Shown here: in pieces, positions 1-64,000 of the stretch
How positions within the stretch are numbered: position 1 is the first letter of the stretch
Layout: each line of letters starts with the position of its first letter
Virus record (IMG/VR): IMGVR_UViG_3300020166_000010
Reading direction: 5' to 3' (one strand)
Source of the DNA: a virus
Length of the DNA stretch: 64,000 nucleotides
The notes under the pieces: generated by a model
The model's database searches: none
What the model was told of the DNA's origin: nothing
What the model saw: the letters and a program-made list of their open reading frames with translations, nothing else
Position numbers and translations under genes: made by a program

Positions 1-87
1 TTCTTCGATAGGGAGATTTGAATAAAATTCAAACTCGACCCCTACCAGTGCGTTTTTTAGTATTTCTGAATCATTAAATGTGTTCAT
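1..87 (-). CDS. 5' end of a putative amidoligase (COOH-NH2 ligase type 2-like); runs off the window
   Basis: Hand-translated MNTFNDSEILKNALVGVEFEFYSNLPIEE. GVEFEF is the typical N-terminal motif of phage amidoligases, but only 29 codons are visible. Confidence 0.45.
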   Translation of the reverse strand, partial: MNTFNDSEILKNALVGVEFEFYSNLPIEE

Positions 88-151
88 CCTCGAATATATG
101 TTAAACTTAAGTTAGTTTATATATTCAAGATATATTATGATAATATTGAAA

Positions 152-376
152 CTATCTTTCTAGAATTATAAAATCACCAAATGCATCATCAAAAACCCTG
201 ATTAAATTCTCGTAATCTCCGCTTTGCATTTGCTTAAGTAACTGTTCATATGGTTTATCTAAGTCTTGTGAAAACTTTTTAGCATACGCAAGTAGTGCAA
301 GTGCATTGCCATCGGGCCCTGTTAAATCTATAACAATTGGTAAATCTTGATGCTTATGTAGTTTCTTTCTAATCAT
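152..376 (-). CDS. conserved phage hypothetical protein
   Basis: IDLTGPDGNA motif seen in T4-like phage small proteins; start moved to ATG at 376, which overlaps the upstream stop. Confidence 0.7.
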   Translation of the reverse strand: MIRKKLHKHQDLPIVIDLTGPDGNALALLAYAKKFSQDLDKPYEQLLKQMQSGDYENLIRVFDDAFGDFIILER

Positions 377-716
377 TTTCAAGTATGTTAGATATTTCAA
401 TAAAATCAGAAATCTCCTTTTTTGTTATATTATTTATCAATGGGAATAATTCATTAATATCGTCTCGGCCTACCCATCCGATAACATCGTCATTAATTCC
501 TGGTTTTACCAATTTAGTAAAGAAAGGTATATTATCTTCATGCAATATTGCAATCTCAAAAGAAGAATGTTCTTTTTCAGAATTTAAATCTTCTCTTGGC
601 GTACAGTATGCTGATTTACCAGCGGCAACACTCAATATTAATCCGTTATCGAAATGATGAGTTGCGTTTATTCCTCCCCATCCTAATTTTTTAAATTTTA
701 ATTCTTTAAATTTCAT
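369..716 (-). CDS. hypothetical protein
   Basis: 115-aa ORF in a tight operon behind an early promoter. Confidence 0.7.
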   Translation of the reverse strand: MKFKELKFKKLGWGGINATHHFDNGLILSVAAGKSAYCTPREDLNSEKEHSSFEIAILHEDNIPFFTKLVKPGINDDVIGWVGRDDINELFPLINNITKKEISDFIEISNILEND

Positions 717-727
717 GTTTTTATTTT

Positions 728-949
728 TTAAAGTTCAAAGTTTTCTTGAAGTTCTTTAATTAACTTTTGAATCTCTTTTTTATTAAGAGTAATGTGTGTA
801 AAGAAATCTCCTTGATCTCTCATTGTAAATTGTACTTTCATACCTTCTTTACCTCCACTGAATCTAGTTAGTGACATTTCAGTGTTTTCCATTTCATTTG
901 TCTTTTGATTGTGGAATTGACCTTTAAGTGATTTTAATTCGGTTGACAT
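728..949 (-). CDS. hypothetical early protein
   Basis: ORF with start reassigned to MSTELK, because the longer start lies inside the promoter. Confidence 0.7.
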   Translation of the reverse strand: MSTELKSLKGQFHNQKTNEMENTEMSLTRFSGGKEGMKVQFTMRDQGDFFTHITLNKKEIQKLIKELQENFEL

Positions 950-961
950 ATCTATTAGCTT

Positions 962-1045
962 TTTAATTATATATAAATATAACACTTTTTATTGATATAA
1001 AAAAACTTTTATACATTTATTTTGTAATTTATAATGATTATAAAT
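962..1045 (-). promoter_or_regulatory. early-type promoter with 19-bp palindromic operator
   Basis: TATATTTA box (974-981) and ATTTATAAT-N-ATTATAAAT (1027-1045), 45 bp apart; the element recurs at many sites in the window. Confidence 0.75.
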
Positions 1046-1048
1046 AAG

Positions 1049-1079
1049 AAAGGCCCAAACATAAAATGAATGGGCCTTT
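1049..1079 (-). terminator. intrinsic terminator downstream of rpsA
   Basis: AAAGGCCCA / TGGGCCTTT inverted repeat. Confidence 0.6.
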
Positions 1080-1101
1080 AGTTTATAAAAATAAAGTAGT
1101 C

Positions 1102-2370
1102 TTAGATTTTCAAGAAAATCTTTCTAGAGTCTGCATCGATTCTAGTAACCTGTACTGTAATATTATCTCCAGGTTTAATAGTTTCTAAATCTATAACATC
1201 TTCAATTTCTGAAATATGTAATAGTCCAGCAACTCCTTTTTCGATGTCTACGAAGATACCGTAGTCTTTTACTGCTCGAACTGTTCCAACAATTTCACTT
1301 GGTGTTTTGATTCTATCAGTAATACCATCCCATAAGTCAACAACTGGTTTTGCATCTAACTGTGTTAGGATAATCTTTTCGTTCGATACAACTTCTTTAA
1401 TCTTAAATGCGATATCATCTCCAGGTTTAATTTCCCTAGCTCTATGTGCTTTTAATAATTCAGGAGTTAGATCATTAACGTGAATCATTCCAGTTAAACA
1501 TTCATCAAACTCTACAAATACTCCGTATTTTGCAGAACCTGTAACTTTACCTGTAAGATCTTGTGTTAGATTTTCCTTCAGTGCTTCGATTTTAGAAGGA
1601 ATCATTGCTTTTAAATATTCTCTGTGAGATACTACAATAGTTCCTCTTTTTTCTGAGAAACTTACAGGAACAACATACATATTGCCTCCTACAATAGATT
1701 CAAAGTCTGCTAATTTGTTAATTCCAGCTAAAGAACCTGGCATAAAACATTCAACCCCCTGTACGGTTACAATATAACCTCCTCCTGGTATCATTTGAGA
1801 AACTGTACCCATATATCCGGTTGCACCGTCTTTAATAGATTCCATTATTTCCTTAACAACCGCTGATTTAATACCTGCACTGATAGATCCTAATACGAAT
1901 CCTCGACCTCCGCCCATTTGAAGAACTTGAATCTTAACCTCAGCATCTGGAACAAATAATCCCCTAACGCTAATTTCTTCTTTTAAGACATTAACATATA
2001 CATTTTCTCGATATCCGATATCAACCGCAACCCACTCTTCGTTTATACTATAAATAGTACCCGAATAGATTTCACCAACCTCAACTTTCATCTGAGCTGG
2101 TTTAGCCTCTTCATATCCGTTAAAAAGATCTAAAAGATCTTGTGCATACGGCTCATGAGAATATACGTTATAATTACCTGTGTTTTTAAGTCCTTTGTTT
2201 ATCTTTCTAGATCTTGAAGGACATGACGCTTGGTGAGCATCCCAGTCGAATTCTTCGAGTGGAACATTAGCATTTTCTAAGTATGCTAATTTGTCATTTT
2301 TTTTTGTTTCTTGAGCGACTGGTTCTTCTTTAGTTAGTCTTACTCTTTTTGTTTTAACGTCTGTAGACAT
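1102..2370 (-). CDS. rpsA: phage-encoded ribosomal protein bS1 (four S1 domains)
   Basis: Tandem S1 OB-fold motifs (YGVFVEF..GMIHVNDL; DYGIFVDI.KGVAGLLHISEI) and an N-terminal PLEEFDWDAH resembling the Bacteroidota bS1 N-terminus. Confidence 0.85.
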   Translation of the reverse strand: MSTDVKTKRVRLTKEEPVAQETKKNDKLAYLENANVPLEEFDWDAHQASCPSRSRKINKGLKNTGNYNVYSHEPYAQDLLDLFNGYEEAKPAQMKVEVGEIYSGTIYSINEEWVAVDIGYRENVYVNVLKEEISVRGLFVPDAEVKIQVLQMGGGRGFVLGSISAGIKSAVVKEIMESIKDGATGYMGTVSQMIPGGGYIVTVQGVECFMPGSLAGINKLADFESIVGGNMYVVPVSFSEKRGTIVVSHREYLKAMIPSKIEALKENLTQDLTGKVTGSAKYGVFVEFDECLTGMIHVNDLTPELLKAHRAREIKPGDDIAFKIKEVVSNEKIILTQLDAKPVVDLWDGITDRIKTPSEIVGTVRAVKDYGIFVDIEKGVAGLLHISEIEDVIDLETIKPGDNITVQVTRIDADSRKIFLKI

Positions 2371-2435
2371 TCTTTTTTTAATTTAAATTGTTAATAATAG
2401 TGAATAAATAATTTTATAGGTTATATATACTTTTT

Positions 2436-4286
2436 TTAAAATGAGAGTGGCATGAATCCTACCATAGGAATTGGACCACCTGGTGTTGCTATTCCACCTA
2501 AATATAAAAACTTTAATTTTAATAAGTGCTTTGCACATGCGCATGCAACTGCGGTTGCAACTAGAGTGGCAGCAACCGGAGTAGCCGGAGGAACTTCAAA
2601 AATCTTACCGCTGTTCCATGCTCTTCTTAAATCGTTTGCAAGTGATGTCTTGCTACCATAATATATTGGAGCAAACACCCCAAGTAACGGAGCGGTTATA
2701 TTACATGGTGGAATTGGCGGCCCACTTGTAAATGGCTGAGCTGCTGCTGATTGCCAGTATTTAATAATAGCACCTGCCATTATCTCATATGGATCCTCAC
2801 CATCTTCCTCTTGATCCTGCGAGTTTATCTCTTCCATGTAGTTGGCCCACTTCCTTTGAGTTTCCCACCATCTTTCTTGCTCTTTTTCATATAGTAAATC
2901 CTTTCCGCGTTTTCGCCATAATCGACCGGCTTGGCTAGTGTATGTGGCAACCGCTCCATCAATTGACGGAACGTACGTGAAGGCTTTAATTAAGCCTTGT
3001 TTTATTTCTTCTGGTATTTCTTCTGGCCTTTGCTTATGCTCTTCTTGAAAGACATATTGATTAATCTGATAATCCGCAGTAGACAGGGGCGGTATAATAA
3101 GTGTACTTGTTAAAGAATATTTATTACCTCCATCATTTATTACTTTATTTCTTTCTTCTTTTTCGGCATTTCTCCATGCTTTTTCTAAAGATTTTATTTT
3201 ATCGTATATCTTTCTAGAAAGACCCCTGTATCTGTATGGTATCTCTGTTCCATACTTTAGAAGCTCTACCCATAGCTTATATCCTGCTGAATTATCATTC
3301 CCTGTTAGAATTCTACTAACTAGAACATCTATTTTTTCTTCTTCAGTAAGATCTGGTATAGTATTTCTAATAGGCTTAGTAATATTCTCTGGATATCCTG
3401 CAGCGTCTCCTTGTAACTTTTCATCAATGCCACTTAGTTTCTCTAATACTCCACCATCACTTATAGTAATTGATTTAGTCTTATTTATTGTTTTGATTAA
3501 AGATTTACCGGACATATCTAGTATTTCTTTAAATGTATATGTATATTTACCAGGAACTGTGGGCACGTTGATTACAGCAAAGCCAGTGTTACCCCCAGCT
3601 CCACTACCTGAGCCTGATCCGCTGCCTGAACCCGATGATATCGAGCCAGATCCTACTGAACCTACTATTAGCGGAGATTGTTCAATTTCGTTTATTGTAT
3701 ATCTTATTTTAAAAGATTGTTCTGGATTAAATTTTTTAATTATAAATCGAACAACGTAATTATGGGATGGTGTATTTATATCTGAACTTGCTTTAGTAAC
3801 TACACTAAAATCTATATCTCCATCATTTGCGGTGTCATTCGGATCCTCCTCTGGATATGGGACCGGGCATGTTGATTCATATAGAGGATAGTAATTAAAC
3901 TTCTGAAGAGTGTCTGTATTCTCTGAAGTCCATTTTTCTATCTCGCACTGTGCGTCAAATGTTAGATCGGATTCTGGAAGTATTTCCGTAATAGACTGGT
4001 ACTGTGATAAAGTTTTTCTATCTTCAAGAGAGGTTTTATAATCTTCGAAAAGCTTTTTAAATGCCTTGTCAAATCCTTCCGCTAAAACTGGCTTTACACC
4101 AGCATTACTATGTGTATTTCCGAATGGTGTTTGTGCTGTTGATACTGCGGCAACATATTCATCTGCCAGAAACGAAGCAAAGTCTCCAATACCAGGAGCA
4201 TTAGGAGGTAATCCCATACTCTCTGCACTTCTTGCTGTTAGTTTTGCAGATACGTTATTAATAAATAAAGGCCATTTTGCCGGCAT
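2436..4286 (-). CDS. baseplate/tail-tip associated structural protein (putative)
   Basis: 616 aa, directly downstream of the gp5-like spike; has a Gly/Ser linker and a Pro/Gly-rich C-terminus. Confidence 0.55.
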   Translation of the reverse strand: MPAKWPLFINNVSAKLTARSAESMGLPPNAPGIGDFASFLADEYVAAVSTAQTPFGNTHSNAGVKPVLAEGFDKAFKKLFEDYKTSLEDRKTLSQYQSITEILPESDLTFDAQCEIEKWTSENTDTLQKFNYYPLYESTCPVPYPEEDPNDTANDGDIDFSVVTKASSDINTPSHNYVVRFIIKKFNPEQSFKIRYTINEIEQSPLIVGSVGSGSISSGSGSGSGSGSGAGGNTGFAVINVPTVPGKYTYTFKEILDMSGKSLIKTINKTKSITISDGGVLEKLSGIDEKLQGDAAGYPENITKPIRNTIPDLTEEEKIDVLVSRILTGNDNSAGYKLWVELLKYGTEIPYRYRGLSRKIYDKIKSLEKAWRNAEKEERNKVINDGGNKYSLTSTLIIPPLSTADYQINQYVFQEEHKQRPEEIPEEIKQGLIKAFTYVPSIDGAVATYTSQAGRLWRKRGKDLLYEKEQERWWETQRKWANYMEEINSQDQEEDGEDPYEIMAGAIIKYWQSAAAQPFTSGPPIPPCNITAPLLGVFAPIYYGSKTSLANDLRRAWNSGKIFEVPPATPVAATLVATAVACACAKHLLKLKFLYLGGIATPGGPIPMVGFMPLSF

Positions 4287-4314
4287 GATTGTATTGTTTT
4301 ATAGACTATATATC

Positions 4315-5037
4315 CTATTTACCAGTCTGTTGATAATCTACGTGCTTCGCTCTCAACGCGTCTACAAACATTGGTGTTGGAAACGCAGGTAGACCTGATG
4401 GACCGGTCCCTGTTGGATGCCAGTGTCTTTCATATTCATCAAGAAATTCATTTAACCATTTCTCTAAACTAACTCCACGAACAGCAGGCTCTGACTCATC
4501 AGCACCTTCTTCTCCCTTGTTTGATAAAAATATATCACCAGAATCTAGAAAGATTTTTTGGTCTGTTGATATTTTGATATACCCTTCCTCGTCGATTTGT
4601 ATAAGTGGTCGTTTTTTAGCGCCGCTTCCTCTTGTAATTACCAAACCATCTTTAGTTGATGAATATATTCTTATGTCTCTTTCGGCATCATATACTAAAC
4701 TAACAACATCATGTGCATTATCAGGATCTTGTTCTAAAACTTCTGATTTAAGATCTTTATTTTGGTTAATTTGAAACCAGTATTCAGGATGATATATGTT
4801 ACCATTGTCAAATCTAACCGCAACAATATCTCCAACTCTTGGAATTGAATGTGCTCCTGCATTATCTCTGTTCATTGGAGTTGCCCATGGAATTGATTCA
4901 TTTTCTAATAAATCAAACTTACCATAAACTTTAACTCGACATCTTCCTAAAAGAGAAGGATCTACATTATCAACCACCTCGCCTAGCCAGTGAGTTTCTC
5001 TAATATTATCTTTTTCTAGTTCCTTGTCTCTTGCCAT
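4315..5037 (-). CDS. baseplate central spike, gp5/gpV-like OB-fold
   Basis: WLGEVVDNVDP..LGRCRVKV..PWATP..PRVGDIVAVRFDNG OB-fold motif; C-terminal HWH..GPSG spike-tip motif. Confidence 0.85.
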   Translation of the reverse strand: MARDKELEKDNIRETHWLGEVVDNVDPSLLGRCRVKVYGKFDLLENESIPWATPMNRDNAGAHSIPRVGDIVAVRFDNGNIYHPEYWFQINQNKDLKSEVLEQDPDNAHDVVSLVYDAERDIRIYSSTKDGLVITRGSGAKKRPLIQIDEEGYIKISTDQKIFLDSGDIFLSNKGEEGADESEPAVRGVSLEKWLNEFLDEYERHWHPTGTGPSGLPAFPTPMFVDALRAKHVDYQQTGK

Positions 5038-6218
5038 TATTCGTGTATATTACCTAGAGATTTTGCAGCCGCTGAGTTTAGCGCATCTCCAATAGTCTGT
5101 CCTTGATCTACTAAACCATGTACGTTATCTGCAATAACGCTTTGTATATTATTTGCGTTTGCTGCAGGATTTGCGATGTTATCAACTCCTTTTACAAAAT
5201 CCTTATATAGATTATTAACAGCTGCATTAACTCGACCTACTGTCGCATCTTTAGCTTGCTGCTTTAATTCATTAACTTTTTGGATAGCTGTGTTTTTTAA
5301 ATCTCCAACTGCTCGATCAGCAAATGCTGTTGCTTTTTGAACAGCTTGATCTTTTAGCCAATCCCCTACACTATTAAGTTCTTTATTCTCCGAATCTGGC
5401 GATGGCGATAAATCATCAGTGTTGTAAACAGATTCTACAATACCATTTAATACCCTAGCTTCCATATCATATAATGCTTCATAGGTTATTGATATTTCTC
5501 CGGTTGCTACCTCTGGCGTTGCTTTTTGTAAATCTGCAAATATAGTTGTTCCAGATTTTAAATCAAATTCACAAAATTTAAGAGCAAACATAAAATAAGG
5601 TTTTCCACTAGTTCCTGAAATTCCGGAATTTGCATTATCTATACCTATTTTCGGTTTAAAATTATCTGGAAATCCTCCTAGATCAACTCCACTTAAAGTA
5701 GGTTTAGACATGTTTTTAATAGCCCTAACTTCAGTAACGTAAATATACATTCTGAATTTTCTTAAATTGGTTGGTAAAACCCACGTCCATTTTCTTTCAT
5801 CGAAAACAGCTTTTCTATATAAGTGCATTAAACCAGATATTGTCAGGTTAATAGACTCTAAAGTTCCTATAGTTATTACAGCATCATCTCCTCCAAAATA
5901 CGGGTTTAACGGATTATACTGTTGTATTTTTTCTAAACCAGATAAACTTTGCCAAAACCAAGGCATTTCATTATTAATAAGTTTTAAAGCTTTTTTAAAG
6001 TTTTGAAGTGCTTCTAATTTTTCTTTATAATACTCCGACGTTTCTCCTTCAGATGATAGTCTCTTTAAATAATCCTCAGCAGGGTCTGCTAATAGAGGCG
6101 AATTGGCAGCATCTGCAAAATCAAACAACATAAGAAACGACATATAAGTTGGATCTTGGTATTGTTGACTTGCTCTTTTACCTTTTCTAAAATCTGATAT
6201 TTTCTTGAAATCTGACAT
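5037..6218 (-). CDS. tail tube/baseplate protein (gp19/gp54-like, putative)
   Basis: Position in the baseplate module; beta-rich N-terminal part and helical C-terminal tail. Confidence 0.5.
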   Translation of the reverse strand: MSDFKKISDFRKGKRASQQYQDPTYMSFLMLFDFADAANSPLLADPAEDYLKRLSSEGETSEYYKEKLEALQNFKKALKLINNEMPWFWQSLSGLEKIQQYNPLNPYFGGDDAVITIGTLESINLTISGLMHLYRKAVFDERKWTWVLPTNLRKFRMYIYVTEVRAIKNMSKPTLSGVDLGGFPDNFKPKIGIDNANSGISGTSGKPYFMFALKFCEFDLKSGTTIFADLQKATPEVATGEISITYEALYDMEARVLNGIVESVYNTDDLSPSPDSENKELNSVGDWLKDQAVQKATAFADRAVGDLKNTAIQKVNELKQQAKDATVGRVNAAVNNLYKDFVKGVDNIANPAANANNIQSVIADNVHGLVDQGQTIGDALNSAAAKSLGNIHE

Positions 6219-6248
6219 ATAGTATATATTCTTATTAGTTTGTAGCTA

Positions 6249-7745
6249 TTAACCTTGTAAATTATTTAATCTACTTGGCCATTCTCTTCTTAAAAGAGTT
6301 AAGTGCTGTCTGATAGCCCCTCCCTTGTATGTGTATCTAATAGATCCTATAATATAAAATCCGCTTAAGAATTCATCTACTGCTTGTGCAGATCCGTTAG
6401 TTGGTAAATCAGGATCAGATTCTGGTTGTGCTTCAAAACCAAGTTCTTCTTTTGTGGTTTTTACCTGTGTATCAACTAAAACCTGCGAGTCTGTTTCGTG
6501 AAAAATAACAACAGGTATTTTTTGATATCTATATAATGCAGGATTCCATGTAGATAGCTCAATCTCAAGAGTCATTTTATCTAGTTCCTGTAGATTTTGC
6601 TGATTATGTATACCTGCAAAGTTGTAATTTAAGTGCGTATTCGAAGTCTCAGGGTCACTGTTCCTTCTACCTACATATTTATACTTTATTTCTTGTTTGT
6701 ATCTCTCCTCATCCCTACGTCCTTTCATGGGCTCGGCAATGTCCTTCATTTCATTTGAAGATAAAGGTTCAATATCGAAGTTTACTAATCCTTCATCAGA
6801 GTCGTTTTCAAAGTATTGCAATACTCTTTTGTAGCCATTTCTTTTTGCAATAGTACCTGCATTATTTTTAAGAGAATATTTATCAATATGTAAATTAGAT
6901 CCTTCAAGTTCTGACTTTGTGCTAAGTATTAAAGTGCTTGCCATCTCATTCGTTGTATTGCTAGCGTCCGGTCCTTTGGTATCGTTCATATCATCGTTCA
7001 TTGCTGCAACAGCATCTTCAAAATCATCCTCTGCATTTATCATTATATTTAAGTCGACATATGTCAGATAATAAAAAGGATCGATACAGTATGTTTGAAA
7101 AGAATCATCATTAACATATGAGTGTTTTACTAGATTTGTAATAGTATCTATAATAGGCTCGTATGTTGTTACACAATTCATTTCATCGTCAGTTGTATCA
7201 ACGTTAGAGGCAAATCCTATTTTTAAATCAGTAGCTATTTTTTCTAAGTGATCTATTGTTGTTCCTTTACCGTAAGATTTACACTGCTCTGCATTTATCC
7301 CTGGAATTTTCATCTCGCCGGCAAATGAATACTTAGCACCACCTGACCCTCTAGATATTACACTAACAGGTGGAGATTCTACGTTTGTAATGTCAAAATC
7401 TATTCTAATATCTTTGTAATCGTCTTTCGGTCTTGCTGATAGTCTTACTGTTATTACATCTCCGTCTCTTGGAAAAGAGTCTACATTAAATCTAGCATCA
7501 TTGTCAATTACAGTAAGTTCTATTGTTGGAACAAATTCGTCTAATGAAATCTCAAAAGACTTTATATCTGCTCGATTGAATTGATACCCATTAATAATAA
7601 TTAATGGAAATTCAACCCCAAGATCTCTAGTTATGTTCGCATCACCTGGATTATCACCCTCTTGCTCGCCAAACGAGTCAAAATTATGTTCATCTAGTTT
7701 TATTGTTGGTTCTAACCTTGTTAAAATTTTACCTTCTAATGCCAT
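6249..7745 (-). CDS. baseplate hub protein (gp27/VgrG-N-like)
   Basis: Size and position; C-terminal LSGFYIIGSIRYTY..QHLTLLRR is typical of contractile-tail hubs. Confidence 0.65.
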   Translation of the reverse strand: MALEGKILTRLEPTIKLDEHNFDSFGEQEGDNPGDANITRDLGVEFPLIIINGYQFNRADIKSFEISLDEFVPTIELTVIDNDARFNVDSFPRDGDVITVRLSARPKDDYKDIRIDFDITNVESPPVSVISRGSGGAKYSFAGEMKIPGINAEQCKSYGKGTTIDHLEKIATDLKIGFASNVDTTDDEMNCVTTYEPIIDTITNLVKHSYVNDDSFQTYCIDPFYYLTYVDLNIMINAEDDFEDAVAAMNDDMNDTKGPDASNTTNEMASTLILSTKSELEGSNLHIDKYSLKNNAGTIAKRNGYKRVLQYFENDSDEGLVNFDIEPLSSNEMKDIAEPMKGRRDEERYKQEIKYKYVGRRNSDPETSNTHLNYNFAGIHNQQNLQELDKMTLEIELSTWNPALYRYQKIPVVIFHETDSQVLVDTQVKTTKEELGFEAQPESDPDLPTNGSAQAVDEFLSGFYIIGSIRYTYKGGAIRQHLTLLRREWPSRLNNLQG

Positions 7746-7746
7746 T

Positions 7747-8238
7747 CTATAATATTATCACGTCTCCGTTAATGTCGATATTCTTGTCTCCGTCTTTTAG
7801 TATATTTGGCGGAACTATTTGTTTTGATCCATTTTGCTTTTGCGCAGCTTTTTTCTTTAGATACTCTGCTCTCTTAGCGTCCTTAACTGTTAATCTCTTA
7901 GAGTCAACAAACTGATCCCTTATTGATTTATCTTTTTGGCTTCCTATTCCTTTAATTGTTTTCCAGGCTTTTAGTATTGCGTCTTTATCTGGTATATTTA
8001 AAACATCGCCTTCAGTTATTGAAAAAGGATTAGATATATTATTAAATTTTAAAATAAGATCAGAGTAATCTGCAAGCCCGTAATACTTGATTGATATCAT
8101 ATCAATTCGGCATGTCTCATCTGCTGAAACTTCATGAACTGCCCTGATTTCAGCATTTTTAGGAAACAATATAGTTGGTTCGGTTATTCTTAACTTACCA
8201 TCCTTTATTTTTTTATTATTTATAGATTTTAAGTTCAT
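7747..8238 (-). CDS. baseplate wedge protein, gp53/LysM-like
   Basis: RIDMISIKYYG..ILKFNNISNPF..EGDVLNIP motif. Confidence 0.75.
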   Translation of the reverse strand: MNLKSINNKKIKDGKLRITEPTILFPKNAEIRAVHEVSADETCRIDMISIKYYGLADYSDLILKFNNISNPFSITEGDVLNIPDKDAILKAWKTIKGIGSQKDKSIRDQFVDSKRLTVKDAKRAEYLKKKAAQKQNGSKQIVPPNILKDGDKNIDINGDVIIL

Positions 8239-8239
8239 A

Positions 8240-9988
8240 TTATCCGTTTGAATGTTTTCTTAATTCTTTATCCTTTGGTGATTTTTGAGTTTTACCATAC
8301 GCATTAACATCAACTGTTGCGTTAATATCAATCTCATCCGCAGGTTGTATATAGAATCTACCTCTACCTGTGTTAAACATACTTTCAATTTCTGCTTTAT
8401 CTCTTGGTCTTGCTGGTTTTAATGTGATTTCAACAACCATTCTCTCTGGAAAATCTTGTAATCCCATAGGTCCTTCAAAATTAATTGAAGTATCTGTACA
8501 TGCTAAATTACCAATAACTACAATCGGGTTTAGTGGGTTACCAATGGTAACGTGCCACTGTCCAGTAGGATCACCAGATAATAGAGCAGCAACTGCTTGA
8601 CCACCTTGTGGAGAGTTAAACATTTTCATCATACTACCCGATAGTAAATTGTTAAGAGTATCACCAACCCCTTTCATTCCAAAATCTTTTATAGATTTTG
8701 TTATATCATCCATAGTAGATCCAGTATTGTTACCTGTAAAATCTGAAACTACAGATTTCATAAATCCTCCATAATCTCCATTTTTTAATAAATCGACATT
8801 ACCTAATGGTCTTGCAACAGATCCATCTCCAATATACCTAACATCTCCACCCCAGAAAGGTGCGTTATTATATGTTAAAGCTAACATGTTGGCCAATTGA
8901 TCTAACATTAATATTTTTGGATTTGCTCCTCCTAAATCTCTAAGTTCATATTCAAATTTTAGTTTAAATTCCTGATCAAACTTTAAACCTTGTTCTCTAA
9001 CTAATGTTTTCTTAATAACATTAAGCGGACCAAATACGTGATTAGGATATGTATTGCTAAATGAATCATAACCTGCACCGCCATTATCTAATCTTTCTTG
9101 TTGTGCCTGTGTTCTACCTGACGCCGCATTACTTGCAGCTTTAAGTACTTTGTTATTGTTAATTATAGCACCGACTTTACCTGAACTTGCATTGTTCTGT
9201 GACTGTACTGTTTGAACCTCTGCTTCTGCTTCTTTCCAATTAAACCCATGTGAAAATTTCATGATTTCCGCCATAGTATTTCCAGTTGTTTCGCTTAACC
9301 ATGTAACTGCTCTTGCGATATCAGGCTCTTGTGAGTTTGCTCCTGTTAATCCTAAAGGACTAATGATATCATCAGGCGCAGGGCCTGTGAATCTTCGTAG
9401 AGTTATCATCATATTGTTTGGAATTCTACCAAAGTATTTCGCCATGGCAAAATCTGAATATTGATATTTATATCCATTACTACCGCCAGCATCCGTTATT
9501 TCTATAATTCTGGAAGCGGTCGGGTTAATTAAAGTTCTTGGATCTATTTTGTTAAAAAACTTACTTTTATTTGAATCACCCTTACCTCCTTCTCCAAATA
9601 ATGGAGTACCTCTAAAATTAACTAATGAATATTTATTAAAAAGAGAATATGGTCTTTTACCTAAAGTTATGTTGGCGTTTCCTTCTCCATCTTTATGTTT
9701 ATATGAATCTACGTCTTGATTGTAAAAAACATCAACATTTCTAGAAGCTCTAGTTTCTTGTGTAATTGCATTAACGCTCGCTGCGATGTTTAAACTAGAA
9801 TCTTCTTCAATAGAAGATTTTAAAGAGTTTTCATTGTTCTTAGTTCTTAATTGAGCATTAACCCCATCAGGGTTTTCAATATCGAATAAGTCGTTAAGTT
9901 TATCTTTGAGTGTACTAACCCCTAATTCGCTCACTTGCGTGATTGCGTCACTTGAGTTATTTATACCTCCACTAATGTCTAAGCTCAT
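8240..9988 (-). CDS. baseplate/tail-tube initiator protein (gp48-like, putative)
   Basis: First gene of the baseplate operon; C-terminal beta-rich tube-like fold (WHVTIGNP..DFPERMVVEITLK). Confidence 0.5.
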   Translation of the reverse strand: MSLDISGGINNSSDAITQVSELGVSTLKDKLNDLFDIENPDGVNAQLRTKNNENSLKSSIEEDSSLNIAASVNAITQETRASRNVDVFYNQDVDSYKHKDGEGNANITLGKRPYSLFNKYSLVNFRGTPLFGEGGKGDSNKSKFFNKIDPRTLINPTASRIIEITDAGGSNGYKYQYSDFAMAKYFGRIPNNMMITLRRFTGPAPDDIISPLGLTGANSQEPDIARAVTWLSETTGNTMAEIMKFSHGFNWKEAEAEVQTVQSQNNASSGKVGAIINNNKVLKAASNAASGRTQAQQERLDNGGAGYDSFSNTYPNHVFGPLNVIKKTLVREQGLKFDQEFKLKFEYELRDLGGANPKILMLDQLANMLALTYNNAPFWGGDVRYIGDGSVARPLGNVDLLKNGDYGGFMKSVVSDFTGNNTGSTMDDITKSIKDFGMKGVGDTLNNLLSGSMMKMFNSPQGGQAVAALLSGDPTGQWHVTIGNPLNPIVVIGNLACTDTSINFEGPMGLQDFPERMVVEITLKPARPRDKAEIESMFNTGRGRFYIQPADEIDINATVDVNAYGKTQKSPKDKELRKHSNG

Positions 9989-10044
9989 ATATATTATTAC
10001 TATTGTTTTTATACGTAGTAAGTATATATATTAAGATTAATCTA

Positions 10045-10635
10045 CTACCCTTTTAAGTTATCATACTCTGGGCCCATTGGTCGAAATAATAATTTGTTGA
10101 AGTATTCTGGATCTGCAGGTACGCGATCCCCTAGAAACTTTTTAAGATGTGCCTCGAAGACTCCTTTAGATTCATAATAATATTTACCCTTGGAATAAGA
10201 AACCCTTGAGGACTTTTCATATAGCTCCCTGATCTCTTTTTCAATTAAAAAATCTTGAATATTAAGATAAAGCTCCTGTACTTGGTTAAATGTTTTAGTA
10301 CACATCACAGAATCTACAGTAATCATATAGGTTTCGGAATTAGCGTCTAAATGTTTTTGAAGTTCTTTTTTATTTTTAATATTAGATCTATTAAATCCAA
10401 AAACAGTAGTTCCACCATTAAAATTCTTTTCAAACTTCATTCCAAAGAAATATCTTTTAAGAAAATTAATATCATCGTAGAACTTAACTATTCTAACATG
10501 ATACTTCGGCATTGTTTCGTCGAATTTCACATCGTATATTAATACTCTAACTGGGAAAACAATATTTGAATATCTAGAGTTTGAAATAAGAGCATGGACA
10601 TGTTCACCTTTATTAAATAAGCGATGTCTAATCAT
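10045..10635 (-). CDS. hypothetical protein
   Basis: 196-aa ORF overlapping its neighbour. Confidence 0.7.
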   Translation of the reverse strand: MIRHRLFNKGEHVHALISNSRYSNIVFPVRVLIYDVKFDETMPKYHVRIVKFYDDINFLKRYFFGMKFEKNFNGGTTVFGFNRSNIKNKKELQKHLDANSETYMITVDSVMCTKTFNQVQELYLNIQDFLIEKEIRELYEKSSRVSYSKGKYYYESKGVFEAHLKKFLGDRVPADPEYFNKLLFRPMGPEYDNLKG

Positions 10636-11050
10636 TGTCTACAAATTTAACGAAGTCGAATTGATTTAATATATTTTTACTTGGTACTTTATCCATGTTT
10701 AAAGAATTAAGAATAAATTCTATTTTCATGTCAGTGTAACTAGCGACCATCTTTTTAAAATTAGATATAACAGTAGGATCTAGATCTCTGAATGTATATA
10801 TTATTGTTGTGGTTTTTTTCTTTTCAGAATTTATCGTAGTTCTAAATGAATTCATAATATTTAAACCTATCACGGAATCGCTAGGTTCGTTACTATATGG
10901 ATCTGCTTTAATTAACTTGTTTTTAATAATAGAAAAGTCGATGACAGTCGAGTTCGGATCTTCAATTGCTCTTACAAACTTATTAAAATCTCTTTTTGAC
11001 TTACACCAAACACATTCTATCTTTATGTTATCCATTATTAGTTTGTTCAA
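10628..11050 (-). CDS. hypothetical protein
   Basis: ORF in operon; the start may be ATG at 11035. Confidence 0.65.
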   Translation of the reverse strand: MNKLIMDNIKIECVWCKSKRDFNKFVRAIEDPNSTVIDFSIIKNKLIKADPYSNEPSDSVIGLNIMNSFRTTINSEKKKTTTIIYTFRDLDPTVISNFKKMVASYTDMKIEFILNSLNMDKVPSKNILNQFDFVKFVDND

Positions 11051-11342
11051 GGTTCGATATACTCGCCTTGAGATTCTTTATTTTAAAGGAGATTTCCTTT
11101 TCAGTTGGTTTGTAATTACTTCCCCAATCACTGTTTATTTGTATTTGGTTTTTAGAATTTGAATTACCAAACTCTAATCCCAAATCAATACAGAGTTCTT
11201 CGATGAATTTTATTTTATTTAAAATAGAATCAAACTCATACACCGTAGTTGATTCGTATTCTTCACCTCCGCCGTTTATATTATCGTCGTAAACCGATTT
11301 TATTACGCCATTGTCTGCTAGCGTTATTTTAATTTCCTGCAT
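11028..11342 (-). CDS. hypothetical protein
   Basis: ORF in operon. Confidence 0.65.
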   Translation of the reverse strand: MQEIKITLADNGVIKSVYDDNINGGGEEYESTTVYEFDSILNKIKFIEELCIDLGLEFGNSNSKNQIQINSDWGSNYKPTEKEISFKIKNLKASISNLEQTNNG

Positions 11343-11712
11343 TTTTTCTACCAGCTAAAGATTGTTGAGCTTCTTTTCTTAATACGTTTGCCTGCTTTTT
11401 GTCGGCTCTGTAAGTTTCTCTATCTTTAACAGCAGTAAGCGTCCATGCTTCTTCTAATTTTGCTACTTCTTCTGCGTTATATCCAGAAGCTGTCCATGAT
11501 TCTTTTAATTTATTTAGACTTACGATCAACTGTTCTTCAATAGAATCTAATCTTCTTTTTTCATTAGCTGCTTCCATTGCTCGACCGTCTTCTGCCATTT
11601 TATTGTGCCATGCAATTCCTTGCTCTGAAAATCTTCCAAACATATTTTTTATTTTTAAAAAACCTGCTTGCTTAAACTCTCCTCTTCTTTGTCTTCTTGA
11701 TGCTGTTGCCAT
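11329..11712 (-). CDS. hypothetical basic helical protein
   Basis: ORF with an N-terminal SRRQRR basic patch. Confidence 0.7.
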   Translation of the reverse strand: MATASRRQRRGEFKQAGFLKIKNMFGRFSEQGIAWHNKMAEDGRAMEAANEKRRLDSIEEQLIVSLNKLKESWTASGYNAEEVAKLEEAWTLTAVKDRETYRADKKQANVLRKEAQQSLAGRKNAGN

Positions 11713-11757
11713 TATGTTCTTGTATTATGTTGTTAAATATTATTTATCTAAATTATA

Positions 11758-12267
11758 TTAGCTGTAGTATTCTAATAAAAAATCAGTAACGTTAGCTTTG
11801 ATATATTCTTGTAATTTGTTTATCTCTATCTGTGACATAGCTACTTCTGAAATTTCCTGATTAAGATCTTCTGTTTCCATACCTTCACCTAACATTGAGT
11901 AAAGTTGAGGTGTTGGAATATTAAGATTGATTTGAATAGGAACATTCACCACGTTTTTCTTGCTCATCTTTAATATCATTTTACCGAGTACTGAAGGTTC
12001 TACTTCAGCCGGGCCTTGTGATACTACAGGTGGAGTCGTAACATCTACTTTTTCTTTTTTTACCGGTGTTAGCGGGTTAGCACCTGGAAACGGTACTTCT
12101 CCGTCAATAATTGGCTCTAGAAATTCTGATAAAACACTCTTGAATATTCTTTGTCCATTTGTAAAATTTACAAATTCACCGTCGTCAGATTCAACATCGA
12201 CGATATCGCCGAAGTGTTCTCCTTTTTTCCATTGATATTGTTTTAAATCACCTTGCACTTCTGTCAT
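11758..12267 (-). CDS. hypothetical protein
   Basis: ORF behind a TAAAC-N17-TATAA promoter. Confidence 0.7.
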   Translation of the reverse strand: MTEVQGDLKQYQWKKGEHFGDIVDVESDDGEFVNFTNGQRIFKSVLSEFLEPIIDGEVPFPGANPLTPVKKEKVDVTTPPVVSQGPAEVEPSVLGKMILKMSKKNVVNVPIQINLNIPTPQLYSMLGEGMETEDLNQEISEVAMSQIEINKLQEYIKANVTDFLLEYYS

Positions 12268-12284
12268 TTTAAATTATTTAATAG

Positions 12285-12311
12285 TTATACTAAAAAAATC
12301 TATTTTGTTTA
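12285..12311 (-). promoter_or_regulatory. putative middle promoter TAAAC-N17-TATAA
   Basis: Same motif and exact 17-bp spacer at 8 intergenic sites. Confidence 0.6.
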
Positions 12312-12488
12312 TTTTAAAGCTCCTATGTGATCCTCTACGAATTCTTCAAGATAGTTTATTGATTCACTAGGGCCTATCACCGCGTCAGGACTCGTTACGT
12401 ACATTTTATAAAAGAAAGCGTCACCTAACTCGATTCTTTTTCTTTTTAAATCTTCTAATTCTGGTAGATATCTTTTATTGAATCCCAT
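12309..12488 (-). CDS. small hypothetical protein (59 aa, MGFNKRYLPE...)
   Basis: Hand-translated ORF below the track cutoff; it fills the gap and overlaps the deaminase stop. Confidence 0.6.
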   Translation of the reverse strand: MGFNKRYLPELEDLKRKRIELGDAFFYKMYVTSPDAVIGPSESINYLEEFVEDHIGALK

Positions 12489-12990
12489 TCCATGTATTTA
12501 CTTGTTTAACTTCAATTCCTGCGGTTTCTAAGAGCTCAACTCCGCTCATGTCTCTGTATTCTTCTGTATAATATACCATTTTAATTCCAGCTTGTATAAT
12601 TAACTTAGCACATCCAAAACATGGACATGTTGTAGTGTATAGATCAGCACCAACACAACTCATAGTCGATTTTGCAACTTTCATAATTGCATTTGATTCT
12701 GCGTGTAAAACAGCAGGTTTTGTTATTGCACCATGTTTGTGGCAAACACCATTGTTACATTCATATCCCTGTTCTGCTAAATCAACAGCGAGGTCTGGGT
12801 TTTCGTAATATCTAGTATCTGTTTCTTCACATGAATTATCAAACCCATGAGGCATTCCATTATAACCGAATGAAATTACTTGATGATCTTTTACGATGAC
12901 ACACCCTACTTTACGTCTTTCTGCGTAACTAAGTTGAGCAAACTGATATGCTGTTTGCATGTATACTAATTCTATTGGTATTCTTGGCAT
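12475..12990 (-). CDS. dCMP deaminase
   Basis: RKVGC, GYNG, HAESNA and PCFGC zinc-binding deaminase motifs. Confidence 0.92.
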   Translation of the reverse strand: MPRIPIELVYMQTAYQFAQLSYAERRKVGCVIVKDHQVISFGYNGMPHGFDNSCEETDTRYYENPDLAVDLAEQGYECNNGVCHKHGAITKPAVLHAESNAIMKVAKSTMSCVGADLYTTTCPCFGCAKLIIQAGIKMVYYTEEYRDMSGVELLETAGIEVKQVNTWNGIQ

Positions 12991-13008
12991 ATTATTATAT
13001 TATAATAT

Positions 13009-13035
13009 TTATACCAATTAGTCGGGTATTGTTTA
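13009..13035 (-). promoter_or_regulatory. putative middle promoter TAAAC-N17-TATAA
   Basis: Motif upstream of dCMP deaminase. Confidence 0.6.
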
Positions 13036-13036
13036 C

Positions 13037-13065
13037 AAAAAAAGCCCGGATTTCTCCAGGCTTTT
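13037..13065 (-). terminator. intrinsic terminator
   Basis: Minus strand reads GCCUGGA-GAAA-UCCGGGC followed by a U tract. Confidence 0.75.
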
Positions 13066-13086
13066 AGTTTTATATTTAAGAATGAA

Positions 13087-14274
13087 TTACTCTACATCAG
13101 TAGCGTCGTCTGCTAATTCAGATTCTTTCATTTCGTTAATTTTAGTAGTATATGATTCGATCATTGAATTACAAGCTGCTTCATATGCTTCAGTTGAATA
13201 ATCTTCTTTCATTTCTTTAAGAGCTCCAGCTGCTAATGCCGCAACTAATGCTGCGTTTTCAGCCATGTAAGATTCTACAGTGTGAGAGTCATGCGCGTCT
13301 TCTTCCCATACTTTAGCTTCGTTTTTACAAGATTCATAAACTTCTTTTAACATTGCTGCTACTGCGATAGCAGCTGCAGGATTTTCGTTTACTTCTTCAG
13401 TCTCTTCAGATTCTTTAACTCCTAAAAAGTCTGCTGCTGCTGCTTTTAATTCGTCATAAGTATATTTACCAGTTAATGCGTCATCAAGAATTGTTCCTCC
13501 TTTTTTACCAATCGCGTATAATGATACGTGATCAAATCCTAACCAAGGTCCAACGAATTCGTCTGATGCTTTTAAACCTAAATCTGTAGATAATGTCCAT
13601 GATAAAGATCTTCTTCCTAAGAATTGGTCATTATAACCTAATTTACCAGCTTTAATATAACCTGATGCGTTTACAGCTTCTTCAATTGCTTCAGCTTCTT
13701 CGACTTTAAAAGTTTCTCCGTCGAATTCAAATTCATCTTCACCAGCTTCTTTAGCTTTTCTAACTGCGTCTCCGAAAGCATTACCTTCTTCAACCTCTTC
13801 AGTTTCTTCAACTTCTTCAGTTTCTTCAACCTCTTCAGATTCTTCAACTTTAAAAGTTTCTCCGTCAAATTCAAATTCAGTTTCACCAGCTTCTTTAGCT
13901 TTTCTAACTGCATCTCCGAAAGCATTACCTTCTTCAATTGCTTTAACTTTAACAGTAAATGTCTCTTCTGATTCTTCGATGTATTCTGCTAAGTCAGCAT
14001 CGTCCCATCCGTATTGAGAATCTGCTAATACTGTTTCAAGATCTTCTCTTTTACCTGTTAGTTCAACTTCTGGAAATCCTGAAGGACCGTCCTGGTCGAT
14101 AACTTCCATAGAAACTTTGTTTTTCTTAAGTAATTTTGCAAGACCTTTTGATTTTGGGTCAACTGCATCCATCACAACAGAAGCTTCCTGAACTTCTAAA
14201 TTGTTAATTTCTTCTTGATTGGCACTAGCTTGCTTTTCCGCAACGTACTGCTCAAACGATTTTAATTTAGCCAT
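13087..14274 (-). CDS. acidic internal head/prohead core-like protein with repeats
   Basis: Very Glu-rich; duplicated EEGNAFGDAVRKAKEAGE.EFEFDGETFKVEE; N-terminus MAKLKSFEQYVAE. Confidence 0.65.
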   Translation of the reverse strand: MAKLKSFEQYVAEKQASANQEEINNLEVQEASVVMDAVDPKSKGLAKLLKKNKVSMEVIDQDGPSGFPEVELTGKREDLETVLADSQYGWDDADLAEYIEESEETFTVKVKAIEEGNAFGDAVRKAKEAGETEFEFDGETFKVEESEEVEETEEVEETEEVEEGNAFGDAVRKAKEAGEDEFEFDGETFKVEEAEAIEEAVNASGYIKAGKLGYNDQFLGRRSLSWTLSTDLGLKASDEFVGPWLGFDHVSLYAIGKKGGTILDDALTGKYTYDELKAAAADFLGVKESEETEEVNENPAAAIAVAAMLKEVYESCKNEAKVWEEDAHDSHTVESYMAENAALVAALAAGALKEMKEDYSTEAYEAACNSMIESYTTKINEMKESELADDATDVE

Positions 14275-14323
14275 AATATAATTTATTTTATTGTTTTTTA
14301 TTATTAATCTATATATCTATGAA

Positions 14324-15355
14324 TTAAATGATAGTTTCTCTACCATCAATAACGTCCTGGTAATTAACTCTACCCTTAGATCTTTTAATTTGATCTTCGT
14401 TTTCTTTTAAGTTTATTTTATAAATAGGTCTAATATATTCTTCATTTAAATACGTCTTGAATTCCTGTGGCAGCTTTTCTCCATAAAAATCCTCATATAC
14501 TGCAACATAAACTCTAGCCATTTTATCTGCTGCCATTCCTGAAGCTGAATTGATTTCTGCAACCCAACAATCGCCAGATTTATCTACCATTAAATCAATT
14601 GACCAAAGACCAAGCTTTAATTTTTCTCTAACAGTTTTGCAGATATCAGTTATTTTATCCATAAAATCTAATTTACTTGTGTCTTGATCGACATACGTAA
14701 ATTCAGTTTTTTCACCTGATTTTTTATCTTTAATTTCATTTTCAGTTGCTGATACTCTTTCATGAACTAATACCACAGTATCATTTACTAATAAAATTCT
14801 AAACTCAGTATCTAAGTCTTTAGCCTCTGAATAGTTTTGAAATTCCCCTTTACTTTTTTCTAAGTCTTCATAAGTATCAAAAATCTCAATACCCATTCCG
14901 GAGTGTCCATCATCTGGTTTTGCAATTACAGGAAATTCTAAATCCTTCGCATCTTCTTTTTTATAAACAGCCTTTGGTATAAAATCTGAATCTTGAAACA
15001 TTTTATAAAAGTCAGTTTTATTACCGCTAATCTTCATAGCTTCTGGTAAATTATACATATCATCTTCTGATATACCGTACTTCTCTAAAAAATCTAAACC
15101 TTCTTTTGAGTTTCCACCATAATAAATAAGAGGTAGTTTTGAATTAACTTCCAAGTCTTTTCCATAATCTCCTTTAGCATAAAAGGCATTATATAGTTCT
15201 TTTAAACAAATTTCGTTTACGTCGCCGTAAATACTATTGTTTGTGCCTGTAAGGCCTTTTACCTCTTCTCCTGCTAATATAAAATTAACTTTTTTTAGAT
15301 AATCTTTATTAGACTTTTCAAGTAGAAATTTCTCAAATAGTTTTACTTTTTTCAT
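14324..15355 (-). CDS. ATP-grasp ligase, RimK-like
   Basis: FPVIAKP..G.SG.GI, EFRI, IDL and EINS motifs of ATP-grasp peptide ligases. Confidence 0.8.
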   Translation of the reverse strand: MKKVKLFEKFLLEKSNKDYLKKVNFILAGEEVKGLTGTNNSIYGDVNEICLKELYNAFYAKGDYGKDLEVNSKLPLIYYGGNSKEGLDFLEKYGISEDDMYNLPEAMKISGNKTDFYKMFQDSDFIPKAVYKKEDAKDLEFPVIAKPDDGHSGMGIEIFDTYEDLEKSKGEFQNYSEAKDLDTEFRILLVNDTVVLVHERVSATENEIKDKKSGEKTEFTYVDQDTSKLDFMDKITDICKTVREKLKLGLWSIDLMVDKSGDCWVAEINSASGMAADKMARVYVAVYEDFYGEKLPQEFKTYLNEEYIRPIYKINLKENEDQIKRSKGRVNYQDVIDGRETII

Positions 15356-15369
15356 GATAGCTTTTTTAT

Positions 15370-15717
15370 TTATACCCTATATATCTTGATCTTAAGATCT
15401 GATGTTCCTGGTAATATTCTATGAATAACTCCCGTTGGTATTTTTATATCTACGCCGATTATGAGTGGTGTTGGTAATTCATTGTCATATTGAAATCTCC
15501 AGTCGGAATCTTCTAATACTTCAATAACCCTATCTTCAGGGTCGCTGTGCCATTTATATAAGTGTTCTGGATAGCTTGGATCGAATGTTCTTATAATATA
15601 ACCATCATACTGCTCTTCAACGAAAGGCTTAGTTTGATCATTTATGTTAGATATCAATTCTTCCATTGACATGCTACCACATTTACAAGATTTACATTTA
15701 CAATCTTTATCTACCAT
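15370..15717 (-). CDS. cupin-like phage protein
   Basis: WHSDPEDR..IPTGVIHRI cupin-type His motifs; start reassigned to MVDKDC. Confidence 0.6.
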   Translation of the reverse strand: MVDKDCKCKSCKCGSMSMEELISNINDQTKPFVEEQYDGYIIRTFDPSYPEHLYKWHSDPEDRVIEVLEDSDWRFQYDNELPTPLIIGVDIKIPTGVIHRILPGTSDLKIKIYRV

Positions 15718-16250
15718 GGCTGATCTGATTTTAAACCTAATTGTTTTCCAAAAAGAGTTGGTCCATAACATGCCCAGAATCCAGCTTTCATTGGATCCAT
15801 TTTTTCTGCTTTATCGCAACCATGTCTCGCCCAGAAACTAGCAGCTTTTCCAGGATTATCATTTTTAACTGTAAGGTTTGGATCTCCCCATTCTACCTTT
15901 TTTGCTAATACATTCCCTTCTTTGTCTTTTCTACCTCCGTCTCTATATACTATAAACTTCTTACCTCCACCTCGTTCTGGCGAATCTAATTTAACTTTAA
16001 TTGTCTTTCCTCCGCGTGGAGTATAAAGAGCAGGTTTACCTACATCTAGATTTTTAGCCATCCAGCCTGACGGTCCTTTTAGAATAATGTTATTTTTATC
16101 CCAGTATTCTTTAACCTCTTCGAATAGTTTAGAATAGGCATCACTACCTAATCTAAAGAATGAATTAGTTAAATCTAAATCTTCTGCAATATGTGCCTTT
16201 AATTCTGGTGAAACCTTTTCCCAAGCTTCAAATGTTTTTATAAATTTCAT
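15711..16250 (-). CDS. putative virion internal protein (DUF6321-like)
   Basis: KKVEWGDP..SFWARHGC..AGFWAC motif; start MKFIKTFEAW. Confidence 0.6.
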   Translation of the reverse strand: MKFIKTFEAWEKVSPELKAHIAEDLDLTNSFFRLGSDAYSKLFEEVKEYWDKNNIILKGPSGWMAKNLDVGKPALYTPRGGKTIKVKLDSPERGGGKKFIVYRDGGRKDKEGNVLAKKVEWGDPNLTVKNDNPGKAASFWARHGCDKAEKMDPMKAGFWACYGPTLFGKQLGLKSDQPW

Positions 16251-16254
16251 ATTT

Positions 16255-16560
16255 CTATTTTTCCATGTTATCAATTAAATCCTGTCGGTCTAATTGTTTA
16301 TAAACTTCTTTACGAACCTTTTCCATTTTATCAGCATACTTTGGGTCGTCATTACGATTAAACACAACCTGCTGGGTTAGTGAACCACTGATCTTCTTAA
16401 CATCACCCTTACGAGTCTTAATTAACCATGCTGCTAAATCTTTAATCCCTAAATCTTTAAACCTACCCTCAGCCGGAGGTGCATCTGACTTGTTAAAGTC
16501 TGGAGCTCCTGCTGGTTTTTTCTCTGTAATGAATTGTTCGAATAACTTTATAAATTTCAT
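16255..16560 (-). CDS. putative virion internal protein
   Basis: Start MKFIKLFEQFITE (shared N-terminal motif). Confidence 0.65.
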   Translation of the reverse strand: MKFIKLFEQFITEKKPAGAPDFNKSDAPPAEGRFKDLGIKDLAAWLIKTRKGDVKKISGSLTQQVVFNRNDDPKYADKMEKVRKEVYKQLDRQDLIDNMEK

Positions 16561-16561
16561 G

Positions 16562-17026
16562 TTAATCTTCTTTTGATTTGAATGGTAACTTTTTATCGTG
16601 ACCTCCGTCTCTAACTTCTTTAGCAACGTCGGAATCAGCACCGCCCCAAGTTCCTTTTCCTTTTTCTAAGAATGCATTTATTCTGGCATAGCCCCATCCT
16701 TCTTGTGTCATACCTGGATGGTGTCCACCGTTCCAAGCGTCCATTCCACGTCTCATTATGATTCTCAATAAAGGTACAGGTACTCCACTTTCTTTTGATT
16801 TGTTCTTGATTCCAGTTTCTACAGCCTTACCTTTAAGAGGTCCTCTGTCTCCTTTAGCCTTTTCTGCTTCATTAACAGATTCTCCTAAAACTGGCGTATT
16901 ATCATGACCACATTTGTGGCATATGTAAGGATCTTCACCGCCTTCGTCTAATCTCCAAGACCAGTCACACCCTTCGCAAGATACTTTATTTGCTGAAAAC
17001 TCTTCAAACAATTTAACGTATTTCAT
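16562..17026 (-). CDS. putative virion protein, Zn-ribbon plus DUF5824-like domain
   Basis: CxxC..CxxC; RRG..AW..GH.PG.TQ..W..AR.NAF motif; start MKYVKLFEEF. Confidence 0.65.
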   Translation of the reverse strand: MKYVKLFEEFSANKVSCEGCDWSWRLDEGGEDPYICHKCGHDNTPVLGESVNEAEKAKGDRGPLKGKAVETGIKNKSKESGVPVPLLRIIMRRGMDAWNGGHHPGMTQEGWGYARINAFLEKGKGTWGGADSDVAKEVRDGGHDKKLPFKSKED

Positions 17027-17057
17027 TTTCTTTTAATCTTTGTTTATACTCTATATA

Positions 17058-17987
17058 TCAGGATAAAACTAGATCATTTAGATATTCTTTACGGTATTTG
17101 ATTAAGGCTAGCTCTTTAGCTTTGACTTCTAGTTCAATATCAATATCCATGTCATACGTTTCTATTTTTTCGTATATGTAATCAGCATGTGCTCTCAATA
17201 TAACAGATTCATCTTCATGTAGCTTTTTTGAAGAAGAGTAGTGACATAATTGGCGAATACCTTTAGGCCATGTTTTTGCACATAATTCAAGTGCATCTTT
17301 TTCTGACATTGGATCTTCATAGCACCTGTGATGGTGGTAGTCGAACGTGATAGGTATATTAGTCTTTTCGTAAATCTCATAAAGATCTTCTACGCCGTAT
17401 TGCGCAGGCTTATCGTCATTTTCTATAACCAATCGAGCCTGTGCAGATTTTGATAAACGTTTAAAGTTATCAACGAACCTTTGCTTTGCGGCATCCTTGT
17501 CGCCGTATGAGCCACCTACGTGAATGTTCATAGAATACGTATGGTTTTGTGGTAATCCCATTGAATCTAGTATAAGCGCTGATTGATCTAGTTCTCTGAT
17601 CGCAGCATCTACTGTTTTAGGAGTTGGGCTTGGTAAAACACAAAACTGACCTGGGTGGAAACCTACGCGCTGATTGTATTTTTGAACAAGAGTACCTGCG
17701 CCTTTGAGTAGATTAGATATTGTTTGCCAATTAGGTAAATCAGTTAATTCATACTCACTCATCCAAGGGAACATAGAGCTACTCATACGGTAAACATTAA
17801 TGCCTTGTTTGTGATTCCACTTTATAATCTCAATAAGATCTCGAACATTTGCTTCAGCTAATTCTCCAGCGTATTTAATACCTTTAGCGGTGAATGTTCG
17901 TTTGATCATTGATCGACCGATCTTGATGTCATGATCTTTTTGTAGTGTTAAATTAATGCAACAATATCCGTAGTTTGCTTTTCCCAT
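17058..17987 (-). CDS. uvsE: UV DNA damage endonuclease
   Basis: GYCCIN, YRMSS, HPGQF, IHVGG, ENDD, DYHHH, H.D and E.KAKE motifs of UvdE/UvsE. Confidence 0.93.
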   Translation of the reverse strand: MGKANYGYCCINLTLQKDHDIKIGRSMIKRTFTAKGIKYAGELAEANVRDLIEIIKWNHKQGINVYRMSSSMFPWMSEYELTDLPNWQTISNLLKGAGTLVQKYNQRVGFHPGQFCVLPSPTPKTVDAAIRELDQSALILDSMGLPQNHTYSMNIHVGGSYGDKDAAKQRFVDNFKRLSKSAQARLVIENDDKPAQYGVEDLYEIYEKTNIPITFDYHHHRCYEDPMSEKDALELCAKTWPKGIRQLCHYSSSKKLHEDESVILRAHADYIYEKIETYDMDIDIELEVKAKELALIKYRKEYLNDLVLS

Positions 17988-17996
17988 GTTTGTTAT

Positions 17997-18233
17997 TTAT
18001 ATGTTATATAATGATTCTTTGATTTTGTTTATAAATCTTTCAGCGTCACACGCTTCGTCTAATGTAAGCACGTCAAGATCTTGAAATAATAGGCCAGTGC
18101 CTGTGTCTACAAATATGATGTCACCAATAATTTCAGCCTTAGCAACCTCATGAATTGTCATATCCTCTAGGTATATTATTTTAGAGGTGGTTAGAATTCT
18201 ATCCATTCTTTGTTGGGCATTCATCATTTGCAT
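17997..18233 (-). CDS. hypothetical early protein
   Basis: ORF behind an early promoter; start reassigned to MQMMNA. Confidence 0.6.
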   Translation of the reverse strand: MQMMNAQQRMDRILTTSKIIYLEDMTIHEVAKAEIIGDIIFVDTGTGLLFQDLDVLTLDEACDAERFINKIKESLYNI

Positions 18234-18254
18234 ACGCAGTGTTTGTTCTTTATT

Positions 18255-18342
18255 ATATAGTAAATATAACACTTTTTATTGGAACAAAAAAACTTTTGAG
18301 CATTTATTTCCACAGAAAGTCCTATTTATAATGATTCCAAAT
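18255..18342 (-). promoter_or_regulatory. early-type promoter with variant palindromic operator
   Basis: TATATTTA box (18261-18268) and ATTTATAATGATTCCAAAT (18324-18342), 55 bp apart. Confidence 0.7.
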
Positions 18343-18347
18343 AAGAC

Positions 18348-18369
18348 AAAAAAAGGGACCGAAGTCCCT
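18348..18369 (-). terminator. intrinsic terminator with UUCG loop
   Basis: Minus strand reads AGGGAC-UUCG-GUCCCU followed by a U tract. Confidence 0.8.
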
Positions 18370-18392
18370 GATTGCTCGACTGGCAGTCAAGC

Positions 18393-18737
18393 TTATTTCC
18401 AAAATAATTGTATTCCTATAATGCAGCATGCTAATAATAAACATATTGCAGTTTTTGTTGTAATTCCCTCGTCTAATAAATAATATGTTAGAGCGGTAAA
18501 GGTTATGATTCCACAAGTAAATCCAATAAATCTACCAGGCCATATTTGTCCGTCATAATATTCTGCTATAAATTTAGTTGCAAGTATAAACATGTAGCTA
18601 ATCACAGTACCTCCAATTATCGAAATGGTTAATGGATTCTTTTTAAACCATGGCCAGACAAATTGTCCGTTAGTTTGGATCCATATCATAGATTGTCCTA
18701 GTGCAAATAATAAAACACCTGCTAATAAGCCTCTCAA
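18393..18737 (-). CDS. small multi-pass membrane protein
   Basis: About four hydrophobic segments in 114 aa. Confidence 0.7.
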   Translation of the reverse strand: MRGLLAGVLLFALGQSMIWIQTNGQFVWPWFKKNPLTISIIGGTVISYMFILATKFIAEYYDGQIWPGRFIGFTCGIITFTALTYYLLDEGITTKTAICLLLACCIIGIQLFWK

Positions 18738-19372
18738 AACAATTCACCGGTTGTGGTTAATAAATGCGAGATAAAACTATGTCTGTGGTGCTCATTTGGT
18801 CCTGATTCTTTAATAGCGTTGATATGTTGTTTTGTTCCATATCCTTTATTTGAATTCCAGCCATACTGTATAAACTCTTCTTTTTCGCTTAATTCTTTCA
18901 TAAGAGAATCTCTGCCTGTTTTAGCTAAAATTGAAGCAGCTGCAATTGAAGTATATTTGTTATCTCCACCTATGATTGTTTCAAATGGAATTCCATGATA
19001 CCCGTGGAATTGATCGCCATCTACTAAAATAAAATTAAACTTATGAGCATGCTCATCAAGATTAGATAGACACTTATACATTCCTTGCATAGTCGCTCTG
19101 AGTATATTTGTGTTTTCAATATCCTCAACGTTGATGTGTTCAACATGAAATGCAATAGCATTACTCAATACAATATCGAGTGCGGTTTTTCTGTCTTTTT
19201 CATTTAGAAGTTTTGAGTCTTTAATTAATGGATGAGTAAATCCATGTGGCATGATACACGCTGCAACAGTGACTGGACCTGCTAGTGCTCCGCGACCTGC
19301 TTCATCTATTCCAACTTCTACAATATTTCTATCTTCGTTGAGAGATCCTTTAAGTAATATGTGTTTAGACAT
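18734..19372 (-). CDS. rnhB: ribonuclease HII
   Basis: GIDEAGRGALAGPV, DSK, DG, SIAAASILAK, NKGYGT..H motifs. Confidence 0.95.
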   Translation of the reverse strand: MSKHILLKGSLNEDRNIVEVGIDEAGRGALAGPVTVAACIMPHGFTHPLIKDSKLLNEKDRKTALDIVLSNAIAFHVEHINVEDIENTNILRATMQGMYKCLSNLDEHAHKFNFILVDGDQFHGYHGIPFETIIGGDNKYTSIAAASILAKTGRDSLMKELSEKEEFIQYGWNSNKGYGTKQHINAIKESGPNEHHRHSFISHLLTTTGELF

Positions 19373-19392
19373 TTCTATTTGATATTTAAGTA

Positions 19393-19419
19393 TTATACCT
19401 AAATATTGCAAATAGTTTA
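19393..19419 (-). promoter_or_regulatory. putative middle promoter TAAAC-N17-TATAA
   Basis: Motif upstream of rnhB. Confidence 0.6.
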
Positions 19420-19420
19420 C

Positions 19421-20137
19421 TTATTCATTGTCTAATTTCCATTTGTCATATCTTTCAACAACATCAATTAAGATCTTAGCTCTTACGATATCTTTTTGTG
19501 TAAATTGGTGGTGACCTATTCCTTTGATACCTTTCATTAGTTCGGTAAAAGGCTCAATCCCTGCTGAGTTCTTTGAAATATCATACTGGCTCACATCACC
19601 TGTTACGATCACCTTAGAGGTCTTTCCCATTCTGGTAACAAATAACATAAGTTGTTTAAACGTGGCGTTCTGTGCCTCATCAAGTATCATGAGTGAGTCA
19701 TCATAAGTATCTCCTCTCATAAACGCTAAAGGTCTAAATTGAATAATTTCAGATTGAACTAATTGTTCGGTTAATACTGGTCCAACTATTTTAGTTAAGT
19801 TAGAAATATATGATTGCATATATGGATCTATCTTTTCTCCGATATCTCCAGGAAGAAACCCTAGTTTCTCACCAGCCTCTTGAATAGGCTTACATAAAAT
19901 AATGTTTTTGATTTTGTTATCTGCAAATAATTTTAATGCAGCGTAACATGCTGTAAATGTTTTTGAAGTTCCGGCAGGTCCAGAGCAAAATGTAATTTCA
20001 TTCTCTAATATGTTTTGTAAATAAGCTTTTTGAGATTGTCTTAATTGTGCTTTTATATCTGCTGGTTTAATAATGACTTTACGTCTGTTAATTCTGTTAT
20101 TTTCGTTTCCGGTTTTATTATCAGAATTCTTCTTCAT
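19421..20137 (-). CDS. phoH: PhoH-like ATPase
   Basis: GPAGTSKT, LGFLPG, FMRG, DEAQN, TRMG and GD.SQ.D motifs. Confidence 0.93.
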   Translation of the reverse strand: MKKNSDNKTGNENNRINRRKVIIKPADIKAQLRQSQKAYLQNILENEITFCSGPAGTSKTFTACYAALKLFADNKIKNIILCKPIQEAGEKLGFLPGDIGEKIDPYMQSYISNLTKIVGPVLTEQLVQSEIIQFRPLAFMRGDTYDDSLMILDEAQNATFKQLMLFVTRMGKTSKVIVTGDVSQYDISKNSAGIEPFTELMKGIKGIGHHQFTQKDIVRAKILIDVVERYDKWKLDNE

Positions 20138-20155
20138 ATATTTATTATGCTATGT

Positions 20156-20413
20156 TTAATCCCCTGCCATTGTAACAAGTTCTTTTAATTTCATTAATTT
20201 ATCACACTTCTCATACTCTTCTAGTCCTTCAAAATACTCTACTAAAATATTAATAAACTCACTTCTCTGGCCAATACCATGGGGTATCTCGATTATATCG
20301 TTTCCTTCTTTGAAAACAACGAATCGATTCACGGTCTTTGTGAAGTTTCTTGTAATGGTGTAGTACGAAGATCTCATTAAAGAGTCTCTGTCTTCTCCTA
20401 GAATATCTTTCAT
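20156..20413 (-). CDS. small protein with C-terminal UVR-like motif (EEYEKC)
   Basis: YFEGLEEYEKCDKL; start reassigned to MKDILG. Confidence 0.65.
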   Translation of the reverse strand: MKDILGEDRDSLMRSSYYTITRNFTKTVNRFVVFKEGNDIIEIPHGIGQRSEFINILVEYFEGLEEYEKCDKLMKLKELVTMAGD

Positions 20414-20522
20414 TTGATTGTATTTATTTTTATGTCTTTCAACATGTAGTATATATTTAGTAGTACCCGGAGATACTACCCATACCATGAAAAAAAATAT
20501 AATGATATTATATTATCAAATG

Positions 20523-20711
20523 TTATTCTGGATTGTTAAATTTTTGCTCGACGTATTTTGCTTTTTGTAATTTAACACGTTTTGCTGCTGAAGGTTTGGT
20601 ATAATCTTTACCTTCGCGAAGGGCCTTAGTTTGGCCTGTTTTATTTACTTTATATTTAAATGACTTTAAAGCCTTTTCTATATTTCCTTTTTCTACTTTG
20701 ATTATTAGCAT
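20523..20711 (-). CDS. rpsU: ribosomal protein bS21
   Basis: MLII..G.NIEKALK.FK.K..KTG..LRE..Y.KPS..KR pattern, Bacteroidota-type. Confidence 0.9.
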   Translation of the reverse strand: MLIIKVEKGNIEKALKSFKYKVNKTGQTKALREGKDYTKPSAAKRVKLQKAKYVEQKFNNPE

Positions 20712-20959
20712 TTTATCTTGTCAATAATTTTTTTAATGTTAGAACATTTTTCGTACTCTTCTAATCCTAGAAAAAAGTTTAATATATTAGTTAGTGCATT
20801 TACTTTTTCTGTAGGATCCGTTTCGCTCTTAAGAGCTTTTTCTTCGCCATTAACAACTGCATTATAAATCATGTTCATCATTGTTTCCTTTGAATCTTCT
20901 CTAAGGATTTCAATTCTATTTGAATCATCTTTTTCGGGAGTGTCTCCTAAATCATGCAT
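20705..20959 (-). CDS. small protein with C-terminal UVR-like motif (EEYEKC)
   Basis: FFLGLEEYEKCSNIK. Confidence 0.65.
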   Translation of the reverse strand: MHDLGDTPEKDDSNRIEILREDSKETMMNMIYNAVVNGEEKALKSETDPTEKVNALTNILNFFLGLEEYEKCSNIKKIIDKIKC

Positions 20960-21743
20960 TGCTTAATTCTTTAATTTGTTGAACGTGTTCTAATTGTTTT
21001 TCACTTAACTCAATATTGGATGTTCTTAATTTAATCATTAAGTTACCATATTGATTTTTATTATATATCGGAAATCCCATGCCCACAATTCTTAAAATCT
21101 TACCATCATACGAATTCTTAGGTACCTTTATCCTAACACTGTTTACTTTTGTGATAACTTCAAATTCACCACCTAATAGAATATCAAAAAAGGGTAGATT
21201 GTAATCCATCCAAATATCTCCGTTAGTTACTATCATTTCAGAATCTGGCATGATATTCATTATTAATATAACATCTCCATTTGGCGCCGAAGAATTAGCA
21301 GGATGGGGAAGTCCCTTTCCTTTTAATTTAAGCTTGGCTCCTTCATGAATTCCTTTCGGTATATTAACGTTAAATGTTGAGTGAGTTGTATCTATTCTTT
21401 TAGTTGTTCCGTGGTAAACTTCTTCTAAAGTTAATCGGATTCTAATGGTAACATCTGATCCTCTTGCATTTTGATTAAATGCATTATCAAACATATTAGA
21501 GAAATCTCCACCAAATTGATTAAAGAAATTATCAAATCCACCTGAACTAAAAGAATTCTTGAGATCATATTCCTTTTTCTTTTGGGAATCACTCAGTGTT
21601 TCGTATGCTTGTGAAATGTTTTTAAATTTGTCTTCAGATCCTCCAATATCAGGGTGGTGGACTTTAACAAGACCTCTATATGCCTTCTTAATATCCTCCT
21701 GACTTGCAGTTGGCTCGAGCCCCAGGATCTTATAGTAATCCAT
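20952..21743 (-). CDS. dnaJ: DnaJ/CbpA-type co-chaperone (no Zn finger)
   Basis: DYYKILG, HPD, a G/F region and a DnaJ C-terminal domain. Confidence 0.9.
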   Translation of the reverse strand: MDYYKILGLEPTASQEDIKKAYRGLVKVHHPDIGGSEDKFKNISQAYETLSDSQKKKEYDLKNSFSSGGFDNFFNQFGGDFSNMFDNAFNQNARGSDVTIRIRLTLEEVYHGTTKRIDTTHSTFNVNIPKGIHEGAKLKLKGKGLPHPANSSAPNGDVILIMNIMPDSEMIVTNGDIWMDYNLPFFDILLGGEFEVITKVNSVRIKVPKNSYDGKILRIVGMGFPIYNKNQYGNLMIKLRTSNIELSEKQLEHVQQIKELSNA

Positions 21744-21916
21744 TATTTGGATTCTTTAGGTGGAATCTGTCTTGTCTGTTTTTTCTTTGCAGCTTTATTA
21801 GATTCTTTAATCTCATTCTTTTTCATATTGATTTCTCTCTTTTCAGAGTTCTCCATCAATTGAGCTATTTTCTCTAAAGCCGTTGCAATTCTAGCGATAT
21901 GTATATTATCTTCCAT
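21743..21916 (-). CDS. small hypothetical protein (57 aa, MEDNIHIARIATALEKI...)
   Basis: Hand-translated; its stop overlaps the dnaJ start. Confidence 0.55.
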   Translation of the reverse strand: MEDNIHIARIATALEKIAQLMENSEKREINMKKNEIKESNKAAKKKQTRQIPPKESK

Positions 21917-21928
21917 GTATTATATATC

Positions 21929-22198
21929 TTATTTAAAGAATTGAATCTGTTCTTTAAGATCTGCACACTTCTCGTATTCTTCAATCTCTTCAAAGTAAAA
22001 CATGGTCTCTTCTATAATGTGCCTGATCATATCGGGATCACGTGTTTTATCCGTGTCGATTCCGTGTTTAACTATAGCTTCGTAGTTCGCACGTGCAAGG
22101 CGGTCCTTGAGGTTATCCAGGTGTTCTTGATCTTCGATCAATATTCCATTGTTTTCAGATTCCTCGTTAAATTCTTGTTCAAATTCAAAATTGTCCAT
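21929..22198 (-). CDS. small protein with C-terminal UVR-like motif (EEYEKC)
   Basis: YFEEIEEYEKCADLKE. Confidence 0.7.
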   Translation of the reverse strand: MDNFEFEQEFNEESENNGILIEDQEHLDNLKDRLARANYEAIVKHGIDTDKTRDPDMIRHIIEETMFYFEEIEEYEKCADLKEQIQFFK

Positions 22199-22214
22199 AT
22201 TGTTTCTTTATTTG

Positions 22215-22272
22215 TTATATGTAAATATAAACCTTTTATTTGATATAAAAAAATCCTGGTGAAAAAACTTTC
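22215..22272 (-). promoter_or_regulatory. early-type promoter without the palindrome
   Basis: TTTTTTTATATC...TATATTTA core (box at 22222-22229). Confidence 0.6.
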
Positions 22273-22280
22273 AATTATTT

Positions 22281-23003
22281 TTAAATAAGTTCCATGCTTG
22301 ATATTTTTAGCATAACATTCATAGTTGCTAAAACATCCTTTTCACAGTAATCCTTTATTCTTTCTAAACCACCTTCCCAATAAACTCTATTAACATCAGA
22401 TCCTGATATGTCATCTTTAGGTGTTGGAATTCCAAGAACATTACATAAAATTCCTAGTGATGCTCCATTATATCCTCCAAACTTCCAAACTTCCAAAGTG
22501 TCTAATAGACAGTTTTCCCATGGCTTTTGTTTTTGAAGGTGCAATTTAGCAGTAGGTGTAATTCCATTTATTAAACATCTTTTAATAATCCACGGAGCAT
22601 CAAACTTTTTAATATTATGCCCTGTTAATTGAACGTTTCCGTTTTTATTAAATACAGCGCCTAGGGTTTGATTAAAATCAGAAAGTATTGTATGCTCATC
22701 ATCTCCATAATATGATTTTATTTTAGAGTGCTGAGGCATGCCAATTTCATCGAACTGTATTTGACCAATTGATATTGTAACTATTTTTCCGAACTCTGGA
22801 TGTAAAGATGCGTTTGATTGATAGAAATCTTCGTCGCTTAGATCTGACTTTTGATTCTCATATGATTTAATTTGATCTGCCTTTTGAAGCCATAAATTGT
22901 GTAGTCCTTCATTAGAACTTTTTAAATCATTTAAAGTTTCATACTGCGCTGTCGTCTCTATATCGATAAACAGCATGGTTTTTAATTCGCTAGCGCTATA
23001 CAT
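22281..23003 (-). CDS. DEDD 3'-5' exonuclease, PolB-related (Bacteroidota-type)
   Basis: FIDIET, PEFGKIVTIS, GHNIK.FD.P, LDT and YCEKDV motifs. Confidence 0.88.
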   Translation of the reverse strand: MYSASELKTMLFIDIETTAQYETLNDLKSSNEGLHNLWLQKADQIKSYENQKSDLSDEDFYQSNASLHPEFGKIVTISIGQIQFDEIGMPQHSKIKSYYGDDEHTILSDFNQTLGAVFNKNGNVQLTGHNIKKFDAPWIIKRCLINGITPTAKLHLQKQKPWENCLLDTLEVWKFGGYNGASLGILCNVLGIPTPKDDISGSDVNRVYWEGGLERIKDYCEKDVLATMNVMLKISSMELI

Positions 23004-23226
23004 TTTTTAATTCATTACGGGTTAATGCTATTTCTCTAATGCTTATAGGATATTTAGTACCTTCCGATTCCATCGTATACCATTTTTCATTATAGTGTTT
23101 AGATAAACTTTCAGATTCCTTAATGAGAGTTCCAAATAATGTAGAACCTGCAAAATTAAAGTAGTATTTCTCTCCAATTTTTGGAGACTTTACTGTGATA
23201 GCTCTTTGTAGTTTTTTCTTTGCCAT
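22996..23226 (-). CDS. hypothetical protein
   Basis: ORF behind a middle-type promoter (23234-23260). Confidence 0.65.
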   Translation of the reverse strand: MAKKKLQRAITVKSPKIGEKYYFNFAGSTLFGTLIKESESLSKHYNEKWYTMESEGTKYPISIREIALTRNELKNV

Positions 23227-23257
23227 ATACTTATTATATATGAAAATACAAAAAAGT

Positions 23258-23491
23258 TTATAATTCCATCCAGGTTGAATGTTCCTTAGTCCCTCTTATT
23301 CGAGTATACACTTCATAATTGACATTTATCTCTAGAAATCCTCCAGATATTGTTCCAGGAAGATCTTTAGGATTAATCCAGTATTCTGGCAATCTGTCAG
23401 TTCTTTCGTTGATAAAATCAAATAAAGCATCTACTTCCATATGGTGAACATATATAGTGATGTGCATACAATTCATATTAGGATATCCCAT
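23258..23491 (-). CDS. hypothetical protein
   Basis: ORF in operon. Confidence 0.6.
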   Translation of the reverse strand: MGYPNMNCMHITIYVHHMEVDALFDFINERTDRLPEYWINPKDLPGTISGGFLEINVNYEVYTRIRGTKEHSTWMEL

Positions 23492-23497
23492 AATTTA

Positions 23498-24088
23498 TTA
23501 TTTATAATGTCCTCCGCCTAGCCAAAGTACGAAAGATTTTCTAGTTCCTTTAGTTACTGGTTTAACAGAATGGAATAAGTAGCTAGGAAATAAAACAACA
23601 TTTCCTTTTCCTCTAGGTGCAATTAAGTTATTTTTATCTAAGGATTCTCCTCCTTGCCAAAAGCATAGGTCTCCTCCTTCATATTCTGTACTATCTGATA
23701 ATTGAACAGTTATAGATACTTTTCTAATAGATAGGGCATGGTCGCCGACGTCTTGGTGCCAATCGTATTTACCAAACTCGGTAGCTTCATATTCAGTATA
23801 CTGTATTAATTCAGGCGCAGAGTGTAAATCAAAATTCCACAATTGGTTATTTGCTTCGCTTGCCATTTGTATTAATTTCTGGTAAAGCCATTCCCATTCC
23901 TCAGTTTGTGGAATCCATTTGATATTTGATTTTCTATCTTCAGTCTTTCCGCCAGCGGTAACTGCTCTATGGTATGGAATATTAGAAACTCCATCTTCAA
24001 TCCACTTCAATTCTTGAGGTGTAAACCCCTGATCAAACCAATAGTACTGGTTTGCCTCGTTTTCTTGTATTTCAAAAAGGTTATTCAT
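23498..24088 (-). CDS. 2OG-Fe(II) oxygenase, prolyl-hydroxylase-like
   Basis: WHQD, RKVS..QLS..EYEGG, FPS..H.V.PVT.G.RKS motifs (HxD..H..R). Confidence 0.9.
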   Translation of the reverse strand: MNNLFEIQENEANQYYWFDQGFTPQELKWIEDGVSNIPYHRAVTAGGKTEDRKSNIKWIPQTEEWEWLYQKLIQMASEANNQLWNFDLHSAPELIQYTEYEATEFGKYDWHQDVGDHALSIRKVSITVQLSDSTEYEGGDLCFWQGGESLDKNNLIAPRGKGNVVLFPSYLFHSVKPVTKGTRKSFVLWLGGGHYK

Positions 24089-25934
24089 TATCTGTATATG
24101 TTATATTTACTGCTCCTTCTTCTTTTCCAAATCTGGATTTTGCGTTGATAGGCCAATATGGATTTTCTTCATATGCCCAGTCATGTTGTCCAAGTTCTTC
24201 AAATCTTTCTTTAATTTGTTCGTTATATCTTGCTGCGATTGTACGTGTTCTTCTTTGGATATCAGCCCTAGATAAATCATGAGTATTTCTATGACCTTGA
24301 TTACTATATAAAAATTGAATATAGCTTAACTTAGGTATCTTACACATGATAGTATTTAAGAATGTTCTAATAATTAATTCGTAATCATCAACAACTGTTA
24401 AACTTCTATTATGTCCTCCAATTTCGAAATATGTAGATCTTCTCCATGCTCTAATGTGATTAGGAACTCCAACAATATGTCTAATTGTTTTTGGATTAAT
24501 ATTTTGTTGATTTGCAGGACTTAACATTCTACCTTGATATTCTTCATCTCGATAGTTACCATATCCTAATGCAAACCCAGGACCATACTTTTGATTTTGC
24601 CATTGTTCATTTACTTCAGCAGTATCTCCATAGAAGAATCCACACTCTGGATGTTTTTGCGCAGCGTTATGTAAATCTTGTGCACATGTTACTGCAAGTA
24701 AATCATCGTGATCTAGTTCTGCAATAATATACCCTCTAGCCATTGCGTTCGCTCTCCACTTAACCTCTCCAATAACACCACCTGATTTTTCTCTAAAATC
24801 ATATAGCTTAACTCTAGGATCGTTTGCTGCAATTTGCTCTGCAATCTTAAGTGTTTTACCACCGTCAGTTGAATCGTTCATTAATACCCATTCCCAATTT
24901 TCATAAGTCTGAGCAGCTACTGAATTGTAAGTGTTTATCAGTTTTTCACCTGTGTTATATATTGGAGTTGTAAAAGATATCATGCTATGATCATCCATGT
25001 TCGTCGGATCTAACATTGCGTTTTCAGAAACATTATATGCAATATCTCCTACATTTTTTAAATCTTCATCATTATCTATATTGATCCATTTTCTTCTAAA
25101 TTGAAGAGGTAGTTTTGATAGATATTTAAAATCAGAAGAACTCTTTCCTCGAGTTACTATTGCATCTGGTTTAAAACTAGATATATTTTTTCTAATGTCA
25201 GTATCGTCCTTTACATATTGAACCTCTAAGTTATCATCCTCATAGTCGAGTATTTTAGTAGTTTTCATAACTGGTTCCCCAGGTCCTATATATAAGATCC
25301 TAGGTAATTTAGGTGTTGATACTTTTTCTAGTTCATTATAATATGAAAGAATTTCATTGATCCAAACAAATGTATCTGGGTGATTCTTATACACTTCCTC
25401 GATAAAGAATCCATCAGCTGCGTAATCTGCAGTGAAACCGTATTTTTCAAAAAGTTCAGATCTAAATAGTATTTGTGCTATGTCGGTTTTTCTAAAACCT
25501 GTAGATTCTGGAGTAGCTTCTCTGTATTTTAATCCAGTAAAATCTTTACCATCAACTGCCTGTCCAACCATTATGATTTTCTTTTCAGAATTTACAGGTA
25601 ACATTGCAAAATCTTCGACTCTTTGATAGAATTCCGGATGCATTATATTGTCGTCATCTAATAAATAAAACCAAGAATGTTCTAAGCTTCTTATTAAATC
25701 GGATGTTTCAGGGTACATCATCCCGCCAGATTGTCCTTTAATAAAATGTATTGTTGTATTTGGTTGGTCTAAAATAGATAACAGATTTGCGTCAATATCC
25801 TTTAGTGCGCCAGTGTCAAACATAATATGCCAATGTACCTCTACTCCTCTTGTTTTAGAAGTATCAAATACAGTTGGTTGTATTTTTAATAAATTAGATG
25901 TTCTCGTACATCTTGTGATTACGTTAATTTTCAT
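24081..25934 (-). CDS. two-domain GT-A glycosyltransferase (GT2-like)
   Basis: N-terminal LDDDN GT-A domain; C-terminal TPIYN..DSTD..LDHDD..DDYEL GT2 domain. Confidence 0.88.
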   Translation of the reverse strand: MKINVITRCTRTSNLLKIQPTVFDTSKTRGVEVHWHIMFDTGALKDIDANLLSILDQPNTTIHFIKGQSGGMMYPETSDLIRSLEHSWFYLLDDDNIMHPEFYQRVEDFAMLPVNSEKKIIMVGQAVDGKDFTGLKYREATPESTGFRKTDIAQILFRSELFEKYGFTADYAADGFFIEEVYKNHPDTFVWINEILSYYNELEKVSTPKLPRILYIGPGEPVMKTTKILDYEDDNLEVQYVKDDTDIRKNISSFKPDAIVTRGKSSSDFKYLSKLPLQFRRKWINIDNDEDLKNVGDIAYNVSENAMLDPTNMDDHSMISFTTPIYNTGEKLINTYNSVAAQTYENWEWVLMNDSTDGGKTLKIAEQIAANDPRVKLYDFREKSGGVIGEVKWRANAMARGYIIAELDHDDLLAVTCAQDLHNAAQKHPECGFFYGDTAEVNEQWQNQKYGPGFALGYGNYRDEEYQGRMLSPANQQNINPKTIRHIVGVPNHIRAWRRSTYFEIGGHNRSLTVVDDYELIIRTFLNTIMCKIPKLSYIQFLYSNQGHRNTHDLSRADIQRRTRTIAARYNEQIKERFEELGQHDWAYEENPYWPINAKSRFGKEEGAVNITYTDNE

Positions 25935-25945
25935 TTAATGTGGTT

Positions 25946-26878
25946 TTATTGTTCAATGTCAAAGAAGAACATGTGGAAAAATCTTGCATTATCAATTGCA
26001 TCTCCAAAGTATTCAGTCGCTGCGTGTAATTGTGATGAGTTAAATATTACTAGTCTATTATATACATTTCCAATATCATCAATCTTTTCAAATTGAGTTC
26101 CATCGTAGAAATTCATTTCTTTATTAGTACCTCTAAATGTGTCTACGTATTCGTCTCCCATTCTAGATTCTTGACCTGGGAATGATGAAATTCCTGTAAC
26201 TTTACTTCGATACATTGCGGTTCCTGTCTGTGGAGGAGCATCTGGCGTTAAGTAAACCATTGCAGCGTACATTTGACTATCTACATGATATACTATAGGT
26301 TGATCTGCCGTACAGAATTGAAATACGCCATTAGCATATCCACCATTATTCCAGTTTGTTATTTTTTTACCTAATACGGTTTCAAGTTTTTCTTTAGTTC
26401 CATCAATAATATATCTAGACTGAGATCTCTGTCCTTTGTGGTATTTAGAAGGTAAAAACTCTAAATTGTTCATAGCATATTCCCTGATTAAATCTGGATC
26501 TGCGTAAAAATTATCAACAACAATAACATCTTTATCTATTCTGTTAAACCCGGATGCAGAAGCTGCCCATTTAGCTAAAGAAATAAGCTCAACTGGTTCT
26601 GCGTCGTTTAAGCTAACCCATAATTTTTTATTAATATCAGCATGTAGGATCATTATATTAAATCCTGTTTTTTCTGGAATTACTCCTTTATAAAAAGAAG
26701 AAACATCTGATCTTTTTTCCCATGAAATATTCAAGGATTTTCCATCTAATAAAACATCAGTTACTATAGTATCTTTATTTATTGAACCTACCCATCCTCT
26801 TGCATACCAATATCCATCGGTGCCTTTAGTAATAGAATCAATGTTTAATTTTACATTGTTTAAATTAGTTTCGTGCAT
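25946..26878 (-). CDS. DUF6445-like 2OG-Fe(II) oxygenase with N-terminal beta domain
   Basis: VIVVDNFY.DPD, H.D, YLTPDAP..GT, YNRLVIF..LH..R motifs. Confidence 0.75.
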   Translation of the reverse strand: MHETNLNNVKLNIDSITKGTDGYWYARGWVGSINKDTIVTDVLLDGKSLNISWEKRSDVSSFYKGVIPEKTGFNIMILHADINKKLWVSLNDAEPVELISLAKWAASASGFNRIDKDVIVVDNFYADPDLIREYAMNNLEFLPSKYHKGQRSQSRYIIDGTKEKLETVLGKKITNWNNGGYANGVFQFCTADQPIVYHVDSQMYAAMVYLTPDAPPQTGTAMYRSKVTGISSFPGQESRMGDEYVDTFRGTNKEMNFYDGTQFEKIDDIGNVYNRLVIFNSSQLHAATEYFGDAIDNARFFHMFFFDIEQ

Positions 26879-26896
26879 TGCTTTAAATTTTAATAA

Positions 26897-26923
26897 TTAT
26901 ACATTAAATGTTTGATTTGTTTA
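26897..26923 (-). promoter_or_regulatory. putative middle promoter TAAAC-N17-TATAA
   Basis: Motif upstream of the oxygenase/GT operon. Confidence 0.6.
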
Positions 26924-26935
26924 TATATTACAAAA

Positions 26936-26962
26936 AAAAAGGATCCCATTGGGATCCTTTTT
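26936..26962 (-). terminator. intrinsic terminator ending the collagen operon
   Basis: AAAAAGGATCCCA-T-TGGGATCCTTTTT. Confidence 0.8.
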
Positions 26963-26995
26963 AATAATAAGTATGTTAGGTTAATATGTAGATAC

Positions 26996-29470
26996 TTATA
27001 TTTGACCTTTAAGACCTCCGCCACCGCCTCCGGTTGCTGTTACTAATCCATTATAGAATGTAACATTGTGTCCCGTACCGAAGAAAATCGTTTCAGACAT
27101 GTAAGAAATAGTTCCGTTAGTTCCTTGATATCCTCTTGGTCCCTTTGGCCCTGTTGGCCCTAATGGTCCTGTTGGTCCTGTAAGTCCTTTATAACCTTGT
27201 GCTCCATCAGCTCCTTTAATTCCTGTAAATCCTTTAGCTCCTTGAGATCCGTTAGTACCTTTAAGACCGTGTGGTCCTCTTGGTCCATTGCTTCCAGTAA
27301 GTCCTTTATAACCCTGTGGTCCTTGTGGATTTGCTCCCTGTGGTCCTCTATATCCATTTCCTGTACTACTACCAGTAGCTCCTTGGAAACCTCTAACTGT
27401 TCCTGTAGGTCCTTTGTAACCTGTAAGTCCTTTGAAACCTGTATAACCTGTAATAGTAGATCCCGTAGTTCCTTTCAGACCCTGTGGTCCGGTATATCCT
27501 TGAACTCCTCTTGGTTCTGATCCTTCGTTACCCTGTGCTCCTTGAGGTCCAATAAATCCTTTAGCTCCTCCAGGTTGTGCTCCTTTATAACCTTGATCTC
27601 CTTTAGCTCCAGTTATACCCTGATATCCCTTAGGCATTGCTCCTTTAGAACCCTGTGATCCCTGTGCTCCTTGTGGTCCTCTATATCCAGTTGGAGAATC
27701 TCCAACTGGGCCGCCGTTACCATTTAACCCTTTATAACCTGTAAGTCCTTTATATGATGTTGGACGTGAACCTTGAACACCTTGTGGTCCTTTTGGTCCA
27801 GTGTTTCCGGTTGGCTGCGCTCCTTTATCTCCTTGAGCACCCTGTGCTCCTTGTGGTCCTCTTGATCCTCCAGGTTGTGCTCCTTTATTTCCTTGGAATC
27901 CTCTTGGCCCTGTTGGTCCAATAAATCCTTTTGGTTGAGCTCCTTTATATCCCTGAGGTCCTTGAGCTCCTTGAACTCCTCTATAACCAGTTGGATTTGC
28001 TCCTTGAAATCCTCTTTCTCCGTTTGCTCCTTTATAACCTGTTGCTCCTGTTGGTGAAGATCCTTGAACTCCTCTATAACCAGTATCTCCAATAAATCCA
28101 GTATACCCCTTTGGCATTGCTCCTTTTAATCCTTGGAAACCTCTTGGTCCTGTAGGTCCAGTTGGTGAAGTTGGTCTAGCTCCTTGGAAACCTCTTGGTC
28201 CCGTATTTCCAGTATCACCTGGAAGAGCGTTATACGCAGGGCCTGTTGGTCCTGTATATCCTGTTGGTCCGTTTGGTCCAATAAATCCTTTTGGACTTGC
28301 TCCGATATTACCCTGTGCTCCTTGGCTACCCTTAACTCCAGTATATCCTGTTGGATTTACTCCTGTATATCCTGTTGGTCCGTCTGATCCTTTATTTCCT
28401 TGGAAACCTCTGTTAGTACTTCCTTGAGTTCCTCTAATACCAGTTGCTCCTTGATAACCCTTTGGCCCGGTTGGTGAATTACCAACCATTCCTTGGAAAC
28501 CTCTTGGTCCAGTATCTCCTGTTTGTGCAGCCGGTGTACTTCCGGTATTTCCTTGGAAACCTCTTTCTCCAGTTGCTCCTTTAGATCCGACTGGATTTGA
28601 TCCCTGTGCTCCTTTGAAACCAGGATAACCTTCAGCTCCTTGAAAACCTTTTGGACTATTTCCAACGTCTCCTTGGAAACCTCTGTCTCCAGTTTGTCCT
28701 ACTTGTGCAGTTTGAGTTGAACCCTGAGCTCCTTTTAATCCAGTTGCTCCTTGTGAACCTTTATGTCCTTTTTGATTTGTACCTGCAGAACCTTGAAATC
28801 CTACATGTCCAACGAAACCAGTAGGTCCAACTGGGTTTAAACCCGTAGTACCTTGATCTCCTTGAAAACCTCTGAAACCTGTTGCTCCTGTTAATTGATC
28901 TCCCTGAAATCCTCTTGGTCCATCAGGTCCAATATCACCAACGTAAGCTGTAATTACATTACCCTGTGTTCCAGTTGATCCTTGATCTCCTTTTAATCCT
29001 TTAAGACCGTTAGTTACTTTACCTGGATCTCCAACTGTTCCTTGATTTCCTCTAAAACCTTCTGGTCCTTCTGGTGAATCTCCGACTATTCCTTGGAATC
29101 CTCTAAAACCTTGATCAGCAGTACCTTTATTTCCTTGAAAACCTCTATCTCCTTGAAAACCTATATTACCTTCGTAACCTTGATGTCCCTTTGGGCTGTC
29201 TCCTTGAAAACCTCTAAAACCAGTATCTCCACCCGGCTCTAACCCTGCAGAACCTTGAACTCCTTTATCTCCTTGAAACCCTCTATCTCCTTGAGAACCT
29301 TGAGAACCTTCAATACCTTGAAAACCTTGATCTCCTTGAAAACCTTTAGCTCCAACAGAACCTTGGTTTCCCTGGTCTCCCTTTAATTCAGGATAGTTGT
29401 TAGCATCAAAGTTACCAGCATGTAGGGGAGTTTCTCCCCCTACAAGTGATCCTGTATTTAATTTTGCCAT
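26996..29470 (-). CDS. collagen-like fibre chain A (periodic 5-residue interruptions)
   Basis: About 758 aa of Gly-X-Y with 32 G-x-x-x-x pentamers; short N- and C-terminal domains. Confidence 0.92.
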   Translation of the reverse strand: MAKLNTGSLVGGETPLHAGNFDANNYPELKGDQGNQGSVGAKGFQGDQGFQGIEGSQGSQGDRGFQGDKGVQGSAGLEPGGDTGFRGFQGDSPKGHQGYEGNIGFQGDRGFQGNKGTADQGFRGFQGIVGDSPEGPEGFRGNQGTVGDPGKVTNGLKGLKGDQGSTGTQGNVITAYVGDIGPDGPRGFQGDQLTGATGFRGFQGDQGTTGLNPVGPTGFVGHVGFQGSAGTNQKGHKGSQGATGLKGAQGSTQTAQVGQTGDRGFQGDVGNSPKGFQGAEGYPGFKGAQGSNPVGSKGATGERGFQGNTGSTPAAQTGDTGPRGFQGMVGNSPTGPKGYQGATGIRGTQGSTNRGFQGNKGSDGPTGYTGVNPTGYTGVKGSQGAQGNIGASPKGFIGPNGPTGYTGPTGPAYNALPGDTGNTGPRGFQGARPTSPTGPTGPRGFQGLKGAMPKGYTGFIGDTGYRGVQGSSPTGATGYKGANGERGFQGANPTGYRGVQGAQGPQGYKGAQPKGFIGPTGPRGFQGNKGAQPGGSRGPQGAQGAQGDKGAQPTGNTGPKGPQGVQGSRPTSYKGLTGYKGLNGNGGPVGDSPTGYRGPQGAQGSQGSKGAMPKGYQGITGAKGDQGYKGAQPGGAKGFIGPQGAQGNEGSEPRGVQGYTGPQGLKGTTGSTITGYTGFKGLTGYKGPTGTVRGFQGATGSSTGNGYRGPQGANPQGPQGYKGLTGSNGPRGPHGLKGTNGSQGAKGFTGIKGADGAQGYKGLTGPTGPLGPTGPKGPRGYQGTNGTISYMSETIFFGTGHNVTFYNGLVTATGGGGGGLKGQI

Positions 29471-29508
29471 GTTATTTTTATTCTTTTTTTATATAATTAA
29501 CTTATTGA

Positions 29509-32040
29509 TTATTGTATAAATCCGTCTGATACAATAAAGGCTGTTCCGTTATCATCCACGAAAGATCCGTTGAAACCATTACCAAGGGGTCCTGATCCGG
29601 CATAACCTTTTGGTCCTGCGAGACCTTGTGGTCCAAATCCAGTAGGTCCATTATTTCCTTGAGGTCCTCTTGGTCCAATAAATCCAGTTCCACCACCAGA
29701 TCCTTGAGGTCCTCTTGGTCCTGCATCACCAGCAGATCCTTGGAAACCTCTTAGAATTCCTCCAGTGTTTCCTTGGAATCCTCTTGCTCCTTGAGCTCCT
29801 ACTGCTTGGTTGTAACCAGTAGCTCCTTGTACACCTTGTACACCTTGAGCCCCTACAGCTCCTTGTGGTCCATTATTACCCTGTGGTCCTCTTGAACCTG
29901 TCGGTCCGACTGAACCGGTTGCTCCTTGTGGTCCCTTATTTCCTTGTGATCCTTGTGGACCGGTTGGTCCTTTATATCCTCCAAGTCCAGTTCCTCCAGT
30001 AACTCCTTGATTACCTCTTGGTCCTATATTACCTTGTGCTCCTTGAGCTCCTTGGAATCCTGATATCCCTCTGTCTCCAGTTGCTCCTTGAGGTCCTCTG
30101 TCTCCTACTGCTGAAGTAGTTCCGGTAAGTCCTTTGAAACCAATAAATCCTTTATAACCTTTTGGTCCAGTTGCACCCTGTGCTCCTGTTGCTCCTTGAG
30201 AACCTTGATTTCCTTTAGCTCCAGTATTTCCCTGTGATCCTGTTAATCCAGTTGCTCCTTTAAAACCAGTATAACCTTTTGCACCCTGTGCTCCTTGATT
30301 TCCTTGTGATCCGTTAGCTCCTGTTTTACCGATAAATCCAGTATAACCTGTTGCTCCGGTAGATCCTTGAGAACCTGTAACTCCAGTATAACCTGTTGCT
30401 CCGGTTGGTCCTTGATTTCCAACGGCTCCAGTTCCTCCAGTTGCTCCTTTAGCTCCAACAAGTCCAGTATATCCTTTAGCTCCAGTTGCACCTTGTGCTC
30501 CAGTAAAACCAGTAGGTCCTGTTGAACCTTTAGCTCCTTGTGCTCCTTGTGCTCCTTTTACATTAGTAAATCCTTGAGGTCCAGTTGGTCCTTGAGAACC
30601 TGTGTTACCTACTGCAGCTGTTGTTCCTGTTAATCCTTTATAACCTGTAGCTCCTTTTGCTCCTTGAGCTCCTTGAGTTCCTGTTAATCCTTTATAACCT
30701 GTAGCTCCTTTTGCTCCTTGTGCTCCTTGTGCTCCTTTAGGTTGTTGAGATCCTTGAGGTCCTTGTGCTCCTTTTGCTCCTTGAGAACCTTTAGTACCAG
30801 TTGCTCCTTTTAGTCCAGTTGCTCCTTGGAATCCTCTTTCACCACCTTGACCTTGGCTTCCGATAGCTCCCTGTGGTCCAGTTGATCCTTTTGCTCCTTG
30901 ATTTCCTTTTATTCCTTCAAATCCTGTTGAACCAACAACTCCTGTATAACCAATAGATCCTTGAAAACCTTGAAAACCAGTAGATCCTTTAGCACCCTGT
31001 ACTCCAGTAGCTCCTTGGAATCCCTTTGGTCCAGTAGACCCTTGTGGTCCTCTTCCACCAGCTCCTCCAGTTAATCCTTGGAAACCAGTTGCTCCACCGT
31101 TTCCTTGAGAACCTTGATTTCCTTTAGCTCCAGTATCTCCTTTAAGACCGTTAATTCCTGTAATACCGTTATATCCTGTAGAACCCTTAGCTCCTGTTAC
31201 TCCTTGAAAACCTTTAGCTCCAGTAGATCCCTGTGCTCCTTGTGATCCAGTAAATCCTTTATCTCCTTTAAGACCTTGAAATCCTCTTTCACCAGGATCT
31301 CCAGGTAAAGAATCTGAAGCAGTTGCTCCTTTAAATCCTTTAGCTCCTGTCGAGCCTTTAGCGCCCTGAGCTCCTTTAACTCCGTTAGTTCCAGGTAATC
31401 CTTCAAAACCAGTAGATCCTTTAGATCCCTGTGCTCCATCAACTCCGGTAAATCCTTTTAAACCAGTAGAACCCTGAGGCCCTCTAATTCCTTTAACTGA
31501 TGTTGCTCCTTTTGCTCCTTGAAATCCTCTTTCTCCAGTATCTCCTTGTGTTCCTTGGAAGCCTTTAATACCAACAGAACCTTGTGCTCCCTGGAAACCT
31601 CTTTCTCCATTAGTTCCTTTTATTCCCTGTGCTCCAGTAGAACCTTGAAATCCTTGAAGTCCAGTAGAACCTTGATCACCAACTTGTCCTTGATATCCAT
31701 TAGAACCTTTAGGACCTAATATACCTGTTATTCCTTTTTCTCCTCTAATTCCAGTCGCTCCGGTAAAACCTTGAAGACCTGTTGATCCTTGGTTACCTTT
31801 ATTACCGGCAGATCCTTGATCACCTTGACTACCTTGATAACCATTGGTTCCAACGAAACCTTGATTACCAGTAGTACCTTGATGGCCGACGTCACCGTCA
31901 GATCCAACGGATCCTTGAGATCCCTGAGATCCCAATTCACCGTTTGGTCCAATAAACTGAGGAAAATTCGTGCTATTAAGGTTACCAGTGTGTAGTACAA
32001 TATTACTGTCCAACGTAGTACCTAAGATAAATTTTGCCAT
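29509..32040 (-). CDS. collagen-like fibre chain B
   Basis: About 784 aa of near-continuous Gly-X-Y; the 30-aa N-terminus is paralogous to chain A. Confidence 0.92.
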   Translation of the reverse strand: MAKFILGTTLDSNIVLHTGNLNSTNFPQFIGPNGELGSQGSQGSVGSDGDVGHQGTTGNQGFVGTNGYQGSQGDQGSAGNKGNQGSTGLQGFTGATGIRGEKGITGILGPKGSNGYQGQVGDQGSTGLQGFQGSTGAQGIKGTNGERGFQGAQGSVGIKGFQGTQGDTGERGFQGAKGATSVKGIRGPQGSTGLKGFTGVDGAQGSKGSTGFEGLPGTNGVKGAQGAKGSTGAKGFKGATASDSLPGDPGERGFQGLKGDKGFTGSQGAQGSTGAKGFQGVTGAKGSTGYNGITGINGLKGDTGAKGNQGSQGNGGATGFQGLTGGAGGRGPQGSTGPKGFQGATGVQGAKGSTGFQGFQGSIGYTGVVGSTGFEGIKGNQGAKGSTGPQGAIGSQGQGGERGFQGATGLKGATGTKGSQGAKGAQGPQGSQQPKGAQGAQGAKGATGYKGLTGTQGAQGAKGATGYKGLTGTTAAVGNTGSQGPTGPQGFTNVKGAQGAQGAKGSTGPTGFTGAQGATGAKGYTGLVGAKGATGGTGAVGNQGPTGATGYTGVTGSQGSTGATGYTGFIGKTGANGSQGNQGAQGAKGYTGFKGATGLTGSQGNTGAKGNQGSQGATGAQGATGPKGYKGFIGFKGLTGTTSAVGDRGPQGATGDRGISGFQGAQGAQGNIGPRGNQGVTGGTGLGGYKGPTGPQGSQGNKGPQGATGSVGPTGSRGPQGNNGPQGAVGAQGVQGVQGATGYNQAVGAQGARGFQGNTGGILRGFQGSAGDAGPRGPQGSGGGTGFIGPRGPQGNNGPTGFGPQGLAGPKGYAGSGPLGNGFNGSFVDDNGTAFIVSDGFIQ

Positions 32041-32077
32041 GTTATTATTTTTATATTTTTATTTGTTTTATATATTG

Positions 32078-34828
32078 TTATCCGATATTTACACCATTCT
32101 GGATAGTACGTGGGCCGCTAGTCGTGTAGATTAAACCACTGTAACCTCCAACGGTATTGGTTCCTTGAGCTCCTTGTGGGCCTTTAGCTCCAGTACCAGA
32201 ACCACCTGAGGCTCCAGTATATCCTTGAGGTCCTCTTGCCGGTGCTGGTTGCCCAGTTGCACCTTGATAACCTTGAGGTCCAACACCTGATGCTGCAATT
32301 CCCTGTGCTCCTTGAGCTCCTTGCGCTCCGGTTGCTCCTTTATATCCTTGAACTCCTCTTGGTCCAGCATTTCCACTAACACCCTGAGCTCCTTGTGGTC
32401 CTCTTGGTCCAACTGGTCCGGTTATTCCTTTAGCTCCTTGAGGTCCTGTATAACCTTGAGCTCCTCTACCACCTTGAGTTCCTTGAGCTCCTCTTACAGT
32501 ACCTGCAAGTCCAATAAAACCTTTAAGTCCAGTTGAACCTTGCGGTCCTCTTGATCCCTGCGGTCCAGTTATTCCTACGTATCCCTTTGGTCCTGTTGAT
32601 CCTTGGAATCCTCTATGACCAGGTGCACCACTATAACCTTGTGCTCCTTGAGATCCTTTATATCCATCGGCTCCTTGGGTACCTCTTGGTGCCGCAGTTC
32701 CCTGTGGTCCAGTTGTTCCTTTATCACCAGTAGCTCCTTGTGGTCCTCTTGGTCCAGTAGATCCTTTAAACCCTGTATCACCTTTTAATCCTTGTGCTCC
32801 TCTTACACCCTGTGGTCCGAGATCTCCGACGGGTCCAGTATTTCCGATTGCCCCTTGGCGTCCGATAAATCCTTTTGGTCCAGTTGATCCTTGAGGTCCT
32901 TTAACTCCAGTTGCTCCAGTTGCTCCTTGATTACCTTTTGGTCCAGTTGCTCCTTGACTTCCTTTTGCTCCTTGAGGTCCAGTTGTTCCTTGACTTCCTT
33001 GAGGTCCAGTATTTCCTTGAGGCCCTCTAACAGTTCCAGTATCTCCAACTACTCCTTGAACCCCTTTGTTTCCAGTGGCTCCAGTTGCTCCTTGATTACC
33101 TTTAATTCCTTGGAATCCTCTGTCTCCGGTTGCTGCAGTAGATCCTTTAAGACCTTGTGCTCCTCTAACTCCTTGAACTCCTTGGAATCCTCTTGGTGCA
33201 GCAGTTCCCTGTGCTCCAGTGTTTCCTTGAACTCCAATAAATCCAGTTGGTCCTAAATCACCAGTTGCTCCGGTGTTTCCTTGAACTCCAATAAATCCTT
33301 TATCTCCTTTAGTTGCAGTTGGTGCGATATATCCAGTATCTCCTTGATATCCTCTTTCTCCAGTTGCTCCTTGATTTCCTTGCGCTCCTGTTATTCCAGT
33401 ATATCCTTTTGCACCAGTAGTACCTTTATATCCTTGGAATCCTCTTGGTCCGCTATCTCCTTGGTTTCCTCTTTGACCAACGTCTCCTTGAACTCCTTTT
33501 GAACCCTGTGGTCCGACTGGTCCAAGAACTCCTTGTGGTCCAGCATATCCAGTATTTCCTTGAAATCCAATTGATCCCGTAGAACCTTTATCTCCAGTTG
33601 CTCCTTGGGGTCCAGTATAACCTTTTGCTCCTTGTGCTCCAAGAGGTCCAGTATAACCTTTTGCTCCTTGTGATCCTTTAAAACCTTGATCTCCTTTAGT
33701 TCCAACGTTTCCAACAACACCTTGAGTTCCTTGGAATCCTCTTGAACCAGTATTACCTTGGGCTCCTGTTGCTCCTTTGAAACCTTTTGCTCCTTGTGCT
33801 CCTTTAAAACCTCTTTCACCAACGATACCAGCATCTCCAGTAGATCCTTGATAACCAGTTGCTCCAGTAGATCCTTGTGCTCCTATTACTTTATTAATAC
33901 CAGCGTCTCCTTGAGTTCCTTGATTTCCTTGAAAACCTCTGTCTCCTACGGGTCCGTTAATACCTGTTGTTCCTTTAATTCCTTTGTCTCCTTGGAATCC
34001 TCTGGCTCCATTTGAACCATTATTTCCTTTTGCTCCTTGAGGTCCGTTATATCCAACGTCTCCTTGTGCTCCTCTGTTTCCATCAAGTCCTTTATAACCT
34101 GTTGCTCCAGTTGAACCTTTAAAACCTTGATCTCCGATAACTCCATCAGAACCTTGATCACCTTTATATCCGGTAACTCCTTGATTTCCCTGAACTCCAA
34201 TAGGTCCAGTAACTCCTTTGTTTCCGACAGATCCTTGGAATCCTCTGGCACCATCTGCGCCTGTTAAACCTTTAGTACCTTGAGTACCTTTAGTTCCTTG
34301 GTTTCCTTGGAATCCTCTTTCACCTTGATTTCCAACAATACCTTTAGATCCTTGAAATCCTCTTTCACCTTTAGCTCCAGTAGTACCTGAAATACCAATA
34401 TCTCCTACTAATCCTTTACTACCACGTGATCCTTCACTACCAGTATCTCCTACTAATCCAGTATTTCCGCGAGAACCTTTATCTCCACGAAACCCTTCAT
34501 CACCAGTATTTCCTTTTGCTCCTTTTAAAGAAGGGAAATTACCAGGTATAAAATTACTAGGTCTTAGTACTAAATTACCGCCGATTGTTGAATCAGGCTT
34601 AAAGCTTCCGCCACCATCAAAAATACCACCTGCGATAATTGCAGAATCAGTACTCCTAATAGTTAACACATTCCCCGTAGGGAATGTGTTTAACTCTTCT
34701 AGGTAAGACGGCGTATAGACGATAGCTGAATCTTGGTCAATTCCTGCTCTGTTCGAAATTTCATCGATCTGAGCTTGGAATTCTCCAGTAGACTGTACTA
34801 GTTTTATCGCTATTTTATTAAATGCCAT
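32078..34828 (-). CDS. collagen-like fibre chain C (extended N-terminus)
   Basis: About 789 aa of Gly-X-Y; residues 74-102 align with the N-termini of chains A and B. Confidence 0.92.
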   Translation of the reverse strand: MAFNKIAIKLVQSTGEFQAQIDEISNRAGIDQDSAIVYTPSYLEELNTFPTGNVLTIRSTDSAIIAGGIFDGGGSFKPDSTIGGNLVLRPSNFIPGNFPSLKGAKGNTGDEGFRGDKGSRGNTGLVGDTGSEGSRGSKGLVGDIGISGTTGAKGERGFQGSKGIVGNQGERGFQGNQGTKGTQGTKGLTGADGARGFQGSVGNKGVTGPIGVQGNQGVTGYKGDQGSDGVIGDQGFKGSTGATGYKGLDGNRGAQGDVGYNGPQGAKGNNGSNGARGFQGDKGIKGTTGINGPVGDRGFQGNQGTQGDAGINKVIGAQGSTGATGYQGSTGDAGIVGERGFKGAQGAKGFKGATGAQGNTGSRGFQGTQGVVGNVGTKGDQGFKGSQGAKGYTGPLGAQGAKGYTGPQGATGDKGSTGSIGFQGNTGYAGPQGVLGPVGPQGSKGVQGDVGQRGNQGDSGPRGFQGYKGTTGAKGYTGITGAQGNQGATGERGYQGDTGYIAPTATKGDKGFIGVQGNTGATGDLGPTGFIGVQGNTGAQGTAAPRGFQGVQGVRGAQGLKGSTAATGDRGFQGIKGNQGATGATGNKGVQGVVGDTGTVRGPQGNTGPQGSQGTTGPQGAKGSQGATGPKGNQGATGATGVKGPQGSTGPKGFIGRQGAIGNTGPVGDLGPQGVRGAQGLKGDTGFKGSTGPRGPQGATGDKGTTGPQGTAAPRGTQGADGYKGSQGAQGYSGAPGHRGFQGSTGPKGYVGITGPQGSRGPQGSTGLKGFIGLAGTVRGAQGTQGGRGAQGYTGPQGAKGITGPVGPRGPQGAQGVSGNAGPRGVQGYKGATGAQGAQGAQGIAASGVGPQGYQGATGQPAPARGPQGYTGASGGSGTGAKGPQGAQGTNTVGGYSGLIYTTSGPRTIQNGVNIG

Positions 34829-34876
34829 ATCTTTGTTTTTATTATTTTTTAGTTACTCCTGTTTTATTTATTCTAA

Positions 34877-37800
34877 TTAATCGAATGAGAATGTAATGTC
34901 TCCATTTCCGTCTCTTTCAATTCTTGCTGTTGGGTTACCATTAGCATCGTTGAAATAAATAGCTTTATCATTGGCGATTGTTATTGAATCTCCATCAAAT
35001 GCTCCAGTTTCTCCTTGGAATCCTTGATCTCCTTTAGCTCCAGTTGCTCCTTGTGCTCCAGTATCTCCTTTGAATCCTTGATCTCCTTTTGCTCCAGTAT
35101 CTCCTTTGAATCCTTGGAATCCTTGATCTCCTTTTGCTCCGGTTGCTCCTTGTGCTCCAGTATCTCCTTTGAAACCTTGATCTCCTTTAATACCTTGAAT
35201 ACCATCGTCTCCTTTGAATCCTTGATCTCCTTTTGCTCCGGTTGCTCCTTGTGCTCCAGTATCTCCTTTTGCTCCAGTATCTCCTTTGAAACCTTGATCT
35301 CCTTTAATACCTTGAATACCATCGTCTCCTTTGAATCCTTGATCTCCTTTAGCTCCAGTTGCTCCTTGTGCTCCAGTATCTCCTTTGAAACCTTGATCTC
35401 CTTTAATACCTTGAATACCTTGCTCTCCAGTATCTCCTTTGAAACCTTGATCTCCTTTAAGACCTTGTTCTCCTTGAACTCCTTGAATACCATCGTCTCC
35501 TTTAGTACCTTGAACTCCTTGAATACCATCGTCTCCTTTAGTACCTTGAACTCCTTGAATACCTTGCTCTCCGGTATCTCCTTTGAAACCTTGATCTCCT
35601 TTAGCTCCTAAAGTACCATCAGTACCTTGAACTCCTTGGAAACCTTGATCTCCTTTAGCTCCAGTATCTCCTTTGAAACCTTGATCTCCTTTTGCTCCAG
35701 TATCTCCTTTGAATCCTTGGAATCCTTGATCTCCTTTAGCTCCAGTTTCTCCTTGATCTCCTTTAATACCTTGTTCTCCTTGATCTCCTTTAAGACCATC
35801 GATACCTTGGAAACCTTGATCACCTTTTGCTCCTTGGAAACCTTGATCTCCTTGTGCTCCTTGGAAACCTTGGAAACCTTGATCTCCTTGTGCTCCAATT
35901 TTCATTGGTGTAAATGAAACTAATAATTGTCCATTCTTATCAGGCTGGTTAACAGCAGCTGCTGTCATGTGTTCGTTAGACGAAGTACCACCGGCATATC
36001 CGTTGTTTGAACCACCAACTCTTTCCATATCTAATCTAAGATCTCCTCTTCCACCAGAACCTAATATAATAGATGCATTAGAAGCTTCGTATAAGTGATA
36101 TTTAGTTGAATCACCATTCTTAGATATTTTTACGTAAATCTTATCATAACCATCGTTAACCATGTTAGCGAATAAAGAATTCATGTGGTTAATATCTTCT
36201 AATCCGTTTGCGATATCTGAGAACCACCATTCTTGAGAACCGCTGTAAATGAATGCATTAGCTTCCGTATGTGATAATTGATTTACATTTGTATATTTAC
36301 TATCAGAGAAAGTAACACCATCGTATATTACTGATAAACCACCAGCATTACCTATAGTACCTTGGAAACCTTGATCTCCTTTTTCTCCTTGATCTCCTTT
36401 AGTTCCTTTTTCTCCTTGATCTCCTTGGAAACCTTGGAAACCTTGATCTCCTTTAGCTCCAGTTTCTCCTTGATCTCCTTTGAAACCTTGATCTCCTTTA
36501 AGACCATCAATACCTTGGAAACCTTGATCGCCTTGGAATCCTTGGAAACCTTGGAAACCTTGATCTCCTTTAGCTCCTAAAGTACCAGACTCTCCTTGGA
36601 AACCTTGATCTCCTTTAATACCTTGTTCTCCAGTATCTCCTTTGAAACCTTGATCTCCTTTAATACCTTGAATACCTTGTTCTCCAGTATCTCCTTTGAA
36701 ACCTTGGTCTCCTTTAATACCTTGAATACCATCGTCTCCTTTTAGACCTTGAATACCATCGTCTCCTTTGAAACCTTGATCTCCTTTAATACCTTGAATA
36801 CCTTGTTCTCCAGTATCTCCTTTAAGACCTTGATCTCCTTTAATACCTTGAATACCTTGCTCTCCAGTATCTCCTTTGAAACCTTGATCTCCTTTAAGAC
36901 CTTGTTCTCCTTGAACTCCTTGAATACCATCGTCTCCTTTAGTACCTTGAACTCCTTGAATACCTTGCTCTCCTTGAACACCTTGCTCTCCAGTATCTCC
37001 TTTGAAACCTTGATCTCCTTTAATACCTTGAATACCTTGTTCTCCAGTATCTCCTTTGAAACCTTGATCTCCTGTAGTACCTTGAACTCCGATAACTCCT
37101 TGTTCTCCTTGAACACCTTGCTCTCCAGTATCTCCTTTGAATCCTTGGTCTCCTTGAATACCTTGTTCTCCAGTATCTCCTTTGAAACCTTGATCTCCTT
37201 TAATACCTTGAATACCTTGCTCTCCAGTATCTCCTTTAAGACCTTGTTCTCCTTGAACTCCTTGAATACCTTGCTCTCCAGTATCTCCTTTAAGACCAGT
37301 ATCTCCTTGAATACCATCGTCTCCTTTAGCACCTTGAACTCCGATAACTCCTTGTTCTCCTTGAACACCTTGCTCTCCAGTATCTCCTTTAAGACCTTGT
37401 TCTCCTTGAACTCCTTGAATACCATCGTCTCCTTTAGTACCTTGAACTCCGATAACTCCTTGTTCTCCTTGAATACCTTGTTCTCCAGTATCTCCTTTAA
37501 GACCAGTTTCTCCTTGAATACCTTGTTCTCCAGTATCTCCTTTAAAACCTTGATCTCCTGTAGTACCCTGAACTCCGATAACTCCTTGTTCTCCTTGAAT
37601 ACCCTGTTCTCCTTGAATACCTTGTTCTCCAGTATCTCCTTTAAAACCTTGATCTCCTTGAATACCTTGAATACCATCGTCTCCTTTGAAACCTTGATCT
37701 CCTTTAATACCTTGAATACCTTGTTCTCCAGTGTCTCCTTGGAAACCTTGAATACCTTGAATACCATCGTCTCCTTTAGTACCTTGAACTCCGATAACTC

Positions 37801-38395
37801 CTTGTTCTCCTTGGAAACCTTGAATACCTTGTTCTCCAGTTTCTCCTTTGAAACCTTGAATACCTTGTTCTCCAGTATCTCCTTTAAAACCTTGATCTCC
37901 TTGAATACCCTGTTCTCCAGTATCTCCTTTGAAACCTTGATCTCCTTTAAGACCAGTTTCTCCTTGAATACCCTGTTCTCCTTGGTCTCCTTTAAGACCT
38001 TGTTCTCCTTGAATACCTTGAATACCCTGTTCTCCTTGATCTCCTTTAAGACCTTGTTCTCCTTGATCTCCTTTAAGACCATCTACTCCTTGTGTTCCTT
38101 GATCTCCTTGGAAACCTTGAATACCTTGTTCTCCTTGAATACCCTGTTCTCCTTGAAGACCTTGATCTCCTTGAATACCTTGTTCTCCAGTATCTCCTTT
38201 AAGACCTTGATCTCCTTGAATACCTTGAATACCTTGTTCTCCTGTATCTCCTTGAAAACCTTGATCTCCTTGAAAACCTTGAACCCCATCAATACCTTGA
38301 TCTCCTTGGAAACCTTGATCTCCTTGCGTACCTTGATATCCGGATCCTTGATCTCCCTGAGGACCTGCGGTAGAAATATATGCTGAATATGCCAT
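34877..38395 (-). CDS. acidic, nearly Pro-free collagen-like protein with internal globular domain
   Basis: GEQ/GDQ/GFK/GDT repeats in two blocks separated by a roughly 150-aa non-collagen domain. Confidence 0.92.
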   Translation of the reverse strand: MAYSAYISTAGPQGDQGSGYQGTQGDQGFQGDQGIDGVQGFQGDQGFQGDTGEQGIQGIQGDQGLKGDTGEQGIQGDQGLQGEQGIQGEQGIQGFQGDQGTQGVDGLKGDQGEQGLKGDQGEQGIQGIQGEQGLKGDQGEQGIQGETGLKGDQGFKGDTGEQGIQGDQGFKGDTGEQGIQGFKGETGEQGIQGFQGEQGVIGVQGTKGDDGIQGIQGFQGDTGEQGIQGIKGDQGFKGDDGIQGIQGDQGFKGDTGEQGIQGEQGIQGEQGVIGVQGTTGDQGFKGDTGEQGIQGETGLKGDTGEQGIQGEQGVIGVQGTKGDDGIQGVQGEQGLKGDTGEQGVQGEQGVIGVQGAKGDDGIQGDTGLKGDTGEQGIQGVQGEQGLKGDTGEQGIQGIKGDQGFKGDTGEQGIQGDQGFKGDTGEQGVQGEQGVIGVQGTTGDQGFKGDTGEQGIQGIKGDQGFKGDTGEQGVQGEQGIQGVQGTKGDDGIQGVQGEQGLKGDQGFKGDTGEQGIQGIKGDQGLKGDTGEQGIQGIKGDQGFKGDDGIQGLKGDDGIQGIKGDQGFKGDTGEQGIQGIKGDQGFKGDTGEQGIKGDQGFQGESGTLGAKGDQGFQGFQGFQGDQGFQGIDGLKGDQGFKGDQGETGAKGDQGFQGFQGDQGEKGTKGDQGEKGDQGFQGTIGNAGGLSVIYDGVTFSDSKYTNVNQLSHTEANAFIYSGSQEWWFSDIANGLEDINHMNSLFANMVNDGYDKIYVKISKNGDSTKYHLYEASNASIILGSGGRGDLRLDMERVGGSNNGYAGGTSSNEHMTAAAVNQPDKNGQLLVSFTPMKIGAQGDQGFQGFQGAQGDQGFQGAKGDQGFQGIDGLKGDQGEQGIKGDQGETGAKGDQGFQGFKGDTGAKGDQGFKGDTGAKGDQGFQGVQGTDGTLGAKGDQGFKGDTGEQGIQGVQGTKGDDGIQGVQGTKGDDGIQGVQGEQGLKGDQGFKGDTGEQGIQGIKGDQGFKGDTGAQGATGAKGDQGFKGDDGIQGIKGDQGFKGDTGAKGDTGAQGATGAKGDQGFKGDDGIQGIKGDQGFKGDTGAQGATGAKGDQGFQGFKGDTGAKGDQGFKGDTGAQGATGAKGDQGFQGETGAFDGDSITIANDKAIYFNDANGNPTARIERDGNGDITFSFD
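36360..38365. repeat. highly homogenised 9n-nt coding tandem repeats
   Basis: Recurrent ccttgaataccttgttctccagtatctcctttgaaaccttgatct units; a second block lies at about 35005-35895. Confidence 0.85.
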
Positions 38396-38429
38396 AGTTT
38401 AATTTACTTTATTTTTATTTTGTTTTTTA

Positions 38430-39194
38430 TTAGTCTAATGAGTTTTTCTCGTATACTATATCGAAAAGATCTCCTCCTCCGATTTCATATCCTGCGAAAT
38501 TTGAATTCCAAAACAGTTCATCACCAGCTTCTAAATCTGCAACAGATTTGGCAGTGATACCTGCATTGTTAGAGAAATATACATCTCCTGTTTTTTCTCC
38601 ATAAGTTTCTGTAACAGCTACACCGTTAATATAAACCTGTACAGTTGAATCTGCGAAAGGAGTATAGTCTAATGTAATACCTGTTGCTGATTCATCTCCG
38701 TTAGATGAAAGAGGTGTTAAATCAGCTTGCGTGTATTCAGAACCTTGTGCTACCTGAGTTGGACCTAAACTTGGTCTCCATGGTAATACTTGTGCTTTTG
38801 TTGCTGAAATTGCTTGTAAAACTGGATTGCTGTATGCATATGCTGGTTGTGATGCATTTACAAATTCTGCGATAGAACCTGAATCAGAATCATCAACTAC
38901 ATAAAAAGTACCTGGAGTTAAATTCCAAGTTGATACTTCAATGTTACCAATTTGTACTGCAATGAAATTAGAATCATCAGTAGCTTCTTCAACTACTAAT
39001 CTTCCCAATTTGTCGGCAGTTTTAGAATCTGCTAAAACCCAAGAACCGTTAAAGAATGCAATAACATTCCCTGCTGCAAAACCATGAGCAGCCTGTTCGT
39101 AACTTGATTTTAAAGATCCTGATGCCAGTTGAGAATCGATAGACTCTAACTTTGTCTGTAAGCCTTCGATTTGCTTAATTTTTAATTGTGACAT
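38430..39194 (-). CDS. virion fibre-anchoring/decoration protein
   Basis: N-terminal KIKQI motif; C-terminal domain paralogous to that of 43912-45144. Confidence 0.65.
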   Translation of the reverse strand: MSQLKIKQIEGLQTKLESIDSQLASGSLKSSYEQAAHGFAAGNVIAFFNGSWVLADSKTADKLGRLVVEEATDDSNFIAVQIGNIEVSTWNLTPGTFYVVDDSDSGSIAEFVNASQPAYAYSNPVLQAISATKAQVLPWRPSLGPTQVAQGSEYTQADLTPLSSNGDESATGITLDYTPFADSTVQVYINGVAVTETYGEKTGDVYFSNNAGITAKSVADLEAGDELFWNSNFAGYEIGGGDLFDIVYEKNSLD

Positions 39195-39317
39195 AGATTT
39201 TTAATTTTTTTTATTTTTATAATTTAAAAGAGGCTTTTTAACCTAATTTATCAATTCTATATATCATGGAAAAAAAGTGTAAGTGATTGTTAGTAGCCAT
39301 AATATGGTAATATAATT

Positions 39318-39908
39318 ATGATAAATAGTATAATGAATAGTATTACTAAGAAAATAGTTAGAGATTACATATATTTTAGAGAAACATTAGATGACGTAAA
39401 ATCTATTTCTAGTGATGCAGAAGGTGAATTCAGAGATGCGATGCACGATCATAATGAAGTTGCACTAACGGCTCTCACTCCGCCGGAAGGAGCACCTCCT
39501 ATTAAAAAAATTGATGAAGAACCTGTTGTAAAATTCGAAGACAGGCTCTTTAAAAAGCTTTTTAGAAAGATAGCAGTATTATGCCATCCAGATAAATTAG
39601 ATGATTCTTATTCTGAAAGAGAAGCTGTATTTTTAAAAAAATGTTATGAAGATCTCAATACTTCTAATCAAACTTATGATTGGGGATTATTGTTGAAGGT
39701 TGCCATGGAACTGGATGTTGAAATTCCGGAATTAAGCGATGAGCAATTTACTAATATTAATAATAATATAGAATCTATTAAAAAAACTATTAGTCAGTTT
39801 GAAGGATCTATGGCCTATAAATGGTATACCCTCTCCGACGCTGACGCCAAGAAAGGGTATTTAGAAAGCTGTGCTTCTATATTTATGAATAGTTTAAATA
39901 ATCGTTAA
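39318..39908 (+). CDS. J-domain-containing protein
   Basis: KKLFRKIAVLCHPDK J-domain core inside a coiled-coil protein. Confidence 0.7.
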   Translation: MINSIMNSITKKIVRDYIYFRETLDDVKSISSDAEGEFRDAMHDHNEVALTALTPPEGAPPIKKIDEEPVVKFEDRLFKKLFRKIAVLCHPDKLDDSYSEREAVFLKKCYEDLNTSNQTYDWGLLLKVAMELDVEIPELSDEQFTNINNNIESIKKTISQFEGSMAYKWYTLSDADAKKGYLESCASIFMNSLNNR

Positions 39909-40687
39909 ACGTCCCACTTGTCCGTTAGATGGCATCTTACATAAACCGGTGCTTGATATGCAATACCATTAGGATATTCTGATTGTAGTCTCGTATAAAA
40001 GTCTACATCTTCTGATGTGTCTTTAGATATAACATCCCTCCATTTTGTTGATAGATTAGTTTTGTGCATAAATAACCAAGGTGCCATTATCTGTCTGTTT
40101 GGTTTTACTTGAACTGGCTTCCATGCATCTGATAAACCTTCTATCTGAATTGCAGGCGTTTCGGAAGGATCTACTATAGCATTTCCATTAGCTAGCTCAG
40201 TTGAAACGGACTCATGGTCAAACCATGAAGTATTTATCCACCAATCTTTTTCTGGGTTTGCGTTAAAATATAAAAGAGATGTCATTGTCGCGTTTGGCAT
40301 TAAAAAATCATCTGAATCCATATACATTACAACGTGACCTGTTGCTGCAGCAGCGCCTAATCTTCTACCGAATCCTCTATAATATCTTCCTTTATCTTCT
40401 ATTTCCTCGTACATTTGAGGAGTATCTGTTCTATCGAAATATATTAGTTTTATATTTGGCGTGTTCTTGTGTGATCTATTATATAGTTGATGCGTTTTAT
40501 TACATCCATCTGCAACTATAATAAGTTCGCAATTTTTATATGTTTGGTTTTGAAAACTTTCGACTGCCCTGTGAAATTTACCGATAGGATCCTTTCTTGA
40601 ATTTTCGTAGTTTTCTAGGTTTACTTGCATCACTATAGATATTTTTATCTTGTTTAGTGATTCGAATATTTCTTTAAAGTTGCTCAT
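39905..40687 (-). CDS. GT2-family glycosyltransferase
   Basis: S..NQTY..ELIIVADG, YMDSDD and ED motifs. Confidence 0.85.
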   Translation of the reverse strand: MSNFKEIFESLNKIKISIVMQVNLENYENSRKDPIGKFHRAVESFQNQTYKNCELIIVADGCNKTHQLYNRSHKNTPNIKLIYFDRTDTPQMYEEIEDKGRYYRGFGRRLGAAAATGHVVMYMDSDDFLMPNATMTSLLYFNANPEKDWWINTSWFDHESVSTELANGNAIVDPSETPAIQIEGLSDAWKPVQVKPNRQIMAPWLFMHKTNLSTKWRDVISKDTSEDVDFYTRLQSEYPNGIAYQAPVYVRCHLTDKWDV

Positions 40688-41883
40688 TATTTATATAGGT
40701 TTGTTTTCCAATTGTATTCATGAGATAATTCATGTGTTCCTGGTTTAAATAAATTATCTATTAACTTTTTATATGTATCTACGACATCTGCGTTGGTTGA
40801 CAAATAACGGTCTAATACTTTTTTACTGTTTTTATTATATTGATCTAAATTTTTGTCATGCTCTTCTAGCGCTAATTTTAGCTGTTCTGCGCCTTGTGAT
40901 ATATTAAATCCTTCGTAATAATAGCCTGCATCTTTTATCATGTCTGCGTTGTGCACTATAGGGTACCCGAAATAAAGTGCGTCTAAGTATGCATAATTTA
41001 ATGGGTTTTCCCATTGGTGTGATAAGACTATATCTGTTTCACTTGCTAAGAACGTAGATACTGGGTACCTTCCAACATACTTTATTTTATTATCTGGAGA
41101 ATTAACTATATCGAAATTCTTGATCATCGCTAAATAGTATTTATTCTTTAGTAATTTTTTACCAGATCCTATGTATATTTGTTTAAATGAATTTTTACCA
41201 GATTCTCTAAAAACTCTTTCAGCGATCATGATTGTCATTAATGAATATTTAACGACATTTATATTTGGTTCCATTACAGATAGCTTTTTATCTTTAGCAT
41301 CCTTTGGAGTATATCCCGGAATCAATTTGCCGGCACGTTTTAGTAATTTATTAAATTCGTCAAGCGGCTCAGGGTCCCATATGAAAGGAACTGTTTTTAT
41401 CTGAGAATCCTCTTGTCTGTATATTGTTTTAAAGTATTCTATGTTTTGATATTCCTGTTGAGGTATTACCCAGGTTTCGTCGTGACCTCCGTCCCATGAA
41501 GGAACTGTTGAATCTGTAACCGTGTTAAACATTACTCTTTCCATATCGACTACGTAACTATTCCCACATTGGTATTTTACTACTTTTAAATTTGGATTTT
41601 TGCTTTTCATTAAAGATATCCTACTTGTAGGCAAAGAAGCACCTACCATAAACAATAAGTCTATCTCATTTTCCATCTCTGTAAATTTTGCGATTTTATA
41701 TTTATTATAATCCCAGTTTACTTTAGTTAAATCAGAAACATTCTTAGCTGCGTCTAAAATATAAACGTCAAGTCCTTCTATTTGGTTTAACATTTTAGAT
41801 AGGTTCAATGCATTTAATTTAATGCCGTTGATCCACATGCTTTCATATTCCTTTGTTAGAGATATTATAATTCCTACTTTCAT
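40687..41883 (-). CDS. DUF2827-family protein (probable GT-B glycosyltransferase)
   Basis: W.NGI..N, EPN.NVVK and SHQWENPLNY.YLDALY.GYP.VHN motifs. Confidence 0.75.
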   Translation of the reverse strand: MKVGIIISLTKEYESMWINGIKLNALNLSKMLNQIEGLDVYILDAAKNVSDLTKVNWDYNKYKIAKFTEMENEIDLLFMVGASLPTSRISLMKSKNPNLKVVKYQCGNSYVVDMERVMFNTVTDSTVPSWDGGHDETWVIPQQEYQNIEYFKTIYRQEDSQIKTVPFIWDPEPLDEFNKLLKRAGKLIPGYTPKDAKDKKLSVMEPNINVVKYSLMTIMIAERVFRESGKNSFKQIYIGSGKKLLKNKYYLAMIKNFDIVNSPDNKIKYVGRYPVSTFLASETDIVLSHQWENPLNYAYLDALYFGYPIVHNADMIKDAGYYYEGFNISQGAEQLKLALEEHDKNLDQYNKNSKKVLDRYLSTNADVVDTYKKLIDNLFKPGTHELSHEYNWKTNLYK

Positions 41884-41924
41884 AAATTATACTTTATTTA
41901 TTATATCTATATATTAAAAAAAGA

Positions 41925-41948
41925 AAGGGTCCCCGTTAGAGGACCCTT
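41925..41948 (-). terminator. intrinsic terminator
   Basis: Minus strand reads AAGGGUCCUC-UAAC-GGGGACCCUU followed by a U-rich tail. Confidence 0.75.
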
Positions 41949-41986
41949 AATTTAAAAACTATGAATTAATACTTTCGTATTGTTTC

Positions 41987-43726
41987 TTAGAATTGGTAAA
42001 CGAATACTACTTCGTCTTGTGCATCAATTACATAACCTGGGTTAGCGATTGTAACCTGTGGTCCTGCAACTAATTCAACAAATACTCTGTGCCCGTTAAC
42101 GAATACATCTACTAAAGATGCTTGGTCTTCTTGTACAGGGTTTGCTAAATTGTAAACGAATCCAGCTCCAGCGAATGTTTCAGTAGCCATTTGATCATCT
42201 TCGATGATAGCAGCTTCTAATACATCTAATCTACCGTCTTGTGCAGCATCTTTGTTATCAACTCTTGTAAAGTCAGAGTTAGTAGCAGCGATTTCAGCAG
42301 CTAAAGCAGCTTCTAAAGCAGTGTCAGCGTTTTCACGTGCAGTTTGCTCAGCAGACATTTCAGCGTCATGCTTAGTTTCTAATGAAGTAAAGTCAGAGTT
42401 AGTAGCAGCGATTTCAGCAACTAAACCAGCTTCAACATCTGATACTCTCGTATCAATTGAAGTAAATTCAGCAGTGATTGCTCCTTCTAATGAAATAACA
42501 TCAGAATTAGTAGCAGCGATTTCAGCAGCTAAAGCAGAATCAATTCTAGTAACATCAGAGTTAGTAGCAGCGATTTCAGCAGCTAATTCTCCTTCAACTC
42601 TTGTAAAGTCAGAGTTAGTAGAAGCGATTTCAGCGTTTAAGTTAGAAATTACTACAGCTAAAGCGTCGTCATTTACAGTATCAACAGCGTTGATTAAAGA
42701 AACGATTTCAACGAATGTATCTTTATCAGCATCAGATGCTAATAAGATTGCGTCGATTCTTGCGTTTTCTGCGTCAATGTTAGACTGTAACGTTGCGTCA
42801 GCAGCAGCATAAGCAGCTTCAACTCTTACGAAGTCAGAGTTAGTAGATGCAATTTCTGCAGCTAATTCTCCTTCAACTCTTGTAAAGTCAGAGTTAGTAG
42901 AAGCGATTTCAGCAGCTAAAGCAGAATCAATTCTAGTAACATCAGAGTTAGTAGCAACGATTTCAGCGTCTAATTCAACTCTTAAGTCAGATACTTCATC
43001 AACTAAATCTCCAGATACTTCTCCTAATCTTAAGTCAATAGAAGTAACATCAGAATTAGTAGATGCGATTTCATTTTCTAACGCAAGTTGTAAAGCAGCG
43101 TCGCCGTTTGCACGTGCAGTTTGCTCTGCAGACATTTCAGCGTCATGCTTAGCCTCTAAAGAAGTAAAGTCAGAATTAGTAGCTGCAATCTCTGCAGATA
43201 ATTCTCCCTCAACTCTTGTAAAGTCAGAGTTAGTAGCAGCGATCTCTTGAGAGATTGCTAAGTTAATGCTTGTGAAATCTGCGTTAGTTGCAGCGATCTC
43301 ATTGTTTAAGTCAACGATTACCGCTCCTAAAGCGTTATCATTTTCTAAATCAACAGCATTAATTAAAGAAACAACCTCAACGAATGTATCTTTATCAGCA
43401 TCAGCTGCTAATAAGATTGCGTCGATTCTTGCGTTTTCTGCATCAATGTTAGATTGTAACGTTGATTCAACACCTTCAGCTCTTAATTGCTCAGTAGATA
43501 AATCTCCCTCTAATCTAGAAACATCTGCGTTTGTTGCTGATACTTCACCAGCTAAAGCAACTTCTAAAGAGTCAATTGAAGCGTCTAATTCAGTTTGAGC
43601 TGCAGTGATCTCATCACCAACATACTTTGCGATGTCAGATGTGTTTGCAATCTCAAAAGAAGAAGTAGCTGCCCAGTTTACCGTGCTTAAGAAATCCTTA
43701 ATTTGTTTTGAACGAATTTGTGCCAT
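41987..43726 (-). CDS. long acidic coiled-coil fibre (fibritin-like)
   Basis: Many EIA(A/S)TNSD repeats, often at 18-aa spacing; KQI N-terminal motif; C-terminal VFVNG beta domain. Confidence 0.8.
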   Translation of the reverse strand: MAQIRSKQIKDFLSTVNWAATSSFEIANTSDIAKYVGDEITAAQTELDASIDSLEVALAGEVSATNADVSRLEGDLSTEQLRAEGVESTLQSNIDAENARIDAILLAADADKDTFVEVVSLINAVDLENDNALGAVIVDLNNEIAATNADFTSINLAISQEIAATNSDFTRVEGELSAEIAATNSDFTSLEAKHDAEMSAEQTARANGDAALQLALENEIASTNSDVTSIDLRLGEVSGDLVDEVSDLRVELDAEIVATNSDVTRIDSALAAEIASTNSDFTRVEGELAAEIASTNSDFVRVEAAYAAADATLQSNIDAENARIDAILLASDADKDTFVEIVSLINAVDTVNDDALAVVISNLNAEIASTNSDFTRVEGELAAEIAATNSDVTRIDSALAAEIAATNSDVISLEGAITAEFTSIDTRVSDVEAGLVAEIAATNSDFTSLETKHDAEMSAEQTARENADTALEAALAAEIAATNSDFTRVDNKDAAQDGRLDVLEAAIIEDDQMATETFAGAGFVYNLANPVQEDQASLVDVFVNGHRVFVELVAGPQVTIANPGYVIDAQDEVVFVYQF

Positions 43727-43911
43727 ATTATTTTATTTATTATATTTTGGCCTAACAACATTATTGTCGTTAGTGAATTATATATTCCAGATAAGTTGTG
43801 TCGATTGTCATATTTGGACGTAATATGTTAATAGAATTCAAAAAATTGGGTTTTTCCCATTTTCCCTATTAAAGATGTAGTATACTCGTGCGCGGGTGTA
43901 TTAGGATATTA

Positions 43912-45144
43912 TTACCTTAGATCGTCTGATTTTGCCTCGTATATTAAATTGATTTCGTCTCCGATCTCTAATTCATACCCTGCAATATCGCTATTCCAGT
44001 ATAATTGATCCCCTGATCTAATCTCTTCAACACTCGCAGCCGTTGATCCGTTATTACCTGAAAAGTATGCATCTTTATCTTTAGTTCCATCGCCAACTTC
44101 AACACTAAGTCCGTTTACTTCAACCATAACATAAGAATCTTGATATGGTGAATGTGTTATTAATATTCCTGTTGCAGAATGATTTCCTACAGATGCTGAT
44201 GGATTTATATTTTTATCAACGTATGTTAAGATACCGTCTGGTAATACCGAAGCTGACGTAATTCCATGCGCATCCATGCTATACGATACTGATTGACCTA
44301 CTTGCCACGTGGTTTGAGTTACCCCGGGACCGGTTGAAACCGTTTCCAATGATACGTTTACTTTTATTCCATCTAAGTTATCTGCGTCTCCGCCGCCTAC
44401 ATTAAGATCTAATCTCTCCCATGAGTCTACTCGATAGATTGCATACATATTAGTTTCTGCAATATCATTTATAGTAATGATACCATTAATATTATCACCT
44501 GATATTCTTTTAGTTAAAAAGTTTTCTAATCCAGATATTCTTATTCCATTTTTATCTAGATTTCTAAATATAATAAAATCTACTAGAGCCGGGTCAGCTG
44601 AACTCATAGATACCATTCCACGATCTGACGGATCTGATCCATCAATATGTTCTACTTGGAATTCTGCCTCAATTGGACCTCTTTCTATGATTGTAGTAGT
44701 TCCTCCGCCTGTTTCGCCAGATGGATCTCCATTATCTATATTTGGATTATTAATAACATCTCCAATTAAAAGCCTTGGGAATACGTAGTTTTTAGGTTGT
44801 GGATAATAGTTTTCGTAATATACGCTTACTTGTGCATATAGCCTACCAGCTGACAAGTGAGTTGAGTTAGTTTCGTTAATATTAAAACTAATTTTACCTG
44901 TGTTGTCTACTAGGTCAACGTCTAAGTCAACAGAAACTCCTGAAACAGAAGGTCTTGAGAATTGCAAAACTTTTTTATCTTCAACATAAACCGCAACATT
45001 GAATGATGTTGGTTGATTTAAATTTAATACAGAGCCTATAAAATCTTTGTATAATATGATATCGTATGTTTGCGAATTTCCTTGAATGAAGTTTGATTCT
45101 CCATCAATAAATGCTATTATATCGTCCTTTGCTACGTAAGCCAT
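43912..45144 (-). CDS. virion structural protein
   Basis: Beta-rich; C-terminal domain paralogous to 38430-39194. Confidence 0.65.
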   Translation of the reverse strand: MAYVAKDDIIAFIDGESNFIQGNSQTYDIILYKDFIGSVLNLNQPTSFNVAVYVEDKKVLQFSRPSVSGVSVDLDVDLVDNTGKISFNINETNSTHLSAGRLYAQVSVYYENYYPQPKNYVFPRLLIGDVINNPNIDNGDPSGETGGGTTTIIERGPIEAEFQVEHIDGSDPSDRGMVSMSSADPALVDFIIFRNLDKNGIRISGLENFLTKRISGDNINGIITINDIAETNMYAIYRVDSWERLDLNVGGGDADNLDGIKVNVSLETVSTGPGVTQTTWQVGQSVSYSMDAHGITSASVLPDGILTYVDKNINPSASVGNHSATGILITHSPYQDSYVMVEVNGLSVEVGDGTKDKDAYFSGNNGSTAASVEEIRSGDQLYWNSDIAGYELEIGDEINLIYEAKSDDLR

Positions 45145-45186
45145 TTTTATTAAGTATTTTTTATATATATTCTTTTAAATTTAACC

Positions 45187-45873
45187 TTATTTTGTTAATT
45201 TATTATAAAGTGAATATCGTAGAACTGGTAATATACATCCTTCTAAATCTTCTTTTAACTTATGGTCTACTCTCCAAAACCTACTATCATCTGATTTTAA
45301 TTTTGAATTAGTAACATAGTCTACCATTTCTGGAATTCCAGATAATTCAATATCTACATTTTTTAATTGCATATCCTTCCACTCCCCTACTAATCTATAA
45401 GGATTATTATAAGAATAAGTTAATATATTATTATGGTTTTTGTTTATTAAAAAAACTATTCCTTTTGTTTTAGTAGGCATTTTATGAGGAATCTCGGTGA
45501 TTATCATTTTTGACATGATTGCTCTCCACTTAACTCTAACCATTCTGAATAATGCTTCGAATTCTTCTATTGCAATTTCTACTAAATTATATATATGAAA
45601 TATTTCGTCTTGAGAATCTGGGTATTCATAATCTAGGGACATTGTGTCTAGATTAATACCAGTAAGAACCTTTAATCTATCATCTATTTCACTCTTTTGG
45701 TTCTTGAGTTTATATAAGTCTTCTAACTGATATTCAACCTCAATAAGTGCCTCATAGATAAATCCGGCTTTGATCATAGATTTTATCTTTTGAGTTGCCC
45801 CTAAAAGTTTATATCTTTTTAATTCAAAGTCGAAAGGTAAATCTGTAAGCCAATTCTTTTCTAATACGTTCAT
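45187..45873 (-). CDS. hypothetical protein
   Basis: 228-aa ORF (W..LPFDFELKRYKLL). Confidence 0.7.
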   Translation of the reverse strand: MNVLEKNWLTDLPFDFELKRYKLLGATQKIKSMIKAGFIYEALIEVEYQLEDLYKLKNQKSEIDDRLKVLTGINLDTMSLDYEYPDSQDEIFHIYNLVEIAIEEFEALFRMVRVKWRAIMSKMIITEIPHKMPTKTKGIVFLINKNHNNILTYSYNNPYRLVGEWKDMQLKNVDIELSGIPEMVDYVTNSKLKSDDSRFWRVDHKLKEDLEGCILPVLRYSLYNKLTK

Positions 45874-45924
45874 GAATATATTTATTCATATTTTTCCTGC
45901 ATATTAGTAAAAATTAAACTTATA

Positions 45925-46239
45925 TTATAAAGTTTTTTTGTTTTTATTTTCTTCTTTAGTATTACTCTGTTTATTTAAACTAGTATTACTAAGGGTAAGT
46001 CCCCATTGTAGAATAAACCATTGAGCTTCTTTGATCGCCATAGATTTATTTATTTTTAAAACTTTTCTAATTCTATCAACACAGTGTTCGATGAATGCTT
46101 CTTCTTCTGCCTTGGTTGTCTTGTATTCCATGTACCATTGTGGATTATTTTTAACATCCTCATATGTTACATTGTGTGGCTTTAGCTGCTCGTTAATTAA
46201 TTCAACGAAAAGCTCTTTTGTTTTTTCTCGCTTTGTCAT
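45925..46239 (-). CDS. hypothetical protein
   Basis: ORF in operon. Confidence 0.65.
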   Translation of the reverse strand: MTKREKTKELFVELINEQLKPHNVTYEDVKNNPQWYMEYKTTKAEEEAFIEHCVDRIRKVLKINKSMAIKEAQWFILQWGLTLSNTSLNKQSNTKEENKNKKTL

Positions 46240-46264
46240 ATTACTTTATTATTTTATTAATATA

Positions 46265-46459
46265 TTATAATGATATAAGAGTAGCAAAAGTATCTCTATC
46301 ACTGAGTCCTATAAAGTCGTCAATTAATAGAGATACCATTACTGAATCATTCATTGGGTTGAAAGATATTTCAATAGGTTCAATTAGATTATTATAATCT
46401 TTTAATATACTATTAAGATATTCTAATTTTTCTTGTCTAACGTAAAAATATACTTTCAT
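46265..46459 (-). CDS. hypothetical protein
   Basis: ORF in operon. Confidence 0.55.
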   Translation of the reverse strand: MKVYFYVRQEKLEYLNSILKDYNNLIEPIEISFNPMNDSVMVSLLIDDFIGLSDRDTFATLISL

Positions 46460-46476
46460 AATCCTATATTATTATA

Positions 46477-47145
46477 TTATCTTTTTTTAATAATTTCATC
46501 AATGATTCCGTACTTCTTAGCTTCAGCAGCGCTCAACCAAAAATCTCTAGTAGCGTCTTTCATTACTACCTCTGGCTTTTTACCACAGTATTCTCCTAAT
46601 AAAACAAACAATTCTTTGTTTACATCTTGCCAATTTTTCCAATCAATTTCAGCATCCTGTATATTTCCACTGAAACCCCCAGAAGACTGGTGTAACATTG
46701 TTGTAGAGTGCTTTAGTGACATTCTCTTACCTTTAGTTCCTGCTCCTAATAATACTGAACCCATTGATGCGGCCATTCCTGTGTTGATCGTACGTATATC
46801 ACACTTAATATAATCCATAACATCTACCATAGAAAGTCCTGATTTAACAGAACCTCCTGGAGAATCAATGTGCATTGTAATATCTCCTTCTGATGTCGTA
46901 TCTAAAAACATCAATTGAGCCTGTACTATCGTAGACATATTGTCATTAACAGGACCTGCAACCCATAACAATCTATCAGCCATCAATCTAGAAAAGATAT
47001 CCATTTGAGTAACTCTCATTTCTCTTTCTTCTAAAATATAGGGAGTCATTGAATTTTCGATCTGCTTTTCGTAGTAGTTCATGTTTGAAGAACTAACACT
47101 GTGATCGCTCATTGCGTATTTTTTAAACTCGTTACTGTAATTCAT
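46477..47145 (-). CDS. clpP: ATP-dependent Clp protease proteolytic subunit
   Basis: TPYILEER..DIFSRL, SPGGSV, AASMG, HQ and RDFW motifs; Bacteroidota-type propeptide. Confidence 0.95.
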   Translation of the reverse strand: MNYSNEFKKYAMSDHSVSSSNMNYYEKQIENSMTPYILEEREMRVTQMDIFSRLMADRLLWVAGPVNDNMSTIVQAQLMFLDTTSEGDITMHIDSPGGSVKSGLSMVDVMDYIKCDIRTINTGMAASMGSVLLGAGTKGKRMSLKHSTTMLHQSSGGFSGNIQDAEIDWKNWQDVNKELFVLLGEYCGKKPEVVMKDATRDFWLSAAEAKKYGIIDEIIKKR

Positions 47146-47443
47146 ATTCTTTAATTAAGTTTGTTACTTTTTCACAGGTCTCATATTCTTCCTGTTCTTT
47201 ATAATATTGCAATGACATTAATAATGATTTTTTGTAGCCTCCTTTTTCTAACTTAGCCTCCATGGTAGTTCCATCAGAATCTACAAAATAGCATAAAATA
47301 TTTATTTCATAATTACTTTTCATATTAAAATCTATAAAGTCTATCATTCTTTTATAGAATGCGTCAGTATCTATTACTGGACCGTGCTTAGATTCTAAGA
47401 AGCCATTATCATGTATATCAAAGTGTGGTATTTCTCCAATCAT
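47132..47443 (-). CDS. small protein with C-terminal UVR-like motif (EEYETC)
   Basis: YYKEQEEYETCEKV; overlaps the clpP start. Confidence 0.7.
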   Translation of the reverse strand: MIGEIPHFDIHDNGFLESKHGPVIDTDAFYKRMIDFIDFNMKSNYEINILCYFVDSDGTTMEAKLEKGGYKKSLLMSLQYYKEQEEYETCEKVTNLIKEYELQ

Positions 47444-47447
47444 TATA

Positions 47448-48302
47448 TTATGTTAATCTAATATTAAGATATTCTCTTAATATGTTACTATATGTTATTT
47501 GCTTGCTTTCAGTTGAAACAGCATCATTAATATCTTGCATGAAATTAATACCATACTCTGTTAATATCATATCATCTTTTGTTAGATTAAACAAAGGATT
47601 TTCAATGTTCATTGTATAGTTTTTACCTTGCTCATCGCTTTCTGAAATAATCTTAGAAGACATATCAAAATGTCTTTCATAAAAATGAATATTATCTGCG
47701 CAATGGTAGTATGTTCCTAACTCTAATTCTGGGTAAGTTTCTAACAACCATAATCTCATGTGTTGGTGTATGAAACTAAAGTAAGGTGCGTCAAATGTTA
47801 ATCCATAAAATATATCATTGGATCTCATTTGAACTTTCATATTCAATTTATTGTCTCTAATAAAAAAGTTGAGGTACATTGTACATACAAAATCTTTATT
47901 ACCTTCAAATTGAAATTTAGGTTGGTTTAAAAATGATATTGCTTGTCTTGTATTCTTGTCTGATTTTAAAGAATCTAGTGCCCATTGTAGTTGACCACCT
48001 AAAAGTAAATAACCATAATTAGAATTAATCTCGTTAGAATTTGGATTAGTTAAAGTCGACCACATTCCTGAGAATTGACCAATATAATCTACATCGCGAT
48101 CTCTATTAAGATACCAACATAGTTCTCCACCAAAATATTTCCAGTTAAAAGATCTACTATCAAAATGTGCAATTGTTTTAGTAGGATCGAATTCTAAAGT
48201 TTGGACAGTACGTTCTTTTACCTTCATATCTCGAGGTTGCGAAACGCTACCATTGTTTTCAATGTCTAAAATTAATTCTTTAAATTTATTGTTAAATGTC
48301 AT
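47448..48302 (-). CDS. thymidylate-synthase-fold enzyme, dCMP hydroxymethylase (T4 gp42)-like
   Basis: EINSNYG, DFVCT and MRSNDIFYGLTFD, with Asp where ThyA has the dUMP-specifying Asn. Confidence 0.75.
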   Translation of the reverse strand: MTFNNKFKELILDIENNGSVSQPRDMKVKERTVQTLEFDPTKTIAHFDSRSFNWKYFGGELCWYLNRDRDVDYIGQFSGMWSTLTNPNSNEINSNYGYLLLGGQLQWALDSLKSDKNTRQAISFLNQPKFQFEGNKDFVCTMYLNFFIRDNKLNMKVQMRSNDIFYGLTFDAPYFSFIHQHMRLWLLETYPELELGTYYHCADNIHFYERHFDMSSKIISESDEQGKNYTMNIENPLFNLTKDDMILTEYGINFMQDINDAVSTESKQITYSNILREYLNIRLT

Positions 48303-48332
48303 ATATTATATTATTAAAATATCTTACTAATA

Positions 48333-48359
48333 TTATACTACTATTTTAGAGAAAGTTTA
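48333..48359 (-). promoter_or_regulatory. putative middle promoter TAAAC-N17-TATAA
   Basis: Motif upstream of the TS-fold gene. Confidence 0.6.
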
Positions 48360-50317
48360 TCTTCTCCTTTTTTATATGATATTGAATAAACTTTAGTTCC
48401 AATTGTCATTTTCTTATCTATGATTGCGTCTGCTAAAATATCTTCTACGTAATTTTGAACTGCTCTTTTTAATGGACGTGCTCCATATAGTGGATCATAT
48501 CCTTGTTCTGCTAGGAATGCCTTTGCAGTTTTATTGATTTTAATAGAATAACCTTGTTTTTCTAATCTAGTGATAACTCTATTTAATTCAATATCTACAA
48601 TCTCCAACATATTATCTTTACTTAAAGAATTAAATAAGATCATGTCGTCTAATCTATTTAAGAATTCAGGTGCAAACTTATTTTTAAGTTCCTTTCTGAT
48701 AATAGATTCTACGTGAGATTTCTGAGTTGCAATTGAGCTATTACTTTCAAATCCTATCCCTGCTCCAAAGTCTGAAACTTTTTTAGCACCTACATTTGAT
48801 GTCATTATAATAATAGTATTCGTGAAATCTACAGTTCTTCCTAGGGAATCTGTTAATCTACCCTCGTCTAATACTTGCAATAATGTATTGAATGTATCTG
48901 GATGCGCTTTTTCAACTTCATCAAATAATACAACCGAATAAGGTTTACGTCTTACTTGTTCCGTTAATTGTCCACCACTCTCGTGTCCAACATATCCAGG
49001 AGGAGATCCAATTAATTTAGAAACATTAAACTTTTCTTGATATTCTGACATATCAATTCTAATAATAGAATCTTCATCACCAAAATAATAGTTAGCTAAA
49101 GCTTTGACTGTTTCTGTTTTACCAACTCCAGTAGGTCCAATAAACATAAAAGAACCAATTGGTTTTTTAGATGAACTAACACCAGCTCTAGATCTTTTAA
49201 TTACTTTACATAATCCAGTAACTGCAGAATCTTGTCCGATTATCATCGACTTAAGTTTAGATTCCATGTCCGTGATAACTTTACTTTCGTCGTCTGTCAT
49301 TCTAGAGATTGGAATTCCAGTTGCGTCTGAAATAGTTTCAGCGATATCATCGTATGTTACAGGGCGTCTGTTAATTCTTAAATCACTTTGCCAATCCGAA
49401 ATAGTTTTATCAATAATATCTCTTTGTTTTATTTCAGCATCTCTGAATTTTGCTGCCTTTTCATAATCTTGTTCTTCAACTGCTGCTAGCTTTTGAGACT
49501 TAACTACCTCAATCTTTTTCTCAGCATCTTTAATATGTTCTGGCATCTTAACCTGAGATAGGTGTACTTTTGCACCGGCTTCATCCATTAAATCGATTGC
49601 TTTGTCTGGTAATTCTCTAGAAGTAACATATCTATCAGAAAGTTCAACACATGCTTTTAGTGCCTCATCTGTATATTCTACCGCGTGATAGTCTTCGTAA
49701 TTACCTTTAATTCTATTTAAGATCTCGATAGAATCACTAATTGAAGGTGGATCAATAAAAACTTCTTGGAATCTTCTAGTAAGTGCTCCATCAGTTTCTA
49801 TATTTTCTCTATATTCATCGAGAGTTGTTGCCCCAATACATTGTACCTGTCCTCTCGCAAGGGCTGGTTTTAAAATGTTACTAGCATCTAAAGAACCGCT
49901 AACTCCACCAGCTCCTACCATTGTGTGAATTTCATCAACAAAGATTATAATATCTGGATTAGCCTTTAGCTCATCAACAATCTTCTTCATTCTCTCTTCG
50001 AATTCTCCACGATATTTAGTACCTGCAACAATCGTCGACATATTTAAAGAGATTACTCTTTTACCTGTAAGAGTCATTGCTACTTTTTTATCAACAATTC
50101 TTTGCGCTATAGCCTCAACCAATGCAGTTTTACCAACACCAGGATCTCCTAATATAATTGGATTGTTCTTCTTTCTCCTAGAAAGGATTTGACAAATTCT
50201 ATAAACTTCTTTGTCTCTTCCTATAATAGGATCTAATTTACCCTCAGAGGCTGCAGCTGTTAAGTCTTCTCCGAATTGATCTATTAACGGTGTTTTTGCT
50301 TGTTTCTTATTTGCCAT
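48341..50317 (-). CDS. clpC: ClpC-type AAA+ unfoldase lacking the N-terminal Clp domain
   Basis: Two AAA modules (GDPGVGKT, GPTGVGKT), UVR M-domain (EEQDYEKAA) and IGF loop; the protein starts directly at TPLIDQFGEDLT. Confidence 0.92.
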   Translation of the reverse strand: MANKKQAKTPLIDQFGEDLTAAASEGKLDPIIGRDKEVYRICQILSRRKKNNPIILGDPGVGKTALVEAIAQRIVDKKVAMTLTGKRVISLNMSTIVAGTKYRGEFEERMKKIVDELKANPDIIIFVDEIHTMVGAGGVSGSLDASNILKPALARGQVQCIGATTLDEYRENIETDGALTRRFQEVFIDPPSISDSIEILNRIKGNYEDYHAVEYTDEALKACVELSDRYVTSRELPDKAIDLMDEAGAKVHLSQVKMPEHIKDAEKKIEVVKSQKLAAVEEQDYEKAAKFRDAEIKQRDIIDKTISDWQSDLRINRRPVTYDDIAETISDATGIPISRMTDDESKVITDMESKLKSMIIGQDSAVTGLCKVIKRSRAGVSSSKKPIGSFMFIGPTGVGKTETVKALANYYFGDEDSIIRIDMSEYQEKFNVSKLIGSPPGYVGHESGGQLTEQVRRKPYSVVLFDEVEKAHPDTFNTLLQVLDEGRLTDSLGRTVDFTNTIIIMTSNVGAKKVSDFGAGIGFESNSSIATQKSHVESIIRKELKNKFAPEFLNRLDDMILFNSLSKDNMLEIVDIELNRVITRLEKQGYSIKINKTAKAFLAEQGYDPLYGARPLKRAVQNYVEDILADAIIDKKMTIGTKVYSISYKKGEDKLSLK

Positions 50318-50341
50318 GTTCTTAATTAGTATTTATAGTTA

Positions 50342-50368
50342 TTATAACGAATAAACGGGATTTGTTTA
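50342..50368 (-). promoter_or_regulatory. putative middle promoter TAAAC-N17-TATAA
   Basis: Motif upstream of clpC. Confidence 0.6.
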
Positions 50369-50378
50369 TTTATTAATG

Positions 50379-50412
50379 AAAAAAAAAGAGCCAGTGGTTA
50401 ACTAGCTCTTTT
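50379..50412 (-). terminator. intrinsic terminator
   Basis: Minus strand reads AGAGCUAGU-UAACC-ACUGGCUCU followed by a long U tract. Confidence 0.75.
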
Positions 50413-50496
50413 GTAAAAATCTATGTGGTTAAATGAATCTAACACAGCACGGTTAAATATCGTTCTGCTTTATATATCTATTTTTTCATGAGCAAT

Positions 50497-50712
50497 TTAA
50501 AGATTTACAGATCGCATAGTACATTGGGAGCAAACTACAGCTGAGGTATTTTCAGTTACTTCCGTCCATTCTTTACATTGAGTCTCACCATCGTTCGGCG
50601 CCCATTGTGGATATCTACTTTCGTCTAAGTCGGAATTCATACAAATCATCATGATCTTTTTGTCAGTCTTTTTAGTTTTCCAAACTTTGGTCATCTTTTT
50701 CTTCTTGGTCAT
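50497..50712 (-). CDS. small Cys-rich (Zn-binding) protein
   Basis: C..C..CSQC pattern; sits behind a GAAAC-N17-TATAA promoter (50733-50759). Confidence 0.65.
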   Translation of the reverse strand: MTKKKKMTKVWKTKKTDKKIMMICMNSDLDESRYPQWAPNDGETQCKEWTEVTENTSAVVCSQCTMRSVNL

Positions 50713-50949
50713 AATATATTATTATTTGATTATTATACTTAAATATTACCTTTTGTTTCTATTTTATTATTCTTTAATTCTTAGAGTTGTTAGAGTTACT
50801 CATAGGATTCTTTGAGGGAATTAAAAATTTTTATTTTTGCAGCTTCTCATTTATTCCACCTCCACCCTCTTTATTATTTTACTTAAAGTAGTTTAAACGT
50901 TATTCAAAGTCTGGGAAAATAATTTTCAGCAACATTCAAAAACTAAAAA

Positions 50950-51810
50950 AACCCAAAAACCCAAATCAATACCAACATTATATCGTAGGTTCCCGCACAC
51001 CGGATAGGATCCCTAGAAGGACCCGGAGCCTGGGAAGTACCCTCGGAGAAAATATCAGGGGGTGTTCCACCCAACCTCTCGCTCCACACATGGGAACCGC
51101 AGGGGACCGACCCCACTAGTGCACACATCACTCTGAGTTACTCATTTAAAAGTTGGCGCAGAGTACAAGTGAGAATTGGGTTTTTCCCTTTTTTTCCTCG
51201 ATGCCTCTTACCCTCTTAGTCCTTATAGAATACTATAGAATATTTCTTTTATATCTTATAGGTTCTCTATCCTAATAGACAAGTAGACGGCGCCAACCTG
51301 CCACTTGCGGGTGCTTTCTTTTTGGGTTATTTGAGGGGTACCCTTAAAGGGGACTGTGAGTGCTTGGAGTCATGTGAGAGGTTGCAACCCTCTGATTGTA
51401 GTGAGTGGTTTGAGTTGGCCCTCTCCCTCCCTATTCAACCTTCAAGCTTAAAGACATAAGTTATATTCACAGGTACCAGATTTGTTTCATAATTTGTAAA
51501 CTTTTTTTATTAACAGTCCTCTGAGGTACTGAGAAGAGGGCGCCCCGCCCGACGGGGTCTAGGGGGTCACTCCCACCCCGGGGATATTTGGGGGGCTGGA
51601 GCACTTTCCTGTTTATATTATTGAGTGTAGGGGGATGGGATCCTTAGAGGGTACCTCTGAGATCTCAAAGAGTACTCCCCATTGGTCTGGAAGGGTCCTT
51701 TTCCCGGGAGACCAGATGGTGCCCATTGGGTAAAGTGTTTTTTGATATATGTTTATTATTAATAGTAGTCATAGCCCCTGACCCCCAGCCCTCGGAGCCA
51801 TGGTAAATTC
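50950..51810. other. GC-rich, palindrome-dense non-coding tract
   Basis: No credible ORF; many perfect 6-10-bp palindromes; visibly higher GC than the rest of the window. Confidence 0.7.
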
Positions 51811-51815
51811 AGGTT

Positions 51816-52265
51816 TTACCTGCGGAACTTGGGTATTTGCGGCTTTGGTACCTTGGGTGTTGGACTCCCTCCAAGCTTGGGTACTTGCGGCGCGGGTGGA
51901 TTGGGTTTGGGTCTCTGAGCCTTTGGGGAGCCTGGAGCGCCTGGGCTCTCGGGTTGCCCCTTGCCTGGTTGGCCGTCAGGGTTCATAGTACTCTGCATCT
52001 TGTCGCTTGCCTTACCCATGGCATAGTTCCACGCTTTGTCTTTAGCCCACTCTTTTCCGCGACTCCACTTATCTCCTACCCAGTCAGAAAATCCGCGCTG
52101 GTCAGCTTCCCCAGCTGGGGGCTTAGGAGGTGGTACAGCTGCTGCCTTGGGCCTGTCTATCGAGGGCTTCCCTAGGGAGCTCTTTTGATTGGCCTGAGTG
52201 TTAACCCCCTGGGTGTTACTCTGTACCTGTAGGTTTAATTTAGCTTGTGGGCTCTGGTTGATCAT
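51816..52265 (-). CDS. Pro/Gln/Lys-rich disordered protein with a central Trp-rich helix
   Basis: 149-aa ORF with coherent low-complexity composition. Confidence 0.55.
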   Translation of the reverse strand: MINQSPQAKLNLQVQSNTQGVNTQANQKSSLGKPSIDRPKAAAVPPPKPPAGEADQRGFSDWVGDKWSRGKEWAKDKAWNYAMGKASDKMQSTMNPDGQPGKGQPESPGAPGSPKAQRPKPNPPAPQVPKLGGSPTPKVPKPQIPKFRR

Positions 52266-52380
52266 AGGTTAGCTGGTCTAGTTGTTGATTTAACTTAGGT
52301 ATACTCTTGTCGTAGGGGTTAGATAGCTTAAGTGCTATAATGCGATTTCTTAACTCTACTATCTGGTCTTGCTTGTTCAT
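52240..52380 (-). CDS. small hypothetical protein (46 aa, MNKQDQIVELRNRI...)
   Basis: Hand-translated; overlaps the start of the next gene. Confidence 0.45.
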   Translation of the reverse strand: MNKQDQIVELRNRIIALKLSNPYDKSIPKLNQQLDQLTYDQPEPTS

Positions 52381-52505
52381 ACTCTATTTGGTTTTAATTA
52401 AGTTTCTTTATATGGCGCCCTCGGAGTGTTCACTCTGGGAACATTATCTAGGGGTCACCTATTAGTTACTATAGGTTATATATAAGTGACCCACCAGGGT
52501 GACCC

Positions 52506-52964
52506 TTATAGGGCCTCTACCTCAACTGGCTGGTTCATAACAAAAGCTTTACTTGCCCAGGTTTTACTATTAACTGCCTTATACTGGTCACTATTATATA
52601 GGTTCGTGTTATACCATAATCCGTTAATAGTTCCAACTTCTAAGCCAGCCATTATAGCTTCATCCATTAGGAGGATCTTATTTCCTTTTTTCGCGAACAC
52701 TGTAAAGTAATTATCAGATCCGAATGGCTTATACTCTACTGTATGTAAGGCTCCTTTCTTATATGCGTTTAATACTATTGAAGGATTATCATATAATCTC
52801 TGATCGTCAAAATCTCTAGCATCGTTACAGGTCATATAACCAGCTCTACACTTTGTTATAAAACGGAATTTACCCGGTTGGGCTTCGTAGTAGTCGTTCT
52901 TAATAATGTTGATAGCCTGGATTCCAGTAACGTTGATAATGTCTTTGTTTTTTAATTCGTGCAT
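52506..52964 (-). CDS. hypothetical early protein
   Basis: ORF behind the leftward arm of a divergent early promoter. Confidence 0.75.
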   Translation of the reverse strand: MHELKNKDIINVTGIQAINIIKNDYYEAQPGKFRFITKCRAGYMTCNDARDFDDQRLYDNPSIVLNAYKKGALHTVEYKPFGSDNYFTVFAKKGNKILLMDEAIMAGLEVGTINGLWYNTNLYNSDQYKAVNSKTWASKAFVMNQPVEVEAL

Positions 52965-52994
52965 GGTGTGGTGTTTAAGTGTTAGTATTAATTA

Positions 52995-53140
52995 TATAGT
53001 AAATATAACACTTATATTTGATATAAAAAAACTTTTGTGCATTTATTTTTAGTTGAGGTCCTATTTATAATGATTATAAATTAGGAAAGTTTTCACCCTA
53101 GATTTTTTTATATGAAACTAATTGCTTATATTTACTATAT
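52995..53140. promoter_or_regulatory. divergent early promoters sharing one palindromic operator
   Basis: Operator 53063-53081; leftward box 53000-53007 (55 bp away) and rightward box 53127-53134 (45 bp away). This is the strand-switch point. Confidence 0.75.
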
Positions 53141-53161
53141 AATAATTAAAACAACTACTAC

Positions 53162-53515
53162 ATGAATATCAAAATCACCGCAGACGAAGAAAGAGTTATC
53201 AAATATGCACTCGCAGACTATACTAATAACTTAGTTGGTAAGGGAATTCTATATAATACCGCTGTTGGTATCTTAAATAAGATTAACGATGCTGGTATTG
53301 TGAAGGCAGCGAGAACACCTAAGGTGCTGGTTCAGAAGCAATATATGTTCTCATTCGAGAATGGCGGATGGAACACAGTGTGGGCTAAAACACTACCTGG
53401 TGCTAAGCGTCAAGCCTTATTAGAGTATAAGGATTCTGACTTAAATGTTCGATTAGATAGTGTTCACTTAGCTACTAAGAAAGGATTAGATTCGGCAATG
53501 TCCTTATTCTACTAG
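53162..53515 (+). CDS. hypothetical early protein
   Basis: ORF behind an early promoter. Confidence 0.75.
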   Translation: MNIKITADEERVIKYALADYTNNLVGKGILYNTAVGILNKINDAGIVKAARTPKVLVQKQYMFSFENGGWNTVWAKTLPGAKRQALLEYKDSDLNVRLDSVHLATKKGLDSAMSLFY

Positions 53516-53524
53516 GGAACCCTT

Positions 53525-53600
53525 ATTTATAATCATTATAAATTAAGAAAGTTTTCACCCTAGATTTTTTTATATCAATAATTAGTGTTATATTTAACTA
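53525..53600 (+). promoter_or_regulatory. early promoter with palindromic operator
   Basis: Operator 53525-53543; TATATTTA at 53589-53596. Confidence 0.75.
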
Positions 53601-53620
53601 TAATTAAAAACGTAATCGTT

Positions 53621-53833
53621 ATGACAAATTTCAAAAACTTATCAATTTACATCTTAGTGATTTTAGCTGGTGTAGCTATTGCTGCCTTTATTATCCCAGC
53701 TGGTATCAAACTATTTTTTAGTGGTTTACTATGGATGATGAATAATCCTGCAACAGGGTTGGTAATCTCTATTACATTCTTAATCGGATGTTTTGTTGGT
53801 AATTTTGAAACAAAGTCTAATAAATCAGTATAA
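53621..53833 (+). CDS. small membrane protein
   Basis: Two hydrophobic segments; start reassigned to MTNFKN. Confidence 0.65.
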   Translation: MTNFKNLSIYILVILAGVAIAAFIIPAGIKLFFSGLLWMMNNPATGLVISITFLIGCFVGNFETKSNKSV

Positions 53834-53853
53834 TAATAAATCAAACGAACATT

Positions 53854-54990
53854 ATGAGCATTCAAACTTTATCACAAACCGCGGTAGCAACAAGTAAACA
53901 AGAGAGCATCAACGCTCAATCTTTACGCCGCACCCTTCCTTTCCGAGACATTACAATGATCGACGAGACAACCATCGAGTATAAAGGAACTCGTATCCCA
54001 ATTACCAAGCAAGCTTTTAAATCCTTACTATCTCTAGTAGGTATGAGCCAGTCGTTCGCAGACAAATTCTCTAAGCTGTTTAACAAAGAGACTAAAGCGC
54101 AATTCATTAATACTATGAAAAACGCAATGGCATCTAACGCAGGTAAACTTAGCAACGTTACATTGGTTCTAAATCCAATTTCGAAAGCTGTGATCTTATT
54201 TACTAAAGAAGACAAGCTGCAAATCTCAAACGATCAAATGATCCAAGTTGCAGAGAACATGATCTCAGATAGTTCAATGGGAGTATCTAGATGGACTACG
54301 GATCCAACAACAGGTATTATCACAATCGACGCTCATAACCCTAAGGCTGAGTTTGAGATCTTAGGATTAAGTGATGAGGTCTTTACTGGAGGAGTTACAT
54401 TCCGTAATAGTCCACTAAGAGGATTTGAAGTTATGCCATACGTAAATCGCCAATGGTGTACTAATGGTCTAACAACAGCTATGGCACAAGAAGCATACCA
54501 ACTACATTCTTTAGATAATAAGAGTATGGAAAGCTTTTTCGAAAACATGCAAGGTTTAAGACGTAATAACTACGCTCCTGAAGGATTTGCTGATCGAGTT
54601 CGCCAAGCTAACAACACACCTGCTTCGCTACATGAAATGTCTTTTGCACATAACTTAATTTCTAAGCATGCTGGTGAAAGAGCAGAACAATGGGTACCTC
54701 TACAAGAGAACCTCAACGAATATAATAAAGCCGGATTTGATAAATTAACTAACGATCAAATGAAGATGGCTAAAACTAACCAATCGCTTTGGTCAGTAAT
54801 TAATGGAGTTACACACTTTAGTAGTCATGGTAAAGGTATCATCGACACTAACATGCAACCTCATAATGAAGCTGATATCCAAACACGTATTGGAAACCTA
54901 TTAGGCAAAAAGAGTTTTGATCACGAAAACACTATGCCAAACCCTTTTAGTAAGGAACAGCTTCAACAGACTGGAGCTCTTCTGAACTAA
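53854..54990 (+). CDS. DUF932-like protein
   Basis: G..F.NS..R.WC.NG motif and a C-terminal SLW..INGVT helix typical of DUF932/DUF945 phage-plasmid proteins. Confidence 0.6.
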   Translation: MSIQTLSQTAVATSKQESINAQSLRRTLPFRDITMIDETTIEYKGTRIPITKQAFKSLLSLVGMSQSFADKFSKLFNKETKAQFINTMKNAMASNAGKLSNVTLVLNPISKAVILFTKEDKLQISNDQMIQVAENMISDSSMGVSRWTTDPTTGIITIDAHNPKAEFEILGLSDEVFTGGVTFRNSPLRGFEVMPYVNRQWCTNGLTTAMAQEAYQLHSLDNKSMESFFENMQGLRRNNYAPEGFADRVRQANNTPASLHEMSFAHNLISKHAGERAEQWVPLQENLNEYNKAGFDKLTNDQMKMAKTNQSLWSVINGVTHFSSHGKGIIDTNMQPHNEADIQTRIGNLLGKKSFDHENTMPNPFSKEQLQQTGALLN

Positions 54991-55018
54991 TGTTTAGTTT
55001 GATTTTAATTATTATTAC

Positions 55019-55049
55019 AAAAGGCAGGCGTTGTTTCCTGCCTTTTTTT
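55019..55049 (+). terminator. intrinsic terminator
   Basis: AAAAGGCAGG-N8-CCTGCCTTTTTTT. Confidence 0.8.
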
Positions 55050-55073
55050 ATACACCTCGGTCAGGGGGCCCTT

Positions 55074-55150
55074 ATTTATAATGATTATAAATTACAAAAG
55101 TTTTCACCCTAGATTTTTTTATATCAATAAAAAGTGTTATATTTAATTAT
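55074..55150 (+). promoter_or_regulatory. early promoter with palindromic operator
   Basis: Operator 55074-55092; TATATTTA at 55138-55145. Confidence 0.75.
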
Positions 55151-55169
55151 AATTAAAAAACAAACAAAC

Positions 55170-55454
55170 ATGACTTATTCAAAAATCGTTTCCGCTATCA
55201 ACAATGCTAACCTTTCAGTAGAAGAACTTTCTAAGCTGAATTCTTTCGTGGTTGATACTATTAAATTAAAACGCAAAATGAACGGCGCTGTTATTAAGCA
55301 ATCTCTATCTAGAGGTTCAATGGTAATGGTTGATCACCCTGCACACAAGAACTCTACGTTCGAGGTATTAGAAGTTCGTAGAACTAAAGCAACTATCAAA
55401 GATAGTCAAGGTCGCAGAATGAATGCACCTCTATCTATGTTGATCCCAATGTAA
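55170..55454 (+). CDS. small protein with C-terminal SH3-like beta barrel (putative)
   Basis: ORF with start reassigned to MTYSKI. Confidence 0.7.
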   Translation: MTYSKIVSAINNANLSVEELSKLNSFVVDTIKLKRKMNGAVIKQSLSRGSMVMVDHPAHKNSTFEVLEVRRTKATIKDSQGRRMNAPLSMLIPM

Positions 55455-55474
55455 ATTGTCAACAACCCGATTGC

Positions 55475-55548
55475 GGACTTATAGCTCAGCTGGTTAGAGC
55501 AGCGCACTCATAATGCGAAGGTCACAGGTTCGAACCCTGTTAGGTCCA
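55475..55548 (+). tRNA. tRNA with CAU anticodon, probably tRNA-Ile2 (elongator Met not excluded)
   Basis: GGACTTA/TAGGTCC acceptor stem, AGCTCAG..GG..AGAGC D-arm, CTCATAA anticodon loop and GTTCGAA T-loop. Confidence 0.9.
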
Positions 55549-55553
55549 CCCAG

Positions 55554-55625
55554 AATTGTTAATAACTTTTGAAAATAAGTTCACTAAAGTTTTCATATCC
55601 CACTAAAAAGGTTTATATTTACATA
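55554..55625 (+). promoter_or_regulatory. early-type promoter with alternative upstream element TTGTTAATAACTTTT
   Basis: TATATTTA at 55614-55621; same architecture at 62437-62505. Confidence 0.55.
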
Positions 55626-55645
55626 TAACATTAAAACACCACGTA

Positions 55646-56731
55646 ATGAATCACTACACTATTAAGAAAACCAAAAACACATATACCCTAACTGAGGTAC
55701 AATCAGGAACAACTCTAAACATTGGATCCACACATCCTAAATTTAACTATGTCGCTAAAGAAGATTCTAAAGGATCTCGTATTATTAATATCAATGGCGA
55801 CAAGTTCACCTCATCTAAAGATTATAGAGGTCACTATAAGAAGTCTACCCAAGCTCAAAAGCCAGCTAAGCCTCTTAATATTACCCTAACCAAGTTAGAT
55901 GATTTAAATATTAATGCCAACTTATTCGTACCTATAGAGACCAATACAGTCTTTGACAAATTCGCATCTACTGCAGGTGGTATTATGCCAGGTACAAACA
56001 TCATGGCGGCCGGAGCCCCAGGTGTTGGTAAAACTACGGTCCTATTAGATCTATTAAGTACTGCACATAAGAGTGGTAAGAAGGTCCTATTCATCTCAGC
56101 TGAAATGTCTCAGATAGATATGGCCCGCTACTTACAACGCTTTCCTCACTGGGGTCAGTTGCCGATCTTATTCCTAGCAGACTATGTGGATGAATGTCCA
56201 AAGACTGTAATCGAACAAGTCTTAAATGGAGGTTGGGATTTGGTCCTAACTGATAGCTACACTGAAGTTAACGACACCGTAAAAGAAGCTTGTAACCTAA
56301 CCCGTGGTAAAGTTGAGAAATGGTTCCTAGACCTAATGATCTCAAATAACAAAGGTGTTAACAAGCCCGGAATCTACACAACCTTTATTACCATCTTGCA
56401 ATTATCTAAAGGAGGTCAATTCGTCGGATCTAACAAACTAAAACACATGACCACGAGCATGATGAGCTTGGACTGGGAAGGTGGAGAAAACGCAGGTCGT
56501 AGATACATGGAATTCTCTAAAAACCGAGTAGGTGCAGTAAACAAAAAACTTTACTTTTCTTTAGAAGGCGGAGTAAGCTTTGACGAAGCCCGATACGCTA
56601 GGGATCTATTTAACGACGAGTTGGTATCTACAGAACGCAAGCAATTAGCGACGGAAGCAGATGCCTTCGACAAGTTATTCGGATTCAGTGAAGTAGATGC
56701 CGAAGACTTAGAAGCTCATATCGAAATATAA
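55646..56731 (+). CDS. RadA/Sms-like RecA-fold ATPase (no Zn finger or Lon domain)
   Basis: GGIMPG..GAPGVGKTT, VLFISAE, DS, L.HM and KNRVG (cf. RadA KNRFG). Confidence 0.75.
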   Translation: MNHYTIKKTKNTYTLTEVQSGTTLNIGSTHPKFNYVAKEDSKGSRIININGDKFTSSKDYRGHYKKSTQAQKPAKPLNITLTKLDDLNINANLFVPIETNTVFDKFASTAGGIMPGTNIMAAGAPGVGKTTVLLDLLSTAHKSGKKVLFISAEMSQIDMARYLQRFPHWGQLPILFLADYVDECPKTVIEQVLNGGWDLVLTDSYTEVNDTVKEACNLTRGKVEKWFLDLMISNNKGVNKPGIYTTFITILQLSKGGQFVGSNKLKHMTTSMMSLDWEGGENAGRRYMEFSKNRVGAVNKKLYFSLEGGVSFDEARYARDLFNDELVSTERKQLATEADAFDKLFGFSEVDAEDLEAHIEI

Positions 56732-56757
56732 GGGTCCTATTAGGATTCCTAAGCCTT

Positions 56758-56786
56758 CCTCCCGGTTATGTGGTGTTTCCGGGAGG
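56758..56786. other. 8-bp GC hairpin whose 13-nt loop is antisense to the upstream gene's start region
   Basis: CCTCCCGG-TTATGTGGTGTTT-CCGGGAGG. Confidence 0.65.
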
Positions 56787-57347
56787 TTTGGTGTATTTGG
56801 AGCATTGGGGCACCTGTATATCCTCGGACCGGTCATGGTAAAAAACGCTCCTCCGGTGTGAGCCAATTGGCGTTGGGGTTTAAGGTTCCTACAGGGACTT
56901 TACTTGGATGCTATATTTAGGGATTACTTGGGAATACCCTTGGATGGCTAGGAGAATCCTTACAAGCCTATCTAGCTTTCTTATATCTCTATTAGGTTAT
57001 TATAGGAGGATGGAGTTTTAAGATCTTATATACCTATACCTATATCTCTATTACTAGGATCCGTATTACTTGGATAGTTGTTTGCCTTATCTTGCTTGTC
57101 TCTTCTTAGATCTCTTATATCTTTCTTTCTTTTCTTATTCTTCTTGTTGGGATTCTTATTCTTATCTCTTCTTTGTTATCTATTATGATTGATTCTTTTG
57201 GTCACGTGCGAGGGTCCATTTTACAAGAATCTTTGCACGCTCGGGTGGTTTGTAGTGTGGTCGGTCAAAAGGATTGATATTCTACAGGTTTTTAGGATCG
57301 GGTTCTTAAGGAGTGAGCCTATATATACCTCTTCTTTTTGTCACCTT

Positions 57348-57425
57348 ATTTGGAATGATTATAAATTACAAAAGTTTTCACCCTAGATTTTTTTATATCA
57401 ATAATTAGTGTTATATTTACTATAT
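57348..57425 (+). promoter_or_regulatory. early promoter with variant palindromic operator
   Basis: ATTTGGAATGATTATAAAT at 57348-57366; TATATTTA at 57412-57419. Confidence 0.72.
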
Positions 57426-57447
57426 AATAATTAAAACAACTACACTC

Positions 57448-57825
57448 ATGCCTTACATTACTAAAGATCAAGTTTCTCAAAAAAGAAAAGAATTAAAAGC
57501 TGCCTTACCTGACTATAAGCTATCTATTACTACTGAACATTATTCTGGTATTAAGGTTGCTATCATGGCAGGTCCTACTGATTTTGGAACTGAATACTCT
57601 CAACTAAATCCTCATCATGATTATCGAGGAGAAACTTGGAACCGCTATACTGAAGAATACGATTCTAACCCTCCTATCCAAGATGTTCTAGATATTATTA
57701 TGCCTATTCTAAATGAAGGCAAAGGAGAGGGTCATGAAGATGGAGATTACGGTATGATTCCTGATTATTATACTTGGGTTCATATTGGTAAATGGGATAA
57801 AGCTTATGAAATTAAAACTAAATAA
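57448..57825 (+). CDS. early protein, LPD29-like (tentative)
   Basis: RKELKAALP.YKLSI..YS.I.V..GP pattern. Confidence 0.6.
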   Translation: MPYITKDQVSQKRKELKAALPDYKLSITTEHYSGIKVAIMAGPTDFGTEYSQLNPHHDYRGETWNRYTEEYDSNPPIQDVLDIIMPILNEGKGEGHEDGDYGMIPDYYTWVHIGKWDKAYEIKTK

Positions 57826-57826
57826 T

Positions 57827-58054
57827 ATGACAAACGAAAACACAGGATATCTTCCACAAATCGCATTCAATCTAGTAGATGAAAATAGAACTACACTTGA
57901 GTATTTTATTAATAAACATATTGAAGAGTTTGGAAAGTTTTCATCCTCTGATCTAATGTGGATCTTTGATGCTTCTGCTAGTATTAAAAGAACCCGAGCT
58001 CAGGAAACTAATGAATGGAATGACAGCCTTAATATTGAATCTTATACACTTTAA
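57827..58054 (+). CDS. hypothetical protein
   Basis: ORF with start reassigned to MTNENT. Confidence 0.6.
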   Translation: MTNENTGYLPQIAFNLVDENRTTLEYFINKHIEEFGKFSSSDLMWIFDASASIKRTRAQETNEWNDSLNIESYTL

Positions 58055-58058
58055 AATT

Positions 58059-58346
58059 ATGAAAACAAAAGAATTAATTTGGAAATTAGAATCTACTATC
58101 TATTTATTAGATGAGATTGTTTTAAACTATCGATCTGAAGATTGGAATATGTTAAAAGCTCGCATTGCTGATCATATTGGAGTCACTAAAGGCTCGGTTA
58201 ATATGGCTATAGGAAATCTAAAGTGGATTTTATCTGATGGCTCTGAAGGCCTCTCTGCTTATACTGTTCGTCAGGAGGAAGCGGTTAGACTTACTTTAGA
58301 GAAATATGAATTAAGTAAGCAAAAACTTTTAATGATACTATCTTAA
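58059..58346 (+). CDS. hypothetical protein, possible HTH
   Basis: RIADHIGVTKGSVNMAI helix-turn-helix-like segment. Confidence 0.6.
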   Translation: MKTKELIWKLESTIYLLDEIVLNYRSEDWNMLKARIADHIGVTKGSVNMAIGNLKWILSDGSEGLSAYTVRQEEAVRLTLEKYELSKQKLLMILS

Positions 58347-58355
58347 TTATTAAAC

Positions 58356-59414
58356 ATGAAAATTAAATTTATTATAATCGCATTTTTTGTAGCAGCTACA
58401 TGTAATGCACAGAAAACCCTTGTATCTGACATCACAGATGTAGATCTAAGTAATACAGAGCAATCAGGATATGTTAATTGGGATTTCACCAATAATACAA
58501 CCGGATATGCCTGGACCTGGGGAGCACCTGGAATGCTAGTCTATGGAGATGCGCCTGAAATGTGCTTGGACATAGAAGCTGAAATTAAAAACATATCTCA
58601 CGTATGGGGAGCTGGTATCTCTATTGGAGTAGATGAATCCTCAACAAACAGTGAACTAAAGTATAATGGCATTAATAACTATTATTTATCAGTAGAAGAC
58701 GATGTTGTTGGATTATTTAGAGGAACCAATAACACACAAGAAGATTTCATGGCTGATACACTAGCATACGTCGGTGTGACAATTGATCAAACTGAATGGT
58801 ATAAATTAAGATTAAAAATAGAAGCAGATACGATATATGGATATGTTAACGATGTTCTATACATTAACCATAAGGTAGATAGTATACAAAAGAACGGTAA
58901 GTTTGCTATAGTATCTTCTAATAGTGAAAATACATATAAGAATATAAAAGCAAGATATCACAAAGATCCATACTATATTAGTAGTGATACTATTGTAGAA
59001 TTTGTAAGTGATGTTAATCACCCAGAATGGAATAACTTACCTGTCACTCGATTAGATAGTGTTGAAACTGTAGTAGAAGCCGATGGATTAGATCATTTCA
59101 TAAGCCATTATATACAATATAAAGAATCTGAATCAATTAATATAGGAGATGATGATTGTGATTGCATTTGCCCAGCAGTAACTACCCTATCGATATATCC
59201 AAATCCAGTATCTGAATATATTAACGTAAGTATACAACAGCCTGAAGGAACACTCAAGGTTTATAGCATGCATGGATCATCTGTTAAATCCTATGATTTA
59301 AAATATGGAATTAATAGAATAGATATGACAAGATATCCAATAGGACATTATTTATTCAAAGTAGAATACGAAGGAAGAAAGGCATTAATAGAAAAGATAA
59401 TAGTAACTCATTAA
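58356..59414 (+). CDS. secreted protein with signal peptide, beta-sandwich domain and T9SS type-A C-terminal sorting domain
   Basis: MKIKFIIIAFFVAATCNA/Q signal peptide; C-terminal IYPNP..I.V..VYS..G..G.YLFKV..KII. Confidence 0.85.
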   Translation: MKIKFIIIAFFVAATCNAQKTLVSDITDVDLSNTEQSGYVNWDFTNNTTGYAWTWGAPGMLVYGDAPEMCLDIEAEIKNISHVWGAGISIGVDESSTNSELKYNGINNYYLSVEDDVVGLFRGTNNTQEDFMADTLAYVGVTIDQTEWYKLRLKIEADTIYGYVNDVLYINHKVDSIQKNGKFAIVSSNSENTYKNIKARYHKDPYYISSDTIVEFVSDVNHPEWNNLPVTRLDSVETVVEADGLDHFISHYIQYKESESINIGDDDCDCICPAVTTLSIYPNPVSEYINVSIQQPEGTLKVYSMHGSSVKSYDLKYGINRIDMTRYPIGHYLFKVEYEGRKALIEKIIVTH

Positions 59415-59420
59415 ATATTT

Positions 59421-60014
59421 ATGATAATATACGTTGCACCCCCTCGAGGGATTCAAGAAAAACAAGATTGCTTTAATTGGCTAACACAATATGGACATGA
59501 AGTTGTTTGGTTAGATTTAAGACGTAAAGTCAAAGGCCCTCTACTCTTATGTGGAGGCGCTGATATCGGTAAAGATCAAGAACGCGATGATCGAGAAAAG
59601 ATTTGGATTAAACAAACCCTTGCTGATGGATATCCTATTATTGGTCTTTGTCGAGGCATGCAAGTTTTAAACTCTTATTTTGGAGGTGTTGTTGAAGATC
59701 TTAGCGATCGTATAGTAGAAGATCATAAAGCTGCTGATTTTTCAGAAAATATTGACCACAGTGGAAAACCTTCACAATTTCACACAGTAGAAGATTTACA
59801 TGGTAAATTAATAAACGTTAATTCTCGACACCATCAACATTGTTCAGTAATAGCAGACAATTTCAAGGCCACTCATCTTTCATATCCTTTATATTCTGTA
59901 ATAGAAGGTTTTGAAGATATTGATCAAAAGATTTGGGCAGTGCAGTGGCATCCTGAAAAAATGGAATCCGAAGATAATGAATACCCTTTAAATAAACTAA
60001 TTAATTTAAAATAA
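59421..60014 (+). CDS. class I glutamine amidotransferase / peptidase C26 (PuuD-like)
   Basis: GGADI, GLCRGMQ, VNSRHHQ and VQWHPE motifs. Confidence 0.88.
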   Translation: MIIYVAPPRGIQEKQDCFNWLTQYGHEVVWLDLRRKVKGPLLLCGGADIGKDQERDDREKIWIKQTLADGYPIIGLCRGMQVLNSYFGGVVEDLSDRIVEDHKAADFSENIDHSGKPSQFHTVEDLHGKLINVNSRHHQHCSVIADNFKATHLSYPLYSVIEGFEDIDQKIWAVQWHPEKMESEDNEYPLNKLINLK

Positions 60015-60268
60015 TGGACCAAAACATGATACTAAGATCTGGCAAATATCAAGGATATACTGTCAGAGAAGCTTATCGAAAAGACCCTTCATATATTAGA
60101 TGGGTTATTGAAAATGTACCGGCAATGCTAAAGAGCCACGGCCCTAGTAAAAAAGCTAAAGTAGTAGAAGCTCGTAAACCATTTGAATATAAGCAACCAC
60201 CTGATGTTGAAAAGACTATAGAAAATGGTTGGATTCCACCTGGCAGTGTAGAAGATGCATTTTTTTGA
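60014..60268 (+). CDS. small ExoX-C-terminal/DUF3820-like protein
   Basis: GKYQG..DPSYIRW motif. Confidence 0.6.
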   Translation: MDQNMILRSGKYQGYTVREAYRKDPSYIRWVIENVPAMLKSHGPSKKAKVVEARKPFEYKQPPDVEKTIENGWIPPGSVEDAFF

Positions 60269-60284
60269 AAATAAATGAATTTTT

Positions 60285-60345
60285 GTGAAAATAAATGCAT
60301 AAAAGTTTTTTTATCCCAATAAAAAGTGTTATATTTAATTATAAT
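60285..60345 (+). promoter_or_regulatory. early-type promoter without the palindrome
   Basis: AAAATAAATGCATAAAAGTTTTTTTAT...GTGTTATATTTA. Confidence 0.65.
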
Positions 60346-60361
60346 TAAAAAAGCAATAGAC

Positions 60362-60694
60362 ATGAACAAATTAGAAACATTAGGATTAGTTGAAATAACT
60401 TCAAAAACTCAAAAGAAAAACGGTACAAGATGCTTTTACGATCCAATCGCTGATTGCGATTATCTAAGTTATGAAAGTGGATATGTTCGTAGAGCTTATA
60501 CTAAAGCTACTCACTACTCTTCTAGACTACACCGAACAATTTATCAATTAAACCTCAAGGGTCGTGGTTACTACAAAAGCCAATACAGCGATAAAATCTA
60601 CGAAACAACCGTTCGTTTAATGATTCCAAGTGAACAAGCTAGACTTGATCGACTTGCTAAGTGTGTTGTTATTTATAGAAAAAATAAACTTTAA
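60362..60694 (+). CDS. hypothetical early protein
   Basis: ORF with start reassigned to MNKLET. Confidence 0.7.
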   Translation: MNKLETLGLVEITSKTQKKNGTRCFYDPIADCDYLSYESGYVRRAYTKATHYSSRLHRTIYQLNLKGRGYYKSQYSDKIYETTVRLMIPSEQARLDRLAKCVVIYRKNKL

Positions 60695-60789
60695 TATGAT
60701 ACTTGAATGGATTATAGTAGGCTCTATTCTAATAGCATGGAATGCCTTTCTAATTATTAAAATGCGTAAAGAAGATAAATAGATTAACA

Positions 60790-62319
60790 ATGAATTTTAT
60801 AGAAGAGATCATCGAGAGTGGAGACACATCTAATTTAATGTTTAGATTTCCTCCAGAACCTAATGGACACCTACACTTAGGACATGCCAAAGCAATTTGT
60901 CTTAATTTTGATTTAGCACACAAATATAAAACAGGGTGCAATCTTAGATTTGACGATACTAATCCATTGGCAGAGTCTACTGTATTTGCAGATTCTATCA
61001 TGGAAGATGTTGCTTGGCTTGGATATAGACCTACCGAAGTCGAAGAAACTAGTAACTATTTTAAATTTATACAAAGATGTGCTAGTCAATTGATTATACA
61101 AGGTGATGCATACATGGATGATTCAACATCCGAAGAGATTGCTGAATTAAAAGGAGATCTTGAAAATCCAGGATCCGATTCGCCATATCGCAATAGAACG
61201 ATTGCAGAAAATTTAGAAGAATTTAGAAAGCTATGTGAAGGCAGTATCAAAACTGTTTTGAGAGCTAAAATCGACATGGCAGATCCTAATCTATTAATGA
61301 GAGATCCTGTTATCTATAGATCTATTGATGCCCCTCACCATAACACAGGCACGGACTTTAAAGCGTATCCTATGTATGATTTTGCACATCCTATTTCAGA
61401 TTGGAAAGAAGACATCACACATTCATTATGTACTTTAGAATTTGAAGCGCATCGACCTTTTTATAATTGGACTCTTGATAAATTATTCGATACTAGTGTC
61501 TTTGGTCCTAATCCTCGTCAAATTGAATTCTCAAGATTAAATGTACAAGGGTTTACTTTAAGTAAAAGATATTTAAAAGAACTTGTAGAAGAAGGAGTTG
61601 TTGATGGATGGGACGATCCTCGCATGCCAACATTGAAAGGATTAAAGCGTCGTGGATTTACTCCAGATGCTATTAGAAACTTTTGTGAAAAGGTTGGAAT
61701 CTCTAAAAGAGAATCTCAAATTGAGAGATCTTTATTAGATGGATGTTTACGTGATGATTTAAATAAGATTTCAGAACGCAGAATGGTAGTCAAAGATCCA
61801 ATTAAACTAACAATTGTTGGTGATTTTAAACCAGGATTTGCTGCTCTTGAAAATAATCCAGAATCATCTATAATATCAGCTCGTAAAGTAAATTACTCTG
61901 AACAATTCTGGATTGAACGAGAAGACTTTAGAGTAAGTGCCAATAAGAAATATAAAAGACTAAAACTCGGAGATAATGTTAGACTAAAGGGTGTTTGTAT
62001 TGTAAAGGCGGTTGATTACACTGAAATAGATGGTATAATCACTGAAGTGTTTTGTGAACATTATCCTGATAGTTTTTCAGGAATGAAAACAGATGTAAAA
62101 GCGAAAGGAACAATACATTGGGTAAATAGAGATGAAGCAGTTGAAATTAAATTAAACCACTTTGATGGATTAGATAAAGGAACAATTTCAGCGTTTGGAG
62201 AACCTTTATTGAGGCTAGAATACGAAAAACCAGTACAATTCGTTCGACATGGCTACTATATGAAAGATGGGGACAGTTGGAACCATTCAGTATCTTTAAA
62301 AAGTAGTTATAATGGGTGA
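60790..62319 (+). CDS. glnS: glutaminyl-tRNA synthetase
   Basis: RFPPEPNG.LHLGHAK, CNLRFDDTNP, YP.YDFAH, THSLCTLEF, LSKR, GWDDPR and KGTIHWV motifs. Confidence 0.93.
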   Translation: MNFIEEIIESGDTSNLMFRFPPEPNGHLHLGHAKAICLNFDLAHKYKTGCNLRFDDTNPLAESTVFADSIMEDVAWLGYRPTEVEETSNYFKFIQRCASQLIIQGDAYMDDSTSEEIAELKGDLENPGSDSPYRNRTIAENLEEFRKLCEGSIKTVLRAKIDMADPNLLMRDPVIYRSIDAPHHNTGTDFKAYPMYDFAHPISDWKEDITHSLCTLEFEAHRPFYNWTLDKLFDTSVFGPNPRQIEFSRLNVQGFTLSKRYLKELVEEGVVDGWDDPRMPTLKGLKRRGFTPDAIRNFCEKVGISKRESQIERSLLDGCLRDDLNKISERRMVVKDPIKLTIVGDFKPGFAALENNPESSIISARKVNYSEQFWIEREDFRVSANKKYKRLKLGDNVRLKGVCIVKAVDYTEIDGIITEVFCEHYPDSFSGMKTDVKAKGTIHWVNRDEAVEIKLNHFDGLDKGTISAFGEPLLRLEYEKPVQFVRHGYYMKDGDSWNHSVSLKSSYNG

Positions 62320-62529
62320 TCCTTTAGATATATAAAGAAAACAGACAAAAAGCCATGATAATATTTTGCATTGTATTCTTAGCCGTTAGCTTCGTAATTG
62401 GAGTTAACATGCTATTAGAATCTAGAAATCGTAAGTAATTGTTAATAACTTTTTTAAAATAAGTGAGTCAGGATTTTCCTGGTTCACTTTTTTTGGTTAT
62501 ATTTATACTATAATTAAAAGATAATTAAC

Positions 62530-62961
62530 ATGGCAATACCTAAAATTTACAAGTACGGAATCGAAATCACAAAGCCCTGGTCTTCTGAGATGTACGATTT
62601 TAACGAAAACATCAAAGAATACTATCAAGATCAAATCAAAGATCTGATAAACTCCCTCAAAACAACAGAAGATTGTAATTTTATCGCTGGAATAGTAAAT
62701 CCATACAGATATGGAATAGGAACTTCCGATGATATTGAGTACATGAAGTCAGATATGATTAAGAACATTGAGAATGCTGAAAGCCACTGGATGAAAGAGG
62801 TTATTGAAGAACTTTTGATCTTACAGAGAATTTACCCTATGATTTGTGAAGCTACTCCAGAAATGCCAGCAATTTCTCTATATGATTTAGGAATTCCAAT
62901 GAACATTATTGGGTTTGAAACTCGCGATGAGATCTTACTTTTGCGCGAAAGATATTCTTAA
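62530..62961 (+). CDS. hypothetical protein
   Basis: ORF behind an early-type promoter (62437-62505). Confidence 0.7.
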   Translation: MAIPKIYKYGIEITKPWSSEMYDFNENIKEYYQDQIKDLINSLKTTEDCNFIAGIVNPYRYGIGTSDDIEYMKSDMIKNIENAESHWMKEVIEELLILQRIYPMICEATPEMPAISLYDLGIPMNIIGFETRDEILLLRERYS

Positions 62962-62974
62962 AGCATTAATTCTT

Positions 62975-63060
62975 ATTTATAATCATTATAAATAGGACCT
63001 CAACCCAAAATAAATGCACAAAAGTTTTTTTATATCAATAAAAAGTGTTATATTTAACTA
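62975..63060 (+). promoter_or_regulatory. early promoter with palindromic operator
   Basis: Operator 62975-62993; TATATTTA at 63049-63056 (55 bp away). Confidence 0.75.
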
Positions 63061-63079
63061 TAATTAAAAAACAAACAAT

Positions 63080-63460
63080 ATGTCAATCAACACAGTTTTA
63101 GTTCACACACAGTACGAAGAGAATTACGGGTTTCATGAAGGTAACTTCCATTGGAAGCCTAAAGGCAGTCACACATTTCAGATCGAGATGGATGCAGATC
63201 ATATGTTTTATTCTGACCCTGCTAAAGTTTTCAGCAAGATGTTAGAGAAGCACAATTCAGATCTTGAAAGATTCACGTATGTCGATCATGATATTCAGTT
63301 TCATTCACCTACTATTCTTGGTAATCAAGATGATTATATTAAGGCTAATCAATCAATAACGGATCAAGAAGATATTCAAGATTTTGAAGAAGTTAATCAC
63401 GTTATTGCTGGTGTCGATTTCTCAGATAGTATTAATCAATTAAATAACCTTAAACTATAA
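63080..63460 (+). CDS. hypothetical early protein
   Basis: TQYEENYG..WKPKG motif seen in large-phage early proteins. Confidence 0.7.
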   Translation: MSINTVLVHTQYEENYGFHEGNFHWKPKGSHTFQIEMDADHMFYSDPAKVFSKMLEKHNSDLERFTYVDHDIQFHSPTILGNQDDYIKANQSITDQEDIQDFEEVNHVIAGVDFSDSINQLNNLKL

Positions 63461-63565
63461 ATTTATGAAAACTCCTAAACAATTAAGAGACAGTTATCGA
63501 ATGGTCGGATTCAGTATGGTCGGACTTGTAATTATTTTAATATCCCTAATAATTTTTGAAAATAT

Positions 63566-63790
63566 ATGTCAGTAGAAACTTTATATGCAATACCAAGTGT
63601 TAATTGCTTTATTAACGATGATTTGATTGTATATCCAATGAATGATCGAAGTGAACCAGATTTAAGCCAATGGAATGAGCTTGAAAATCTAACATCAGAA
63701 TTCGTTAATAAATTAAACACAGAAGACGATTCCCTTATCTCAGAACTAATATACTGGAAAGTTAGATTTTCAGAAAATATAAACAACTAA
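63566..63790 (+). CDS. hypothetical protein
   Basis: ORF in operon. Confidence 0.6.
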   Translation: MSVETLYAIPSVNCFINDDLIVYPMNDRSEPDLSQWNELENLTSEFVNKLNTEDDSLISELIYWKVRFSENINN

Positions 63791-63800
63791 AAAATAAAAA

Positions 63801-64000
63801 ATGAAAGTACCTAATTTTGAAATAGCATTATCTGAAACAGCAACTCTCGTAGAAATCGCTGGTTATATTTTCGATAATTATAATAATGATCCACAATTTA
63901 TTGCAGCACTCCGCGATGATAGCCAACCATGGCCAGATGGAGTACAAGAAGTCCTAGATGCTCACGATGTTTTAGTAGAAGAATTAATTGATTCGCTAGA
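63801..64000 (+). CDS. hypothetical protein, runs off the window
   Basis: Hand-translated MKVPNFEIALSETATLVEIAG... Confidence 0.55.
   Translation, partial: MKVPNFEIALSETATLVEIAGYIFDNYNNDPQFIAALRDDSQPWPDGVQEVLDAHDVLVEELIDSL

Follow-up and report, generated by a model that had tools for sequence, protein, structure and literature searches.

Introduction

To our knowledge, mixed-chain collagens have been documented only in animals. The vertebrate C1q stalk is one ABC collagen helix made of three different chains whose genes are clustered. Gly-X-Y breaks that occur in only some of these chains at one level bend the stalk, an earlier case of a helix shaped by one-sided interruptions. Collagen IV (alpha1-alpha1-alpha2, alpha3-alpha4-alpha5) contains about twenty interruptions, many of which lie at corresponding levels in the different chains; the type in which four residues separate two glycines is among them. 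The spacing of the interruptions is irregular, and neither a strict period nor a chain consistently short of one residue is known to us in collagen IV. Chain choice relies on large C-terminal gC1q heads in C1q and on NC1 domains in collagen IV. Proline-poor, Gln/Thr/Lys-rich Gly-X-Y repeats (PF01391) are found in Scl1/Scl2, BclA, the collagen-repeat tail fibres of phages and the mimivirus collagens. Characterised prokaryotic and phage collagen-like proteins are described as homotrimers, and the mimivirus collagens are neighboured by modifying enzymes (hydroxylase/glycosyltransferase) (PMC8968730). Register-specific ABC collagen peptides, about 30 residues long and without interruptions, have been designed using axial Lys-Asp pairs (bioRxiv 10.1101/2024.05.21.595195).

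Here we report three collagen chains, A, B and C, of an uncultured marine giant phage, encoded on a 64,000-nucleotide stretch of DNA, hereafter the window. Like C1q, they are three different chains from clustered genes that would form one ABC helix. However, the C1q helix comprises about 80 residues with one break, whereas A/B/C extend over about 790 levels with 32 periodic nodes in one chain and carry short caps and tails in place of gC1q heads; no sequence relationship to C1q was found. With collagen IV they would share a long interrupted heterotrimeric helix, but their period is strict and they have no NC1 domain. The A/B/C helix is proline-poor and of the same Gln/Thr/Lys-rich type as the prokaryotic and viral proteins; the phage context is that of the collagen tail fibres, and modifying-enzyme neighbours occur as in mimivirus. 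Unlike chain A, none of the prokaryotic or phage collagens has been reported to contain a periodic single-chain skip. We found no published equivalent of the A/B/C design, or of a periodic node at which one strand places five residues over six levels, in the literature.

Results and discussion

The collagen gene cluster

Four collagen genes, D, C, B and A, follow each other on the minus strand with intergenic gaps of 48, 37 and 38 nt; all features described below lie on the same strand. Chain A (26996..29470, 824 aa) consists of an N-cap (residues 1-30), a collagen helix (31-785) and a C-tail (786-824), chain B (29509..32040, 843 aa) has an N-cap (1-30) and a helix (31-824), and chain C (32078..34828, 916 aa) comprises an N-terminal domain (1-72), a cap (73-102), a helix (103-897) and a tail (898-916). 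Chain D (34877..38395, 1172 aa), a separate collagen with a globular insert of about 150 aa, was used as an internal control. Collagen (PF01391) was the sole Pfam match in A, B and C (E-values 1.9e-63, 2.4e-109 and 5.6e-111), and this search returned no dedicated chain-selection domain of the C-propeptide, NC1, NC2 or gC1q type. Beyond the extra N-terminal domain of C, the non-collagenous parts amount to the 30-residue caps and tails of 19-39 residues. As noticed originally, both are similar among the chains: the pre-helix caps (A, 29381..29470; B, 31951-32040; C, 34523-34612), of the type L-H-x-G-N-F-x-x-x-N-Y-P-x-L-K-G in chain A, share 9-10 of 30 residues pairwise, and the tails have a hairpin-like x-x-N/D-G-x-I/V motif in common.

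Downstream of chain A, genes for a DUF6445 oxygenase-like protein (25946-26878), a GT2 glycosyltransferase (24081-25934) and a 2OG-Fe(II) oxygenase (23498-24088) adjoin the cluster in all relatives compared. These are candidate fibre modifiers; the collagen genes are flanked in total by two genes of 2OG-oxygenase type and at least three of glycosyltransferase type.

A common axial lattice

A scripted Gly register assigned 192-245 regular Gly-X-Y triplets per chain and substantiated the 20-residue unit of chain A, which is strict over 30 consecutive units (about residues 95-715; 27326..29188), each consisting of five triplets and a terminal G-x-x-P-x. Interruptions occur at residues 130, 150, ... 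690, spaced 20 apart, and the one spacing slip noticed earlier is indeed compensated, the break expected at 570 lying at 567 and the following one, at 590, being back on the lattice. The 32 pentamers counted before resolved into 26 pentamers, mostly G-x-x-P-x, and six octamers; since every octamer combines a pentamer with a Gly-less triplet after it, the 20-residue row length remains constant over 30 rows. Helix lengths, given by hand count as about 758, 784 and 789 residues, were near these values but shifted to 755 (A), 794 (B) and 795 (C) in the scripted parse. When every odd unit was padded to a multiple of three to obtain axial levels, a pentamer of A thus occupying six, the chains measured 789, 798 and 804 levels, or 263, 266 and 268 triplet equivalents. 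Hence, the predicted values of about 262-263 for all three proved close, but the chains are not equal: end-to-end lengths agree only within 1-2%, the differences being located in the irregular last 60 or so residues.

Sequence autocorrelation showed peaks at 20/40/60 for A; those of B and C lay at 21/42/63. Once the A pentamers were assigned six levels, residues other than Gly at Gly positions fell on lattice phases 0 or 3 in 36/39 cases in A, 8/8 in B and 6/8 in C, and a side-by-side layout revealed coinciding breaks of the three chains near levels 207, 396-404, 438-446, 459-464 and 609-614. In the mostly uninterrupted chain B, 19-20 of 32 units have a Thr at lattice phase 20 (uncorrected for 7 phases, p is about 1e-4 to 2e-3). 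The mapping of the pentamer was decided by the number of A-involving pairs, which reached 37 with six levels and fell to 18 with three and 10 with nine. A pentamer read as one triplet plus a two-residue bulge was ruled out by the value of 18. Tandem Repeats Finder detected just one short 60-bp array with 1.9 copies in gene A, indicating that the period is maintained at the protein level and does not stem from recent DNA amplification.

Charge complementarity between chains

Inter-chain contacts were scored with the contact geometry known from collagen peptide work, and the best of six registers was chosen. The register with B leading, C in the middle and A trailing at zero offset yielded 63 inter-chain salt bridges and 6 repulsive pairs, a net score of 57 compared to 21±5.7 after triplet shuffling (maximum 43 in 1000) and 14-17 for the reverse cyclic orders. 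For every chain, zero offset alone gave the maximum among 85 shifts (z = 6.1, 6.4, 4.6), and each of the three interfaces, scored alone, ranked first or second of 85. The C-to-A and A-to-B interfaces ranked first in the window as well as in the related contigs L002 and L011. Axial Lys-Asp pairs numbered 35 in B-C-A versus 17±3.4 when shifted and 4-11 in homotrimers. The predicted interfaces consist mainly of the pair type used in designed ABC peptides, Lys in Y with Asp in X of the following strand, and this pair type selects a single register; in the natural protein, however, the code extends over about 420 levels. The complementarity recurs in L002 (net 62) and also in L011 and L012.

The homotrimers AAA, BBB and CCC scored 22-42, equal to their own shuffle means, and BBC-type and BCC-type trimers 27-42. 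The control, chain D as a homotrimer, gave 143 vs 54±11, and 85 vs 29±9; judged by its sequence, D is thus strongly self-complementary and of the homotrimer type, and would lie outside an ABC fibre. Non-Gly identity between chains at zero shift was at or below background (z = -2.2, +0.4, -2.3), so that the inter-chain match is not explained by common descent; the same values ruled out a reading of A, B and C as collinear paralogs with residues still in common. Registers were not discriminated by axial cation-pi or Gln-aromatic pairs (z = 1.5-1.9). Arg-Gly-Phe motifs would provide 39-47 axial cation-pi pairs per homotrimer, and homotrimers may therefore not be unstable.

Length covariation in relatives

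The comparison covered only about four independent lineages. A second viral scan, with the neighbouring DUF6445 protein, yielded the same four contigs as the first. Independent variation of chain lengths, which the original prediction had named as evidence against itself, was not seen: A/B/C track each other at about 560, 790 and 835 levels, with 831/840/843 levels in L002-L004 and 561/about 561/558 in L012, the exception being L011 A as assembled. Helix lengths of B and C agree in every contig including L011 (794/795, 836/836, 837/836, 833/832). The length of chain D (1172, 1279, 897 and 927 aa in the window and relatives) varies independently of A/B/C. The differences of 40, 42 and 42 aa in A, B and C of relatives correspond to recent, near-identical two-unit tandem duplications (110-126 of 120-126 nt). 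In A, the 40-aa duplication of L001-L004 maps to codon 261 (28688..28690); the matching sites, at each of which 42 aa are duplicated in relatives, lie near 31080 in B and near 33796 in C. On the axial scale, the start of the duplication is level 240 in A, 241-246 in B and 242 in C.

In L011, the duplication is present in B and C and absent from A, leaving a 42-level mismatch as assembled. The downstream part of its chain A is complementary to B and C at no shift other than -42. In one run, a 119-nt unitig located where the repeat would be expected showed about 2.2-2.5 times the flank depth, with no excess in a second run, and public contigs over L011 chain A are fragmentary with only a hint of a collapsed repeat. 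On this indirect evidence, the missing duplication is probably an assembly collapse. The relative L012, only 42-49% identical, retained the 20-aa period: its chain A lattice has the same phase, with a spacing of 41 (= 20 + 21) wherever a node is absent. B-C-A was again the best register (26 vs 12, 11 and 3 for homotrimers), with z = 4.9 for C-to-A at zero shift and z = 5.3 for the first helix of B. L012 also has a globular insert of about 170 aa in mid-helix of B and a Hint-like C-terminal domain in A, both of which would fit separate homotrimeric fibres too.

Proposed assembly and alternatives

Four independent tests, namely the common lattice, the register-specific charge complementarity, the coordinated duplications and the conservation at 42-49% identity, strongly supported, in silico, the proposal that the three chains belong to one ABC heterotrimer and that 20 residues of A are equivalent to 21 residues of B and C. 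We infer from these computed patterns that such a trimer physically forms, and we regard it as likely that A, B and C are its three strands, with caps at zero offset, B-C-A stagger, a 21-level lattice and A pentamers bridging the nodes. The conserved 30-residue caps would bring the chains together at zero offset, and the first Gly after the caps marks the offset at which the chains are complementary. Lys in Y and Asp in X of the next strand, mostly axial, would set the stagger with B leading, C in the middle and A trailing. At the collagen rise of 0.286 nm per residue, a helix of about 263 triplets would extend over about 226 nm, and its lattice of 21 axial levels (seven triplets) over about 6.0 nm. 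Each node would have five residues of chain A (G-x-x-P-x) across six levels; since A regains the same register relative to B and C afterwards, the pentamer would bridge the node stretched or otherwise non-helical. Five or six nodes at which B and C also have no Gly would be full breaks and likely hinges. The fibre may be located on the virion, with the extra N-terminal domain of C as putative anchor and the fast-evolving C-tails as putative distal tip.

Separate homotrimeric fibres AAA, BBB and CCC of equal length, for instance side by side from the virion and with a lattice inherited from a common ancestor, appear unlikely to us. Such fibres would agree with the cap and tail that each chain owns, with the axial cation-pi pairs, with the mid-helix globular domain of L012 B, a kind common in homotrimeric phage fibres, and with L011 A, which as assembled is two units shorter than B and C. 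However, A, B and C show no charge self-complementarity above shuffles, whereas D does, and the match between chains is specific to zero shift and one cyclic order, is seen again at 42-49% identity and, given the background-level identity, does not reflect common descent. A constraint on equal length would moreover not put three duplications at the same axial level. This coincidence includes A and thus also speaks against an assembly of B and C alone (B2C or BC2) beside a break-rich, more flexible homotrimer of A, which we consider very improbable. The lengths of B and C do match in every contig, and A is the mismatching chain in L011; yet both interfaces involving A hold the first rank among 85 shifts in the window and also in L002 and L011, BBC-type and BCC-type trimers stay well below the 57 of B-C-A, and L011 A still complements B and C at -42 past the duplication site.

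Equally remote is a 20/21-residue period that is an ancestral tandem-repeat relic without structural role, or that merely spaces hydroxylation or glycosylation sites evenly without effect on shape. The flanking oxygenase and glycosyltransferase genes and the node motif, which contains Pro plus Lys or Thr, would suit modification sites, a reading that is compatible with the heterotrimer. A relic is at odds with the single 1.9-copy array in gene A, and despite high divergence of the units the lattice shows no net drift over a run of 30 and has kept its phase in L012, which argues for selection on the spacing itself. In the ABC heterotrimer, the nodes may affect shape or flexibility, or may serve as sites for the neighbouring hydroxylases and glycosyltransferases.

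The original prediction had drawn on the 7/2 helix, in which a chain's superhelix repeats every 21 residues, and this geometry is correct. If the phage helix is of the 7/2 type, 21 levels would make one superhelical turn and all 32 nodes would face the same side, so that their small bends would sum to a fixed intrinsic curvature; a helix nearer 10/3 would instead form a slow coil. That the one-residue deficit of A at every 21st level represents a shape code, and the 226-nm heterotrimeric fibre is pre-curved with its shape written in one strand, nevertheless strikes us as doubtful.

Should the three chains assemble as proposed, a register-specific ABC collagen would exist naturally outside animals, contrary to the working view of prokaryotic-type collagens as homotrimers (PMC8968730). 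Composition and register control are the main obstacle for heterotrimeric recombinant collagens; the phage fibre would offer an evolved solution about 790 levels long, built from three short-capped chains that could probably be expressed in bacteria. The periodic node would provide a clean system for the effects of single-chain interruptions on triple-helix stiffness or shape, a question that bears on collagen IV and glycine-mutation diseases. For phage biology, the cluster suggests that marine giant phages carry very long fibres that are probably modified; the host of this phage is presumably a marine Bacteroidota.

The N-terminal domain of chain C and a distant relative

The N-terminal domain of C (residues 1-72) matched no known family, and AlphaFold2 modelled it with a pLDDT of 34. 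Its N-terminal 110 residues gave no match in a word-index protein search or by tblastn against 50,697 deposited phage genomes. A profile search of 1.84 billion proteins with the C N-terminus returned six matches: one near-identical fragment, two fragments of a more distant C-like chain and three weak ones with no evident relation to the fibre. Complex prediction from the three N-terminal pieces, with A as partner, reached an ipSAE of 0.33 (median of three runs) compared to 0.02 for the best control, with a partner pLDDT of at least 71 and runs agreeing in at least 84% of contacts, a weak indication that does not separate hetero- from homotrimers and that a collagen-like partner may attain by likeness to solved triple helices. 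Among the calibration cases, 58 of 80 solved complexes and 2 of 110 mismatches came up to the mark, and passes at 0.60 or below comprised 7 of the 80 solved complexes and both of these mismatches.

L013, the sole contig of the distant C-like chain, is 4.2 kb long, of low coverage and with an apparently broken C-like reading frame, and was for these reasons left out of the length comparison. A C-terminal Peptidase_S74 autoprocessing domain, as in phage fibres with this intramolecular chaperone, was absent from A, B, C and the D of the window by Pfam. The D-like gene in L013, however, encodes such a domain (23 bits vs a cut-off of 22), placing the gene cluster among phage fibres.

A 20-residue period in chain A and a common lattice

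The Gly register of the chains was walked by script. Chain A (26996-29470, minus strand) has a break at intervals of 20 residues between residues 130 and 690 and, when written in rows of 20, each row consists of five triplets and one pentamer G-x-x-P-x (a node), as originally predicted. A single node comes early, at 567, and the offset is made good at 590, so that the claimed immediate compensation of the one irregular spacing was recovered as well. Six rows contain, after the pentamer, a triplet with another residue in place of its Gly (e.g., GNVIT-AYV), and the row length stays constant throughout. Since the 20-residue units are mutually diverged and a search of the gene for a long 60-bp DNA array found none, we concluded that the period is held by selection. 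Chains B (29509-32040, minus strand) and C (32078-34828, minus strand) depart little from regularity, each having 8-10 odd units.

For comparison, odd units were padded until their length was a multiple of three, so that a pentamer occupied six levels, and levels were numbered from the first Gly after the cap, the conserved 30-residue segment just before the helix. The nodes of chain A then fell at levels 102 + 21n. On the two lattice phases of A, 'Gly positions' lacking Gly were found in 8 of 8 cases in B and 6 of 8 in C (36 in A itself), and in a side-by-side layout all three chains break jointly near levels 207, 396-404, 438-446, 459-464 and 609-614. Autocorrelation of B and C peaked at 21/42/63 residues, aromatic residues showed a periodicity of 21 residues in both, and Thr occupied phase 20 in 20 of the 32 units of chain B. 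Residue identity between chains was no higher at zero shift than in shifted alignments, and left-over homology was therefore rejected as the source of the shared register. The phase-20 Thr of B is the Y position just before the node, although B is uninterrupted there; in the B-C-A model its level is that of the Gly opening the pentamer of A.

Charge complementarity

Contacts were scored with the collagen geometry of a one-residue stagger and lateral plus axial Y-to-X contacts, and opposite-charge and like-charge contacts were counted over every composition and register. The scored pair types followed those of designed heterotrimers (bioRxiv 10.1101/2024.05.21.595195). One cyclic order gave a net score of 38-57 over its three registers, the reverse order 14-17. 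The best register had B leading, C in the middle and A trailing, with 63 salt bridges versus 6 repulsions (net 57; triplet-shuffle null 21 ± 5.7, maximum 43 in 1000). The score fell whenever a single chain was moved by ±3 to ±126 levels (z = 6.1, 6.4 and 4.6), and every interface on its own ranked first or second among 85 shifts. Axial Lys-Asp was the dominant pair (15, 14 and 6 at the three predicted B-C-A interfaces), amounting to 35 in B-C-A versus 4-11 in homotrimers; the same axial pair serves as the code in designed peptides (bioRxiv 10.1101/2024.05.21.595195). The homotrimers AAA, BBB and CCC scored at their shuffle means. Chain D, a separate collagen used as internal control, reached 143 versus 54 ± 11 and 85 versus 29 ± 9, the self-complementarity that a homotrimer should have. 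Counting the pentamer of A as three or nine levels reduced the A-involving pairs to a half or a quarter, which shows that six axial levels correspond to five residues of A.

Related loci

Scans of viral and metagenome contigs revealed six loci that share the gene order of the window (L001-L004, L011 and L012). In L001-L004, whose chain A is 85-87% identical to that of the window, A is longer by 40 aa and B and C by 42 aa each. The added lengths stem from tandem duplications whose copies are near-identical (110-126 of 120-126 nt). The duplications start at levels 240 (A), 241-246 (B) and 242 (C). Because the duplicated pieces of A, B and C are unrelated in sequence to one another, gene conversion between paralogs was excluded as their source. 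The length of D varies independently (1172, 1279, 897 and 927 aa). At 42-49% identity, L012 has a helix shorter by about 230 levels in each chain (A 561, B 249 + 303 + insert, C 558 levels), and B-C-A is again the best register. Its chain A retains the lattice phase of the window, with a spacing of 41 residues where one node is missing, and the second helix of its B fits best when the globular insert counts as 9-12 levels, length alone predicting 9. The 20-residue period expected in relatives is hence kept in L012, and the expected matching of triplet numbers holds for L001-L004 and L012, but not for L011 as assembled.

In L011 (chain A 75% identical), B and C carry a duplication that A lacks, and past the duplication site only a shift of A by -42 levels gives complementarity to B and C (13 versus 3.2 ± 2.9). 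Collapse of a 120-nt repeat during assembly is the likeliest reason: in one seawater run, public contigs are interrupted on either side of a 119-nt unitig that lies where expected and has a depth of 25 versus 8-12 in its flanks. A second run showed the same contig breaks without the extra depth, and a real, length-mismatched variant is the less likely reading.

The insert in the B ortholog of L012 (L012:4861-7203, residues ~280-455) is a ~170-residue globular segment of no known family, which breaks the helix exactly at level 249, the node where A of this locus is without its usual pentamer. The last ~170 residues of the A ortholog (L012:7228-9510) form a domain opening C-L-I-A-G-T and closing T-H-N, with sub-threshold Pfam matches to Hint_2/Vint at its start and Intein_splicing at its end. 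Judged by these matches, it looks like a self-cleaving Hint-type module, which would be present on just one strand of the proposed trimer.

Proposed trimer and genomic setting

Lattice, complementarity and relatives together provide good in silico support for the ABC heterotrimer of the original prediction, with 20 residues of A equivalent to 21 of B and C, and we consider it highly probable. In such a trimer the caps would align the three chains, Lys-Asp pairs would set their order, and nodes, at which the trailing chain lacks one residue, would recur along the helix every 6 nm. By a simple estimate six levels span ~17 Å, a distance that five residues reach only if almost fully extended; as proline hinders this extension, each node may plausibly be locally strained or kinked. 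Depending on helix symmetry, such strains might sum to a programmed curvature, though with fairly low probability; the nodes could equally tune fibre flexibility, or display Pro/Lys/Thr to neighbouring oxygenases and glycosyltransferases. Heterotrimeric collagens whose interruptions are aligned between chains, as proposed here for a phage, occur in animals (C1q, collagen IV). Sequence and domain searches found no family for the extra 72-residue N-terminal domain of C, which is the obvious candidate anchor. The C-terminal tails of the chains evolve fast, a trait of host-binding tips.

Chain D (34877-38395, minus strand) is a highly repetitive acidic/basic collagen with KGD and KGE motifs, which includes a globular insert of ~150 aa and is strongly self-complementary in the manner of a homotrimer. 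Recent tandem repeats abound in its DNA, and its length varies between 897 and 1279 aa in close relatives. On L013, a distant, low-coverage contig, a D-like collagen gene (L013:1-1791) has at its end a Peptidase_S74 intramolecular chaperone domain (23 bits versus a cut-off of 22), and a C-like gene comes one small gene later, linking the cluster to the fibre genes of phages.

The four consecutive collagen-like genes occupy a G+C-richer block (0.39-0.46 at 26-38 kb, versus 0.30-0.37 across the window). They are bracketed, at 23498-26878 and 39905-41883, by two 2OG-oxygenase-type and three glycosyltransferase-type genes: DUF6445 (oxygenase-like), a GT2 glycosyltransferase and a 2OG-Fe(II) oxygenase (2OG-FeII_Oxy_3) downstream, a second GT2 and a DUF2827 gene upstream. 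These neighbours and the cyanophage relatives of the DUF6445 protein, one annotated as prolyl 4-hydroxylase, suggest a collagen-modification set. Judged by other genes of the window (baseplate-hub-like protein, head-maturation-protease-like ClpP, ClpC, UvdE, thymidylate synthase), the source is probably a tailed phage of very large size. One protein has its best relatives in uncultured 'huge phage' genomes and in phages of Bacteroidota. The public runs containing a close relative are seawater metagenomes. At 46477-50317, the ClpP-like protease, which matches phage head-maturation proteases too, adjoins the ClpC/ClpB-type protein, a 658-aa double AAA+ ATPase with a UVR motif.

Follow-up and report, generated by a model that had tools for sequence, protein, structure and literature searches.

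A naturally N-domain-less ClpC in a large marine phage, and a small hairpin protein next to clpP as its candidate accessory

Results

The clp operon

The DNA analysed here (the window) is a stretch of 64,000 nucleotides from an IMG/VR virus record (IMGVR_UViG_3300020166_000010), and the source is a large, uncultured marine phage. Its minus strand carries what is, judged from the sequence, a self-contained phage protease operon of a putative promoter, clpC, a thymidylate-synthase-like (thy-like) gene, a gene for a small protein called D, and clpP:

50341-50412 (-), terminator-like hairpin (50384-50412), then promoter-like site (50341-50368), ahead of clpC; consensus scan and sequence reading, pattern matches only
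48341-50317 (-), clpC, ClpC-type double AAA+ unfoldase of 658 aa, naturally without Clp_N; Pfam, PHROG and alignment
49439-49522 (-), UVR motif of the ClpC middle domain (MD), residues 266-293; Pfam and pairwise alignment
48749-48757 (-), IGF tripeptide of the ClpP-docking loop of ClpC, residues 521-523; sequence reading
47448-48302 (-), divergent thymidylate-synthase-like gene within the operon; Pfam Thymidylat_synt, 76 bits
47132-47443 (-), protein D, EEYETC hairpin protein of 103 aa; ORF, conserved gene order and AF2 model
46477-47145 (-), ClpP peptidase of 222 aa with an N-terminal extension of about 45 residues; Pfam CLP_protease and NCBIfam

The order clpC-thy-D-clpP is kept in all related loci that span the region, and the operon is conserved within a lineage of large marine phages. 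The ClpC orthologues in related contigs are 66-77% identical and all about 656-674 aa long.

Pfam finds the domains AAA, AAA_lid_9, UVR, AAA_2 and ClpB_D2-small in the phage ClpC, and the Walker A/B motifs and both pore loops were located at residues 57, 128, 394, 465, 101 and 441. The protein thus has the two AAA+ modules, the short UVR middle domain and the IGF loop of a ClpC-type class I Hsp100 protein, and lacks the N-terminal Clp_N repeat domain of that class. The initial annotation had read it as a ClpC of 658 aa that starts at the first AAA module and retains the UVR middle domain and the IGF loop, and this description holds on every point. Clp_N (PF02861) has no Pfam match in the protein, the match to the ClpA, ClpV and PHROG profiles begins only at about position 161-167 (at 167 for PHROG 4871), and in a pairwise alignment the phage protein begins at residue 147 of S. 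aureus ClpC. The UVR motif (PF02151) is recognised at 23.4 bits against a cut-off of 21.5. Its tip aromatic, Y285, is aligned with S. aureus F436, and the MD residues D284, Y285, E286, A288, R292 and D293 are invariant across 9 ClpC orthologues, as are G520, G522 and F523 of the ClpP-docking loop in the orthologues.

A Clp-N domain encoded in frame upstream or elsewhere in the genome had been named as the finding that would speak against this description. An in-frame stop lies 6 codons upstream of the ClpC start, and a local HMM made of five bacterial ClpC/ClpB N-domains, whose positive controls scored >210 bits, detected no separate Clp_N in related loci or in a six-frame search of the window (best E 0.31). 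A weak Clp_N match in one sister contig (G011) was rejected, being below threshold and falling in a DUF2828/DUF7788 protein.

Of the other two enzymes, the thy-like protein stays far under the cut-off of every NCBIfam model, and the place of its gene within the operon is conserved. ClpP matches PF00574 (CLP_protease) with 193 bits and NCBIfam NF011091 over residues 5-222; the motifs of the Ser, His and Asp triad can be read in the translation, and the peptidase looks active.

Protein D

As the initial annotation had noted, the ORF at 47132 overlaps the start of clpP; the overlap with the stop of D is 14 nt. In 11 related loci and 3 ENA contigs protein D has thy on one side and clpP on the other, and it adjoins or overlaps clpP in all related loci covering the operon. 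Its identity is only 32-41% among relatives whose ClpC is 70-77% identical, and the head type of D, meaning the part before the hairpin described below, was seen solely in the thy-clpP slot. The AF2 model of D is compact and confident (pLDDT 89.6), and predicts a hairpin that is packed against a third helix and a small sheet and is not free-standing. Among the VIA fold matches of D many TPR proteins stand near the top, the best having a Z of 6.2, which is under the noise level of the tool for helical models; no UvrB or ClpC chain is listed among them. The three helices of the model resemble TPR units, a general peptide-binding scaffold, at a level that is not significant.

A Cys-bearing hairpin shared by four small proteins

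A six-frame regular-expression search of the window finds exactly four EEYE.C sites, in the ORFs at 20156, 20705, 21929 and 47132, each 10-15 residues before a C-terminus. The last is D; the other three lie in or near a block of dnaJ, bS21 and phoH:

20156-20413 (-), protein A, EEYEKC hairpin protein of 85 aa (ORF open up to 20488); AF2 pLDDT 73.5
20705-20959 (-), protein B, EEYEKC hairpin protein of 84 aa, its start overlapping the dnaJ stop; ORF and homologues
21929-22198 (-), protein C, EEYEKC hairpin protein of 89 aa; ORF and six-frame motif scan
19421-21743 (-), context of A and B: PhoH 19421-20137, bS21 20523-20711 and DnaJ 20952-21743; Pfam

All four ORFs given in the initial annotation are thus present, but the start of the first needs revision: protein A most likely begins at the 26th codon (20413) and is then 85 aa long, like the majority of its homologues. 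DnaJ comprises a J-domain and a C-terminal domain (Pfam). The order of the DnaJ-bS21-PhoH block is conserved in most of 80 related loci, and A, B and C belong to this separately conserved block even in a distant phage.

The signature EEYE[KT]C is common to A-D, and so are the last 25-32 residues only. An HMM of the hairpin alone finds the four proteins with E 1e-10 to 1e-14, and the next match in the window has E 0.8. The heads, 45-75 residues long, gave hhalign probabilities of <6% for every pair when compared alone, and we therefore rejected A-D as full-length paralogues. At the level of sequence, each of the four proteins appears to join a small head, unrelated to the other three, to a C-terminal helix-turn-helix of about 30 residues, and the earlier claim of unrelated N-termini with a shared tail is borne out. 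In the AF2 models of A and D a turn is predicted directly before the aromatic residue, and the signature opens the second helix. The Cys stands at the start of this last helix with invariant Glu residues on either side, and at least 144 of 150 family representatives retain it.

Clustering at 50% identity divides this large family into about 1,270 clusters, and its members are almost always stand-alone phage proteins; a search for fused forms found a single longer protein of 226 aa, whose head is uncharacterised. A-D have no match better than E 0.02 in PHROGs, Foldseek against PDB returned nothing at E 0.001 or better for the models of A and D, and profile searches of PDB sequences gave no UvrB, UvrC, ClpC or McsA chain. 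With Foldseek and VIA no known ClpC adaptor rose above noise (McsA came at E 6.2 for the model of A), and protein A had no tblastn match in 50,697 phage records.

Likeness to the UVR motif

The four tails had been called UVR motifs, and this claim stands in part. Like the UVR motif of the UvrB C-terminus, UvrC, the ClpC middle domain, McsA and the plant CLPF/EXE/UVR proteins, which are trapped with CLPC1 (PMC8889267), the hairpin is a helix-turn-helix, and the two share, in the same register, acidic residues, an aromatic, a Glu, a small residue and a Leu/Ile six positions after the aromatic. Aligned with hhalign, the hairpin and the UVR profile reach a probability of 27% and a score of 16.0 over 19 columns in register, while column-permuted controls scored 7.0 +/- 1.9 (maximum 13.3) and 0 of 100 attained 16.0. 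However, when the four window proteins were compared with PF02151, as had been proposed for their C-termini, none reached the Pfam gathering threshold or gave a match at E up to 1. In their sequences the first Ala of the UVR motif is replaced by the invariant Cys, and the Arg-Asp is missing. Among 36 A-type proteins PF02151 had no match even with E up to 10, and among 57 members of the hairpin family it had 2 weak ones (best E 0.0035); the hairpin HMM did not match the middle domain of the phage's own ClpC even at E 100. The nearest named ESM Atlas cluster is viral and has UVR on 39% of its members, a lead only at a score of 0.83.

A six-frame PF02151 scan of two sister phages (G003 and G004) picked up no EEYEKC gene; its matches were the middle domain of ClpC and a single accessory protein that is unrelated. 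A 251-aa protein of G004 with a true C-terminal UVR was considered as the 'real' partner and dropped, as neither the window nor any of 23 other related contigs has it.

Distribution of the family and of Clp genes

Among A-D, only D is linked to clpC and clpP by conserved gene order. The gene-order evidence for D is weak in that it comes from one phage lineage in which synteny is generally conserved. Within this lineage the family and ClpC occur together in 13 of 24 fragments, a count that we set aside as uninformative because the records are all incomplete and closely related. N-less ClpC recurs in several huge phages; in megaphages the family members lie far from the N-less clpC, and LR756508, a huge phage with an N-less ClpC, lacks any member of the family. 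Two complete phages of 62-65 kb carry a member and lack ClpC, ClpP and DnaJ. The initial proposal of one family of four ClpC adaptors is thus supported in part only: A, B and C sit in the DnaJ-bS21-PhoH block, and the family also occurs without Clp genes. An adaptor family is still a hypothesis, since only the protein adjoining clpP is tied to the protease.

Discussion

ClpC regulation is an active drug-target field in which the role of the N-domain has been dissected recently through engineered deletions. The phage system shares two AAA+ modules, the UVR middle domain, the tip aromatic, the IGF loop and the ClpP partner with the bacterial ClpC-ClpP of B. subtilis and S. aureus (adaptor MecA), but in the phage the N-domain has been lost in nature. 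In the phage ClpC the first residue falls at the linker position where the engineered delta-N ClpC (PMC12583610) also begins, and, as far as sequence can tell, the protein is the natural equivalent of that construct. The S. aureus delta-N ClpC assembles into hexamers and engages ClpP with no adaptor present; it also pairs head-to-head via the middle-domain tip and is proteolytically inactive until F436 is mutated (PMC12583610). The phage ClpC keeps Y285, the counterpart of this tip aromatic that drives head-to-head self-inhibition in S. aureus. Known ClpC partners contact the middle-domain tip (PMC12583610), and in plastids UVR-domain proteins are enriched among the interactors of CLPC1 (PMC8889267).

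Our best explanation of the whole, to which we give somewhat less than even confidence, is an N-less ClpC-ClpP operon with D as an accessory, and A-C with other partners. The hairpin may be a protein-docking module, possibly a diverged UVR-type hairpin, which we likewise hold to be a little short of probable. We also predict, more tentatively, that D is a dedicated accessory of the phage ClpC-ClpP. Its most likely action would be to cap the middle-domain tip of ClpC, so that the N-less hexamers would remain active and would not pair head-to-head; alternatively, D could bind ClpP. Proteins A, B and C would act with partners other than ClpC, connected with the DnaJ-bS21-PhoH block or with the host, and a role for them as ClpC adaptors is improbable. 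In a bolder form, which we consider unlikely, head-to-head tip pairing would be the sole remaining brake on the natural delta-N ClpC of large phages and would be released by a tip-mimicking Cys hairpin of D, and the EEYEKC family at large would supply phages with 'tip mimics', a toolkit for docking on the coiled-coil elements that regulate chaperone machines of host and phage.

A serious alternative, possible though clearly short of probable, is that the hairpin family has nothing to do with Clp and acts on other targets (host factors, DnaJ/Hsp70, or the ribosome and translation), and that D is next to clpP only as a historical accident of tight genome packing. The size of the family and its nearly always stand-alone form agree with this, as do the complete genomes that have the family without Clp or DnaJ genes, the N-less ClpC of LR756508 without a member and, at a non-significant level, the TPR-like helices of the D model. 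It explains less easily why D holds the exact thy-clpP slot despite divergence to about 35% identity, and why its head type was seen nowhere else.

That all four proteins are UVR-tail adaptors, bringing chosen substrates to the N-less ClpC through coiled-coil pairing with its middle domain, has in our view a slim chance. Unrelated heads on a common tail are what such a set would look like, the tail is weakly UVR-like in register, and the middle-domain tip is the contact site of known ClpC partners (PMC12583610). However, even in a distant phage the link of A, B and C is with DnaJ-bS21-PhoH rather than with clp genes, the family is found in complete phages that have no Clp gene at all, fused or multi-domain forms are missing apart from the one longer protein (226 aa), and heads of 45-75 residues are small for substrate receptors.

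We give similarly little credence to the invariant Cys as a metal or redox site, to which a dimer partner or another conserved residue might contribute the rest, which would make the family a sensor or a metal-bridged oligomer and not a coiled-coil docker. The conservation patterns offer candidate second residues (C51 in D, a C-terminal Cys in many B-type proteins, His45 in A), and if the position only had to hold a small residue so that the helices can pack, Ala should turn up there, which it almost never does. On the other hand, C-type proteins have a single Cys, one distant B-like protein has Ser at the position, and the searches gave no match to a metal-binding fold or family. It is very improbable that the proteins are decoys which mimic the UVR hairpin and so jam host ClpC or UvrB/UvrC: the weak in-register resemblance and the members in phages without their own ClpC would suit this, but the hallmark Ala-Ala and Arg-Asp are replaced in the four window proteins and a Cys in at least 144 of 150 representatives points to a requirement foreign to UVR motifs.

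As a candidate partner of ClpC, D has no detectable similarity to the known adaptors (MecA, McsA/McsB, ClpS, MdfA) and no match in Pfam or PHROG, and no homologue of MecA, McsB or ClpS was found among the proteins scanned. Gp53 of phage SPO1 reportedly targets host ClpC and requires its N-domain, whereas here the ClpC is phage-encoded and without that domain. Described as an adaptor-like modulator of host ClpC, Gp53 is likewise a small phage protein proposed to reprogramme ClpC-ClpP (PMC6873191). A natural N-less ClpC with ClpP and one small, fast-evolving protein would be a ready-made system for the control or targeting of an unfoldase. Among the uncharacterised small-protein families of marine phages, the one marked by this hairpin with its near-invariant Cys is one of the larger. 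The accessible part of a study of bS21-encoding huge Bacteroidetes phages makes no mention of an N-less ClpC or of the hairpin family; it remarks on the proteostasis genes of these phages (PMC9723584), and the gene set that it describes there, bS21, PhoH, chaperones and Clp protease, is common to them and the phage studied here.

ClpC and ClpP

In this fragment of an uncultured large phage genome, four closely packed genes form a clp operon:

48341-50317, minus strand, clpC, the first gene
47448-48302, minus strand, a divergent thymidylate-synthase-like gene, the second
47132-47443, minus strand, the 103-aa ORF D, the third
46477-47145, minus strand, clpP, the fourth

D and the start of clpP share 14 nt, and pattern matches on the minus strand indicate a terminator-like hairpin and a promoter-like site upstream of clpC.

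The initial annotation described a ClpC that had lost its N-domain but kept the UVR (PF02151) middle domain and the IGF loop, which is confirmed by Pfam and by alignment. Pfam finds AAA, AAA_lid_9, UVR (residues 266-293, over threshold), AAA_2 and ClpB_D2-small in the protein, and no Clp_N. The PHROG, ClpA and ClpV profiles align with it only from position ~161-167 on, an in-frame stop lies six codons 5' of the clpC start, and in pairwise alignment this start corresponds to residue 147 of S. aureus ClpC (reference from a contaminant contig). The published S. aureus construct engineered without the N-domain (delta-N) likewise starts at the linker where the phage ClpC begins. The Walker motifs, pore loops and IGF (521-523) are all intact, and Y285 aligns with S. 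aureus F436, a residue of the middle-domain tip. A separate Clp-N domain had been named as the counter-evidence to look for; a local HMM built from the N-domains of five bacterial Clp proteins (positive controls >210 bits) detected none, either in the window's six frames or in related loci. One weak PF02861 match among five sister contigs was rejected as a DUF2828/DUF7788 protein under threshold.

ClpP scores 193 bits in Pfam and has the Ser, His and Asp motifs. Its residues 1-45 form an N-terminal extension conserved among sister phages. Because NCBIfam NF011091 (221 positions) aligns with it end to end, it is a long form of ClpP and not a miscalled start.

A family of small proteins with a common C-terminal hairpin

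The window's six frames contain the motif EEYE.C exactly four times, each time 10-15 residues before the end of an ORF. The four proteins are D and three others, A, B and C, with which two further genes are interleaved:

20156-20413, minus strand, A
20523-20711, minus strand, bS21 (Pfam 39.6 bits)
20705-20959, minus strand, B
20952-21743, minus strand, DnaJ, with a J-domain and C-terminal domain and without the zinc finger
21929-22198, minus strand, C

With a hairpin-only HMM, A-D stand more than 10 orders of magnitude apart from all else in the window. They had been described as unrelated heads on a common tail, and at the sequence level this is right, since in profile-profile comparison the heads without the hairpin gave <6% probability and full-length proteins aligned over 24-32 columns only; full-length paralogy is rejected by the same head comparison. 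A word-indexed search gave 590 family matches and an exhaustive search 1,272 clusters at 50% identity, almost all of 65-125 aa with the motif C-terminal; just one longer protein with the hairpin was found. The hairpin Cys is retained in at least 144 of 150 family representatives. Deposited phage genome records gave no family match in tblastn with A as query.

The AF2 predictions for A (pLDDT 73.5) and D (pLDDT 89.6) end in a helix, a three-residue turn and a helix opened by an aromatic residue. Neither model gave a significant match in fold searches; for D the top VIA rows were TPR-type repeats (Z up to 6.2, non-significant). A second conserved potential ligand differs by head type: His45 in A, Cys51 in D, a C-terminal Cys in many B-type proteins and none in C-type proteins.

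Relation of the tail to the UVR motif

The tails had also been taken for UVR motifs, and this identity was not upheld: Pfam UVR has no match among the four window proteins or among 36 A-type members, and just 2 among 57 family representatives (best E 0.0035). When all six frames of two sister phages were scanned with PF02151, the ClpC middle domain and one 251-aa protein matched, but none of the EEYEKC genes did. Sequence profile searches of the PDB returned no UVR-bearing chain, and the hairpin HMM did not detect the phage's own ClpC middle domain. When compared by hhalign with a UVR profile of 17 sequences, the hairpin aligned over 19 columns in the expected register with a score of 16.0, against 7.0 +/- 1.9 (maximum 13.3) for 100 column-permuted profiles. 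Among named ESM Atlas clusters the one nearest to D, at a score that serves as a lead only, is viral and has UVR on 39% of its members. In its register the tail is UVR-like, and it may be a diverged relative, which we put forward tentatively; it is not a demonstrated UVR member, and its invariant Cys distinguishes it from that motif.

The 251-aa protein (L121:844-1599, in sister phage G004) has a textbook UVR motif at its C-terminus (Pfam 24.6 bits). Neither the window nor 23 other related contigs carry it, and it is thus an accessory gene.

Gene neighbourhoods and a possible role for D

Every related locus that covers this stretch retains the order clpC, thymidylate-synthase-like gene, D, clpP, as do three further ENA contigs. 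In this slot the identity of D falls to 32-41%, compared with 70-77% for ClpC, and the D head type is found only there. A, B and C belong to another block (exonuclease, C, DnaJ, B, bS21, A, PhoH, RNase H), retained in most of 80 related loci; a shortened version (DnaJ, B-like, A-like, PhoH) persists in a distant phage whose A has only 35% identity. B overlaps the dnaJ stop. Chaperones and Clp protease have already been noted for bS21-encoding Bacteroidetes phages in an earlier paper (PMC9723584).

Across the family, the link with Clp genes breaks both ways. Two complete 62-65 kb phage genomes have one hairpin member each without ClpC, ClpP or DnaJ, LR756508 has an N-less ClpC without a hairpin member, and in two 635-642 kb phages the hairpin members lie hundreds of kilobases away from clpC.

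The delta-N ClpC assembles into planar hexamers and needs no adaptor to bind ClpP; its head-to-head pairing via the middle-domain tip persists, it makes rods with ClpP, and nothing is degraded until F436 is mutated (PMC12583610). The phage ClpC retains the same tip, and therefore a factor that would act on this N-less ClpC by capping the tip is a reasonable expectation. Context supports only D as a candidate, and we infer, with considerable doubt, that it might cap the tip. The model of four ClpC adaptors stands in part: gene order links D to clpC-clpP, but A, B and C sit in the DnaJ-bS21-PhoH block, and it is very unlikely that all four are adaptors.

Other genes and variants of the clp region

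The thymidylate-synthase-like gene scores 76 bits in Pfam, with all NCBIfam ThyA models far under cut-off, and may encode a different pyrimidine-modifying enzyme; its slot between clpC and D is conserved. Directly upstream of the clpC terminator lies a lysine-rich 71-aa ORF with five Cys (50497-50712, minus strand), possibly a zinc ribbon, with homologues (~40% identity) upstream of clpC at varying distance in most sister loci checked.

ClpC homologues without Clp_N also occur in the huge phages LR745206, LR756502 and LR756508 (484-642 kb; loci L095, L096 and L107). Two of these three have a short acidic N-terminal tail on ClpC, and two of the three have two full ClpP genes. In sister contig G003 (L091, G003:C1:9393-13862) clpC is broken into two frames near residue 494, possibly by a frameshift or through faulty assembly. 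In sister phage G008 (L112, G008:C1:63000-67200) the N-less clpC is fractured into ORFs 265-1560 and 2768-3880. The ClpC sequence of the first stops within the second Walker A motif, and ~32 extra residues beginning with Cys follow; the second, ~1.2 kb downstream, opens with ~113 extra residues ending in His-Asn before ClpC resumes. The arrangement resembles an intein that is split atypically and has a short N-piece.

What the first reader, a model, noticed from the sequence alone, without database searches (positions are those of the whole stretch)
52995..63060. Early promoters carry a PerR/Fur-box palindrome at helically phased spacing (exactly 45 or 55 bp)
Seen: the 19-bp 9-1-9 palindrome ATTTATAAT-N-ATTATAAAT occurs at 1027, 53063, 53525, 55074 and 62975, with GG/CC variants at 18324 and 57348. 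Its gap to the TATATTTA box is 45 bp in five promoters and 55 bp in three, a difference of one helical turn. At 53063 a single site serves two divergent promoters. Established: the core TTATAATNATTATAA is the Bacillus PerR box; as I recall, the Fur box reported for the flavobacterium Riemerella is ATTTAGAATTATTCTAAAT; TATATTTA resembles the Bacteroidota -7 element TAnnTTTG. Inference: fixed upstream phasing suggests an activator site rather than a repressor, so early transcription may be wired to host iron/peroxide status through a Fur-family protein. The many copies could also titrate that regulator.
Basis: partly seen in the sequence, partly recalled or inferred. Interest (0 to 1): 0.8.

Follow-up and report, generated by a model that had tools for sequence, protein, structure and literature searches.

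The report
Host Fur boxes upstream of phage promoters
A large uncultured phage of flavobacteria puts its host's iron-regulator (Fur) binding site in front of most of its early-type promoters, at the same distance the host uses at promoters of iron-rich respiratory enzymes, so phage gene expression is probably tied to the cell's iron status; this has not been tested at the bench.

Summary
The palindrome ATTTATAAT-N-ATTATAAAT occurs 5 times exactly and twice with a GG half-site (0 expected). All 7 sites lie upstream of a conserved promoter cassette. The gap to its TATATTTA box is 45 bp in five promoters and 55 bp in three.

The Fur reading gains support from host genomes.
- **Enrichment:** the box family ATTTA[T/G]AAT-N-ATT[A/C]TAAAT is found in 88 of 301 Flavobacteriaceae genomes, against 1 for a reversed control.
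- **Match to experiment:** it matches the Riemerella Fur box, which is backed by bench work.
- **Two positions in hosts:** it overlaps the promoter at TonB receptors and a cysteine desulfurase. It sits 44-48 or 56-57 bp upstream of the -7 box at iron-rich enzymes (multihaem cytochrome c, Fe-S fumarase, sdhC, nqrA, a nitrate-reductase-like operon).
- **Phage position:** the phage sites copy the second, upstream class. Fourteen Chryseobacterium species carry the exact phage palindrome 45-47 bp upstream of the fumarase -7 box.

No Fur homologue or recognisable DNA-binding regulator was found in the phage. Binding, the sign of regulation, early timing and titration remain untested. I rate it a new variant of a known kind: phage promoters wired to a host nutrient regulator.

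The parts
1027..1045 (.). Fur-box-type palindrome, exact. It lies 45 bp upstream of the -7-like box at 974-981 (minus strand) and directly after a terminator hairpin of the upstream gene.
18324..18342 (.). Palindrome variant; read towards its promoter it is ATTTGGAATCATTATAAAT. It lies 55 bp upstream of the box at 18261-18268 (minus strand). The variant half is the promoter-distal one.
53063..53081 (.). Exact palindrome shared by two divergent promoters: 55 bp from the box at 53000-53007 (minus strand) and 45 bp from the box at 53127-53134 (plus strand).
53525..53543 (.). Exact palindrome, 45 bp upstream of the box at 53589-53596.
55074..55092 (.). Exact palindrome, 45 bp upstream of the box at 55138-55145. 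A terminator-like hairpin at 55026-55043 precedes it.
57348..57366 (.). Palindrome variant ATTTGGAATGATTATAAAT, 45 bp upstream of the box at 57412-57419. The variant half is promoter-distal.
62975..62993 (.). Exact palindrome, 55 bp upstream of the box at 63049-63056.
974..1004 (-). Conserved promoter core TTTTTTATATCAATAAAAAGTGTTATATTTA (T-rich -33 region, 19-bp spacer, -7-like TATATTTA). It drives the small genes 728-949, 369-716 and 152-376.
18261..18291 (-). Promoter core (3 mismatches) driving 17997-18233 and the genes downstream.
53000..53030 (-). Promoter core driving 52506-52964.
53104..53134 (+). Promoter core (diverged, 8 mismatches, TATATTTA kept) driving 53162-53515.
53566..53596 (+). 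Promoter core driving 53621-53833 and the 378-aa gene 53854-54990.
55115..55145 (+). Promoter core driving 55170-55454 and tRNA-Met (55475-55550).
57389..57419 (+). Promoter core driving 57448-57825 and the genes downstream to about 60268.
63026..63056 (+). Promoter core driving 63080-63460.
22222..22252 (-). Cassette promoter of the same family without a palindrome.
55591..55621 (+). Cassette promoter without a palindrome. It carries the other upstream element, ATTGTTAATAACTTT, at 55555-55569, and drives the DnaB/RadA-like ATPase gene 55646-56731.
60307..60337 (+). Cassette promoter without a palindrome. A duplicated GAAAATAAATG element lies upstream. It drives 60362-60694 and the glutaminyl-tRNA synthetase gene.

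Best explanation
The 19-bp palindrome is a binding site for the host's Fur protein, the iron-sensing dimeric repressor/activator of Flavobacteriales. The phage places it upstream of eight of its eleven conserved host-sigma-type promoters in this window. Assuming a start site a few bases after the TATATTTA box, the site is centred about 65 or 75 bp before the transcription start.

Host chromosomes use the same box at the same distances at promoters of iron-rich respiratory and TCA enzymes. At iron-uptake genes the box instead overlaps the promoter. The phage promoters therefore most likely behave like the host's iron-replete class: iron-loaded Fur bound on one face of the helix helps RNA polymerase, so transcription of these phage units is strongest when the cell has iron.

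**Shown:**
- the motif, its spacing and its conservation in related phages;
- its strong enrichment and gene context in host-clade genomes;
- the identical spacing classes in host promoters.

**Taken from the literature:** this box type is a Fur box in Riemerella.

**Inferred:**
- Fur binds the phage sites;
- the effect is activation;
- the promoters are early.
For: **The motif in the phage**
1. Motif and spacing are confirmed, with 0 matches expected by chance.
2. Every palindrome (up to 2 mismatches) in the window (7 of 7) and in the 175-kb relative G001 (9 of 9) precedes a cassette promoter. Across five phage contigs the only gaps seen are 44, 45 and 55 bp, in 27 promoters, many of them orthologous.
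3. The 45-bp gap occurs with two unrelated linkers, and a third class differs by a 10-bp insertion. The orthologue of the 55115 promoter in G001 has a replaced linker but keeps 45 bp.

**The motif in host genomes**
4. The box ATTTAKAATNATTMTAAAT is found exactly in 88 of 301 Flavobacteriaceae genomes (about 110 sites), against 1 genome for the reversed control. With up to 1 mismatch it gives 40 sites against 0 in five genomes. A second phage upstream element used as a negative control is not enriched (17 against about 22).
5. Neighbouring genes are iron-related: multihaem cytochrome c, hemA, nqrA, pyruvate:ferredoxin oxidoreductase, cysteine desulfurase, NiFe hydrogenase, an Fe-S assembly protein, TonB receptors, sdhC and a Fe4S4 molybdopterin oxidoreductase.
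6. Host gaps from box to the canonical -7 element TAnnTTTG:
   - 45-48 bp at the cytochrome c operon;
   - 45-47 bp at the Fe-S fumarase of 14 Chryseobacterium species, which carry the exact phage palindrome;
   - 46 bp at sdhC;
   - 56-57 bp at nqrA and at a napD/molybdopterin operon.
   At TonB receptors the box directly follows or overlaps the -7 box.
7. In all asymmetric phage sites the variant half is promoter-distal. The host cytochrome c sites likewise keep ATTATAAAT as the promoter-proximal half.

**Literature and gene content**
8. Riemerella papers report the Fur box ATTTAGAATTATTCTAAAT, Mn-dependent EMSA on promoter fragments, and derepression on deleting the box (PMC5609570, PMC10986502, PMC11967795, PMC7976709).
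9. Winogradskyella has a single Fur-family gene.
10. No Fur homologue or recognisable HTH was found in the window or in phage relatives.
Against: - No binding or expression data exist for this phage or its unknown host.
- The pure T/T palindrome is rare in Flavobacteriaceae; most host sites have at least one ATTTAGAAT half.
- In Riemerella, fumarase, SDH and a cytochrome c oxidoreductase subunit fall in low iron in both wild type and the fur mutant. Fumarase shows no significant change in the fur mutant with iron. Holo-Fur activation of this gene class is therefore not demonstrated there.
- Helical phasing fits loop-mediated repression as well as activation.
- Much of the spacing constancy in both phage and host is inherited. 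Only about three linker classes in the phage and about six host promoters are independent.
- The -7-like box ends in A, not the consensus G, in every copy, so recognition by unmodified host polymerase is assumed, not shown.
- Three of eleven cassettes work without the palindrome.
- 'Early' timing rests only on gene content and on a different motif upstream of structural genes.
Confidence: 0.5

Rival explanations
1. Host Fur binds the sites, but the main effect is negative or indirect. Either it represses the phage promoters when iron is replete (by spreading or looping to the core promoter), or the many phage copies act as a decoy that drains Fur and derepresses host iron uptake.
For: - Fur is classically a repressor, and its effect depends on box position (PMC11353095).
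- Phased spacing also suits looping.
- G001 has 9 sites in 175 kb of a genome estimated 66% complete, and these would multiply with replication.
- Riemerella data do not show Fur-dependent activation of iron-rich enzymes.
Against: - The sites lie outside the core promoter, and I saw no second Fur-like box over the core (by eye).
- Host genes with the same upstream spacing are iron-consuming enzymes that are expressed when iron is plentiful.
- A decoy would not need a fixed distance or a promoter-proximal orientation.
Confidence: 0.15
2. A different host regulator, not Fur, recognises this palindrome at the upstream class of sites, for example an iron- or respiration-responsive activator. The phage exploits that protein.
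For: - The upstream-class host genes form a respiration/TCA set: cytochrome c, SDH, fumarase, nqr and a nap-like operon.
- Their iron response in Riemerella persists in the fur mutant.
- Chryseobacterium and Elizabethkingia have 3-4 Fur-family paralogues.
- A MerR-like iron regulator exists in marine Bacteroidetes (PMC9478572).
Against: - The same 19-mer, down to the exact phage sequence, occupies repressor positions at TonB receptors.
- It is the experimentally supported Fur box type in Riemerella.
- Winogradskyella, which has the exact palindrome at nqrA, has only one Fur-family gene.
- No binding motif has been reported for MliR.
Confidence: 0.13
3. A phage-encoded DNA-binding protein of unrecognised fold binds the palindrome, for example to switch off or boost this promoter class during infection. 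The likeness to the host Fur box is convergence or deliberate competition.
For: - Most small genes behind these promoters have no family assignment.
- The palindrome-less cassettes carry another phage-specific upstream element at about the same place, and it is not enriched in hosts. The phage may therefore have regulators of its own.
- The phage prefers the symmetric T/T form, which is rare in Flavobacteriaceae.
Against: - No HTH, Fur or sigma family was detected in the window, and no Fur in the relatives.
- Identity with a host motif in sequence, spacing classes and half-site orientation is hard to explain without the host factor.
Confidence: 0.12
4. The palindrome binds nothing specific. 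It is a passenger of a duplicated promoter cassette, like the repeated early-promoter modules of T4-type phages, or an AT-rich structural or recombination element.
For: - The cassettes are repeated units of about 90 bp, and terminator hairpins often precede them.
- The spacing could be inherited with the unit.
Against: - The palindrome stays constant while linkers differ or are replaced.
- The same sequence is a strongly enriched, positionally constrained motif in host genomes.
- Three cassettes lack it, so it is a separable module.
Confidence: 0.05

Closest known systems
Fur box of Riemerella anatipestifer (Flavobacteriales), ATTTAGAATTATTCTAAAT
   Same: - 19-bp 9-1-9 inverted repeat, with 16 of 18 half-site positions identical.
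- Hybrid sites with one phage-type half are common in Flavobacteriaceae genomes.
- One phage relative has ATTTAGAATCATTATAAAT.
   Different: - The phage form has T instead of G at position 6 of each half.
- The characterised Riemerella sites lie close to start codons and act in repression. The phage sites lie well upstream of the core promoter.
Host promoters found here: box upstream of the cytochrome c operon, Fe-S fumarase, sdhC, nqrA and nap-like genes in Flavobacteriales
   Same: - Same box, with the same gap classes to the -7 element (44-48 and 56-57 bp, against 44-45 and 55 bp in the phage).
- The same promoter-proximal half-site, ATTATAAAT.
- Divergent use of one site.
   Different: - Host -7 boxes are canonical TAnnTTTG; the phage boxes are TATATTTA.
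- These host sites are themselves uncharacterised experimentally.
B. subtilis per box (PerR), TTATAATNATTATAA
   Same: - The 15-bp core is identical.
- Exact copies of the phage 19-mer lie over the promoters of Dps/ferritin, Fur-family and VIT1 genes in Firmicutes.
   Different: - Different phylum.
- No PerR has been characterised in Flavobacteriales.
- The host gene context found here is iron use and uptake, not catalase or peroxidase genes.
Phage genes wired to host nutrient regulators: Pho boxes/PhoB and NtcA sites in marine cyanophages; the Fur-regulated stx1 promoter of Shiga-toxin prophages; DtxR control of tox in corynephage beta (all from my own knowledge, not checked here)
   Same: A host global nutrient regulator's site sits in a phage promoter, so phage expression follows host nutrient status.
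   Different: - Those cases concern single auxiliary or toxin genes, mostly by repression or two-component activation.
- Here the site precedes most members of a whole promoter class of a large lytic-type phage, at a phased upstream position.
Direct activation by Fur from upstream sites in Helicobacter and Neisseria
   Same: A Fur box placed upstream of the polymerase site is associated with activation; the outcome depends on box position (PMC11353095).
   Different: - Different box sequences and distances.
- No fixed helical register has been reported, to my knowledge.
- Not in phages.
Repeated early-promoter cassettes of T4-type phages (promoter plus stem-loop modules; from my own knowledge)
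   Same: Many near-identical strong promoters, often next to terminator hairpins, head short early transcription units.
   Different: T4 modules carry no host-regulator operator, and they are discussed as recombination modules rather than nutrient sensors.

Membership tests
Flavobacteriales Fur box | 19-bp 9-1-9 inverted repeat close to ATTTAGAAT-N-ATTCTAAAT | tested here: met
   The five exact sites match at 16 of 18 half-site positions; the GG variants at 18324 and 57348 also match at 16 of 18.
Flavobacteriales Fur box | The motif occurs in host-clade genomes far above chance and next to iron-related genes | tested here: met
   88 of 301 genomes against 1 for the control; 40 against 0. Neighbours include TonB receptors, cysteine desulfurase, cytochromes, fumarase, sdhC, nqrA and hemA.
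Flavobacteriales Fur box | Metal-dependent binding by Fur protein | not testable with these tools
   Literature support exists only for Riemerella promoter fragments.
Flavobacteriales Fur box | Expression of the downstream genes changes with iron and in a fur mutant | not testable with these tools
   The host is unknown and the phage uncultured.
PerR (per) box | Core TTATAATNATTATAA | tested here: met
   Identical core in the five exact sites.
PerR (per) box | Bound by a peroxide-sensing PerR and placed at peroxide-defence genes in the host clade | tested here: inconclusive
   - No catalase or peroxidase families appeared among the host neighbours sampled.
- Winogradskyella has one Fur-family gene of unknown type.
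- The Dps, Fur and VIT1 contexts were seen only in Firmicutes.
Activator site of class I type (upstream, same helical face) | Site centres upstream of the core promoter at distances differing by whole helical turns | tested here: met
   Phage gaps are 44/45 and 55 bp. Host gaps are 33-35, 44-48 and 56-57 bp. The transcription start is inferred, not mapped.
Activator site of class I type (upstream, same helical face) | Bound protein raises transcription and loses the effect on a half-turn shift | not testable with these tools
   Needs reporters or in vitro transcription.
Bacteroidota housekeeping-sigma promoter (-33 TTTG, -7 TAnnTTTG) | -7 element TAnnTTTG with a -33 element about 19 bp upstream | tested here: inconclusive
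   - TATATTTA matches 7 of 8 positions, with A for the final G in all 11 copies.
- TTTT lies 19 bp upstream.
- Sigma-70-type -35/-10 matches are not enriched.

The most novel reading that the evidence does not exclude
Flavobacteriales Fur works as a position-coded switch. It represses when its box overlaps a promoter (iron uptake, Fe-S assembly). It directly activates from boxes set about 34, 45 or 56 bp upstream of the -7 element (iron-rich respiratory and TCA enzymes, including a one-site fumA/fumC toggle in Chryseobacterium).

A lineage of large phages has copied the activating layout onto its early promoters. Infection would then start fully only in iron-replete cells. The replicated sites might also drain Fur late in infection and open host iron uptake.

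This would make iron availability a direct transcriptional gate on phage infection of marine flavobacteria.
Probability: 0.3. Interest if true: 0.85.

Novelty: new variant of a known kind. Interest (0 to 1): 0.72.

Why it matters
Iron limits much of the surface ocean, and flavobacteria are major degraders of algal organic matter. A phage whose main non-late promoters read the host's iron sensor would link iron supply to viral lysis directly at the level of transcription.

Known cases of host-regulator sites in phages concern single auxiliary or toxin genes. Here a whole promoter class carries the site at a fixed helical register.

The host-side result is useful on its own. It gives a concrete, testable model for how Flavobacteriales turn iron-rich enzymes up and iron uptake down with one protein.

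A cultured pair, Chryseobacterium indologenes MA9 and phage MA9V-1, shows a similar layout and could serve as a test system.

Tried and rejected
- **Closest sequences.** Megablast of the window against GenBank phages found nothing. The window's own contig is not in IMG/VR, and no whole genome is held. I therefore used the 92-94% identical contig G001 as a stand-in.
- **Capsid-like ORF.** The ORF at 13087-14274 gave no tblastn hit.
- **Distant cultured relatives.** Tenacibaculum PTm1 and pT24, Flavobacterium MaF61 and Sphingomonas PAU show no excess of the palindrome.
- **Phage-encoded Fur.** None was found by the Pfam FUR model in relatives or by tblastn with a Winogradskyella Fur.
- **Phage-encoded regulator.** Pfam and PHROGs gave no HTH or sigma family among 56 small or mid-size ORFs in the window.
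- **Sigma-70 reading.** Treating the TATAAT inside the palindrome as a -10 element was rejected. No -35 lies at 17 bp, and sigma-70-type matches are not enriched.
- **Fur autoregulation.** No box lies upstream of the fur genes of five Flavobacteriales.
- **Second upstream element.** ATTGTTAATAACTTT was tested as another borrowed host site and is not enriched in hosts.
- **MliR.** I checked this regulator of Bizionia as an alternative binder; no motif has been published.
- **Prior reports.** A literature search for Fur boxes in lytic phage promoters found none in the library searched.

Full report
**1. What is in the sequence**

The palindrome ATTTATAAT-N-ATTATAAAT occurs exactly at 1027, 53063, 53525, 55074 and 62975, against none in 100 shuffles. 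Two-mismatch variants with one ATTTGGAAT half lie at 18324 and 57348.

Each of these seven sites lies upstream of a conserved promoter cassette. Its 31-bp core is TTTTTTATATCAATAAAAAGTGTTATATTTA. It is followed by about 25-35 A-rich bases and then the ATG of a short gene.

There are eleven such cassettes in the window. Eight have a palindrome and three (22252-, 55591+, 60307+) do not.

The gap from palindrome end to TATATTTA start is:
- 45 bp in five promoters (1004-, 53104+, 53566+, 55115+, 57389+);
- 55 bp in three (18291-, 53030-, 63026+).

The site at 53063 serves one promoter on each side.

**2. Is the spacing more than a duplicated unit?**

Partly. The linkers fall into three sequence classes:
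- TAAGAAAGTTTTCACCCTAGA-type, 45 bp;
- TACAAAATAAATGTATAAAAG-type, also 45 bp, at 1004;
- the same AAAATAAATGCA element preceded by an extra 10 bp (AGGACCTCAAC-type), 55 bp.

Related phage contigs from IMG/VR carry the same system. G001 is a 175-kb contig estimated 66% complete, syntenic with the window and 92-94% identical to it. It has nine palindromes, each before a cassette, with gaps of 44, 44, 45, 45, 45 and 55 (five times).

The G001 orthologue of the 55115 promoter has a different linker sequence but still 45 bp. Over five contigs the only gaps seen are 44, 45 and 55 bp.

In every asymmetric site the variant half is the one far from the promoter.

**3. Phage and host**

A 582-aa virion-region protein has its nearest cultured relatives in large phages of Tenacibaculum, Chryseobacterium, Flavobacterium and Prevotella, plus phage PAU. 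The host is therefore a Bacteroidota. Earlier notes of this scan call the phage marine, which I did not test.

The cassette fits the Bacteroidota promoter pattern: a T-rich -33 region, a 19-bp spacer and a -7-like TATATTTA. The consensus final G is A in all copies. Sigma-70-type matches are not enriched.

Structural genes are preceded by a different motif, ATATATAGA-like. This fits the cassettes being a non-late class, but timing is not shown.

**4. Is the palindrome a host motif?**

- The per box of B. subtilis is TTATAATNATTATAA (PMC3953959).
- The predicted Riemerella Fur box is ATTTAGAATTATTCTAAAT (PMC5609570).

Later Riemerella work adds Mn-dependent Fur binding to promoter fragments and derepression on deleting the box (PMC7976709, PMC10986502, PMC11967795).

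The hits included many Chryseobacterium species and other Flavobacteriales, as well as Firmicutes. In Firmicutes the site overlies promoters of Dps/ferritin, a Fur-family gene and a VIT1 iron transporter.

*Even sample of 301 Flavobacteriaceae genomes.* The family ATTTA[T/G]AAT-N-ATT[A/C]TAAAT occurs exactly in 88 genomes (about 110 sites). The reversed control occurs in 1 genome.

*Five genomes at up to one mismatch.* These gave 40 sites against 0 for the control. The sites include the half-sites ATTTGGAAT and ATCTATAAT seen in the phages.

*Negative control.* The other phage upstream element, ATTGTTAATAACTTT, is not enriched (17 against about 22).

**5. Host gene context and geometry**

Genes next to host sites are iron-related:
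- a multihaem cytochrome c gene heading a respiratory operon (14 of 30 sampled loci), divergent from a SPOR-domain gene;
- hemA;
- nqrA;
- pyruvate:ferredoxin oxidoreductase;
- cysteine desulfurase;
- NiFe hydrogenase;
- an Fe-S assembly protein;
- TonB-dependent receptors;
- sdhC;
- a NapD plus Fe4S4-molybdopterin oxidoreductase operon

.

Two positional classes appear.

*Overlapping class.* At TonB receptors the box starts 2 bp after the -7 element and runs to the ATG, or it lies within the spacer. At cysteine desulfurase it ends 8-9 bp before the ATG.

*Upstream class.* At the iron-rich enzymes the box lies upstream of a canonical TAnnTTTG element at these gaps:
- 45-48 bp at the cytochrome c operon;
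- 46 bp at sdhC and 44 bp at another cytochrome;
- 56-57 bp at nqrA and at the nap-like operon;
- 33-35 bp for the divergent SPOR gene.

In 14 Chryseobacterium species the exact phage palindrome lies 45-47 bp upstream of the -7 box of the class I (Fe-S) fumarase. The iron-free class II fumarase is often divergent and close by.

The phage gaps (44/45 and 55 bp) therefore coincide with the host's upstream class. The orientation does too: ATTATAAAT is the promoter-proximal half in the host cytochrome sites.

**6. Who binds?**

Winogradskyella carries the exact palindrome at nqrA and has one Fur-family gene. Other Flavobacteriales have one strong match and one to three weaker ones.

The phage shows no Fur homologue. 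No HTH or sigma family was found among the ORFs scanned. The simplest reading is that host Fur binds.

**7. Which way does it act?**

Position favours activation. The effect of Fur is known to depend on where the box sits relative to the polymerase site (PMC11353095). The host genes that share the phage geometry are those expected to be on when iron is plentiful.

In Riemerella, SDH, fumarase, aconitase and cytochrome genes do fall in low iron. But they fall in the fur mutant too, and fumarase is unchanged in the fur mutant with iron. That study neither supports nor excludes direct Fur activation, and I do not know whether those Riemerella promoters carry the box.

Loop-mediated repression would also be phase-dependent. 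I therefore put about 0.5 on 'host Fur binds and the promoters belong to the iron-replete, activated class'. The rest is split among the rival readings.

**8. Extension**

Chryseobacterium phage MA9V-1, a cultured distant relative, has cassettes ending in TAAATTTA-TACTATAATTAAAAC. Three of these have a palindrome-like site 56 bp upstream of the box, and one has it 87 bp upstream. The three site sequences are ATTTGTAATGATTATAAAT, ATTTGTATTCATTACAAAT and ATTTATATCAATTATAAAT. This is a lead for an experimental system, not proof.

**9. Novelty**

Host nutrient-regulator sites in phage promoters are known for single genes: Pho and NtcA sites in cyanophages, Fur at stx1, and DtxR at tox (from my own knowledge). 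I found no report of Fur boxes heading a promoter class of a lytic-type phage in the library searched. I rate this a new variant of a known kind, supported in silico only.

Noticed in passing
window 55555-55569 and 62438-62452 (also G001 21100, 123900, 128689, 130853): A second conserved upstream element, ATTGTTAATAACTTT, contains the small palindrome GTTA-A-TAAC. It sits about 44 bp upstream of the -7-like box in cassettes that lack the Fur-type palindrome. It is not enriched in 151 Flavobacteriaceae genomes, so it may be the site of a phage-encoded regulator.
   Followed up: partly
window, upstream of 1102-2370, 8240-9988, 13087-14274, 25946-26878, 38430-39194, 40687-41883: Structural-region genes are preceded by a different short motif (ATATATAGA / TAATATATA-like) about 25-45 bp before the ATG. 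It is a candidate late-promoter class, distinct from the cassettes.
   Followed up: no
L378-L387 (Chryseobacterium phage MA9V-1, OR050627.1: 39055, 56757, 101089, 207051): This cultured jumbo phage has related promoter cassettes (TAAATTTA-TACTATAATTAAAAC). Imperfect 9-1-9 palindromes of the ATTTGTAAT type lie 56 bp upstream of the box in three cassettes and 87 bp in one. It could serve as a cultured system for the same question.
   Followed up: partly
L147, L148, L176 and 11 other Chryseobacterium loci: One exact palindrome lies between the class I Fe-S fumarase gene (45-47 bp upstream of its -7 box) and, in several species, the divergent iron-free class II fumarase gene close by. This looks like a one-site iron switch between the two fumarases.
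   Followed up: partly
window 60790-62319: A phage-encoded glutaminyl-tRNA synthetase (509 aa). It is 44-50% identical to genes in huge uncultured phages and in coliphage D6.
   Followed up: partly
window 55475-55550: tRNA-Met (CAT) lies between two cassette promoters. The promoter at 55591 starts right after its 3' end.
   Followed up: no
window 26996-38395: Four very large minus-strand ORFs are built from 9-bp periodic repeats (collagen-like Gly-X-Y) and have raised G+C. Another finding of this scan already noted them.
   Followed up: no
window, among the 46 ORFs of alignment A2 (not localised individually): Pfam tallies show PhoH, UvdE, ClpP, RNase HII, DnaJ, dCMP deaminase, thymidylate synthase, ribosomal protein S21 and two hits to 2OG-Fe(II) oxygenase families. 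The oxygenases are iron-dependent enzymes encoded by the phage.
   Followed up: no
window 62461-62489: A 13-bp-stem hairpin with a T-run sits directly upstream of the -7-like box of the promoter for 62530-62961. A terminator therefore abuts a promoter core.
   Followed up: no

Follow-up and report, generated by a model that had tools for sequence, protein, structure and literature searches.

The window analysed here, a stretch of 64,000 nucleotides from IMG/VR virus record IMGVR_UViG_3300020166_000010, is part of a large uncultured marine phage. It is matched by a 99% identical viral contig of 175 kb and has been recovered from many marine metagenome runs; among named phages, DNA matches to the window are confined to a tRNA and protein matches to a single one at 23%, and no close relative was found. 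An Rfam scan of positions 52500-58500 returned a tRNA-Met as its sole match. The genome has a G+C content of 36%. The leaders across the window are A-rich and carry no Shine-Dalgarno motifs, and a neighbouring gene encodes a C-terminal Por_Secre_tail sorting domain; these sequence features make a member of the Bacteroidota the probable host.

The DUF932-like gene considered here sits among short rightward genes, each of which stands behind its own copy of a promoter module, a repeat about 130 nt long, and it is a second cistron: the module (53565-53613) is followed by a 70-aa ORF (53621-53833), a 20-nt spacer, the gene, its 3' UTR of some 30 nt and a terminator. The features of the locus are as follows, all on the plus strand.

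53565..53613 (+): promoter module copy (TATATTTA box and TATAAT-like box) upstream of the small ORF, with direct-repeat families D1/D2
53621..53833 (+): upstream ORF of 70 aa from the ORF list, hydrophobic, membrane-like and conserved
53805..53834 (+): promoter-like site TTGAAA-18-TATAAT before the gene (sigma-70 scan, 11/12 matches)
53828..53837 (+): distal 5' arm, pairing with 55008-55018
53838..53854 (+): proximal 5' arm, comprising the entire short leader and ending on the A of the ATG, pairing with 54988-55005
53854..54990 (+): gene encoding 378 aa, the product being DUF932-like by fold (fold match, weak profile matches)
54988..55005 (+): proximal 3' arm (anti-leader), from the first base of the stop codon, pairing with 53838-53854
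55008..55018 (+): distal 3' arm, pairing with 53828-53837
55023..55049 (about; +): intrinsic terminator behind the 3' arm, a GC-rich hairpin with a run of 7 T

Copies of the direct-repeat families D1/D2 lie at 53103, 53565, 55114, 55590 and 57388, and in relatives the same module box is found 263-285 nt upstream of the gene; the copy at 53565..53613 is the probable start of a bicistronic transcript. A homologous ORF of 64-70 aa precedes the gene in most checked lineages with at least 70% identity, separated from its ATG by 20-50 nt, and in the window the stop codon of the upstream ORF (TAA, 53831-53833) falls within the distal 5' arm. The TATAAT of the gene-proximal promoter-like box occupies 53829-53834. 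Since the GTATAATAA..AAATC box is kept in every relative, whether it lies between genes, follows a different upstream gene or occurs without the fold-back described below, the DUF932-like gene is probably transcribed from a promoter of its own, with a leader of about 13 nt. The segment that the original prediction had called a 5' UTR is thus better described as a 20-nt intercistronic spacer with a promoter-like box, and its complementarity to the 3' arm stands. A 40-aa ORF at 54990-55112, which starts in the TAATG overlap, was rejected as a gene: it crosses the terminator, and its ATG is missing in the lineages L003, L038 and L040.

The gene is present in the RNA libraries of four studies, in the form of assembled contigs that carry neither strand nor level. 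The starts of contigs from three studies fall at 53848-53863, but as assembled contigs do not define ends and their uncovered parts carry no meaning, they hint only weakly at a transcript 5' end close by; one further contig spans 53623-54326 and bridges the small ORF and the gene. These observations hint weakly that both transcript forms, with the proximal and with the upstream start, exist.

The coding sequence runs from an ATG at 53854-53856 to a TAA at 54988-54990. Its product scores 12.7 bits (E = 0.11) against the Pfam family DUF932 (PF06067), below the gathering cut-off of 23, and the same profile matches 4 of 18 homologues (best E = 0.0023); a match to phrog_1362 (E = 7e-7) leads to a family without known function. 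An AlphaFold model of the 378-aa protein (pLDDT 76) retrieved by Foldseek from BFVD several phage proteins named DUF932 or TIGR03299, with E = 2e-10 to 1e-3 and TM up to 0.62; no match was found in the PDB, either by the protein profile or by Foldseek of the model. The predicted label of a DUF932-like gene is therefore supported by the modelled fold and not by the family profile, and appears fair if taken by fold only; none of these matches supports the early DNA-processing or anti-defence role proposed for the protein.

Complementarity of the leader and the 3' region

The original prediction described 17 bp, with one G-U pair and one bulge, between 53838-53854 and 54988-55005, and both the coordinates and RNAduplex agree with it: the proximal helix comprises 17 pairs, including G53847-U54995, with A54996 bulged and the A of the AUG paired with the U of the UAA. 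The distal helix (53828-53837 with 55008-55018) adds 9-10 more pairs in RNAduplex, among which the extra pairing proposed for TAATAATA and TATTATTA (53831-53838 and 55010-55017) was recovered as one of two equivalent registers in a TAA-type repeat; the proposed position of its 3' segment, just before a terminator, is likewise borne out by the hairpin and T-run. Depending on the flanks considered, the duplex energy amounts to -17.7 to -20.1 kcal/mol. In the closed form, the A at position -3 of the leader is paired; no GGAG-type motif was found in the leader, and hence no anti-SD/Shine-Dalgarno pairing of the icaR type. Because the distal 5' arm is made up of the last bases of the upstream ORF together with the -10-like box, it would be present as RNA only in read-through transcripts that start upstream.

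The comparison of the pairing energy with composition-matched shuffles, a check named beforehand, favours the duplex: relative to dinucleotide shuffles of either arm its energy has a z of -5.7, and the observed value was reached in 0/3000. When the start and stop regions of the window's 74 ORFs were compared in all 5476 combinations (74 start by 74 stop regions), the cognate pair ranked second in strength and each region was the other's best partner by row and by column; only 1 of the 5402 non-cognate pairs was as strong. Other cognate start/stop matches (20156-20488, 51816-52265, 52506-52964 and 39318-39908) are weak or involve the start of the next gene.

Folding models of the whole transcript give the same picture. 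The long-range pairs have probabilities of 0.7-1.0 in the partition functions of transcripts of 1.2 kb (proximal start) and 1.4 kb (start from the upstream module), and those of the distal 5' arm reach 0.8-0.99 in the long-transcript model; the 17-bp core is retained in both forms, and the start-occluding structure is stronger in the longer one (about -20 versus -12.5 kcal/mol). When the modelled transcript is truncated at its 3' end, the leader is 72-87% unpaired at all lengths up to 54985, and it is 13% unpaired once the transcript includes 55006. Since the leader is open in all truncated RNAs, the coding region would offer it no competitor, and the last 20 nt or so would form the switch. 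The claim that a finished mRNA can fold back on its own start codon is thus upheld at the level of prediction, with long-range pairs that dominate the ensemble and are absent when the RNA is 3'-truncated, and a leader "open while nascent, closed when finished" fits these models. A helix that spans 1.1 kb of a translated mRNA may nonetheless be slow to form in vivo.

Conservation and co-variation among relatives

Scans of viral and metagenome contigs yielded 110 loci with homologues at 48-99% protein identity. The gene has the same orientation, and stands in synteny with the RadA-like gene, in all loci. In each of nine distinct lineages (72-100% protein identity) the 3' arm lies directly behind the stop codon and a terminator follows it (9/9); the terminator stems differ yet are complementary, and the cognate duplexes have energies of -14 to -20 kcal/mol. 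Full-transcript folds pair the leader with its own 3' arm at a mean probability of 0.58-0.87 in all nine and also in L047 and L049, lineages at about 70% identity in which the 3' arm begins 9-10 nt past the stop codon; the pairing is absent in L043 and L050, and is thus kept in two of the four lineages at this level of identity. Relatives at 69% identity or less show a pairing probability of about 0, and in them the stop codon is followed by another conserved stem-loop; the anti-leader is therefore an innovation of one clade. The helix reaches positions -2 to +1 of the start in every pairing lineage; the A of the AUG pairs with the U of the UAA in six lineages, and elsewhere the helix ends 1-4 nt from both codons. 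The five outermost pairs of the distal helix are poorly conserved. Because the 3' arm remains 78-93% identical to that of the window where four-fold degenerate sites are saturated (45-50% identity), it must be under selection for something.

Covariation in homologous loci, which had also been named as a check on the prediction, is weak when columns are counted and becomes visible when whole arms are compared. In a MAFFT alignment scored with the window's structure, 90% of the cells are canonical, versus 28-52% with the partner slid; a double change occurs in only one column pair (C-G to U-A in L038 and L003), and column shuffles equal it. A strict column count misses changes of register, since indels shift the helix register between lineages. 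When the 3' arms of six lineages were permuted, the cognate sum was -97.4 kcal/mol versus a mean of -83.7 kcal/mol, and 6 of 720 permutations were as good; for the start-proximal helix alone the corresponding fraction is 0.022. The sister lineages L003 and L040, the coding sequences of which are 96.9% identical, have start-proximal arms that differ on both sides yet match (U-A versus A-U at -4; T/A versus C/G at -1 and stop position 3), and the exchange of their arms makes the duplex 2-4.6 kcal/mol worse. Similarly, a C inserted in the distal 5' arm of L038 pairs with a G unique to the 3' arm of that lineage. The sequences therefore suggest a real yet modest covariation on top of strong conservation. 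Most of the pairing signal is conservation, and the 5' arm is conserved in any case as a promoter-like box and A-rich leader.

The same comparisons bear on whether the complementarity acts as RNA or as DNA. G-U pairs account for 4-5 events and C-A mismatches for about 3, and as this is no clear excess, the RNA sense strand is not singled out; sense versus antisense duplex energies, taken with the G-U counts, decided no strand preference either. The distal arm cannot tell RNA pairing from convergent promoter-like sites, because the complement of a TATAAT-type sequence is the same box on the opposite strand. It is plausible that the 3' arm originated by inverted duplication of the gene's own promoter and leader, which concerns its origin and not its maintenance. 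A mobile cassette or invertible segment was considered and rejected, the repeat being single-copy in the window and orientation and synteny being constant in all loci; in addition, no transposase or invertase domain was found in the eight nearby ORFs scanned.

Possible roles of the pairing

The observed complementarity, its conservation and its dominance in the folding models are most readily brought together, with moderate confidence, in a cis-acting fold-back between the leader and the 3' UTR, which would close the initiation region once the mRNA is complete and thereby limit translation. In this mechanism, the stretch from the stop codon to the terminator (54988-55018) would act in cis as an anti-leader; once transcribed, it would pair with its own leader (53838-53854), and further upstream in read-through RNA, so that a helix of 17-27 bp would cover the translation-initiation region from -16 to +1. 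Hosts of this type are Shine-Dalgarno-independent, and both secondary structure and an A at -3 modulate initiation in Flavobacterium johnsoniae (PMC6847099). Without Shine-Dalgarno pairing, initiation in such hosts depends on a leader that is A-rich and unpaired, and few new ribosomes should be able to load onto the closed form. Translation of each mRNA would then take place mainly while it is nascent or shortly afterwards, which would cap the protein yield, and the long duplex may additionally serve as a substrate for a double-strand RNase. We infer that the duplex forms in vivo and represses translation, and infer likewise any effect on mRNA decay. The original reading of fold-back inhibition is retained in this form, with its complementarity, conservation and folding behaviour, with the co-transcriptional burst as a possible consequence, with no more than a loose likeness to hok, and without the label of a 5' UTR.

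The same RNA helix could alternatively play a positive role, either by protecting the 5' end and the terminator region from RNases or by closed-loop re-initiation, in which the stop codon is held against the start and terminating ribosomes may unwind the helix and re-initiate; this is fairly unlikely, and nothing in the sequence separates such a role from repression. Its appeal lies in the contact between the A of the AUG and the U of the UAA in six lineages, with the helix otherwise within 1-4 nt of both codons, and in the consideration that a ribosome at the stop codon would have to melt the proximal 3' arm and so free the leader. The juxtaposition of start and stop is not universal, since the 3' arm of L047 and L049 begins 9-10 nt past the stop codon, and to our knowledge re-initiation across a helix has no precedent. 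For a stabilising role, a precedent is offered by hbs (PMC5737220).

At the level of DNA, the 3' arm might be an inverted copy of the promoter and leader, maintained as an antisense promoter, as a protein site or by gene conversion, with the RNA pairing incidental. The reverse complement of the 3' arm does resemble the tails of the promoter modules (pair I9, with 76% complementarity to 55144-55176), a perfect minus-strand TATAAT lies within the 3' arm of L034, L003 and L040, and G-U pairs are not clearly more frequent than C-A mismatches. However, the conserved and co-varying part runs through the transcribed leader as far as the start codon, a stretch for which a promoter has no need (the fraction of 0.022 for the start-proximal helix, and the L003/L040 comparison), and the sigma-70 scan returned no minus-strand site at the 3' arm, where the -35 position would fall in the terminator hairpin. 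Moreover, the repeat occurs once in the window, the constant orientation and synteny with the RadA-like gene give no sign of inversion or mobility, and arms of 25 nt that lie 1.1 kb apart would make poor substrates for gene conversion. An explanation of this kind is rather improbable.

Action in trans, in which the 3' arm and terminator form a 3'-UTR-derived small RNA or engage in mRNA-mRNA pairing and target A-rich leaders of the phage or host, is quite unlikely. Small RNAs usually consist of a single-stranded, U-rich stretch and then a terminator hairpin, an architecture that the U-rich arm and the terminator hairpin match, and the arm can also pair with the leaders of two further genes, at 55170 (-14.9 kcal/mol) and 53162 (-14.7 kcal/mol). 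The own leader is nevertheless favoured by about 4 kcal/mol, co-variation links the arms to their cognate leader, and the assembled RNA-library contigs gave no sign of a processed fragment. Intermolecular pairing has been considered for icaR as well (PMC3868564). Finally, a match by chance of A-rich leader and T-rich 3' sequence, in a genome of 36% G+C, conceivable in that both arms are of low complexity and many genes are available to pick from, is highly improbable in view of the 0/3000 shuffles and the 1/5402 non-cognate pairs that reach the energy, and of a pairing kept in 11 lineages despite saturated synonymous sites.

The cis fold-back gains from a second element nearby, the presence of which the original prediction had announced as the same design in the RadA-like gene.

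55632..55646 (+): leader of the RadA-like ATPase gene, forming 14 bp with the 3' hairpin loop
56758..56786 (+): 3' hairpin of the RadA-like gene, with a 13-nt loop (56766-56778) antisense to its own leader

The announcement proved correct: leader and loop match over 14 bp (-18.7 to -20.3 kcal/mol), the stems of the hairpin vary freely across relatives and its loop and leader are kept, the ACACCAC core of the leader persists down to 56% protein identity, and in one clade a one-base insertion in the leader is matched by a compensatory one in the loop. Both elements belong to the 3' UTR, both lie in the same promoter-module region, two genes apart, and both are complementary to their own short leader, from -13 to +1 in the RadA-like gene. 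They differ in form and in how widely they are kept: the RadA-like gene presents a 13-nt hairpin loop in its terminator for a kissing-type contact, whereas the DUF932-like gene uses a linear segment and an extended duplex, and the former is kept to 56% identity with its compensatory insertion, whereas the latter is found only in a clade with at least 70% identity. Two neighbouring genes of one phage would hence hold two architectures of one idea, with the start and stop codons joined in the DUF932-like gene. Because these two architectures share one type of target in neighbouring genes, a functional reading of the element of the DUF932-like gene becomes more likely.

If the cis fold-back is true, it would provide a cap or timer of protein output per transcript that requires no regulator, and a simple design rule for gene expression in Bacteroidota. 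A broader reading is that phages of Shine-Dalgarno-independent hosts generally build "self-timing" mRNAs with 3'-UTR anti-leaders, placed linearly or in a terminator loop, such that completion of the transcript closes the start and only a ribosome at the stop codon re-opens it. This generalisation is unlikely; if true, it would amount to a bacterial analogue of closed-loop translation, with the yield per mRNA set without a protein regulator.

Relation to known systems

The control of a phage start codon by RNA structure has a precedent in the lysozyme gene e and in soc of phage T4, the starts of which are hidden by a hairpin in long early transcripts and free in transcripts from a proximal promoter. 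As in T4, the gene described here belongs to a phage and has two probable promoters, with the stronger start-occluding structure in the longer transcript. In T4, however, the hairpin is local and the short transcript lacks one of its arms, the upstream one, whereas the partner of the present leader lies 1.1 kb downstream.

Bacterial mRNAs whose two ends are documented to pair with each other are few: icaR, hbs and hok. In the hok mRNA of plasmid R1, the tac/fbi stem, which joins the 5' and 3' ends, has its effect through a local anti-SD hairpin that it stabilises; the nascent RNA is kept from being translated by a metastable 5' hairpin, and the mRNA becomes active when its 3' end is trimmed, in a system that further comprises an antisense RNA and a toxin (PMC9841398). 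A long-distance 5'/3' stem in the full-length mRNA, which is inert in the case of hok, is shared with the DUF932-like gene, and to this extent the term "hok-like" in the original prediction was apt. The remainder of the likeness falls away: occlusion would be direct here and the nascent leader open, whereas hok acts indirectly and keeps its nascent RNA closed. No metastable 5' hairpin of the hok type was found in the folding model, in which the leader is mostly unpaired (72-87%) in all truncated transcripts; a small toxin ORF of the hok type, with its overlapping leader ORF, is absent, the gene encoding a 378-aa DUF932-like protein; and the sigma-70 scan found no antisense promoter at the locus.

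In hbs of B. subtilis, a 5'/3'-UTR interaction is tied to the action of RNase Y/J1 and to mRNA stability (PMC5737220). Base-pairing between two ends of one bacterial mRNA is common to hbs and the present gene; in hbs, the role is described as one of stability rather than of start-site occlusion (PMC5737220).

By analogy, icaR of Staphylococcus aureus is the closest documented counterpart, closer than hok. A segment of its 3' UTR pairs with its own initiation region about 1 kb upstream, and this pairing obstructs the initiation complex and provides RNase III with a substrate (PMC3868564). A 3' UTR complementary to the initiation region of the same mRNA is thus shared. In contrast, the icaR 3' UTR has 390 nt and that of the phage gene about 60 nt, and icaR relies on a short UCCCCUG motif against a Shine-Dalgarno sequence, whereas the phage gene would form a stop-to-start duplex of 17-27 bp, with no Shine-Dalgarno sequence involved. 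No such pairing was described for phage mRNAs or for Shine-Dalgarno-independent initiators in the literature found. Fold-back control of the DUF932-like gene can accordingly be put forward as a well-founded, model-based hypothesis. Control by pairing of the 5' and 3' ends is already known from these systems; here it would operate in a phage, in a setting without Shine-Dalgarno sequences, and through a helix placed directly against the start and stop codons.

3' flanks of the gene in diverged relatives

In relatives of at most 69% protein identity to the window's DUF932-like gene product (L052, L055, L060, L064, L073, and L082), the anti-leader, i.e., the 3' arm complementary to the gene's own leader, is absent, and its place is taken by a stem-loop, conserved and about 55 nt long, that is followed by a terminator. 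This stem-loop lies directly 3' of the homologous gene's stop codon (L052:2509-2570, and likewise in the other relatives named); its outer arms read GGATT..AAAC and GTTT..AATCC, and it has no match in Rfam.

A further type of 3' flank, AAAACATTATGTTTGTTAT, occupies the first 25 nt past the stop codon in L043, L044, L045, L050, L051, and L057, which are some of the lineages in the clade with roughly 70% identity. This flank looks like leader-type and anti-leader-type sequences joined as a local hairpin; it may represent a decayed or self-sequestered anti-leader. Two of these six lineages, L043 and L050, were folded, and an open leader is predicted in both.

Environmental variant of the 5' arm

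In a variant from environmental RNA-library run X18, 4 nt of the 5' arm (window 53844-53847) are missing, leaving the leader with a shorter AAAC repeat; the substitution T53825C is also present. This variant is known from a contig spanning 53623-54326, with the 3' arm lying outside its cover.

Promoter module, candidate promoter motifs, and the tRNA-Met gene

A promoter module of about 130 nt is repeated in the window ahead of many small genes; within it lie a 19-bp palindrome, the boxes TTTTCACCCT and TATATTTA, and a TATAAT-like box. A second class of upstream motif, ATATATAG followed after 1–3 nt by TATAAA, is positioned about 15–25 nt ahead of the start codon in large genes that run leftward and is probably a late promoter type.

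Repeated motifs and the tRNA gene in the window
53052-53181, 53514-53643, 55063-55192, 57337-57466: copies of the module
728-949, 17997-18233, 60362, 62530, 63080 (upstream regions): further module sites
52986-53031, leftward-facing: one module copy
Upstream of leftward genes 1102-2370, 2436-4286, 13087-14274, 14324-15355, 16562-17026, 40687-41883: ATATATAG/TATAAA motif
55475-55550: tRNA-Met (CAU) gene, between gene 55170-55454 and the RadA-like gene

On the tRNA-Met gene, contigs from RNA libraries stack up; many of them derive from tRNAs of other organisms, as the loose ends show.

Ahead of the ClpC-like gene (48341-50317; upstream region about 50318-50350) stands GTTATAATAACTATAAATAC. In L038 the DUF932-like gene is preceded by a nearly identical box, which suggests a third promoter class (GTATAATAA..TAAAT) common to the two genes.
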